A stretch of DNA of 35,611 nucleotides, taken from positions 81,435 to 117,045 of IMG/VR virus record IMGVR_UViG_3300037067_014938; one strand, given 5' to 3'. Shown here one piece after another: positions 1-35,611 of this stretch. Position 1 is the first letter of the stretch. The number at the start of each line of letters is the position of its first letter. Below the pieces are notes generated by a model, which was not told the origin of the DNA, ran no database searches, and saw only the letters and a program-made list of their open reading frames with translations. The stretch is from a virus. Its lineage: Duplodnaviria; Heunggongvirae; Uroviricota; Caudoviricetes. The position numbers and the translations under genes are program-made.

Positions 1-51
1 GGCACATCCACGCAGACTGTCAACTGATAATCAGAACCAAAAATAAGGCCG

Positions 52-79
52 AAAAGTTCCAAGTCCGGGGAACTTTTTT
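52..79 (+). terminator. Intrinsic terminator-like hairpin upstream of the recombinase
   Basis: AAAAGTTCC (52-60), 8-nt loop, GGAACTTTT (69-77), running into a T-rich tract (TTTTTTATGTTTT). Confidence 0.6.
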
Positions 80-139
80 ATGTTTTCCTCAGTTTCAACC
101 AGTGTGAGAAGGGATATTATCAAACTATTGGAGGAAAAT

Positions 140-1000
140 ATGGGCATCATTGAAAACTTTGGCAACCACTTAAAAGAGTTAGGATTCAGTCCACACACAA
201 TTCGTAATTATACAAGTGATGTACAAAAAGCTATTGATGAAGAAATTATAGATATTTATTTCTCAGATATACATGTAGAGAATATAGTCTCATTAGAAAT
301 ATCTAAATCTTCAAAACATAGATTATTAGCAAGTATAAAAAAATACGCCGAATTCTTAGTACAATCCGGCATACTTTCAAACATTCCACCAATCATAAGT
401 ACCTTATCCTTACCTAAGATATCCCAAACGATACCAAGAGTTACTTCACCAGACCAAGTATATAAACTAATTGATTCTACACAAAACCTACAAGCTAAAT
501 TAATTCTTACATTACTAGTTTCAACAGGATGCAGAGTTTCATCTCTCGTTAATATTCAAATTGAAGATATTAACTTTGAGAAAAAAATTATTATGTTCCA
601 AGTAGCCAAAGGAAATAAGCCCTATCTTACCATTCTTTCTGAACAAGCTGAACGGTTAATTCGAGAATCTATTGGAAAGAGAGTTTCTGGCTATCTATTC
701 CCTAAACCAGATGGAACTCATTTATCTGAAAGTGCAATCCGAATGATCCTTCAAAAGGAGTTAAAAGAAAATTATATAAACCCACATTCAATAAGATATG
801 GAATATGTACTTCGTTAATTTCTCAAGGCATTGATATTTATACTCTATCTTTATACATGAACCATAGTTCCGTTAAGGTTACAGAGAGGTATATAAGATT
901 ATCCCCTGAGTCTATTTCAGAAAAATTTGATAGCATTAGGTCATCCTGTTCAATAAATCCTCAAGACCAAGATTTGAAGATGTGCACGTCAGATAAGTAG
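140..1000 (+). CDS. Tyrosine recombinase, XerC/XerD-like (integrase family)
   Basis: N-terminal SAM-like segment (FSPHTIRNY) and catalytic motifs TGCRVSSL (R), AKGNK (K), HSIR (H-x-x-R), MNHSSVKVTERY (H...Y). Start moved from the track's 80 to ATG 140 because GGAGG (130-134) precedes it and ATG 80 abuts the terminator. Confidence 0.9.
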   Translation: MGIIENFGNHLKELGFSPHTIRNYTSDVQKAIDEEIIDIYFSDIHVENIVSLEISKSSKHRLLASIKKYAEFLVQSGILSNIPPIISTLSLPKISQTIPRVTSPDQVYKLIDSTQNLQAKLILTLLVSTGCRVSSLVNIQIEDINFEKKIIMFQVAKGNKPYLTILSEQAERLIRESIGKRVSGYLFPKPDGTHLSESAIRMILQKELKENYINPHSIRYGICTSLISQGIDIYTLSLYMNHSSVKVTERYIRLSPESISEKFDSIRSSCSINPQDQDLKMCTSDK

Positions 1001-4000
1001 CTCGACCACCAATAGAAACTCCTTTAGAATCTTCCCCAACTGTTGCTGGGATATAATGTACGACATCTCCAGCATGTGACCTTGTAACTCTGTGAAGCCG
1101 TTGGCCAGTCCAATAAAAAGATCGTTCTGGATGAATATACTTTGTAGTTAAAACTAAGTCTTGGTCTCCACCAACTAATACAGTTCCAGATGTGTTTATA
1201 ACTTTATAATATACGTATGAATCCCATGGATATGAATTAGTCACAATAAATCTACCAAGAGTAGAATATGCAACGGCAACGTTATTAGGAATTTTTGTGG
1301 CATCTCCAAATGTGTCTTTATAACGTTCGTTGTATCCACCATAAGTTTCAATAGCAATGGTTGGAACAACAACTGCAAAAGATGTATTGTATCCAGTCAT
1401 ATAGATATAGTCTTCTGCAACACTTGGTGAAGTATCTTTTGTATAAAATAAAAATATAGTTCCACCTGGGGTTATATCAAAACTATTATCATACATAGCA
1501 AAGCTAGTTAAACGACGACAAGTCTTTGATATAACTGTTCCACCCATAGTTAATTTTGTCATTCGTAAATTACGGGCTATTCCATAATTATAGTCATAGG
1601 CTACACCAATTACGTAATAATTTCCATTGTAGTATTTTATTTCACAATCTTCTGTATTAGACTTGGTTGCTATAATTTGAGGGGACGACCATAAGGCATG
1701 TGCTCCCGATAAGACTTGATCATATGTTCTAACGCTGTACAGTGTAGCATATGTTTGTCCACCGTTTACTAATAATATCGTCGTATCTGAACCACCATCC
1801 CAGTCTGTTTTCCTGCAAATTAATGGACGTTGTGTAGTTCTGGTAACTACAGAATCTACTTTATCTGAGAAAAGTTGACTAAAACTATGGCCGGTATTTC
1901 CAGCTACAATGTAGCTTGTTTCCCCGCGTTTTCCTATTCCGGCAAAAATATAATCTCCTAAACCGGCTAAGTCTTTTGCTAAACAAAAGTGCAAATCTCC
2001 ATAGATAGTAGCACAAGTAGGGGAAAAATCTGGAGAAATTTTTGTTGATACTCTATCTTTAAGATAAATAACCGCATTTGCTAATTTTAATTCGTTAGTA
2101 GTAATAGTATCAGACTTTATAATACTGGCAGCTACACTATTAACTGTCATATGCTGTGCTTCAATACTCTCTGCTTGTATATGCCCAGCATTTATTGAAT
2201 CTGCCTCAATCATATGTCCACGAATTAAATTTCCTTGTAAATAGTCTGCCGTAACAGATTTAGTATCATAATAATCAGTAGGTGGTAAAGAATCCTTTTC
2301 CTCTAACTGTATATCATCAAAATACACATCACCCGTTATAATACCCCCTATATCAATACTAAAATGAGTAACACTAGCCTGCGTAACATAGATAGTTCCT
2401 GTTTGTCTGGTCCAAGTATCAATTGAAGAAGTTATACTATTTATTCTAATAAGTTTAGTTTTAACCAGCACATTATTTTTATCTCGTTCAGTTAAAAAAA
2501 CACCAGCAACTGAATTCATATCATTTAGTCGAGAATAAAAGCTATAAACATAAGTACGTGTACGCCCAAGAAATGGAAGTATATTTATGCTGTTTTGAAT
2601 CAGCCTATTTGTAGTTGATCCTCTCATATATAAACATGTGTTTCCTGTTTTACTTATTGAAGCTACAACATTCCAACTTCTCCCAGCATATTCAGTTTTA
2701 ACTCCAGTATTAGAATAACCAAATGTATCCCAATCCATTGGCTTTAATGTTCCAGTTGTTAATTTTTCCACCCTTTCAAAACTTGAATTATTCAACATAT
2801 TTCTAAAAGAATCACGATAATTTTGTTTTGCTTTTAAAAATTTCTTACCTGAATAATTTGAAATATTCCCTGCTTTGTCTTTATACTTTATTTTATAGAT
2901 GTAGTTATTCCAGGGTAGCACATCTGTGTCTGTATACTCCTCAATATTGCTGTTGAATTCGTACAATGTTGAAAAAACTGGTGTTCTAACGATATAGGTT
3001 TCTCCAACCAAAATATAATCGGATATTTGTGGGTTTAATATTTGACATTTAACTTTTAAATAAAACGTGGCCGGTGATATAGGGGATATACCCGCAGTAT
3101 AATAATCAAAGATAGGATCTTCAGATCTATGACTAACCACTTGTGAAGAAACTACACTTCCAGTATCTGCATCTACAACCATTAAAGATATCGTTGCTGT
3201 ATTTTTTAACGACGGTATAGATACATAGGAAATACAGTTTAATACTTCCGCTCCAGTTATATGCATATTACTTGTTCTAATTGACGCAGTTATTGCACCA
3301 CCAACAGTAAGTACTTTAATCCTTGCTTGGGTATTTCCATATAATTTTTCAGAGTCATTATTAACCATAGTTAAAGTAGCACCTGCACCACTAACACCAG
3401 ATTGACTAAAAGTATATCCTAAAAATCCTAAGTCAAACCCCGGATTCGATGTAATATGTTCAGTATCTACTATAGCCCGTACTAAATACCCCTTATCCAA
3501 TCCACTCGTTGCATCAGAAAATTTTGATGCATTCCATTTTAAATAATTATAACCAGCATAACTATTTGAATCCGAAGACCAAAATCCATCATTTGATGAG
3601 ATAGATGGAGCAACATTATCATACTGAATTGCTATAGGTCCAAGTGCTGGGCCTATATTGTTATAGGAATCATACACTCTATAATAATATTCAAGTCTTG
3701 CAGAACTACATATAGTCGTTGCATTTAGTAATCCAGTTCCTAAACCAAACCAATTATATGAAACACCCGTTATTAAATTAGTAAATCTGAAATATGTATA
3801 ATTAATTACTGATTTTCCTCCATATCTAATAGATGCTATTATACCTAGAGAATCATTATACCAACCATTTTCATTTGGAGATATCGGAACTCCAGAACCA
3901 TTCTTTATTATATGTGTTAAACTTAAATCAACTAATTGGGGCAATGGAGTACAGGTTTTGGATTCTGATGCAGAGGCATTTCCATAAGAATCTACCGCAC

Positions 4001-6380
4001 GAATATATCTTGTATATAAAAATGTACCCGTTGTCAATTCACTATATGTATACTGTTTATTTGTAGCCACTGTTATCTGAGTTTTTAAACTAGCAAAAGT
4101 GCTTTTCGAAGATATTTGAACATACTTTAAATCTGAAGCAGTTGGAGTTACAAATGAATGTAATATACCCCCGGATAATGCAGTCAAGGCATATGATGTA
4201 ATTTTTTTAGGTGCTGTTGTATCTCCAGTGGTAATAGATACACCATAAGTTTTATTTGATCTGTTTTTTAAATAAGAATTATCATATAAATCAACAAAAT
4301 AAGTATACGTCGTTTTATCTTCAACATTTGTATCATATAGATTAACAATAGCACCATCTTCAGATTGTCTATTACGATCATACAAATGAACAATATTACC
4401 CATATATAACAATGTGTTTGTATCCACTGTACCAACAGTACCCATTCTATATAAAGAATATGGGGTCGCAAATATGCTGGTTTGTAAATTTGAAATTAAT
4501 GAACCCGCGACAAACAAATGAATTTTTCTGGATATTTGAATAACCGTTGAGACATCATTTATACTACCAATGTATCCTAATTTATAATAAGCACAATCAG
4601 ATGGGAATCTAAATCTATTATTTTGTATTGTCCCTGAAGCTAATGTTGTCCCTATAGGAACAATAAGTGAGTTTAATCCTTCAACTAAATTTTTTAACTG
4701 TATTGTAGCACAAGGGATACTACATGCATTATGAGAACTATCAAAATATGATACTTTAAATAGTTCTGTATATGACGTTTTATTAGAATAGGCATTGATT
4801 AGAGAAAATTCGGATATGTGCAATGTAGGTGATGAATAGCCCGATATGGTAGCTGGCACATTAATCTGAATGTACAAGGAACCAGTTATACTTGGAGTAA
4901 ATGAAAAACTATTATGAATATAACCCGCATCAGCATACATAGTTGGAGAATTCCATACAGTAGGATGTCCGGAAGTAGACTTTCGAATTGTAACTGAAAA
5001 CTCAGATAATTTAGGAGACGAGGCTAAACACGCTAATCTCATTGTTGCATAAGTTGACCCATGAAAAACTAATTTTTTATTATTAGAATAAACAATACCA
5101 CTTGTATTTCCTCTTATAATTTTTAAAACTGGCAATTGATCTATTGTAGCTGATGCTAAACTTGTTACTCCACCTGAAAAATTCCATCTACTTGGATTAG
5201 ATTTATAACCAGCTAAATTATATTTTATGCCTGATAGTAAATTCACTTCATGTGTTAAACCAACATAATGCATCCTATCATTATTGTTAACTATATAGTC
5301 CGTTGTTAACGATACTTTTGCTTTAGTGGCAATTATACTCAGATCAAAATGATTCTTCCCATATATAGAAGAAACATCAGATTTTATACTTCCAATCTTG
5401 GTTGCTTTAGTATATACATGGGAGTAATGAGTAAAACTTTCATTAAAAATAGGGTCAGATACGTAATTTTTAGGCAAAGAAATTAATTTAGTTAGATTAT
5501 GAAGCGTACCGGATACACTAAAAGCAATTTTATCACCTAAATTTAAAGTTCCATTTTCTGAAATTGTAATCCATTTATTTTTTTCGTTAAACAATGAAGA
5601 AGATAAAGTCCCGGATATCGGTTGAGAAGTTAGAACTCCACTCGATATATTTTGTTGTCTGTATAAACCATAACCACCCACGTTAGATGTCGTTTCTTTC
5701 TTTATTCTTATTGTATTTCTTCCAATAGCAGAATTTTGATTTATAACTTCATACATAACAGGTGAAGAAGCAAATGTAGGCACATTAAGGGTGGCAATTT
5801 CAAATGATCTATAAGCTATGGCTGCTTCATTATAATTAGTTCCAGCAACAACACAAATTGAGTTATCAACCATGCTATAAAATGTTATAATTACCGTTGT
5901 CCACTCATTTGCTGATAATGGGACTTCAATAGTTGTTCTATTTCCATTCAATGAAGAGTATATTTTTTTATACAAAGTTTCAGATTCCAATTTAACATAA
6001 ATTTCAAATATCCCACCCGATATAAAATTATTCAACTTTAATACAGATTGATTCCTTGTATAAAATTGAATTCCTGCTAAAATATTATCATGACTAAACA
6101 AACTTCTTTTATCTATACTTCTTTCTTGAGTCCATGTCACCCCATTAGTATGACTCATAAATTCTTCTGGAGTTACCCCACTAAAAACAGCATCGTCAGT
6201 ACGTTGTAAATTATAATTACCTATCGTCCATACTGGAATAAATTCTACTGGGTTAGGAATTTCTGTACGCTGGGATGGTGGTCCTAAAACTATAGTTTTA
6301 GATTTTGTTAAATCAACATTTAAATGTTGTCTAGTTTGAACAGAAATTTGTCGTTTAATTATATCATATATATTTGGCAT
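936..6380 (-). CDS. Large tail-tip/central fibre (host specificity) protein with FN3/Ig-like and carbohydrate-binding-like domains
   Basis: Last gene of the tail operon. FN3-like motifs (YTRYIRAVDSYGN, YIYKIKYKDKAGNIS), CBM-like starts (NPGFD, NSSFE) and the IxAxxI repeat VTADYL...IEADSINAGHIQAESIEA typical of tail-tip proteins. Start probably ATG 6380 (GGAG upstream, just after the previous stop) rather than 6407. Confidence 0.75.
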   Translation of the reverse strand: MPNIYDIIKRQISVQTRQHLNVDLTKSKTIVLGPPSQRTEIPNPVEFIPVWTIGNYNLQRTDDAVFSGVTPEEFMSHTNGVTWTQERSIDKRSLFSHDNILAGIQFYTRNQSVLKLNNFISGGIFEIYVKLESETLYKKIYSSLNGNRTTIEVPLSANEWTTVIITFYSMVDNSICVVAGTNYNEAAIAYRSFEIATLNVPTFASSPVMYEVINQNSAIGRNTIRIKKETTSNVGGYGLYRQQNISSGVLTSQPISGTLSSSLFNEKNKWITISENGTLNLGDKIAFSVSGTLHNLTKLISLPKNYVSDPIFNESFTHYSHVYTKATKIGSIKSDVSSIYGKNHFDLSIIATKAKVSLTTDYIVNNNDRMHYVGLTHEVNLLSGIKYNLAGYKSNPSRWNFSGGVTSLASATIDQLPVLKIIRGNTSGIVYSNNKKLVFHGSTYATMRLACLASSPKLSEFSVTIRKSTSGHPTVWNSPTMYADAGYIHNSFSFTPSITGSLYIQINVPATISGYSSPTLHISEFSLINAYSNKTSYTELFKVSYFDSSHNACSIPCATIQLKNLVEGLNSLIVPIGTTLASGTIQNNRFRFPSDCAYYKLGYIGSINDVSTVIQISRKIHLFVAGSLISNLQTSIFATPYSLYRMGTVGTVDTNTLLYMGNIVHLYDRNRQSEDGAIVNLYDTNVEDKTTYTYFVDLYDNSYLKNRSNKTYGVSITTGDTTAPKKITSYALTALSGGILHSFVTPTASDLKYVQISSKSTFASLKTQITVATNKQYTYSELTTGTFLYTRYIRAVDSYGNASASESKTCTPLPQLVDLSLTHIIKNGSGVPISPNENGWYNDSLGIIASIRYGGKSVINYTYFRFTNLITGVSYNWFGLGTGLLNATTICSSARLEYYYRVYDSYNNIGPALGPIAIQYDNVAPSISSNDGFWSSDSNSYAGYNYLKWNASKFSDATSGLDKGYLVRAIVDTEHITSNPGFDLGFLGYTFSQSGVSGAGATLTMVNNDSEKLYGNTQARIKVLTVGGAITASIRTSNMHITGAEVLNCISYVSIPSLKNTATISLMVVDADTGSVVSSQVVSHRSEDPIFDYYTAGISPISPATFYLKVKCQILNPQISDYILVGETYIVRTPVFSTLYEFNSNIEEYTDTDVLPWNNYIYKIKYKDKAGNISNYSGKKFLKAKQNYRDSFRNMLNNSSFERVEKLTTGTLKPMDWDTFGYSNTGVKTEYAGRSWNVVASISKTGNTCLYMRGSTTNRLIQNSINILPFLGRTRTYVYSFYSRLNDMNSVAGVFLTERDKNNVLVKTKLIRINSITSSIDTWTRQTGTIYVTQASVTHFSIDIGGIITGDVYFDDIQLEEKDSLPPTDYYDTKSVTADYLQGNLIRGHMIEADSINAGHIQAESIEAQHMTVNSVAASIIKSDTITTNELKLANAVIYLKDRVSTKISPDFSPTCATIYGDLHFCLAKDLAGLGDYIFAGIGKRGETSYIVAGNTGHSFSQLFSDKVDSVVTRTTQRPLICRKTDWDGGSDTTILLVNGGQTYATLYSVRTYDQVLSGAHALWSSPQIIATKSNTEDCEIKYYNGNYYVIGVAYDYNYGIARNLRMTKLTMGGTVISKTCRRLTSFAMYDNSFDITPGGTIFLFYTKDTSPSVAEDYIYMTGYNTSFAVVVPTIAIETYGGYNERYKDTFGDATKIPNNVAVAYSTLGRFIVTNSYPWDSYVYYKVINTSGTVLVGGDQDLVLTTKYIHPERSFYWTGQRLHRVTRSHAGDVVHYIPATVGEDSKGVSIGGRATYLTCTSSNLGLEDLLNRMT

Positions 6381-6381
6381 A

Positions 6382-9300
6382 TTATTCTCCACCCATTCCA
6401 GTTCCATCTGCCCATTCTACAACACCTATTACAATATTTTTTTGTACACCATTTTTTAATGAGTCCGGGTCAATGTTAGCATCTGTAGCAACATGATAAA
6501 GTAACGGAGGATAAATATCATACCCGCGTAATTCAGGAAACCAGATGTATGGTCCAGTATTATCATTTGCATATTTAAATTGTATTGCTTCAAATACTGT
6601 ATTATTTAAAGGATTTCTTAATAAATTAGCTGTTGAAGTTCCCCAAGGATTATACCTTGATGGAGAAATATACCATATACTTTTACCAATAATACTTTTC
6701 TGTCCTGCAAAATCTGTTGCAATTATTTTTATGACATGCAAATGAGCATAAGCAACCTTATATGACTTAACGTTACCAGTATTTTGACCCAATATATTGT
6801 AAGTTTTAACCCCGTTAATTGTTGTCATTTCACTATCCGGAATCCATGAAATTGCCGGAGCTTTTAAATAAATAGTATCATATTCATTGGACCCTTTTAT
6901 TGAATTAAAAAATCCATTTCCTTCTGTTACATCCTCTTTATAGCTAGCTATTTGTTCTACCATTGCCTTTACTACACGCGGACTTGATAACGTATCATAT
7001 ATATGCAATCTAAGTACATAAATATATCGTTTGATATCTAAATTTACTATTCTGGAAATATTATAATGACCCTTTAAACTTATTCGTAATCCCTTCCCAT
7101 CATTTTCCTGACCAGTATAAAAGTCACAATAATGTTCATTGTAACCATTAGTAGGATTATACAAATCAGTTAATAAATGTCTTCCAGCTGCTTCCCAATT
7201 AACCGTCATCAAATCATATTTTGTATTTTCAAAGCCTTTATAGGTTCTATATGGTATAATACTATGATTATTGTGTGGTTCAAACATAATTTTTTCATCA
7301 ATACCATTAGCTTCAGCAACACCAAATCCTCGTATTCTTATCACAGAATTTATTTGTGGTAAATTACTTACTGTAATTAATTCCTTAGAAAAAGTTTTAG
7401 TCAAATCCCTGTATTCTAATATAAAATAAAATTTGCCATATTTTTCTTTTTTAACATTATACGCATAGTACCCTCCGGTTTGTATAGTGTATATTGTATC
7501 ACCTTCCCCAGTCGATGAACCAAAATACTCTCTCCATTCATCTAGTATGCTTATTCCATTTTTTGGTAAATCTTTAACTGAATCAGTTTCATATTTAAAA
7601 AAGCCACTATTTTTTAAATTATGTGTTCCTACCTCATCTGTCATATTCCAAGTATACACATATTTACCAGTATCTAAATATTCCCATCCTGTACTATCAT
7701 CAATTATAGAAGCACTCCCTGTAAGATAAGAAACTAAAACCCCCATATGATCAACTACTTTTACCCTTATATATCCAGGAGCCATTAAGTCAAATTGCAC
7801 GGATGGAGATTGTCCAAATTCTTCTACAGCATACGGATTTATTTGCATCTCAACGGGTAATAGCTTATGTGCTGACAGAACGTTTATTGTTGCTGTCTGA
7901 TAAATCCCTCTTTTCAAATTTTGTAAATAGATAGTTGCCACCACACTAGTAATACCAGAAATTGTTCCATTTGTATAAGAATAAATAATCTTAGGAGTAG
8001 ACATTTCTCTATTTAAATATCTTATTATTTCATTATGAATTTTAATATACCCAGTAGTAGGAACCCGTTCTTCTAGTATACTTTTAGATGCACTTATTGA
8101 TAATCTTTCTAAATCATCGCCCACGTTATAAGAAATTGCTCTACTGGATGTGTATTTTATAGCGATAGTTGCCACATTTTGCGGGGCACCTAAATGATTA
8201 TTTTCAAATATTAATTGTTGTTCTGAAAGAACAGGTTTAGTATCATTCTCTATAGGCAGTCCTATATTATACAATTTAATATTATTAAATACATTATGTT
8301 CAAATCTTTTTAAACTCGCAATAGGATAATTATAAAAAGATTCCCAAGGTTTAAATGAGGATAATTTTAGTGTTGTTCTATAAACAATTCCATTTGCATC
8401 ATATGAATCAGAGATATCTTCAACCCAAAAATTATGCATAGTACCTAAAATACCAGTATTAATATCCTTTACATGCACAAAATCTCCGACACTTATCAAT
8501 GGGTTGCCTATAATATTTATTTGTGGAGTAAACGACTTTCTAGTTTCGTTATACCTAAGAGCAGTCTGTCCGGCCAACCATAAAGCATGATTCTCAGTTA
8601 CAAATTTAGGGTCTATTACTATCATTTGTAACTTACGACCAGAATAGCTACTATTAGACATAGAACCTATAGAAACACGATCTAATGCCCTTGCTAAAAT
8701 ATGTTGTTCAATTGGATTATTTATATTAGCAGTAATTGAATTTTCTTCGTCTACCGCTAGATTAGCATACTCTCCGGTTAACTTTCCTACCACGATAATA
8801 TCGTTGCGTATATTTGATATGTTAGAATTTACACTAAGACTATCAATTAATACACCATTATTTGTTAAATAATCGGAACTATAAAAAGTTTCAACTGGGT
8901 TATTGTAATCTGTATCATAAATAAAAATTCCGCCTAAAGCTAAAGTCCCGGTACTTATAAATTTTGGTGTTAAATTGATAGAATAATAACCATATTTATG
9001 GTTAAGATTTAAATTTATAATACATGGATTATACCCTAATGTATCATCAACGCCGTATTTAAAATATCTCAAATCACTTGTATTTAAACTCACATTCATA
9101 GTAACCACTGCACCAAGAGTAGGATTTGATACTTTTATATGTATTGTACCAAAAGATGGCCCTGTATGCACAATTATCGCTGCAGCAGTACCTCGCATAG
9201 TAGCCACACATTTATCCGTTAATGTTGTTGCATATTTACCCACACAAGCTATTTCAGCAAACTGAGTATACTCCGTCCAAGATCCAACAAAAGAAAGTTC

Positions 9301-10734
9301 ATCTATTCCTTTTATTTTATACGGGTTATATATAGATTCAATAAAAAAATTACCCCTATTATTGAAGCCATAATTAAGACCATAATTATCCATTAATTTC
9401 TGGACATTATCAGAAATCTGTTCTCCAATAGAGAATTGCCAGTTATATTTATCATCAGAATTACTATTTTGAAGACTGTTCCCATATTGAAAACCTTTAG
9501 GTAGTAACATTGGATATGTATTATTATGTTCACACACCAAATAAGCATTAGAGTCCACATCTGCATCTTCTGCATTTAATAGTCTTTTTTTATTGTAATA
9601 TAACTCTGGATCAATATAGGCATTAATAAGTAAATTTTCTATTACTTTGGATAACTTCCAACCATCATATGTTCGTGGTTTAGTATCACCAGCAACACCA
9701 TTTGTTGCTTGAGAATAGATATAACCAGCAGCCAAATAATCACTTTTATCCGGATAACCCTCATTCAATTTATCTGATAAAAAAGATGTCCAATCATGAC
9801 ATTCAATTTCCGCTGCAGCCCCATCACGATTCTTTGATATATTCCATCCTCTAACTTGACCAGTAAATTTTGTTATCGTTGCTATAGTACCAGAAGGATA
9901 TTTATATCCTATATGCCATTCAATTTTATTGAATTTTTTAATTTTTTTATTTGCATATGCAACATCCACTAAAGTATCATCTGCTGTATATTTATAGCCG
10001 GATGATGCGGAACTATTCACAACTGGAACTTTAAAAGTTAATTTTGCAGAAGTTTTTTTAGCCTGATCTAGCTGTATATTGCCAACATATTTTAAAATCG
10101 TCCCTTTAATCGGATTAGGTCCACTTGGATAATCATTATCATTATAAAATCTGCTGGCAGATAATACGGTAGCATCTTTCATTGTAGAATCTTTTAATAA
10201 GACTACAAATAAATTCTCATTATCTGATGCTTGATATTTACTCGTTGAAATATACCATATATCTAAATTATAATATGTATTTGCTGATAATCCAGTAGCA
10301 TGAAATGACTGATCGGCAGACTCATTCACTCCCAGTTTAATCGTTCCTGTTGTAACAGAATTTAACGTCAGCTTGGCATAGCCGTTGCCGCGAAGATAAA
10401 GAGTAGCCGTGGTTGCCTTAGCCAAAAACTTTCCATTATAGTGTATGCCAAATTGTTCTCCAACATAATAGTAAGGAGATATTTCTAGTGGCCAAGCGGT
10501 AGCAGTATACCATTTTATAAAAGGCACTGTACTAGACCATTTTTTATACAACACATCAAAAGATACGCTTAATTCATTTTTAAATGTTGGAAATACATAG
10601 AAATCTGCGTAACAACCATGTGAATTCACAGTATATGGAGTATCATATACGTATAAATTTGAAAATACCGTGATAGATTTATTTTTGTAGGGGGGAATAT
10701 TACCAGAAAAAGTAGGGAAAGCTTTAGCAATCAT
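6382..10734 (-). CDS. Tail hub/Tal-like minor tail protein with PA14-like N-terminal region and FlgD-type Ig domain
   Basis: Second gene after the tape measure. Hub-like motifs (FTGQVRGWNI...IECHDWTSFL; IIGNPLISVGDFVHVKD). FlgD-Ig-like stretch VQFDL...IRVKVVDHMGVLVSYL...GKYVYTWNMTDEVG. Confidence 0.65.
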   Translation of the reverse strand: MIAKAFPTFSGNIPPYKNKSITVFSNLYVYDTPYTVNSHGCYADFYVFPTFKNELSVSFDVLYKKWSSTVPFIKWYTATAWPLEISPYYYVGEQFGIHYNGKFLAKATTATLYLRGNGYAKLTLNSVTTGTIKLGVNESADQSFHATGLSANTYYNLDIWYISTSKYQASDNENLFVVLLKDSTMKDATVLSASRFYNDNDYPSGPNPIKGTILKYVGNIQLDQAKKTSAKLTFKVPVVNSSASSGYKYTADDTLVDVAYANKKIKKFNKIEWHIGYKYPSGTIATITKFTGQVRGWNISKNRDGAAAEIECHDWTSFLSDKLNEGYPDKSDYLAAGYIYSQATNGVAGDTKPRTYDGWKLSKVIENLLINAYIDPELYYNKKRLLNAEDADVDSNAYLVCEHNNTYPMLLPKGFQYGNSLQNSNSDDKYNWQFSIGEQISDNVQKLMDNYGLNYGFNNRGNFFIESIYNPYKIKGIDELSFVGSWTEYTQFAEIACVGKYATTLTDKCVATMRGTAAAIIVHTGPSFGTIHIKVSNPTLGAVVTMNVSLNTSDLRYFKYGVDDTLGYNPCIINLNLNHKYGYYSINLTPKFISTGTLALGGIFIYDTDYNNPVETFYSSDYLTNNGVLIDSLSVNSNISNIRNDIIVVGKLTGEYANLAVDEENSITANINNPIEQHILARALDRVSIGSMSNSSYSGRKLQMIVIDPKFVTENHALWLAGQTALRYNETRKSFTPQINIIGNPLISVGDFVHVKDINTGILGTMHNFWVEDISDSYDANGIVYRTTLKLSSFKPWESFYNYPIASLKRFEHNVFNNIKLYNIGLPIENDTKPVLSEQQLIFENNHLGAPQNVATIAIKYTSSRAISYNVGDDLERLSISASKSILEERVPTTGYIKIHNEIIRYLNREMSTPKIIYSYTNGTISGITSVVATIYLQNLKRGIYQTATINVLSAHKLLPVEMQINPYAVEEFGQSPSVQFDLMAPGYIRVKVVDHMGVLVSYLTGSASIIDDSTGWEYLDTGKYVYTWNMTDEVGTHNLKNSGFFKYETDSVKDLPKNGISILDEWREYFGSSTGEGDTIYTIQTGGYYAYNVKKEKYGKFYFILEYRDLTKTFSKELITVSNLPQINSVIRIRGFGVAEANGIDEKIMFEPHNNHSIIPYRTYKGFENTKYDLMTVNWEAAGRHLLTDLYNPTNGYNEHYCDFYTGQENDGKGLRISLKGHYNISRIVNLDIKRYIYVLRLHIYDTLSSPRVVKAMVEQIASYKEDVTEGNGFFNSIKGSNEYDTIYLKAPAISWIPDSEMTTINGVKTYNILGQNTGNVKSYKVAYAHLHVIKIIATDFAGQKSIIGKSIWYISPSRYNPWGTSTANLLRNPLNNTVFEAIQFKYANDNTGPYIWFPELRGYDIYPPLLYHVATDANIDPDSLKNGVQKNIVIGVVEWADGTGMGGE

Positions 10735-11138
10735 TATGTCGTTTCCTTCACTAAGTGCAATTCGATATTGTACCTAATACTTCCACCGGATTCAACACTA
10801 ACTTTTAAATCCAATACTCTGACATAAATCCATGAAGTTGTTGTAGTTACACGATAATCGGCTGTTCCAAAATTCACATATTTTTTAGAATCGACGTATC
10901 CTTGTAGAGTAGACAACATTCCAGAAAATCCGGAAAAAGTTTTTGGTATCTTAGACCATCGTAAAACAATTAACCGATCATCAAAATATGATCTTTGCTT
11001 TACAAGTCCCCCATCAATCAACTCAAAAGTAGAATAATCTTGTGAATCATTTAATTCAATCATTGATGGATTTAAAATTAAATAATATGCTCCAGAATAT
11101 GAACTAGTTGTATTAAAAGCTATTCTTGTTAATGACAT
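10734..11138 (-). CDS. Putative distal tail (Dit-like) protein
   Basis: 134 aa, directly after the tape measure. Pattern LILNPSMI...TFELIDGG fits distal tail proteins. Mainly a positional call. Confidence 0.55.
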   Translation of the reverse strand: MSLTRIAFNTTSSYSGAYYLILNPSMIELNDSQDYSTFELIDGGLVKQRSYFDDRLIVLRWSKIPKTFSGFSGMLSTLQGYVDSKKYVNFGTADYRVTTTTSWIYVRVLDLKVSVESGGSIRYNIELHLVKETT

Positions 11139-11141
11139 AGT

Positions 11142-14100
11142 TTATCCCATAATCGAAGGTGAATGAGAATTTCTGTTATATAAATCATCCAGTTGTGCTG
11201 ATAACTCATCAATAACTCTTTTATTTCCGCTATTACCAGAAATAACAAAATGATTTGTTATATTAACACCACCACCAAAGCCTGTTCCAACCGGAAGTAC
11301 AAAACCAGATGGTGCATTTAAAATTTCTGGTGTTAATCTATCAACCAACTGGGCAGTATTTTGCTCAATACTTCTTAATTGTTCTAGTTGGGCATTCTCC
11401 GCGTCATCCAATTTTTTCCCACCAAACATACCACCAAATAACGAACCAACCATGCTTCCTATCATTGACCCGACATAAGACCCCGCAGGACCAACAGATG
11501 AGCCAACTAATGCTCCAACTGTAGTGCCTATTTCACCACCCATTTGAACTCCAGAAGAATCAACTCCACGAGATTTTGCAATGTTAAATCCCACCACACT
11601 ACCAAACATGGCCACCCCACGTCTTAACAACGCCGCCTGTAATTCAGAGGTACGTGCAGATTCTTCCGTTGATGAACTTATCTTCTCAAGATGCGGAAGC
11701 GTTTTATCCTCTTTTGTCTTGTTTAATTCATTATAAAAATCTTTACCCTCTTGTAATCGTTTTTCAAAACTATCTATTTGAAGTTCATCCGGGGAAGTTG
11801 TAAAACCCACATATGCAGGAACTTTTTTATTTGATACATCAGCCGCTGTTATTGCTTGTGCGACTGAATTAGCGGCCTGTTCGGCCGCTTGAGATATAGC
11901 TTCCGCAGCAGCCAATTGTTCCGGAGAAGCAAAAGCATATTCAATTGGTGAATTAGGAACTCCCGGAATAGGCGGGGTGGTGGGCGGCGATGACTTATCC
12001 ACGGCACCAGCGTATATGTTTGCCGCTTGAACCATTTTGTCACTCGCTTGATCCATTATAGAAGAAGCACTATTAGTTTTATCCGCCGTCTTATCTAAAG
12101 AAACTCCAGCATCAGTTAAAAGCCCTGAAATTTTTTCAGTAGTCTTTGCAGATTCACCTTGGAGTTTTTGTAACGCTGAAATAATGGCAGCAGGTAATTT
12201 TTCTATCACCGTCTGAACCATTGAAGCACCATCTATTATAGATGCTTTAATAAGATTTGCGGTTAATGTTCCGCTTGCTACAATTGGTTCCTGCATTGCT
12301 TGATCAAATTGTGGAGACTGTGAAGCTTTAATTAAAGCATTTTCTAAATTTTTGGACTCCTGACTATTAAGATCAAATGCCGGTTTAAAAATTTCAGAAG
12401 CTTTCTTTGCAATAACTTCAGCATCAATGTTAGCTATTGCATCCGACACACCTTTAGCTCCCTGTCTAAGAAATTCAAAAAGACTTCCTCTAGTTTCTAA
12501 AATATCAAAAAAGTTATCTTCATCTGATAAGAGTTTATTAAAACTGGTTCGTACAGAATCCACACCACTCTGTACTTTTTCATAATTCTTACTTAGCCTT
12601 TCTGATAAACTTTCAGCCTTCCTTAAAATAGAATCAGATTCATATTCTAATTTTAACTGCTGCTCTTTAGTCTTTAAAATAGCTTCTTCAGTACCCTCAT
12701 ATGCAGCTTGACCTCTTAAAACAGCTAATTGTATCCTATAAATCTTATCATAAAGCTTTTCATTTTCTTGTAACGCAAGACTAGGTTTATTAGCAAATTT
12801 AATTTTATTAAAATCTATTAATTTAGTTAACAAATCTTCGCTGAGTTTGCCTTCAGCTACAAGAACTTGGCTTCTTTGTTTTTCTGCCTCAATTACCTCT
12901 ATAGCAGCTAATTTCAAAGATTGCAATACTAACGATTGTTTTTCTATCAATTCAAGATTTAACTTTTGAGCTTCTTTTAATAAACTAGTTTTTGTAAGTA
13001 ATCTGTCTATATCTTGTTGTCTTTTTCCGGCAATATTTGGATCAGACTCCACAATCCCCCGCTCTTGTAAAATCTTCTGTGTTTGTTGTAAACCAGCCAA
13101 TTCAATTTCAGCATCAGAAATCATTCTTTGAGTTTCAAGTAATTTTTGACTCAACGAACCAAGAGATGTTTCTGCAAATTTACTCAATTCAGCAGCTAAA
13201 TTAAAAGATGCACCGATCTTTTGAGATACTTTATCTATGGTGTATAAAAGATTTATTTGTTTTTGAAACCCAGCAAATAAAGAAGAAGTAGTTTGTTTTA
13301 ATCCAGTAGTAAACGCAGTATCATTAAATTCAATAGCAAAAACTCCGGCTGCTGATAATGTCTTAATTAAAGAATTAAGCACATCTTTATTTTTATTCAT
13401 TGCTTCAATTGATTTAATAATATCCGCTTCCTGCATTCCATAGGCTTGTCCAACTTCTCTGATAACTTTAGGGATCGCCTCTTGAATTTTTAAAGCTGCC
13501 CTTGCACGACCTATTTGAGTATCATAAAGTAAACCACTCTCCGCAATTTTATTTACATCTTTAACTGCTTTTCCAAATAAATTTTCCACTCCTATAAAAT
13601 TAATAATTTGCTTAGCAGCATTCTCAGCAATACCAGTTATACTATCCTCAATAGATTTCGCTACAGCTTCAAAACCGGGAAGTGCTTTACCGGAAGAATC
13701 TGAAACTGCATCAAGTTGTGTTTGATACAATATTAAGTTCTGTACGGCATAATTTAAAGAATCAGAAAGTATATCAGCATTTTTTGCAAGTTCACTTATT
13801 GCAGCGGCCTTTATTTGTTGAAATCCAAATTTGCTTTCAACTGGACTGAGTCCACCAAATATATTTTTCTTTGCAGTTAACTTAACAGCATATTTATCTA
13901 TAACACCAAATTGATCTGCCAAATTTAATAATGCTTTACGACTGTCCGCCCCATTAAATTCTAGTGCTCTTGCAAAGTCATTAAATTTTGGAACAATCGA
14001 GGTAATGCTTGTTTCAATTGCATCAAAATAAGGTTTCATTATAGATTGTTTTAATTTTTCTTGAACAGAATCTAAATTATCTCGAAGTTTAATTAAATCA

Positions 14101-15881
14101 TCTTGAATAACGTTTGTCCCTAATTTACCTAAAAATAACTTAGAATAAGCATCCACCATTTTTGAAACAGATATAGCAGAATCGGCATTCACATGTCCCA
14201 AGTTCTTAGTAGTGAGAACTATCGCTTTTAATTTTTGTTCAACATTCCCTTTTGCAATACTTGCAAAGTCCATTTCGGAAAGACTTTGTTGAAATTTTTT
14301 GAATTCCTCTACACCTTCCGCAACAATTAAGTTATGCCGTCTTTGTTCTCTTGTAGCCCGTTCCCAAATTACTGATACTAAAGCAAGAACTCCTAAAAAT
14401 GCCGCAACACCCATTACATATTTACCTATCATCGGAGTTACTTTTTTGTACGTTTTTTCTCCATCAGTAACTACTTCAATATGCCTTTTCCAATTTTTAC
14501 TTGCTATTACAACCCCGTCACTTTCCTTTACTAATTCCAATGTGGTTTTAGGAAGTAATTTAGATAATCCAAAATATGCCCCGCCGACCAATCCAATAGT
14601 AGAAAGAAATCCGGCTATCCCAGCACCAGTTTCACCCATAGCACCAACAAAACTACCAAAGGCAACCTTCATTGAAGTGATAGCACCAACTACTCCATTA
14701 GAATCCTGCATGGCACCCATAGCAAAAGTTTTTAATTGATTTTCTGCGATTGCTATTTGTTTAGAAAATGTCATTAATTCAATTTGATTAGCTCTAAATG
14801 CGTCACCAGATGCACCTTGAGATTTAACTAAAGCCTCCTGATAACGACTATAGTTAGACAACAAGGCGATAAGTTTTGGATATTGTCTACTCTGAGCAAG
14901 TACAATAGCAGTATTCTGTTGTTCGGCTTGTGATAAATCTTTCCATTTAGAACCTAAATCACCCATGATATCTCTCAATGGGCGAAACTTTCCTGCCGAC
15001 TCAAAAACAGTAACTCCAACTTTCTGAAGGGCAGAAATACCTTCAGCTGACGCAAATCTTGAAAACACTCTCTTTAATGCATTGGCTGCTTCTTTACCGG
15101 AAATTCTTGCAACTTCACCTAACGTCGCTATATTAGCAAATAAGTCATCTATATCTCCACCAAATACAGTAATAGCAGGACCAATAGCCTGAATAGATTC
15201 AATAAGATCTTTAGCAGACACAGCATAGTCTGCCTGTATTCTCATGACCTTATCAATAACTTTACCCATATCACTAAAACCAATATTAAAAATACGGTTA
15301 GCACCAAGTAAAGCATTGAAGGTTTGTTCAGTATCTGCCCCGGTAGTATTCATAGCTAACAATGAATTTCGTGTAGCATCCACTACTTCTTTGGCCTTCA
15401 AACCTGCTTGCCCATACAACGTCATGACTTTCAAAACATCTTGTGGAGTCTGGCCAAAATCTATTGAAAACTTCATTGCAGATGTTTTTAACCAATCAAA
15501 ATCAGTCTCCGTTGGCATCACTTTTTTAAGCTCAGCCATTGCACGATTAACTTCTAAGATTAAATCATAAAATTCTCTAACATTTTGAATAGCTCCAAAG
15601 ATAACCGCCGATGCCGATCCCCATACAAACACACGTCTAGCCACATCACCAAGGGCATTAGACACTTTAGTAGTCTGTACAAGATATTTTTTAACACTTG
15701 TGTCGTCTATTTTGGGAATAACCGGAGTTGGAACAATAGGAGAAGGCAAAGTTATAGCAGTAGCGGCAGTTGGTTTAAATGCGGCCAATTTTGTATTTAT
15801 TTGTTTTAAACCTTCATTGATACCAGAAAGGTCTAATTGGGTAGTTATAATAAAAGGGCTTGAGGCAGCAGTATCAGCCAT
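11142..15881 (-). CDS. Tape measure protein (TP901-like core), 1579 aa
   Basis: Long helical Ala/Leu/Lys-rich protein after the tail chaperone. TP901-type core (VNRAMAELKKV; ISGKEAANALKRVFSR; FRPLRDIMGDLGSKWKDLS) and glycine-rich hydrophobic segments. Confidence 0.93.
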   Translation of the reverse strand: MADTAASSPFIITTQLDLSGINEGLKQINTKLAAFKPTAATAITLPSPIVPTPVIPKIDDTSVKKYLVQTTKVSNALGDVARRVFVWGSASAVIFGAIQNVREFYDLILEVNRAMAELKKVMPTETDFDWLKTSAMKFSIDFGQTPQDVLKVMTLYGQAGLKAKEVVDATRNSLLAMNTTGADTEQTFNALLGANRIFNIGFSDMGKVIDKVMRIQADYAVSAKDLIESIQAIGPAITVFGGDIDDLFANIATLGEVARISGKEAANALKRVFSRFASAEGISALQKVGVTVFESAGKFRPLRDIMGDLGSKWKDLSQAEQQNTAIVLAQSRQYPKLIALLSNYSRYQEALVKSQGASGDAFRANQIELMTFSKQIAIAENQLKTFAMGAMQDSNGVVGAITSMKVAFGSFVGAMGETGAGIAGFLSTIGLVGGAYFGLSKLLPKTTLELVKESDGVVIASKNWKRHIEVVTDGEKTYKKVTPMIGKYVMGVAAFLGVLALVSVIWERATREQRRHNLIVAEGVEEFKKFQQSLSEMDFASIAKGNVEQKLKAIVLTTKNLGHVNADSAISVSKMVDAYSKLFLGKLGTNVIQDDLIKLRDNLDSVQEKLKQSIMKPYFDAIETSITSIVPKFNDFARALEFNGADSRKALLNLADQFGVIDKYAVKLTAKKNIFGGLSPVESKFGFQQIKAAAISELAKNADILSDSLNYAVQNLILYQTQLDAVSDSSGKALPGFEAVAKSIEDSITGIAENAAKQIINFIGVENLFGKAVKDVNKIAESGLLYDTQIGRARAALKIQEAIPKVIREVGQAYGMQEADIIKSIEAMNKNKDVLNSLIKTLSAAGVFAIEFNDTAFTTGLKQTTSSLFAGFQKQINLLYTIDKVSQKIGASFNLAAELSKFAETSLGSLSQKLLETQRMISDAEIELAGLQQTQKILQERGIVESDPNIAGKRQQDIDRLLTKTSLLKEAQKLNLELIEKQSLVLQSLKLAAIEVIEAEKQRSQVLVAEGKLSEDLLTKLIDFNKIKFANKPSLALQENEKLYDKIYRIQLAVLRGQAAYEGTEEAILKTKEQQLKLEYESDSILRKAESLSERLSKNYEKVQSGVDSVRTSFNKLLSDEDNFFDILETRGSLFEFLRQGAKGVSDAIANIDAEVIAKKASEIFKPAFDLNSQESKNLENALIKASQSPQFDQAMQEPIVASGTLTANLIKASIIDGASMVQTVIEKLPAAIISALQKLQGESAKTTEKISGLLTDAGVSLDKTADKTNSASSIMDQASDKMVQAANIYAGAVDKSSPPTTPPIPGVPNSPIEYAFASPEQLAAAEAISQAAEQAANSVAQAITAADVSNKKVPAYVGFTTSPDELQIDSFEKRLQEGKDFYNELNKTKEDKTLPHLEKISSSTEESARTSELQAALLRRGVAMFGSVVGFNIAKSRGVDSSGVQMGGEIGTTVGALVGSSVGPAGSYVGSMIGSMVGSLFGGMFGGKKLDDAENAQLEQLRSIEQNTAQLVDRLTPEILNAPSGFVLPVGTGFGGGVNITNHFVISGNSGNKRVIDELSAQLDDLYNRNSHSPSIMG

Positions 15882-15885
15882 TGGA

Positions 15886-16224
15886 TTATCCTATTGAGAA
15901 AGATTTATGAGGACCTTGTTTCTTGCCCGAAGAAGATGTTTGTTTTTTTCGTTCATGCATCTCTTCTTTTATTTTTTTCTTCCATTGTTCCAAATATTCA
16001 TCGAGTTCATCATCATCATTTATGATATCGTCTTCTGGAATCTCCGGACCTTTTCCGGATAGCATCCAATCATAAAAACGTAGCCACATCAAAAGAATTA
16101 ATTGGGGATTTGTGAGATCAATAGATGCCCTATTTGATCCATCATGAAATAAAAATAAAGAAGAATTAGAGGATAAAGAATATCTATACTTTAAGAGGAT
16201 ATCTGATCTGCGGGCGACTCGCCG
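15886..16224 (-). CDS. -1 frame C-terminal extension of the tail assembly chaperone (gpGT-like)
   Basis: The -1 frame is open without a stop from the slippery site at 16224 to 15886 (RRVARRSDILLKY...LMWLRFYDW...SFSIG, 112 aa). The 68-aa track ORF at 15886..16092 is its tail. Confidence 0.85.
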   Translation of the reverse strand, partial: RRVARRSDILLKYRYSLSSNSSLFLFHDGSNRASIDLTNPQLILLMWLRFYDWMLSGKGPEIPEDDIINDDDELDEYLEQWKKKIKEEMHERKKQTSSSGKKQGPHKSFSIG

Positions 16225-17012
16225 AAAAAACTTACGTCGAATCCCCTTAAGAATAGATTGAATAAAGCCAGAATTTTTGTGGCGGCAAAACCATCCTCTA
16301 ATAGTTCCTTTTCAGAATTCCATAAGGGAACAAGAGAATGTTTGTTGTTGTATTTTTTTATACAACCTGGAGCTAAAATTTTTATTCGTTCAGTAATTAA
16401 CTGCTCTTCTAATGAATCAGAAAATAATCTTGCTCTCAAAGAAGCAAGTTCCATGTGCCGTGCTTTTGTAGTCATCAGTTGATTATATATTTCTCTGGCT
16501 CTTTGTTCAAGAGAATCTCTCTTTTTTTGTAATTCAGCAAGAGTAGTTTCATAGTTATCTGAATCTTTTGGTAGTTGTAAAATTTCTTCTTCTTGTTTCT
16601 GGAACATTTCCCGTGTAACAGAAAAATTTTCATTAAGTTTTTTTAACTTTTCAGGAAGTTCATCTCGATATTCTCTTTCTTGAGATTCCGGCCAATCACC
16701 ACTACCAATTTTTACTTGTTTACCATCGACATCAATCATTAATGGTTGATTGTATATTGCGAGATATTGGCGATCCGTTAAATATAGATTTTCTCGTAAT
16801 GCTTTTGCTCTGAACTGAGCGGATGTCTTATCCGCTTTCAAAGATAATTCAACTCCGGGATAAATAAAAACAATTGGCCCATATTCTTCAGTATTTATTG
16901 TTTGGCTACCTGTTAATACCGATTGTAGTTTAGCATTATCTTCGGATTCAATTATAGCCTTTTCAGTATCCTTGTCAATAGACAATGCATCTTTTAATTC
17001 TTTCTCTGCCAT
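16191..17012 (-). CDS. Tail assembly chaperone (gpG-like), 273 aa
   Basis: Lies between tail tube and tape measure, acidic and coiled-coil, and ends in a frameshift site. Confidence 0.8.
   Translation of the reverse strand: MAEKELKDALSIDKDTEKAIIESEDNAKLQSVLTGSQTINTEEYGPIVFIYPGVELSLKADKTSAQFRAKALRENLYLTDRQYLAIYNQPLMIDVDGKQVKIGSGDWPESQEREYRDELPEKLKKLNENFSVTREMFQKQEEEILQLPKDSDNYETTLAELQKKRDSLEQRAREIYNQLMTTKARHMELASLRARLFSDSLEEQLITERIKILAPGCIKKYNNKHSLVPLWNSEKELLEDGFAATKILALFNLFLRGFDVSFFGESPADQISS
16224..16230 (-). other. Programmed -1 ribosomal frameshift heptamer T TTT TTC
   Basis: X XXY YYZ heptamer in the correct phase (agT TTT TTC ggc), 10 codons before the chaperone stop, with the -1 frame open downstream. 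Confidence 0.85.
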
Positions 17013-17031
17013 ACCATTTTCCCTTTAAAAG

Positions 17032-17103
17032 CTCCCCCAGTAGGATTCGAACCTACATTCAATCGGTTAACAGCCGATTGCTGGACCATTCAGCTATAGG
17101 GGA
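17032..17103 (-). tRNA. tRNA-Asn (GTT), CCA not encoded
   Basis: Full cloverleaf: acceptor TCCCCTA/TGGGGGA, D-stem GCTG/CAGC, anticodon stem ATCGG/CCGAT with loop CTGTTAA, T-arm GTAGG-TTCGAAT-CCTAC, discriminator G. U1-A72 and G73 fit bacterial tRNA-Asn. Confidence 0.95.
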
Positions 17104-17115
17104 ATTGTTTGAATT

Positions 17116-17245
17116 TGGATGGCCCAGAAATTGGGCCATCCATACTAATAATCTGATCATTTTTGTAATCCCTAATCGGGAATTAGTTACATCCCGACGT
17201 ATTACAAAAGCCCGATTGGGCATGAGTAGGTATTAAACCCACTCA
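17116..17245 (-). ncRNA. Putative structured RNA in the tube-tRNA spacer (three hairpin elements)
   Basis: Perfect 11-bp stem 17116-17142; alternative pairings within 17161-17220; 8-bp stem 17223-17245 whose single non-Watson-Crick pair is G-U only on the minus strand. Confidence 0.45.
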
Positions 17246-17252
17246 ATGTATG

Positions 17253-18818
17253 TTACGCGTATACCGGAGGCAAACCGCTACCAACTATACTCAACGCCTG
17301 AGTTGAGAAATTAAGTTCAAGTCCACCTGCACCAGTAATTGGCGTTGTGCTATTATCACCAATAAAGTTACAACCGGTAAATGTTTGAGTCTTTAATAGA
17401 GTTGTAGTACCGTGGGTTGTTTGAGAACTATAAAACTTAAGAATTATAGTCATATCCTTCACTGCCTTTAAGTCAGACATTAAAATTTCTTTTAGCGTCC
17501 CAGCATCAAAAGCAGTATCAGAACCCAGTAATTGTGCAAATTCCCTCAAATCATTTCTGTTAAATGAGAGTGTAATTTCATTACGAAGATTGCCCTCAAG
17601 AGGTTTTGCAACCGATCTTGATTCACCAAACTCATCAATTGACTCTCTCGTCAAAGGAACATTAATACTAACGTTAGTACAACGTTGAAGTTTAGACGCC
17701 GTATCAGAAGCGTGTTGGAACTCAACTCTGATATAGCCCTTTGACAATTTACCAATACCACTATCAATATTTGTCAATCCTCGGAAGCCCGTCTTATGGC
17801 CAGTACCATTATAGAAATAATAAACTAATGGCGTAGTAGAATCAATACCAAGAGCTGGACCAATATACGCTTTGATAGTATAACCATGTGATGTATGATT
17901 ACTATGTATAATTGTTCCACCGGCAGTTCCAGTCCATTTGACTAAGTTTGATCCAGCATAAACAGCATAAGGTGAACCAAAACAGGCATTACTATTAATT
18001 GGAACTCTAAAAGTCAATGAACCAGTTGTAGAATTATAGCTCATAAAAGAACCAGTAATAGAATTAGTTTCTCTCCAATCACCCAAAAGCAGCCGCTCTT
18101 CTTCACCAACCAAAGTATAGTTTTGACTACATTCACCACCAACGTCAAAATTATAGGTTAAGTTATCCACGTAACAACGAGGTAGTATAATACTATACAT
18201 AATAGTAGTAGCGACAGTATCATATCTATGAGGAAGTATAACATGAACTGGATTAGAATCAACGGTAGTCTGTGTAATAGTATATTTATTTACCAATGAA
18301 ACAATATCTGCCGTAGCTGGAGCAGCAGTTAATTTATTTGCAGTTACTAATCTAAGTCTATGCACATTAGCAGTTTTACCACATTTAATCTTTGTACTTA
18401 CTGTAGAACTTCCCTGAACTTTACAATACTCAGTATCGTTTGTCGTGGCAAAACTACGTATACGAATAACCTGGACCCAGTCATTCGTCGCAATACTATC
18501 TTTTCCACCATTAACTCCGCTAATACCTAAGTAGATTGTAGCTGCTGTATTACCCTTCGTTCCAACGATATTTCTACTAATATAAGTACCAAACATCATT
18601 GCTTCCAAGTCAGTTGTGCCCCATTCGTTGCTATTAACTGTCACATTGGTTTCAACTAACGTAACTGTATCTTCTACTAATCCAGCATTACCCATTTCGA
18701 AGACACTATCAATAGTATAGTTAGAATTCCAATCAAATGTTTGAATTCTTCGTGTAGGAACTCCATTTATATATGCAGCAACTTGTTTTGCTTGCACGCG
18801 TGTCGGTTTTACGGACAT
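17253..18818 (-). CDS. Major tail (tube) protein with inserted domains, 521 aa
   Basis: Follows the putative tail terminator. Strong RBS GAAAGGAG. Tube-like motifs RIQTFDWN...VFEMG and RCTNVSINVPLTRESIDEFG...NEITLSF. Confidence 0.8.
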   Translation of the reverse strand: MSVKPTRVQAKQVAAYINGVPTRRIQTFDWNSNYTIDSVFEMGNAGLVEDTVTLVETNVTVNSNEWGTTDLEAMMFGTYISRNIVGTKGNTAATIYLGISGVNGGKDSIATNDWVQVIRIRSFATTNDTEYCKVQGSSTVSTKIKCGKTANVHRLRLVTANKLTAAPATADIVSLVNKYTITQTTVDSNPVHVILPHRYDTVATTIMYSIILPRCYVDNLTYNFDVGGECSQNYTLVGEEERLLLGDWRETNSITGSFMSYNSTTGSLTFRVPINSNACFGSPYAVYAGSNLVKWTGTAGGTIIHSNHTSHGYTIKAYIGPALGIDSTTPLVYYFYNGTGHKTGFRGLTNIDSGIGKLSKGYIRVEFQHASDTASKLQRCTNVSINVPLTRESIDEFGESRSVAKPLEGNLRNEITLSFNRNDLREFAQLLGSDTAFDAGTLKEILMSDLKAVKDMTIILKFYSSQTTHGTTTLLKTQTFTGCNFIGDNSTTPITGAGGLELNFSTQALSIVGSGLPPVYA

Positions 18819-18850
18819 TTTAAATCTCCTTTTCTATGTAAATTTTATAT

Positions 18851-19351
18851 TTATTCAACTGGAACCTCCATAGTTGCATGTATGGTGCATACATATTTCT
18901 CAGTTGGTATACTTGATGACGGATTAGAAATGTCATTCAATATTATATTTGATAAAACCCCAGTAGACAATTCCTCTTTACGCTGTGAATTGTAATTATA
19001 AATTTTAAACGCCAAATCATTACATTCTCTTCTGATAACATTTCCTAACGTCAATAATTCTATTGCATTTGATGCAATAACATATATGGCAATTGAAACT
19101 GTGTCATATCCGTCAGTACTACCTAATTCAAAAACTGAGTTACGTATAGTCCCAGTATCCAATATTACAACCGGAAGAGCCAACTGTGAGTTTGTTATTT
19201 TAACAAGCACGATCTCCAAATTTTCATATTGAAGATCATTAGCCATGACAATGTTATATTTATTTCTCCAACCATTATTATCTAAATAAGTTTTAAAATA
19301 ACTTTTTAATGAAAGCAAGGCCAATACTATATTATCTACTGTAGTTGACAT
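18851..19351 (-). CDS. Putative tail terminator/completion protein
   Basis: 166 aa directly before the tube. Pattern LPVVILD...DTVSIAIYVIA...LGNVIR. Confidence 0.6.
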   Translation of the reverse strand: MSTTVDNIVLALLSLKSYFKTYLDNNGWRNKYNIVMANDLQYENLEIVLVKITNSQLALPVVILDTGTIRNSVFELGSTDGYDTVSIAIYVIASNAIELLTLGNVIRRECNDLAFKIYNYNSQRKEELSTGVLSNIILNDISNPSSSIPTEKYVCTIHATMEVPVE

Positions 19352-19354
19352 TTA

Positions 19355-20011
19355 TTACTCATTTAAGAAATTTTGTAATTTTACACTTACTGCTTTTTGA
19401 AACATATTTATTACTTCATATCTTGCTTTTTCTATATACAGTCTTCCTTTTTGGCCCGGATGATTAATTGCAAGATTAAAAGGTGCTTTTCCTACCATTG
19501 CTACTTTACCTTTATAATATCCACTGGAATATTTTTCAGATTTTCCCACAAAGTATATGTTATTACGTTTCCACCAAAAGATCATAGGAACTTCAGGGTC
19601 TCTGGCTCTTAACTCCGAAAAAGGATCAACGCCAAATTGTAAAATTCTCCATAAGCGTATATTATTATTCTTAGGTTTTCTTTTTAAAATTCTTTTTATT
19701 GGATCTAATTGGTCCATCCTGGTTATTCTACCAATCCCGCAGGTTATAATATAACCACCTTTTCTTCTTGAAACTTCCGCTTTAATATTTTCAGCGATTA
19801 GTTTAACTAAAATATTATGTGGTTCAGTCGCTGATGGGTCTCTCATAGAATACTTATCATCTAATAAGGTATCTTGTGTAACAATTTCCATAGTCCTTGA
19901 TACTGCATTAATAGTATTGTCAATTGAACCGGGTTTTGCTATTTTAGCAATTTTACTATTAATGTATCTTGTAACTAAATCAACCCTAGTCCCAAACTGT
20001 ATATTAGCCAT
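19355..20011 (-). CDS. Putative tail completion/neck protein (HK97 gp10-like position)
   Basis: Basic 218-aa protein with WRILQFG and NHPGQKGRLYIEKA motifs, between closure and terminator genes. Confidence 0.55.
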   Translation of the reverse strand: MANIQFGTRVDLVTRYINSKIAKIAKPGSIDNTINAVSRTMEIVTQDTLLDDKYSMRDPSATEPHNILVKLIAENIKAEVSRRKGGYIITCGIGRITRMDQLDPIKRILKRKPKNNNIRLWRILQFGVDPFSELRARDPEVPMIFWWKRNNIYFVGKSEKYSSGYYKGKVAMVGKAPFNLAINHPGQKGRLYIEKARYEVINMFQKAVSVKLQNFLNE

Positions 20012-20189
20012 CGTTTTTCTTTAAATTACGACTGTAATTTCCAACTATGTCTAAAATATTTTTTCTTATTCTAGAATAAGAATCTTCTAATTCTTGTCTT
20101 AATTCCGGATGTTTTTTATATAAAACTTCAAATTCAGTTTCAATATTACTTAATACTTGTCTATTCAATGCCTTAATCTGTATATCCAT
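20004..20189 (-). CDS. Small hypothetical helical protein, 61 aa
   Basis: Co-oriented, GAGGT upstream, overlaps the next start. Confidence 0.6.
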   Translation of the reverse strand: MDIQIKALNRQVLSNIETEFEVLYKKHPELRQELEDSYSRIRKNILDIVGNYSRNLKKNDG

Positions 20190-20663
20190 TTAAACCTCAC
20201 TATCTTTCACCAAAAAAAGATATGCTATTTCATTATTTCCAGAAGTATCAAATGTTTTTGATTTTAATTTAAACCGTTTAGATCCAAATTGAACATAATC
20301 CAAATAATTCAAACAAGTCTCATCACCACTAATTTTTATATCTTGTTTTTTACAAGCTAACCAAATGTCAAATGGTTGAAATTTAGCAATCAAAGAATCT
20401 TTAATGCTGTTTGATTCATATCTATTTAAAGTTCTTTCTATAATATAAACAGTTATATGCAAAGATGCTGGTAAATCTTTTCTATAATCTTTTTGAATTA
20501 CTGCATTTTGTCGTCCATCTAGAGAACCCGACATTTCTTGTGCCGTTGAATTGTGCCAAACTGGAGTGCCTATTAAAAATAATGTTGCGGTAGACGCATA
20601 ACAACTACTCAATAATTCTTTATTAACTTCATCAACAAGACTTTTGATATATTTAAAATCCAT
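20190..20663 (-). CDS. Putative head closure (stopper) protein
   Basis: Position after the adaptor. Beta-rich C-terminus (LDYVQFGSKRFKLK...AYLFL). Confidence 0.5.
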   Translation of the reverse strand: MDFKYIKSLVDEVNKELLSSCYASTATLFLIGTPVWHNSTAQEMSGSLDGRQNAVIQKDYRKDLPASLHITVYIIERTLNRYESNSIKDSLIAKFQPFDIWLACKKQDIKISGDETCLNYLDYVQFGSKRFKLKSKTFDTSGNNEIAYLFLVKDSEV

Positions 20664-21406
20664 TATGTCGTCACGTCATCTTCGTTATAAATGTCTACAG
20701 TTTGTCCTGAACCGCCAGACTTCAATTTTTCTTCATCAATTAAATCTTTAATTGATTGTTCTAATTTATTAGTTATATCGTTATACACGTTTAATTGTGT
20801 CTTACTATCAATTGAAGTCATTGGTCCTTTAAATGCAACACCTAAACCATATCTCATTTGTTCACTGGCATAATATTTCCGAACAATAACTGCAAGTGAA
20901 CGGGCAATTAATTCCATTCCATCATTATCAGAAATATTTACAGTAAAAGTACTTATTGTTCCAGTAATATAAACAAATGTCTTAGAAAAATTATTATTTA
21001 AATAACTAATTGCATTAGGCAAAAAAGATACTAATTCTTCATTACTAAAAATATAGGGTATTTTTTCAGTATACTCATAACTGGCATACACCAGCTTAAA
21101 CTGTGCTGGTCTGATAGACTTATCAGCACTTTTTGGAAATGTACAAGATTGCAAGGTTGCATTATACAAAAATACCCTATCCGTAGTAGCCGACGTTTTT
21201 AAGGAAGCAGTCGAGGAATACGTATAGGGATCAACATACAGAGATACAGACCCAATAGCGGGATGTTTTATATAAAAAGTTTCACGTAATGTAGTTGGAT
21301 TGCTTAATCGTCCAATTTCTTCATTTCTTATTACTTTAATCCTTGTTATTGGGTCTGGTATGTATCCCCTTGAAATCAATAAAATATTATTTATTACTAC
21401 ACTCAT
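20663..21406 (-). CDS. Putative head-tail adaptor with an inserted beta domain
   Basis: Position. Helical C-terminal part (ELVSFLPNAISYLN...LIARSLAVI...SIDSK) resembling adaptor proteins. Confidence 0.55.
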   Translation of the reverse strand: MSVVINNILLISRGYIPDPITRIKVIRNEEIGRLSNPTTLRETFYIKHPAIGSVSLYVDPYTYSSTASLKTSATTDRVFLYNATLQSCTFPKSADKSIRPAQFKLVYASYEYTEKIPYIFSNEELVSFLPNAISYLNNNFSKTFVYITGTISTFTVNISDNDGMELIARSLAVIVRKYYASEQMRYGLGVAFKGPMTSIDSKTQLNVYNDITNKLEQSIKDLIDEEKLKSGGSGQTVDIYNEDDVTT

Positions 21407-21408
21407 TA

Positions 21409-22104
21409 TTACTCAAGATCTGATGAATTTAAATTTTTAAACTCAATTTCTGTTAGTGCATCAATTTTCTCATCAATTGATAAATTCTCTGAATCCCTCA
21501 CTTTAAAACTTTCACAAGCTACCTGTAAATCGTGAGGATGAAGCAATGATACTCTAAATTTAAGTAGAAGATAATTTTTTCTACTCCGTATTATTGAAAG
21601 TCTTGACTCATCTGTTATTCCAAGATCCCTTGCTTCGTCAATCAAATGGATTGCACCCCAAAAGGAAGTCAACCCATCAACGACTTTCTTCAAGTCTTTT
21701 ATTGATCCCTCAAGAATCTTTTTAGCTTCAGTTGGAGTAAAAGAATTTGGACCTGGTTTGTTGGCATCTGGTTTTGCAGCAACACCAGTCATACTTAATT
21801 CATCAATTACTAAATCATCTCGAACCAATAAACCAAGTACTGCGTGTTCTGTACTTCTTATACGAAGCCAGGTTGTGTAATCAATTACAGCCTTATCCCC
21901 ATATCCATCTAATACTAATCTGGTTAACCCACCTACTGGATGAGACAAACCAATTCCAAATCCACCACGGCCAAACCATCTCACACCAACTATTGGACTC
22001 TTTTGTTGATATAAGTCCAATTCTTGACGGATTTGTTCTAATTCTTTTGACTGTCTATCAAATAACTCTTTTGGAACCGTTGAACTAACTTGCTTCTGTT
22101 TCAT
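21409..22104 (-). CDS. Hypothetical protein following the major capsid gene, 231 aa
   Basis: Co-oriented ORF with RBS (GGAGATAGG) and N-terminal coiled coil. Function not recognised. Confidence 0.7.
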   Translation of the reverse strand: MKQKQVSSTVPKELFDRQSKELEQIRQELDLYQQKSPIVGVRWFGRGGFGIGLSHPVGGLTRLVLDGYGDKAVIDYTTWLRIRSTEHAVLGLLVRDDLVIDELSMTGVAAKPDANKPGPNSFTPTEAKKILEGSIKDLKKVVDGLTSFWGAIHLIDEARDLGITDESRLSIIRSRKNYLLLKFRVSLLHPHDLQVACESFKVRDSENLSIDEKIDALTEIEFKNLNSSDLE

Positions 22105-22132
22105 ATCCTATCTCCGTTCTTCTGCTATATTT

Positions 22133-22156
22133 GGGGGTTACATAAATGTAACCCCC
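22133..22156. promoter_or_regulatory. Perfect 10-bp hairpin downstream of the capsid gene, no U-tract
   Basis: GGGGGTTACA, 4-nt loop, TGTAACCCCC. Flanked by two copies of CTGCTATAT (22122-22130, 22170-22178). Confidence 0.55.
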
Positions 22157-22199
22157 GACAACTCTTCTACTGCTATATATAAACCCTAACAATTACAAA

Positions 22200-23180
22200 T
22201 TAAGTAATTGCTGCCACTCTGACAATACGATTGGTCTTAAAAATGCCAATACCGTCATCCCAACGCAAATAGATGTTCATAGATTCGTTGGACATAATCG
22301 TCTCGTTTGAACTACGAACAGCGTCAGCAATAACGGCCCGACCAGCCGGTAACAATGAAATTATCCACAGTTCAGTCGCTGGCATAGGATACACTGAACC
22401 ATAATCCGGGTCTGTAAATGAATTAACTTTTACAACCGGGATACCGGCATATTTACCAACCTGGCCCAACTTTTCAAATTCCTCTTTACCCGAATCTGAC
22501 CAACCCGACATGCTTGCTAATTTATGGATCGCATATCTACGACCTATAATCATCTTAATATCACCCTCGTCAGTCAGTTTGTTAATGGCCGTATTCATTG
22601 TACCAAATGCAAGGCTAGTACCTGCTTGATATTGGGCACCACCGGAACCATAAACTGTCATACCAGCCAATGTGGTAACAAACAGCAAGCGGTTACGCCA
22701 AGCCCTAATCAAATTCGCGGCATAATCAGCCAATTCGGAAGCGGAATACTTACCAGTACGAATTTGGGCTAAGTCAAGTCTTATACCAATTTCTTTCTGG
22801 CTTGTAGTAGCTGTATATTCCGTGAATTGGGGTCTGGACATACGAACGGCAGCACCATATGTGCTGTAGTACACGTTCAAGCCGTGGACTTCACGAAGTT
22901 TAAACGTATCACCCGGTTGAACAGTTTCCGTTGGAAGAATAGCCGAAATTAAATCCTCCTGACCAGCAACCATAACTGAAACATTTTTCATTATAGTTCT
23001 AGCGAAAGAATCTAATTTTTCTTTTACAATTGGATCATTCCAATTAAAGTTATTTCCAATAGCTTCAAAATCCGCTTTAATAGCCTTTTTTTCCTCGGAA
23101 TACAACGAAAATCTATCTCCAGATGCACGTTGTAATCCAGCGGGACTTATCATAGCAACGCTAGACATTTTATTTGACAT
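22200..23180 (-). CDS. Major capsid protein (HK97-like fold), 326 aa
   Basis: Strong RBS TAGGAGGT, position after scaffold and decoration genes, and capsid-like motifs (ILPTETVQPGD; QVGKYAGIPVVKV; YLRWDDGIGI). Confidence 0.85.
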   Translation of the reverse strand: MSNKMSSVAMISPAGLQRASGDRFSLYSEEKKAIKADFEAIGNNFNWNDPIVKEKLDSFARTIMKNVSVMVAGQEDLISAILPTETVQPGDTFKLREVHGLNVYYSTYGAAVRMSRPQFTEYTATTSQKEIGIRLDLAQIRTGKYSASELADYAANLIRAWRNRLLFVTTLAGMTVYGSGGAQYQAGTSLAFGTMNTAINKLTDEGDIKMIIGRRYAIHKLASMSGWSDSGKEEFEKLGQVGKYAGIPVVKVNSFTDPDYGSVYPMPATELWIISLLPAGRAVIADAVRSSNETIMSNESMNIYLRWDDGIGIFKTNRIVRVAAIT

Positions 23181-23210
23181 GAAAAATTACCTCCTAATTT
23201 ATATTAAAAA

Positions 23211-23720
23211 TTATAATACACGAACTCTTACATACTTACCATTGAACGTACCAAGACACTGCCCAAAAACAAGAGATGTATCGTTATACCCGCCTCTAGC
23301 TGCAGTCAGTTTGCCAGTTGAACCGATACAAACAAGTCCACCCTTGGTAAATTTTGGAAATGTCGAAAAAGCCTTTTCAGTCATTGAATAATGAACTTCG
23401 AATTCATTTCCAGACTTTAAGGCCATCCCAATACAATAGTCATTTTGATTGATAGTACAAGCCACGGATTCAGGATCAGGGTCTTCTATAAAGATTGGGA
23501 AAAATTCTCCAACTGCGGGAATAACCGTACCGGCAGTTTTATTTAACTGTAAAGTTGGAACGGCAGATGCTTTTCCGTACCACGGGGTAGCTGCAACAAC
23601 GTTCAAAGACGATGACCCAGCACTAATTCTACAAAAACGACCTTCACGAGTTGCTGAACCAATATACTTGAACGATCTTAAATCTGCATCAGCGTAGGAA
23701 ATAGGTCTAAATGTTAACAT
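23211..23720 (-). CDS. Putative head decoration/cement protein, 169 aa
   Basis: Small Gly/Ala-rich beta protein between scaffold and capsid genes. RBS TAGGAGG. Confidence 0.6.
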   Translation of the reverse strand: MLTFRPISYADADLRSFKYIGSATREGRFCRISAGSSSLNVVAATPWYGKASAVPTLQLNKTAGTVIPAVGEFFPIFIEDPDPESVACTINQNDYCIGMALKSGNEFEVHYSMTEKAFSTFPKFTKGGLVCIGSTGKLTAARGGYNDTSLVFGQCLGTFNGKYVRVRVL

Positions 23721-23738
23721 TATAATTATCCTCCTAAA

Positions 23739-24434
23739 TTACTTTATATGTTTTTCTCTAATTCTAGTAAGTTTGTCTTCTAACGTTCCTGTCAATTCTT
23801 CGTTAGCAGAACCTGGGGTTAAACCATTATTATTTGCGGAAGCGGTTGCAAGTGTCTCTTGTTTAACCATAGCAATCAAAGATAATTTCAAATCATTAAG
23901 TTTCTTTTCATCAAAAAGTTTTGCTTCTATCATTACTTTCACATCGGGTAAAAGTGTTTCTGGAATAGTCACACCGTCTTCCTTCAATGAAGCAAGAAAA
24001 GTGTCAATCTTAGCATTTACTTCTGTTTTAGTAATATTACTTTTAAGTTCTGTTAATGCTTTTTCTGTATCTTCTAATTTCTTTATTAACTCTGTTCTTG
24101 CTGTTTCTGCGGCAACCAGATTGTCCTGCAATTTTGTTAATTCAATCTTAGCAATAGACTGCTCTTCCTGTCTTGCGGCCTCAATTTGTGCTGACACGTC
24201 TTTTACGAGAGTAACTTCATTTTCATTATACACTCTATCAGTTAACGTAATTACTTCTAATCCACCAATAACGCGAGCTAACGCTGCCGAAAACTCAGTT
24301 GTAAAAGCGTCAATTTGTTCTTTTGTTGGTTTTTGTCCATTAGTCAAATCCACTAACTCTTTATTAGCAACTAAGAATGCTTGCACTAGAGTTAGAGTAT
24401 TTGTAATGGAAGTTTCAAATTTAAATAAACTCAT
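23739..24434 (-). CDS. Nested in-frame scaffolding protein (internal start at Met382), 231 aa
   Basis: AGGAGG (24447-24442) lies 7 nt upstream of in-frame ATG 24434, at the start of the coiled-coil region. Confidence 0.7.
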   Translation of the reverse strand: MSLFKFETSITNTLTLVQAFLVANKELVDLTNGQKPTKEQIDAFTTEFSAALARVIGGLEVITLTDRVYNENEVTLVKDVSAQIEAARQEEQSIAKIELTKLQDNLVAAETARTELIKKLEDTEKALTELKSNITKTEVNAKIDTFLASLKEDGVTIPETLLPDVKVMIEAKLFDEKKLNDLKLSLIAMVKQETLATASANNNGLTPGSANEELTGTLEDKLTRIREKHIK

Positions 24435-25577
24435 TACTTTTCCTCCTGTTATGTCACTTAAGTTATTATCGTTTATTGTGTTAATTTTTGTACTAATTTC
24501 TAAAGATTTTTCAGAAGCAAATACAATTTCTTTATCTTTTTCAATTACTATATCAGTCGGACAATGAATTGACGACTCAATTAAATCTCTAATTGTATTA
24601 TCTGGATTTGTTTGTAATGAAGAAACATAGGCTTTTGTGTCAGCTGGAAACTCAACTATTCCCCACCCCATAAAATTGATACCAATTAATTTATGCCGTG
24701 GAGTAATACCACTATCTATAAGTGCACGATGTTCAATAGCAACATGTTGATAATAATCAAACATACTATGGGTTTCACTATTAAACACTTTTCCACATTC
24801 CATACATTCTAGAGAATCAAATAAACACTCCATACTTACAGCTAATTTACCTTCGAAGTATCTCTGCCTTATTATCTCATCTCTTAAAAGATACGTATTG
24901 GATTGTGCGTCTACTAAGTCCGTCTGTTGCATATAGGGTGATAATCTATTCAATATTCCAGTAAATTCTAAGGCAAGAATTTCTTTATTTTCTTCTGGAG
25001 AAGAATCTGGGTCCGCTAAAGTTCTCAAAGTTGCCTCTAATGAGAAACCTATAACTTGATCTCTCATATGCTCCCAATCAATTAGTTGAAATCCAGCAGT
25101 TTGATAACTTTTAATTAGTTCCTCTTTTGAGAAGAATGTACCATTCTTGTTAGCCCCTTCATGAACACCAGCCACATACAAGTAGTACTTATCATTCATG
25201 CTGGCTGCTAAGAATGATTCTTTACTTAAAGGTATAATACCTTGTTCTCTTGGTACTTTAAGGTTTGGTTGTGTAGAGCATAATTGTGCCCCAGATGAAA
25301 AGAAAGCTTTCTTATTTGCCAACATGACTAATGAAGACTGTACTCTATTTTTAAGGGTCTCTTTAACCCAATTTCTCGCTTCTTCTATAGTCCACGTGTT
25401 TTTATCAAAAAGATAAGAATACACAGCGGCCTCCTTGGTATCTTTTAATATACCAATTACCTCTTTAACTCCTTCTTTATCTTTAATTAAACACTCTTTA
25501 AAAGAATCAATTTCAAATTTATCATCTGAATTTACAATGATTATAATATGCATATCTGTTACTTTTGGAGTTGCCAT
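23739..25577 (-). CDS. Prohead protease fused to coiled-coil scaffold, 612 aa
   Basis: Protease-like motifs (HEGANKNG..F; IDWEH...VIG; VSMEC; INFMGWGIVEFPAD) followed by a long coiled-coil C-terminus. Confidence 0.75.
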   Translation of the reverse strand: MATPKVTDMHIIIIVNSDDKFEIDSFKECLIKDKEGVKEVIGILKDTKEAAVYSYLFDKNTWTIEEARNWVKETLKNRVQSSLVMLANKKAFFSSGAQLCSTQPNLKVPREQGIIPLSKESFLAASMNDKYYLYVAGVHEGANKNGTFFSKEELIKSYQTAGFQLIDWEHMRDQVIGFSLEATLRTLADPDSSPEENKEILALEFTGILNRLSPYMQQTDLVDAQSNTYLLRDEIIRQRYFEGKLAVSMECLFDSLECMECGKVFNSETHSMFDYYQHVAIEHRALIDSGITPRHKLIGINFMGWGIVEFPADTKAYVSSLQTNPDNTIRDLIESSIHCPTDIVIEKDKEIVFASEKSLEISTKINTINDNNLSDITGGKVMSLFKFETSITNTLTLVQAFLVANKELVDLTNGQKPTKEQIDAFTTEFSAALARVIGGLEVITLTDRVYNENEVTLVKDVSAQIEAARQEEQSIAKIELTKLQDNLVAAETARTELIKKLEDTEKALTELKSNITKTEVNAKIDTFLASLKEDGVTIPETLLPDVKVMIEAKLFDEKKLNDLKLSLIAMVKQETLATASANNNGLTPGSANEELTGTLEDKLTRIREKHIK

Positions 25578-27034
25578 TACTTATCTCCTAATAATGATTC
25601 TTGTTTATTTTGTGTATCAAAAAACTTCATAGCAACATCTCCAAAAAGACTTTTCATATTCATCCATTTATTTTGCACCATTTGATAAGCCGGAGATGTT
25701 TTTGGTGTCATATTTAACGCTTGATAATAATTAAATTTAGCTCCTTCTATATTTATATCTTCTAATTCTATACTTGCAAAATAAATGTACACCTGATATG
25801 CCTTTGTGGCATGTTGGAACATAAATTTATTAACATGGTCTAATAACTCTTTATTTTTTCCTTGATTTTTTAAACAATCAATAAATCTTATAAATGTATC
25901 TTGATATTCAGGTTCAATTTTATAGGATTCCCAAAAATGTTTTTCTGCCTGTTCCCAATTTTGTTTAGCAGAATAGATAATCCCAAGTCTATATAAAACG
26001 ATAAAAGATGAATTCAAATTGTTCAATATAATATTAGAATTATCCTTTTTTTCGTCATATCTGGATACAACAAATAGATATCGTTTTAACCAAAATTCTG
26101 CTTTATCTAAATCATTTGTCATCAAATAAACTTCACTTAGATTCATGATTGAATCCAGGTGATCGGGTTTTATTTTTAATACAGCGTTAGCATGCTCTGC
26201 AGCTTTAATAGGTTGCCTGGAGTTTATATATGCCGTGCTTAATTGCTCATTTGCCATAATAAAAGCATTAATAAACCTGTCATCTCCAGTATGCATTTTA
26301 GAAACAATTAAATCAAGAACTTTTTGAGCCGCTGAAATAGTCCCTGCACTATCATTTTTAGCTCTTAATAATTGGGCCAAATTTAAATAAGCAAAATAAT
26401 CATTTGGGTCATTTGCAATTTGTTCACGCAAAAGCTCTTCCGTTCTTGCATGTTTTCTTTGCATTTCTTCTTCACCAAGAGAATATCCATAATGATATAA
26501 AGATATATTTGATCTCCGTGCATTTGACATTTCATTATTAGGATAGATCAACTGATTGTGCACTGACCCGATAAAAGTTGGATTTAATCTTTTTCCAGAA
26601 ATATCTCTAAAGGGGAATAATCTAGGATAAAATAAAGAAGCAACTAAAGAATCCTCTGAGACAGAATTATATATATTAACCATAACTTCTTCGTGAGGAT
26701 GATTTGAATTTAATACAAATTCTAATTCTTTATATGATTCTTTAGTAATTATTTCATCTAAGTCCACAAATAGAATCCAGTCGGTGTCTTCTGGAACAGC
26801 CTCCAAAGTAAAATTTCTGGCCTTAGAAAAATTCTTTTCCCATGGATGTTTCATTAAAACCAATTTATCTTCTGGAATAAACTTTCTAAACAACGCCTCA
26901 GAATTATCATCATATTTAGTTAAATTAATAATAACTTTATCTGGATTGGTCTCTAATATGCTTTTAGACCACTGTTCAACCCATTTTTCTTCATTACCTG
27001 AAATAGCAATAACTACGAATTTTTTCCGTGCCAT
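25577..27034 (-). CDS. Glycosyltransferase family 2 with TPR repeats, 485 aa
   Basis: GT-A motifs (NFSKARNFTL; ILFVDLDE with DxD; FIGSVHNQL; LYHYGY) followed by TPR helices (DPNDYFAYLNLAQ; PDHLDSIMNLSEVY). Confidence 0.9.
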   Translation of the reverse strand: MARKKFVVIAISGNEEKWVEQWSKSILETNPDKVIINLTKYDDNSEALFRKFIPEDKLVLMKHPWEKNFSKARNFTLEAVPEDTDWILFVDLDEIITKESYKELEFVLNSNHPHEEVMVNIYNSVSEDSLVASLFYPRLFPFRDISGKRLNPTFIGSVHNQLIYPNNEMSNARRSNISLYHYGYSLGEEEMQRKHARTEELLREQIANDPNDYFAYLNLAQLLRAKNDSAGTISAAQKVLDLIVSKMHTGDDRFINAFIMANEQLSTAYINSRQPIKAAEHANAVLKIKPDHLDSIMNLSEVYLMTNDLDKAEFWLKRYLFVVSRYDEKKDNSNIILNNLNSSFIVLYRLGIIYSAKQNWEQAEKHFWESYKIEPEYQDTFIRFIDCLKNQGKNKELLDHVNKFMFQHATKAYQVYIYFASIELEDINIEGAKFNYYQALNMTPKTSPAYQMVQNKWMNMKSLFGDVAMKFFDTQNKQESLLGDK

Positions 27035-27043
27035 AAAATCCTC

Positions 27044-27451
27044 TTAAGTTAAAATATCTGTCATATAAGGAACTTTTCTCACATAATTAAAAAAAGCATG
27101 TGAATTCCTTTTTCCACTACCATATGTCCAAACAAAAAGAGCAATATGCAATTCTTGTTCTGTATCCGTATCTAATTTTGTATTATCACTTGGTTGTACT
27201 TGCCAAGTCACAGTTCCACTTGTATTTATAACTACATCATTTGCGTTTTTAATATTTTGTTTATATCTACTATTTATTGTAGCCAGATGTTTTGCATCAG
27301 CAGTTAATAATTCTGGACTATAATAAAATTGAGTGCATCTTAATGTACCAAGTGACGATAGTGGAATCTTTGTACCTGTTTCTGTATCTATAAGTGTAAA
27401 AACTAATTTATAAGAATTAAGTTCATCGAAATACTGTGTAGAAGCTGACAT
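27044..27451 (-). CDS. Small beta-sandwich protein, BppU N-terminal-like (possible fibre connector)
   Basis: Pattern LVFTLID...IPLSS...GTVTWQVQPSD...ALFVWTY resembles BppU-type Ig domains. Confidence 0.45.
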   Translation of the reverse strand: MSASTQYFDELNSYKLVFTLIDTETGTKIPLSSLGTLRCTQFYYSPELLTADAKHLATINSRYKQNIKNANDVVINTSGTVTWQVQPSDNTKLDTDTEQELHIALFVWTYGSGKRNSHAFFNYVRKVPYMTDILT

Positions 27452-27463
27452 AATAAATTCCTA

Positions 27464-27691
27464 TTAAGATAACAATTTTAGAGATAATTCACTTTGTATA
27501 ACTTTTGTAGATTCATTACTTGTACAGTATACTTTTAAATTATCTGTATCCACCTGTCCTCTATATAGGGTAATTTCAGATAATCCTATTTGTTCAGTGA
27601 TAACTGCAAAAGCTATTGGAGAAGTTGGTTGAAATCTTGGATCAAGTTCTCCCGGTTTTGCATTAAATCTATCGTCAAATCCAAAAGGCAT
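27464..27691 (-). CDS. Hypothetical protein, 75 aa
   Basis: Co-oriented ORF coupled to the upstream stop (TAATG overlap at 27691). Confidence 0.6.
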   Translation of the reverse strand: MPFGFDDRFNAKPGELDPRFQPTSPIAFAVITEQIGLSEITLYRGQVDTDNLKVYCTSNESTKVIQSELSLKLLS

Positions 27692-28287
27692 TATGGCACC
27701 CTATGAAACACTAAAGTACTATCTAACACCGTGGATGTATTACTGTGCTTATAAATAATGGACATTAAGCACACACCAAGTGAATCAATTATTTGGATGC
27801 TATCCTTTGGACTAGCCCCGGTATTCGGCCAGTATACCATCTTTGTTTTATTTGTTGCTCCCCAAAAAGTAGCCATACTCCATATTAGACCATTTTGTCG
27901 TTCTAATTTAGTATTTAATGTATCAACAAGTTTATTCCAGTAAGCAGTCGTAAAATAAGAAGAATCCATAAGAATTCTTTGAAAGTCAATAGTTTCAATA
28001 GAATCAACTCCAAAAAAGGCTGTATATTTAATAAATACATATTTATCAGTCTTTACTGCACTAGCAATAATTACAATAGAGTCCCAACTTGCATTTGTTG
28101 GTATAATCTTAAAAGAAGAATCCGTTCCAGATGGTTCAAATTGCATTTTAACTATAACAGAATCAGCAGTAGACAAACTACCATTATTTGCTGTAGTAAA
28201 AGAACAAGGGATATCAGATCCTATAGATATTGACCCAAACAAAATTATTATAGTTAATATAAAAGAAACAAAATTTTTTATTTTCAT
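27691..28287 (-). CDS. Secreted hypothetical protein with Sec-type signal peptide, 198 aa
   Basis: N-terminus MKIKNFVSFILTIIILFGSISIG (basic n-region, hydrophobic h-region). Nine of its 12 Asp residues are followed by Ser/Thr. Confidence 0.75.
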   Translation of the reverse strand: MKIKNFVSFILTIIILFGSISIGSDIPCSFTTANNGSLSTADSVIVKMQFEPSGTDSSFKIIPTNASWDSIVIIASAVKTDKYVFIKYTAFFGVDSIETIDFQRILMDSSYFTTAYWNKLVDTLNTKLERQNGLIWSMATFWGATNKTKMVYWPNTGASPKDSIQIIDSLGVCLMSIIYKHSNTSTVLDSTLVFHRVP

Positions 28288-28340
28288 AACATTTATCCAA
28301 TTATATACTTATCATGTATTATTCCATATTTTTGTACTGA

Positions 28341-31300
28341 TTATCGGACACTAACCCCAAAAATACTCAAAAGTTTAAGCCCCAATTTTTGCAACCAAGT
28401 CAAAGGTGCTTTCACAAGATAAGCAACGCTATCTCTCGTAACATTTCCACCCGTGTCCACGATAGCAACAACAAAATAAGCATTCCCGGTATCCTGAGAA
28501 CGCCATAAGTAATCCTTGACTTTTGTAATATATCTTACTTCTGATCCATAGGCTGTATCATAAATTGTTGTGTCAATGCCATATTGGTTATTAATTTTTA
28601 AAGTACACGAAGCTAACCGCTCTTCCGCGTTAGCATTTGCAGATGTGTCAGACATATAGGCTATTAGGGCATTAGAAATACCTGTTATAAAAGTATCTGT
28701 AACTGGTATGATGCTATCAATTACTGGAGGAACTGTATCAATATAATTTGCTTTAGTATGATAAAATACTTTAGTCATAAGATTATACGTTGTAGTGCTA
28801 CTCCATGATGGATTATTAGGTAATGTTCTTTCTTCAGGGGTTAAAAAACCTGAAAATAAATACTTTATAGGCTTATTGTTAGCTGTAGTATCTGAAATTG
28901 GCCAAAAATGAACCCCATATTGAGAATGAGAGGGTATTTCTGTGCTATCACCATATACCCACAAACCAACCCAATAATTTGTATTGGACTCCAATACAGT
29001 TGTTGGATCAAAAGAGTATCTCAATCTTTCAGGAATAGCATCACTAGTGCCGTTTGTTAAGGATGAATCTAATGATCTCGCCAAAGGTGTTTTAGGTGCT
29101 CCGGCAGTTCCATCACTCTTATAAATTGCATAATATACAGTATCAATGCCCACTCCGTTTGCACTACACCAAAGGGCAGAAGAATCTAAAAAGGCGGTAA
29201 CTCCAGCTGCAAATATTGGTGTAGTATATTTCCATAACCGTAATACACCTTTTGAGTTAAGTTGAGAACCCGGAGTTGTCCCACTATCTAATCTCCATCC
29301 AAAGTAATTAATGGTAGTATCAACCCAAATATAATTCATTATTCCCGTGCTATATACCGTTTTACTAACTTCTCCACAAGTAGGATCATCACTCCATACT
29401 CTTAGTTTAAATTTACCATTTTGAGTTGTATCATTTCTGGTAATTGTCCTTGTCATTATAGTATCACCGGTCGTAGGTTCACTTGTGTGATAATCAAATA
29501 CTATTGGGTATGTCACTCCACCATCCTTTGAAAACCATAATGTATCTGCAATAAAAGTAAGATCACCACTTAAGGTATAAGTTACAGTAGAAATAGCATC
29601 AACAGTATCAGTTCCGCCAATAGCATATGTTGTTAACGTTGGTGATACTATATTTGCCACACCAATTGTAATATCATTTGTGTCATATCTGGCACCACCA
29701 ACCGAATTAAATGCTTTAATTATCCAGTGTGACTCACCAACATCACTACAAATTGGAGTATAGGGAACAACGGTGTCTCCATTTACCATATCCCCCACAG
29801 CAGTGCATGTTCCAGAAAAGATATTATACTTTACTAATGAGTCATTAAAATAAACAGCTAATGAACAAATAGTATTATCGTCGTCTATACCAAAGGTAAT
29901 ATTCATTGCAGAATTAGCATTAGCAGAAGTAACAGTTCGATCTATAATAGTGGAAGGGCGAATTCCTTTTTTTGTTCCTATGAAAGCTTCGTAGGGGGTA
30001 AGAACAACTGAATTTACAGATGTGGCGGAAGTCTCACCATTAGCATTTATAGGATAATAATATTCTTCTAAAGAAACAGTTTTTTGAAAAGCAGTTCCAT
30101 ATGGAGCAATTGCGGTTCTTCCCCATCTTCCATCAGAACAAGTCATTAACAAAACTACGTTATTACTATCATCATAGTTACGTTGCCAAATATATAAATA
30201 AGTAGAATCCGTTTCTTTTGTATCTTCATTTCCTGCAATAGTTGTATCCCTTACCCAATTTCTATTTCCAAATGTGTATAATACGCGGGTGTACGCGTCG
30301 GGCAAGCCCAAGTCTACCTCGTAGATATTATACCAACGCAAAGAATCATTAAACCTCATAAAAGTTACGTATGCATTAGTATCTTGAACACAAGCAAAAA
30401 ATGCCAAATGGAGTTTAGAAATATCACCTATATGCCCCATAGCCCAGGTCGCAGTATCAGTTCCACTATTTGTTAGGTATCCAACGTCAGTAGGTATAGT
30501 CCAAACAACCATTTTATTTAGATGTTGTGCCATTGTGTCACCGTAGGCTAATAAGGTCAGCCATGAGGGAGCATTACTAGTCACTCCTATAGGATTTTCT
30601 AAAGAAACACCAGATACAAACGGAAGAGTAGCTGATAGCATAGCAACGTTAGACTTGTCTATATTGACGCACTGTCTAATTCTTGGTAGACCTCCTGCGG
30701 TGGTTGCTGCATCCAACCAACTTTGAATCATTGTGTCTATGGGACCAGTGGATTTATCAAAATATTTATATAATGAATCTTGATTACTTTCTATATTGGC
30801 TATTTCTTTCCAATCCATTTCTGAGGTAGGTCCACCCCTTGTTGAGTCAATCCGATAATAAGAATTAAGTCTTGGTGAGGCCGCGTTGCGGTATTGGTTA
30901 TCAGAGAAAAATCCTGTAGGTGGATGTGTGCCTATTCCTGGGCCTATAGCTTTTGCTGAATCTTCTATAAAATGCCGTACAAATGCATAAGCGATAGCCT
31001 TTTGAGTAGTTACACTGAACCCATTGGCTAGCCATTGATAACCCATTGGATATGCAAAGGTATCTGTATTAGTGTTATTAAAAAATTGATATGTAAATCG
31101 TGTTTCACTAGGATTTAATCCAGCTGTAAGAATTACTCTACTATAGTTTTCAGGAGCAGCTCCACGAGAACTATCACCATGTTGTTTAAGTGAAATCATA
31201 TCGTCAGCAATATGCACAACTAAGGTTTCAGCACGAGTAGAAACACCAGGAAGTACGGAATCAAGATAATGGGTAGCATAATCATACAACCAAGCATTAA

Positions 31301-31628
31301 CCGTATCGAGTTCTCTAGCATCAATCTGATTAAGTACTCCGGCATCACCATCATACAGATCAATTTCTTGTGATGAAGCATACGGGCCTACTATACAGGG
31401 CCAATTGTAAACTGCTGCCGTATCCCGTAAAGCATTCATTATAATAGGAGATCCGGCAATCATCCAATAACCCATATGACGGGATAACCACGCATAGTTA
31501 TAGTGATCCGCCTGAATGTAGCCATTTCCACCAAAACCAGATTTCCAAGGAGTGTCTCTATCTACGGCTCCAGTGATAGAGAATAAAAATAAACAAATAC
31601 CAAAAAGTATAATTAATTTTTTAAGCAT
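28341..31628 (-). CDS. Secreted multidomain protein: signal peptide, glycoside-hydrolase-like barrel, Ig-like domains, amphipathic C-terminus, 1095 aa
   Basis: MLKKLIILFGICLFLFSITGA signal. GFFSDN...GVSLEN...WQRNY pattern suggests a GH-like TIM barrel. Ig-like linkers (DTVPPVI) and C-terminal TWLQKLGLKLLSIFG. Confidence 0.65.
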   Translation of the reverse strand: MLKKLIILFGICLFLFSITGAVDRDTPWKSGFGGNGYIQADHYNYAWLSRHMGYWMIAGSPIIMNALRDTAAVYNWPCIVGPYASSQEIDLYDGDAGVLNQIDARELDTVNAWLYDYATHYLDSVLPGVSTRAETLVVHIADDMISLKQHGDSSRGAAPENYSRVILTAGLNPSETRFTYQFFNNTNTDTFAYPMGYQWLANGFSVTTQKAIAYAFVRHFIEDSAKAIGPGIGTHPPTGFFSDNQYRNAASPRLNSYYRIDSTRGGPTSEMDWKEIANIESNQDSLYKYFDKSTGPIDTMIQSWLDAATTAGGLPRIRQCVNIDKSNVAMLSATLPFVSGVSLENPIGVTSNAPSWLTLLAYGDTMAQHLNKMVVWTIPTDVGYLTNSGTDTATWAMGHIGDISKLHLAFFACVQDTNAYVTFMRFNDSLRWYNIYEVDLGLPDAYTRVLYTFGNRNWVRDTTIAGNEDTKETDSTYLYIWQRNYDDSNNVVLLMTCSDGRWGRTAIAPYGTAFQKTVSLEEYYYPINANGETSATSVNSVVLTPYEAFIGTKKGIRPSTIIDRTVTSANANSAMNITFGIDDDNTICSLAVYFNDSLVKYNIFSGTCTAVGDMVNGDTVVPYTPICSDVGESHWIIKAFNSVGGARYDTNDITIGVANIVSPTLTTYAIGGTDTVDAISTVTYTLSGDLTFIADTLWFSKDGGVTYPIVFDYHTSEPTTGDTIMTRTITRNDTTQNGKFKLRVWSDDPTCGEVSKTVYSTGIMNYIWVDTTINYFGWRLDSGTTPGSQLNSKGVLRLWKYTTPIFAAGVTAFLDSSALWCSANGVGIDTVYYAIYKSDGTAGAPKTPLARSLDSSLTNGTSDAIPERLRYSFDPTTVLESNTNYWVGLWVYGDSTEIPSHSQYGVHFWPISDTTANNKPIKYLFSGFLTPEERTLPNNPSWSSTTTYNLMTKVFYHTKANYIDTVPPVIDSIIPVTDTFITGISNALIAYMSDTSANANAEERLASCTLKINNQYGIDTTIYDTAYGSEVRYITKVKDYLWRSQDTGNAYFVVAIVDTGGNVTRDSVAYLVKAPLTWLQKLGLKLLSIFGVSVR

Positions 31629-32365
31629 TATCTTCCATTCCTGTTTGGTTTGCCATTGCGGTTCTGTTTACCGTTGATGTTGTCCTTAAAATTCCCCGGC
31701 GAAGCATAGACGTAGGTGATCGTCATATATGGGTCATTGGTTGTCCCGGTAGCATTTACGGAATAGAAGTTTATCATATGCCCTTTCGTTTCCGTCTTTA
31801 AGGCAAGGCGGACTCCTATAAAATTGGCAAGATTCCCTGTCACAACCGAATCCATGATTGCCGTCAAGGGTATTCGATACCACTTACCAGCAATAGTATC
31901 GGGAATAGCCTTTTTGATTCTCCAAGCCGATGAATAATCGTTCCCGTCACTACCACATCCGGCCGATGTCCAGTTGGTATCAGTCCGTCGTCGTGTCCAT
32001 GTAACTTGTGAGAGTACCCAGTCTTTAATAAGAACATCGGTATAGAATGTGTCGGTTGATGAGGCACTCAACCCGTAGCTCTTTCCTTTCACGAAAAGGG
32101 TGCAAGCTACTACGGAAGACGCATTATCCATGCTATCATTAAAGGTAGCCCCCCCGACGTAGAACCCCATAATAGTACGATATTTATATATATCATCAAC
32201 CAGCATCGCTCCAACAGCAAGAGTATCGACATTACTGTAGTTTGTGGTGGCATCTATACTATTCATGTAACTATCTTCGAGATAGTACGTCCGAGTTATA
32301 GTCGTGTCTGTCGCCCCAACCATACCATAGAGCAGAAGGACGGCAAATAGTAATCGCTTAATCAT
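31628..32365 (-). CDS. Secreted DNRLRE/CBM96-like domain protein, 245 aa
   Basis: MIKRLLFAVLLLYGMVGA signal. DNRLRE-like motifs EDSYM...TNYS...LAVG; YRTIMGF; W...VTW...W...G; FYS...DPYMTITY. RBS GAGGT. Confidence 0.75.
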   Translation of the reverse strand: MIKRLLFAVLLLYGMVGATDTTITRTYYLEDSYMNSIDATTNYSNVDTLAVGAMLVDDIYKYRTIMGFYVGGATFNDSMDNASSVVACTLFVKGKSYGLSASSTDTFYTDVLIKDWVLSQVTWTRRRTDTNWTSAGCGSDGNDYSSAWRIKKAIPDTIAGKWYRIPLTAIMDSVVTGNLANFIGVRLALKTETKGHMINFYSVNATGTTNDPYMTITYVYASPGNFKDNINGKQNRNGKPNRNGR

Positions 32366-35300
32366 AGTACCTCTTGCCGAACAAGACGATTCGTTTCATT
32401 TTCAGAAAATTCCCTGCCGCCGTATGTGCAATGACCCACTTGAAGGCAATCTCTTGACCGGCGGTGAAGGTATTGCCGATAGTAAATTTGGAACCAGCAC
32501 CCCATGATTCGCTCGCTCCAACATCTGATCCGCTACTACTCGCATGAACCGAATCGGCAAATACCGCTCCAGTCTTGGGAATGATGATGGCGAAACTGTC
32601 TACTACCGTTGTCGCGGAACTTCGATAAAATTTGATGCTATCGACAAGGACGTGGGCCTCAAAGGTGTAGGACGCGGCAACTGTGTCATGGATATTTGTT
32701 CCCACTATGCAGGTATCCATAAATGTCACCCAATCAGTACCAGAAAAGTACGGGAACGTGCATCGGGTAGAATCGTCTGTCCTCATATTTCCAAGTACAT
32801 TTCCTGCCGATAATTCACGTACCCAAGACGACGGGGAGGGCGTTCGCGGAGTTGGGCGAAATGGAACCTCCTTATACCCGGTATGCCAGATACTCGTCCC
32901 GGAAGAATCGTAAAGACCCGTGAACACAACCCCTAGAGTCATGTGCGACCCTTCATCAATTCCAAAGATTGACGACTGATATATGATGTCGTCCCACTTT
33001 CCGGCCGTTCCGTTCTTGATTAAAAGGCTATCCCCCTTTGTCCATGTCCACCCATGGTTACGGCTTTCCCATATCTCCCCTCCGGCAGAAGCACTCATTA
33101 CTGTAATAAACATTTGGTCATAAGCTGGTGCCCAAGCAGATAGATGGCTCGGTTGAATTGTCGCGGTGGAGCACGGCCCTTGGAATGTGAAAAATGTATC
33201 AAGAGTTTTCGACACAAACCGGTAGAGTGAGTCTGTACCTATTCGCCCTGTGACTGAATCCTTGTCGGTTGAAACAAACATTACATAAAGACTGCCGGTG
33301 TCCAGGACAATGGCCGGAGATTTCCAACGGCCGAACCGAGTAATCCTATGAAGTGTTCCCCACGTCACGCCGTCGTTACTCGTGCGGGCGAATATAGCTG
33401 ACATCGGAATGTTACCGACATTCCACGTCGCCCGGTAAAACAAACATAACTTTCCGTCTGCCGTTTGCAGAAGGCCGGGGTCAGATAGATAGGATGCCGC
33501 TTGATTGCATTTATGTGAATCTGCCGCTATACTCGTTGTATCATAATACCCGATGTTCGACCCACTGTGGAAATAGTAAATCGTATCCTCTATAAAATTT
33601 GTTGAACCGGCGGTATCTATCGGATTATGAAATGTGTCTACCGCATCCGGGCCGTACTTATTTGACCACCCCTTAGGGTTGGTAATATCATTGGAAACAT
33701 GGATAGTGGGGTTTTCCTCGGTATCAGAATTGATAAGTGGCGTTGTTACCAACCACCATTTCCAAGCCGATACCGTATCTGAATTGCGGGGAAATCCTTC
33801 AGGGAAATAAGCAATTCCCGGATGGACATGGCGGGAACTATCCCCCGTGGCCACAGTCAATTTTCGGGCAGATAGAGTAAAAAAGGTGTCCGTTCCATAG
33901 ACCACACTTGCCGGGATAATATCATCTAGGTTCCAACGGGTTTGGATGTTGTTTCTTCCGAAATGGCCAGAAACCGAAAGACCACCATTGACGTGGAGAT
34001 TTGATATATTCCCCGATCCCTCGCCTATATGGCCGTCAACCATCGCCTGTAAATCAGCATCCGTGGTATCGACAGTGGCAGTAGGTGTCTCCCATGTCGG
34101 AACCGATGACACGCCGTTAGATTTCAAGTATGTCCCTGATACCCCAAACGCTAATTCCTGAATCGAAGTAGCTGTTGCGTTAGAATAAAACATTCTCCAA
34201 GCTGTAGCATTTAAATAAGTTATTGGTGTATCCGAAACAGCGGCATTTGGAGTAGTAACCACAAAATCAAGAGTATTATCATCATCCTGATAGGTAACAG
34301 TAATCCCCGTTTCAGTGTTTCCAGTAGTCATTCCACCAACTTTATCAGATACCCATTCAACAATATTAGTTGTGTTAAGTTTTGTTGAATCAATACATGC
34401 TGTTGCTAAATGGCCATTTTTTATTGCACCGGCATCCAGACTAACAACACCGGCAGAGCCAAAATTAAAAATAGAATCAATAAAACTAGTAATACCCTTA
34501 TTAGTGGTAGATGCATCCTCTCCTGTTATTGTAATACCCCCAGCTGAATTAGTAATGTCTATTCCTTCACCTTCAGTTAATGTCGCTAAAACCGGATCAG
34601 TTGTTCCATCTCCTATTGGAATCTGACCATTCGTTGCGACGCCTAGAGCAGTTATTGCCCCAGTACCAGAACCTAATAATATTCCACCATCTGTAAATGT
34701 AGCTGCACCAGTACCGCCTTCATTAACATCCCAAGGATTAGCGGTATTTACAAGGTTGGCTTCTATTGTTCCATCTGCAATATCTGTCAATATTGCAGAA
34801 TAGGCCGTAAACTTAGTTTTAACAGTTGTTGTATCCCAATACTTGCCAAAGTAGCCGGTAAACGCACTATTGGTGGTATCTATCTTAGTTGCAGAATCAG
34901 CATGTTTAGCATATGTGACCGAGTCAGGGCCAAATGCTGAGCTGTCAGCCCAGTTCCATACAGCACCAGCCAACTCAAATTTAGTTTTAACAGTTGTTGT
35001 ATCCCAATACTTGCCAAAGTAGCCGGTAAACGCACTATTGGTGGTATCTATCTTAGTTGCAGAATCAGCATGTTTAGCATATGTGACCGAGTCAGGGCCA
35101 AATGCTGAGCTGTCAGCCCAGTTCCATACAGCACCAGCCAACTCAAATTTAGTTTTAACAGTTGTTGTATCCCAATACTTGCCAAAGTAGCCGGTAAACG
35201 CACTATTGGTGGTATCTATCTTAGTTGCAGAATCAGCATGTTTAGCATATGTTACCGAGTCAGGGCCAAATGCTGAGCTATCAGCCCAGTTCCATACAGC

Positions 35301-35611
35301 ACCAGCCAACTCAAATTTAGTTTTAACAGTTGTTGTATCCCAATACTTGCCAAAGTAGCCGGTAAACGCACTATTGGTGGTATCTATCTTAGTCGCAGAA
35401 TCGGCATGTTTAGCATATGTTACCGAGTCAGGGCCAAATGCTGAGCTGTCAGCCCAGTTCCATACAGCACCAGCCAACTCAAATTTAGTTTTAACAGTTG
35501 TTGTATCCCAATACTTGCCAAAGTAGCCGGTAAACGCACTATTGGTGGTATCTATCTTAGTTGCAGAATCAGCATGTTTAGCATATGTGACCGAGTCAGG
35601 GCCAAATGCTG
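32358..35611 (-). CDS. Fibre-like protein with 56-aa tandem repeats and C-terminal Asp-box (BNR) beta-propeller; 5' end outside the window
   Basis: The frame stays open to the window edge (the track start 35477 is an internal TTG Leu of the repeat). Fibre motifs GILLGSGTGAITALGVATNGQIPIGDGTTDPVLATLT and YLKSNGVSSVPTW. Asp-boxes RTSNDGVTW and ESRNHGWTW. Confidence 0.8.
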   Translation of the reverse strand, partial: AFGPDSVTYAKHADSATKIDTTNSAFTGYFGKYWDTTTVKTKFELAGAVWNWADSSAFGPDSVTYAKHADSATKIDTTNSAFTGYFGKYWDTTTVKTKFELAGAVWNWADSSAFGPDSVTYAKHADSATKIDTTNSAFTGYFGKYWDTTTVKTKFELAGAVWNWADSSAFGPDSVTYAKHADSATKIDTTNSAFTGYFGKYWDTTTVKTKFELAGAVWNWADSSAFGPDSVTYAKHADSATKIDTTNSAFTGYFGKYWDTTTVKTKFTAYSAILTDIADGTIEANLVNTANPWDVNEGGTGAATFTDGGILLGSGTGAITALGVATNGQIPIGDGTTDPVLATLTEGEGIDITNSAGGITITGEDASTTNKGITSFIDSIFNFGSAGVVSLDAGAIKNGHLATACIDSTKLNTTNIVEWVSDKVGGMTTGNTETGITVTYQDDDNTLDFVVTTPNAAVSDTPITYLNATAWRMFYSNATATSIQELAFGVSGTYLKSNGVSSVPTWETPTATVDTTDADLQAMVDGHIGEGSGNISNLHVNGGLSVSGHFGRNNIQTRWNLDDIIPASVVYGTDTFFTLSARKLTVATGDSSRHVHPGIAYFPEGFPRNSDTVSAWKWWLVTTPLINSDTEENPTIHVSNDITNPKGWSNKYGPDAVDTFHNPIDTAGSTNFIEDTIYYFHSGSNIGYYDTTSIAADSHKCNQAASYLSDPGLLQTADGKLCLFYRATWNVGNIPMSAIFARTSNDGVTWGTLHRITRFGRWKSPAIVLDTGSLYVMFVSTDKDSVTGRIGTDSLYRFVSKTLDTFFTFQGPCSTATIQPSHLSAWAPAYDQMFITVMSASAGGEIWESRNHGWTWTKGDSLLIKNGTAGKWDDIIYQSSIFGIDEGSHMTLGVVFTGLYDSSGTSIWHTGYKEVPFRPTPRTPSPSSWVRELSAGNVLGNMRTDDSTRCTFPYFSGTDWVTFMDTCIVGTNIHDTVAASYTFEAHVLVDSIKFYRSSATTVVDSFAIIIPKTGAVFADSVHASSSGSDVGASESWGAGSKFTIGNTFTAGQEIAFKWVIAHTAAGNFLKMKRIVLFGKRYYD
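34809..35611. repeat. Intragenic tandem repeat, 168-bp unit, at least 4.8 copies
   Basis: Anchor CAGCACCAGC recurs at 34961, 35129, 35297 and 35465. Units differ at five positions only. Confidence 0.98.

Follow-up and report, generated by a model that had tools for sequence, protein, structure and literature searches.

Does a tailed phage send some of its late proteins out of the cytoplasm, to be decorated there by an O-glycosylation system of its host? This question is raised by a window of 35,611 nucleotides (the whole stretch of DNA analysed here) from the 117-kb genome of an uncultured tailed phage with 145 ORFs and 34% GC. A block of genes for leader-bearing proteins, rich in the sequon D-(S/T)-(A/I/L/V/M/T), is embedded in its head-gene operon, between the probable portal (the ORF adjoining TerL) and head or head-maturation genes. 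The genes of this cassette are closely packed, with starts and stops overlapping or near, and form a single operon with the head genes. The features concerned are the following.

32358..35611, minus strand: fibre-like protein, predicted to be exported, truncated by the contig end; from the ORF, its repeats and its relatives
34809..35611, minus strand: 168-bp tandem array (4.8 visible copies, 98% matches) encoding the 56-aa shaft repeat; site of the assembly break
31628..32365, minus strand: 245-aa protein, predicted to be exported, with a DNRLRE domain (disaggregatase-related repeat) by profile match; leader MIKRLLFAVLLLYGMVGA
28341..31628, minus strand: 1095-aa protein, predicted to be exported, TIM-barrel glycoside-hydrolase-like by predicted structure; leader MLKKLIILFGICLFLFSITGA
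27691..28287, minus strand: 198-aa protein, predicted to be exported from its leader MKIKNFVSFILTIIILFGSISIG and sequon count; fold without family assignment
27044..27691, minus strand: 75-aa and 135-aa proteins of the same operon, without leaders and without sequons; internal negative controls
25577..27034, minus strand: leader-less GT2-TPR glycosyltransferase by Pfam and PHROG matches, directly downstream of the cassette

Both of these small leader-less proteins (75 and 135 aa) are also kept in the sister phage contig L007. A fifth protein predicted to be exported (114 aa, 8 sequons) is encoded outside the window. N-termini of the n-h-c type with a small residue at position -1 were recognised in all five cassette proteins, leaders being called by eye and with a crude hydropathy rule. 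The AF2 model of the 1095-aa protein shows residues 2-17 as a separate N-terminal helix, and leaders are present in nearly all of its ~50 relatives. The leader of the fibre-like protein, reported as not visible in the earlier note, was now located in ORF C1:3-581(-) at the opposite end of the contig. This ORF is the true N-terminus of the fibre and reads MKIYNKIALYLMLTILCVGNLLS followed by the same 56-aa repeats; the gene is split across the contig ends because the break falls within the 168-bp array.

The hand counts of D-[ST]-[AILVMT] made in the earlier note were reproduced exactly, both for the leader-bearing proteins (7/198, 27/1095, 5/245 and, for the fibre, 30/1039) and for capsid (0/326), tape measure (8/1579), hub (10/1450), central fibre (7/1823) and tail tube (7/521), and the recount agreed on zero for the adjacent leader-less 135-aa and 75-aa proteins. 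Composition-preserving shuffles, which that note had proposed as a control, gave expected numbers of 1.2, 6.1 and 1.5 for the 198-aa, 1095-aa and 245-aa proteins (z 5.8, 8.9 and 3.1, respectively). The fibre holds 34 sequons in 1083 aa of open frame against 7.6 expected (z 10.2), and 20 of the 34 fall in five near-identical 56-aa repeats, four in each. With the fibre repeat taken once and two extra exported pieces included, the pooled count was 70 against 16.1 expected (z 14.3; 2646 non-redundant residues). The density in the cassette is about 1 per 37 aa, or 4.3x expectation, the densest carriers being the shaft repeat (4 in 56 aa) and the 198-aa and 114-aa proteins. The enrichment is specific for the motif: in the pooled set, E[ST]h (2 vs 5.0), N[ST]h (10 vs 12.5), the reversed motif (11 vs 16.1) and N-x-S/T (22 vs 29) were not enriched. 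At the third position V, I, L and T are preferred while D, K, R, G, Y and W are avoided, in agreement with the published preference (PMC12871550).

Across the genome, a Poisson p<1e-3 was reached in only 5 of the 145 ORFs, all five being parts of signal-peptide proteins, and the remaining non-membrane ORFs held 68 sequons against 63 expected. Strong enrichment is thus limited to leader-bearing proteins; several other leader-bearing or membrane-anchored phage proteins (177, 182 and 265 aa) are not enriched. The tube, described before as intermediate, showed mild enrichment (7 vs 2.0 expected), as did the hub (10 vs 4.3); both are leader-less, and periplasmic glycosylation does not explain their excess.

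AF2 gave a model of the 1095-aa protein with pLDDT 87 and pTM 0.87, in which residues ~20-560 are predicted to form a TIM-barrel ((beta/alpha)8) glycoside-hydrolase-like domain and a beta-sandwich; no family match was obtained for the C-terminal half. Foldseek found 171 PDB structures at E<=1e-3, and the best 50 of these 171 are almost all glycoside hydrolases. The top match of the N-domain was to GH168 endo-fucanases (endo-1,3-fucanases; E 3e-7, TM by target 0.6), structures of GH13, GH66 and GH27 were also matched, and the nearest language-model neighbours of the protein were GHL15 clusters (similarity 0.93). The predicted N-domain would thus be most like GH168 and Pfam GHL15 in structure and in language-model space, although sequence searches against Pfam, NCBIfam, PHROG and PDB gave no match. 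The invariant residues D243, N244, E275 and E344 are candidate catalytic residues.

The whole family shares the sequon load. About 50 representatives, cellular and phage members alike, hold 817 sequons against 185 expected (4.4-fold), and in the conserved sequon columns S and T interchange, as do the hydrophobic residues. The sister phage homologue (71% identity) keeps 23 of the 25 aligned sequons, and S/T is kept at 25/25 positions within sequons as compared to 138/182 elsewhere (p 0.003); against the relative P0003, D is kept at 19/23 and 17/36, respectively (p 0.007). Between phage copies with 52-71% identity, sequon residues are therefore more constrained than like residues at other positions. 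They do not appear to be helix caps, because in the model they are spread over helices, strands and loops. A cellular homologue terminates a Wzx/GT4/Wzy_C/deacetylase/PMT_2 polysaccharide locus in Zixibacteria-like MAGs, which suggests that the hydrolase acts on host exopolysaccharide. An unrelated phage contig (L093, 52% GC) carries a five-gene cassette with leaders and sequons that includes the same hydrolase.

The fibre-like protein consists of the leader, at least 7 shaft repeats of 56 aa, a ~90-aa module, a BNR-like propeller and a C-terminal sandwich. This is a modular build of the fibre type, with modules common to phage fibres. The BNR_2 profile match was below cut-off (E 5e-4), and a search of the fibre for the Peptidase_S74 chaperone domain gave no match. 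Its C-terminal 551-553 aa share 71-72% identity with an exported, leader-bearing protein of a Zixibacteria-like MAG (G001), and 9 of the 12 aligned sequons are retained as sequons. The 245-aa protein matched NF033679 (DNRLRE) over residues 30-217 with 57.2 bits against a cut-off of 34, and PF06848 below cut-off (E 1.4e-5). Searches with the 198-aa protein, including Pfam, PHROG and NCBIfam, gave no family, and the sole relative found was a 197-aa homologue in the sister contig L007, also with 7 sequons. The GT2-TPR protein matched Glycos_transf_2 (28.6 bits, above cut-off), TPR_19 (48 bits) and phrog_13126 (E 4e-15). Elsewhere, the phage genome encodes three GT4-type enzymes, an epimerase, TPP-dependent E1 subunits and an acyltransferase, and a PMT_2-like multi-pass protein (candidate GT-C; E 7e-4, 20.3 bits, below the cut-off of 26.1) is encoded 1.3 kb from the 114-aa gene.

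Two cassette proteins have their cellular relatives in Zixibacteria-like FCB MAGs, a lineage other than those for which this type of glycosylation has been demonstrated. These two, the 1095-aa protein and the distal domain of the fibre, are by sequence of cellular exported-protein ancestry, and their sequon load is at least partly inherited, as a trait of cellular exported families and not an invention of the phage. The GC of the cassette (fibre body ~48%, 245-aa gene 44%), higher than that of the genome, suggests fairly recent capture. In three Zixibacteria-like genomes, exported proteins show a 1.76-1.90x excess, for the D-(S/T)-h motif only, as compared to 1.10-1.23x for cytoplasmic proteins and 1.22x (not significant) for exported proteins of E. 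coli; a baseline excess of ~1.1-1.2x was seen in every protein class tested. We infer an O-glycosylation pathway in the host from this statistical footprint in the proteomes; so far the system has been shown to operate in Bacteroidota only, and its transferase has yet to be established (PMC12871550). The host may be Zixibacteria-like rather than a member of Bacteroidota, but the assignment is weak because the MAGs with relatives have 49-60% GC against 34% for the phage and a search of 285 genomes of that class yielded no related prophage.

General O-glycosylation in Bacteroidota (the LFG system of B. fragilis; Tannerella, Porphyromonas, Flavobacterium) acts on the sequon D-(S/T)-(A/I/L/V/M/T) (PMC12871550). 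The cassette resembles that system in the sequon, in the third-position preferences, in the limitation to proteins predicted to leave the cytoplasm and in having many sites per protein, which is also seen in surface proteins with heavy glycosylation. It differs in that the substrates are phage-encoded, that the system was never demonstrated in the likely, Zixibacteria-like host lineage, and that the 4.3x density exceeds the mean of 1.8-1.9x for exported proteins of that lineage. The MAT fibres of Bdellovibrio bacteriovorus are exported, with a signal peptide followed by a conserved ~130-aa beta-rich domain, phage-tail-fibre-like modules, variable adhesin or enzyme tips and, in one subfamily, an S74 chaperone (Caulton et al. 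2024, PMC10769870). The phage fibre shares with them the leader and the fibre-like modular build; unlike these cellular proteins of a predator, it is encoded in a phage late operon, has no S74 domain that we could find and is loaded with sequons, none being reported for MAT fibres. Like phage depolymerases, tailspikes and the free soluble depolymerase that lysis releases, the 1095-aa protein is phage-encoded, has a predicted glycan-cleaving fold and has homologues in a surface-polysaccharide locus. Classical depolymerases, in contrast, complete their folding in the cytoplasm and are mostly tail-borne beta-helix trimers, whereas this protein has a Sec-type leader, a predicted TIM barrel and a place in the head operon. 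Mycobacteriophage virions are reportedly glycosylated by phage glycosyltransferases, cytoplasmic enzymes said by Freeman et al. in 2023 (Cell Host Microbe) to modify capsid and tail tube. Here too a phage glycosyltransferase gene adjoins the candidate glycoprotein genes, but the capsid is without a sequon and the dense carriers are the exported proteins. The earlier note held that no such phage system had been described, and we likewise found no paper describing one.

Export of the cassette proteins followed by O-glycosylation by the host is the best reading of these data, and we consider it probable. Motif specificity, limitation to leader-bearing proteins and conservation in homologues bear out this proposal of the earlier note, while host lineage and sequon origin call for correction and a role in the virion is conjectural. 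An artefact of structure or composition, D-S/T-hydrophobic being common in beta-rich or Ser/Thr-rich extracellular folds, is largely refuted and hardly credible. D-[ST]-[AG]-x-Y motifs are frequent in Ig-like domains, and the baseline excess would be in keeping with such an origin; however, the shuffles keep composition, exported proteins of E. coli are not significantly enriched, the reversed and E/N variants are flat, and the alpha/beta barrel and the beta domains are enriched to the same degree, with sites in all types of predicted secondary structure. The earlier note had also allowed that non-secreted beta-rich phage proteins might match the enrichment, but the central fibre, both Ser/Thr-rich and beta-rich, has only 7 sequons against 7.2 expected. 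Modification directed by the phage itself, with GT2-TPR or the candidate GT-C recognising the motif, be it cytoplasmically or at the membrane, and with no need for the general host system, appears very unlikely. In the sister phage L007, too, GT2-TPR follows immediately on the cassette, the other sugar genes of the genome and the PMT_2-like protein near the sequon-dense 114-aa gene point the same way, and the mild enrichment of tube and hub would fit a cytoplasmic enzyme. Yet capsid and most virion proteins have zero or the expected number of sequons, strong enrichment follows the leader and not the neighbourhood (the GT-adjacent 75-aa and 135-aa proteins having none), and cellular homologues from genomes without GT2-TPR carry the same load; moreover, the PMT_2 match is below cut-off, and the cluster of sugar genes could just as well act in the modification of DNA or polysaccharide.

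It is also quite unlikely that sequons and leaders were left over from captured cellular genes and are unused in the phage, or sit on proteins non-functional there. The enrichment common to cellular and phage hydrolases, the sequons shared by the fibre tip and the MAG protein, and the raised GC would all agree with that, whereas the stronger constraint on sequon residues between phage copies argues against it, as do the shaft repeats and the 198-aa and 114-aa proteins, for which no cellular relative was found and which are the densest. We regard as doubtful that the exported fibre, perhaps with the hydrolase, is a virion part that folds and is glycosylated in the periplasm and docks on cytoplasm-built particles after the lysis breach. 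The fibre is of modular phage type, its ~90-aa module occurs at ~75% identity in >250 proteins, many on phage-like contigs, and 64 of 120 proteins with this module have leader-like N-termini; the cassette is closely packed in one operon with head genes, and its second gene, like many receptor-binding genes, is exchanged among sister phages (products of 245, 358 or 419 aa). Against this, the cassette lies between the probable portal and head-maturation genes, and the fibre gene, being in the head region and having a leader, shows neither a location in the tail or baseplate module nor the lack of an export signal; it is 16-30 kb away from the genes for tape measure and distal tail. Two distal tail proteins that lack a leader (1450 and 1823 aa), separate from the cassette, already follow the tape measure, no docking domain was identified in the cassette proteins, literature searches found no tailed phage that adds parts after export, and leader-bearing fibre-like adhesins exist as purely cellular proteins in the Bdellovibrio MAT fibres (PMC10769870).

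Under export and host O-glycosylation, the cassette would be a late-expressed accessory block whose source is, at least in part, genes for exported proteins of the host lineage. With a cleavable leader of the Sec type, each product would cross unfolded to the periplasm of its host, a diderm of the FCB group that is probably Zixibacteria-like, where a general O-glycosylation system reading D-(S/T)-(A/I/L/V/M/T), as in Bacteroidota, would load the many sequons with glycan. The mature products would be of the extracellular type, namely a TIM-barrel polysaccharide hydrolase, a DNRLRE protein, a fibre whose tip is a BNR-like propeller, and a pair of small proteins. Released at lysis, or earlier via the outer membrane, they may attack polysaccharide of the host surface or matrix, with the dense glycan as a stabilising shield. 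Within this reading we lean towards free or cell-bound exoproteins and hold attachment to virions after lysis possible, at clearly lower probability. Rather unlikely, in our view, is the fuller scheme in which tailed phages of FCB bacteria complete part of their equipment for host contact outside the cytoplasm: fibre and depolymerase proteins would pass through Sec, be densely O-glycosylated by a host system that reaches beyond Bacteroidota to Zixibacteria and be added to finished particles at lysis, where GT2-TPR and the candidate GT-C might tailor the glycan.

The leaders, the ~4x motif excess and the genes copied from exported proteins make it probable that enzymes and fibres of this phage receive a sugar coat from the host once they are outside the cytoplasm. 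If the fuller scheme is true, the cassette together with the phage enzymes would provide a compact handle on the unidentified O-oligosaccharyltransferase step.

Sequons of the Bacteroidota-type O-glycosylation motif, D-[ST]-[AILVMT] (D[ST]h), had been counted by hand in the earlier note, and every one of these counts proved exact on recount. Against composition-preserving shuffles, the enrichment gave z values of 5.8, 8.9 and 3.1 for the predicted exported proteins of 198, 1095 and 245 aa, and of 10.2 for the fibre-like protein, 20 of whose 34 sites fall within five near-identical 56-aa repeats. The Ser/Thr-rich central fibre (1823 aa, leader-less) did not match this enrichment, with 7 sequons against 7.2 expected, and the capsid candidate had none against 1.0 expected from shuffles. 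When all exported pieces were pooled and the 56-aa repeat was counted once, 70 sites were found against 16.1 expected (z 14.3). In the same pooled pieces, the control motifs E[ST]h (2 observed, 5.0 expected) and N[ST]h (10 and 12.5), the reversed motif (11 and 16.1) and N-x-S/T (22 and 29) stayed below expectation, and D-x-h with x other than S or T was depleted (39 observed, 64 expected). The signal is thus specific to the D[ST]h motif. The position after D-[ST] showed an excess of V, I, L and T and an avoidance of D, K, R, G, Y and W, in agreement with the published third-position preference (PMC12871550).

A genome-wide scan of 145 ORFs revealed only five with Poisson p<1e-3, namely both pieces of the fibre, the proteins of 1095 and 198 aa, and a leader-bearing protein of 114 aa outside the window. 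The remaining non-membrane ORFs together carried 68 sequons, 63 being expected. Other leader-bearing or anchored phage proteins (177, 182 and 265 aa) were not enriched; the load therefore marks a subset of the exported proteins and not all of them. Mild enrichment was seen in two leader-less proteins, the tail tube (window 17253-18818; 7 sequons, 2.0 expected, p about 0.002) and the 1450-aa hub (window 6382-10734; 10 sequons, 4.3 expected, p about 0.006), and is not explained by periplasmic glycosylation.

The window covers the final 35.6 kb of a virus record of 117,045 bp with a CheckV completeness of 99%, and almost all of its genes lie on the minus strand, forming one long late operon. Read around the contig ends, the order is as follows.

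Contig 3499-5349: large terminase (phrog_2, E 8e-9), first in the order
After the terminase: probable portal of 720 aa and two small genes
Next: the fibre-like gene, then genes for proteins of 245, 1095, 198, 75 and 135 aa
Window 34809-35611, continuing at contig 3-581: 168-bp tandem array of the fibre-like gene, inside which the contig is broken
Window 33900-34800: module of about 90 aa (LTDIADGTIEANLVNTANPWDVNEGGTGAATFTDGGILLGSGTGAIT...), fibre residues about 270-360
After the 135-aa gene: GT2-TPR, a 612-aa gene and a 169-aa gene
After the 169-aa gene: capsid candidate of 326 aa, its sole support being two PHROGs of unknown function (E about 1e-7)
After the capsid candidate: tube candidate of 521 aa, without a family match
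After the tube: tRNA-Asn, tape measure (phrog_4211, E 3e-66), and distal tail proteins of 1450 and 1823 aa
Window 80-1000, plus strand: tyrosine recombinase (Phage_integrase, E 3e-27), where the tail operon ends, on the opposite strand

The ORF at contig 3-581 (minus strand), at the opposite contig end, begins with the leader MKIYNKIALYLMLTILCVGNLLS and continues into 56-aa repeats of identical type. The fibre, whose shaft has at least seven repeats, thus also has a predicted signal peptide, and the record is a circularly permuted, essentially closed genome interrupted by the repeat array. The cassette genes (fibre-like, 245, 1095 and 198 aa) overlap or sit at most 53 nt apart, and because of these boundaries their co-expression with the head genes is almost certain. 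Given the tyrosine recombinase at the end of the tail operon, the phage may be temperate.

Sugar-related genes occur elsewhere in the genome. A cluster outside the window (contig 11610-17986, plus strand) encodes three GT4-type transferases, an NAD-dependent epimerase/dehydratase, TPP-dependent E1 alpha/beta-like subunits and a hexapeptide acyltransferase; it may act on a protein glycan, on polysaccharide or on DNA. Three further genes, also outside the window, are of interest here.

Contig 31772-33352, minus strand: multi-pass membrane protein of 526 aa, matching PMT_2 (GT-C) weakly and below cut-off (E 7e-4)
Contig 33352-33867, minus strand: adjoining protein of 171 aa, resembling 3D-domain cell-wall enzymes by eye
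Contig 34649-34993, minus strand: the leader-bearing, Cys-containing protein of 114 aa, the densest carrier of the genome (8 sequons, 0.8 expected)

The first of these genes lies 1.3 kb from the third. The 526-aa protein is a possible candidate for a phage periplasmic glycosyltransferase, or else part of a lysis region. GT2-TPR and the other phage sugar genes could tailor the glycan or serve unrelated ends, and none of them is linked to the motif.

The 1095-aa protein had no Pfam, PHROG, NCBIfam or PDB sequence match, PDB having been searched with the hydrolase profile. Among 1.84 billion representatives, a profile search detected 61 relatives. An AlphaFold model of residues 1-560 built from 35 aligned relatives was confident (pLDDT 87), an AF2 run with a 10-sequence alignment having been unusable (pLDDT 43). 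The modelled region comprises a leader helix, a (beta/alpha)8 barrel and a beta-sandwich, and its best PDB neighbours were GH168 endo-fucanases followed by GH13, GH66 and GH27 enzymes; the language-model neighbours were GHL15 clusters. In metagenome-assembled genomes (MAGs), a polysaccharide locus ends with the gene of the homologue. In the MAG locus L004 (628-9748), which is syntenic in two further loci (L001, L003), the locus encodes a Wzx-type flippase, GT4, Wzy_C, GNAT, a deacetylase and the hydrolase homologue, with PMT_2 (GT-C) in L004. The Wzy_C family also includes PglL-type O-oligosaccharyltransferases. Since the MAG homologue closes a polysaccharide locus, the phage copy is most likely an exopolysaccharide hydrolase. 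The phage PMT_2-like protein showed no BLAST-level relation to the MAG PMT_2 protein beside the hydrolase homologue.

The load is conserved in this family. Pooling of roughly 50 representatives with a length of 400 aa or more, of which nearly all have n-h-c leaders, gave 817 sequons against 185 expected (4.4-fold), and in at least 10 alignment columns a sequon was kept in more than half of the members, with S and T or the hydrophobic residues interchanged. Of 25 sequons aligned between the phage hydrolase and its sister (71% identity), 23 were retained, against an identical-tripeptide background of 42%, and the sequon S/T was kept in 25/25 cases as compared to 138/182 elsewhere (p 0.003). Against the 52%-identical relative P0003, the sequon D was kept in 19/23 cases as compared to 17/36 elsewhere (p 0.007). 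A structural reason for the motif was considered: capping of helix N-termini was rejected, as a helix starts at just 1 of the 12 sequons that the barrel model contains, and the spread of sequons over helices, strands and loops of the model argues against any such single structural role.

The cassette itself also recurs. Sister phage contigs (L007-L009) retain it with equally dense proteins, its second gene being swapped (245, 358 or 419 aa). An unrelated 30-kb phage contig of 52% GC, L093 (IMGVR_UViG_3300021603_000043), has five consecutive leader-bearing or membrane-anchored sequon-rich proteins at 5477-13943, including a hydrolase homologue, with 7, 6, 8, 10 and 25 sequons against 1.3, 1.0, 1.8, 3.2 and 4.4 expected, respectively. 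This block lies inside the structural module, between head-tail connector-like and tail genes, and the remaining genes of L093 were at expectation.

The fibre-like protein consists of the leader, the shaft repeats, the 90-aa module, a BNR-like propeller and a C-terminal sandwich, and its sequence had no match in PDB. Its 90-aa module is common to more than 250 proteins at about 75% identity, of otherwise unrelated architectures. Leader-like N-termini were present in 64 of 120 proteins with the module, several having Gln immediately past the predicted cleavage site, and normalised sequon density was 1.19 in those with such N-termini as compared to 0.68 in the leader-less ones, which suggests that exported fibres are common among such sequences. 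Over its last 551-553 residues, the fibre shares 71-72% identity with a leader-bearing protein of 579 aa that is encoded by a MAG (G001) in cellular context, with DUF5916, propeller and dockerin neighbours. GC content is 34% for the genome but about 48% in the fibre body, 44% in the 245-aa gene and 49% in the 114-aa gene, which fits capture from a higher-GC genome. The 245-aa protein carries a DNRLRE domain (57 bits, cut-off 34). Searches of the 198-aa and 114-aa proteins against PHROGs, Pfam and NCBIfam, and of the former in the atlas, gave nothing usable; the 198-aa protein had no relative in IMG/VR, and the 245-aa and 114-aa proteins had no match in four MAGs.

The hydrolase relatives were found in MAGs titled Ignavibacteriales, Zixibacteria and FCB group. 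Despite the three titles, these MAGs form one lineage, since RpoB identity among G001, G002 and G003 was 84-87%, G001, G002 and G019 were assigned to one class, and every named RpoB neighbour of G001 was Zixibacteria, FCB or GN15. The MAGs labelled Zixibacteria and FCB group were 87% identical to each other in RpoB. The label 'uncultured Ignavibacteriales bacterium' of G001 (CAZPEV010000004.1 and sister contigs), 84-86% identical in RpoB to these two MAGs, looks wrong and was set aside. The O-oligosaccharyltransferase of the sequon pathway is still unidentified (PMC12871550), which rules out a direct search for the pathway, and we therefore turned to the footprint that it would leave in proteomes. 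With sampled stretches of about 300-450 kb (loci L010-L049 and L052-L071) and a crude leader predictor, D[ST]h was enriched 1.78-, 1.90- and 1.76-fold in exported proteins of G001, G002 and G019, respectively, as compared to 1.23, 1.23 and 1.10 in cytoplasmic ones. Control motifs were near 1 in all three. E. coli K-12 did not share the pattern, its D[ST]h values being 1.22 for exported and 1.00 for cytoplasmic proteins. The footprint is an indirect sign, consistent with a Bacteroidota-type sequon-reading system in this Zixibacteria-like lineage, outside Bacteroidota. The phage capsid had no tblastn match in 50,697 phage records, and a prophage search with it in 285 genomes of the MAGs' class gave no convincing relative, one marginal match (E 7e-4, limit E<=0.001; 19 bits; with an internal stop) being discounted. 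With this result and the large GC gap between phage and MAGs, the Zixibacteria-like host is a candidate only.

In the best-supported reading, which we hold to be moderately probable, the cassette products would be exported through Sec, their many sequons would be O-glycosylated in the periplasm, and the products would then act extracellularly on host polysaccharide. The earlier note had proposed such Sec-routed glycosylation, followed either by decoration of virions at lysis or by remodelling of the cell surface. This interpretation is supported in part. As to the fate of the products, we favour free exoproteins over proteins that join virions after lysis, because the cassette lies outside the tail module, the distal tail proteins of the phage are leader-less, and leader-bearing fibre-like adhesins exist as purely cellular devices, as in the Bdellovibrio MAT fibres (PMC10769870).

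No phage system of this kind was known to the earlier note, and full-text searches on phages and this glycosylation, on glycosylated virions and on Sec-routed tail fibres likewise yielded no such case; a 2025 review of the sequon glycosylation system makes no mention of phages. The kinds that the case combines, substrates of general O-glycosylation and phage genes for depolymerases or fibres, are known. What it adds is the Zixibacteria link, direct evidence for the descent of two cassette proteins from exported cellular families already loaded with sequons, the placement of the cassette in the head operon, and the equivalent cassette in the second, unrelated phage. If the proteins are glycosylated, the phage would be exploiting the general protein-glycosylation pathway of its host by routing late proteins through Sec, a use for which we found no description in the literature on tailed phages. 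The D-(S/T)-hydrophobic system would then reach past Bacteroidota into Zixibacteria, an uncultured FCB phylum, and thereby widen the search space for the missing O-oligosaccharyltransferase, and the 114-aa protein (8 sites), the 198-aa protein (7) and the 56-aa repeat (4) would be convenient reporters of the pathway. Sequon-loaded exported proteins also offer a sequence-only marker of host lineage for uncultured phages.
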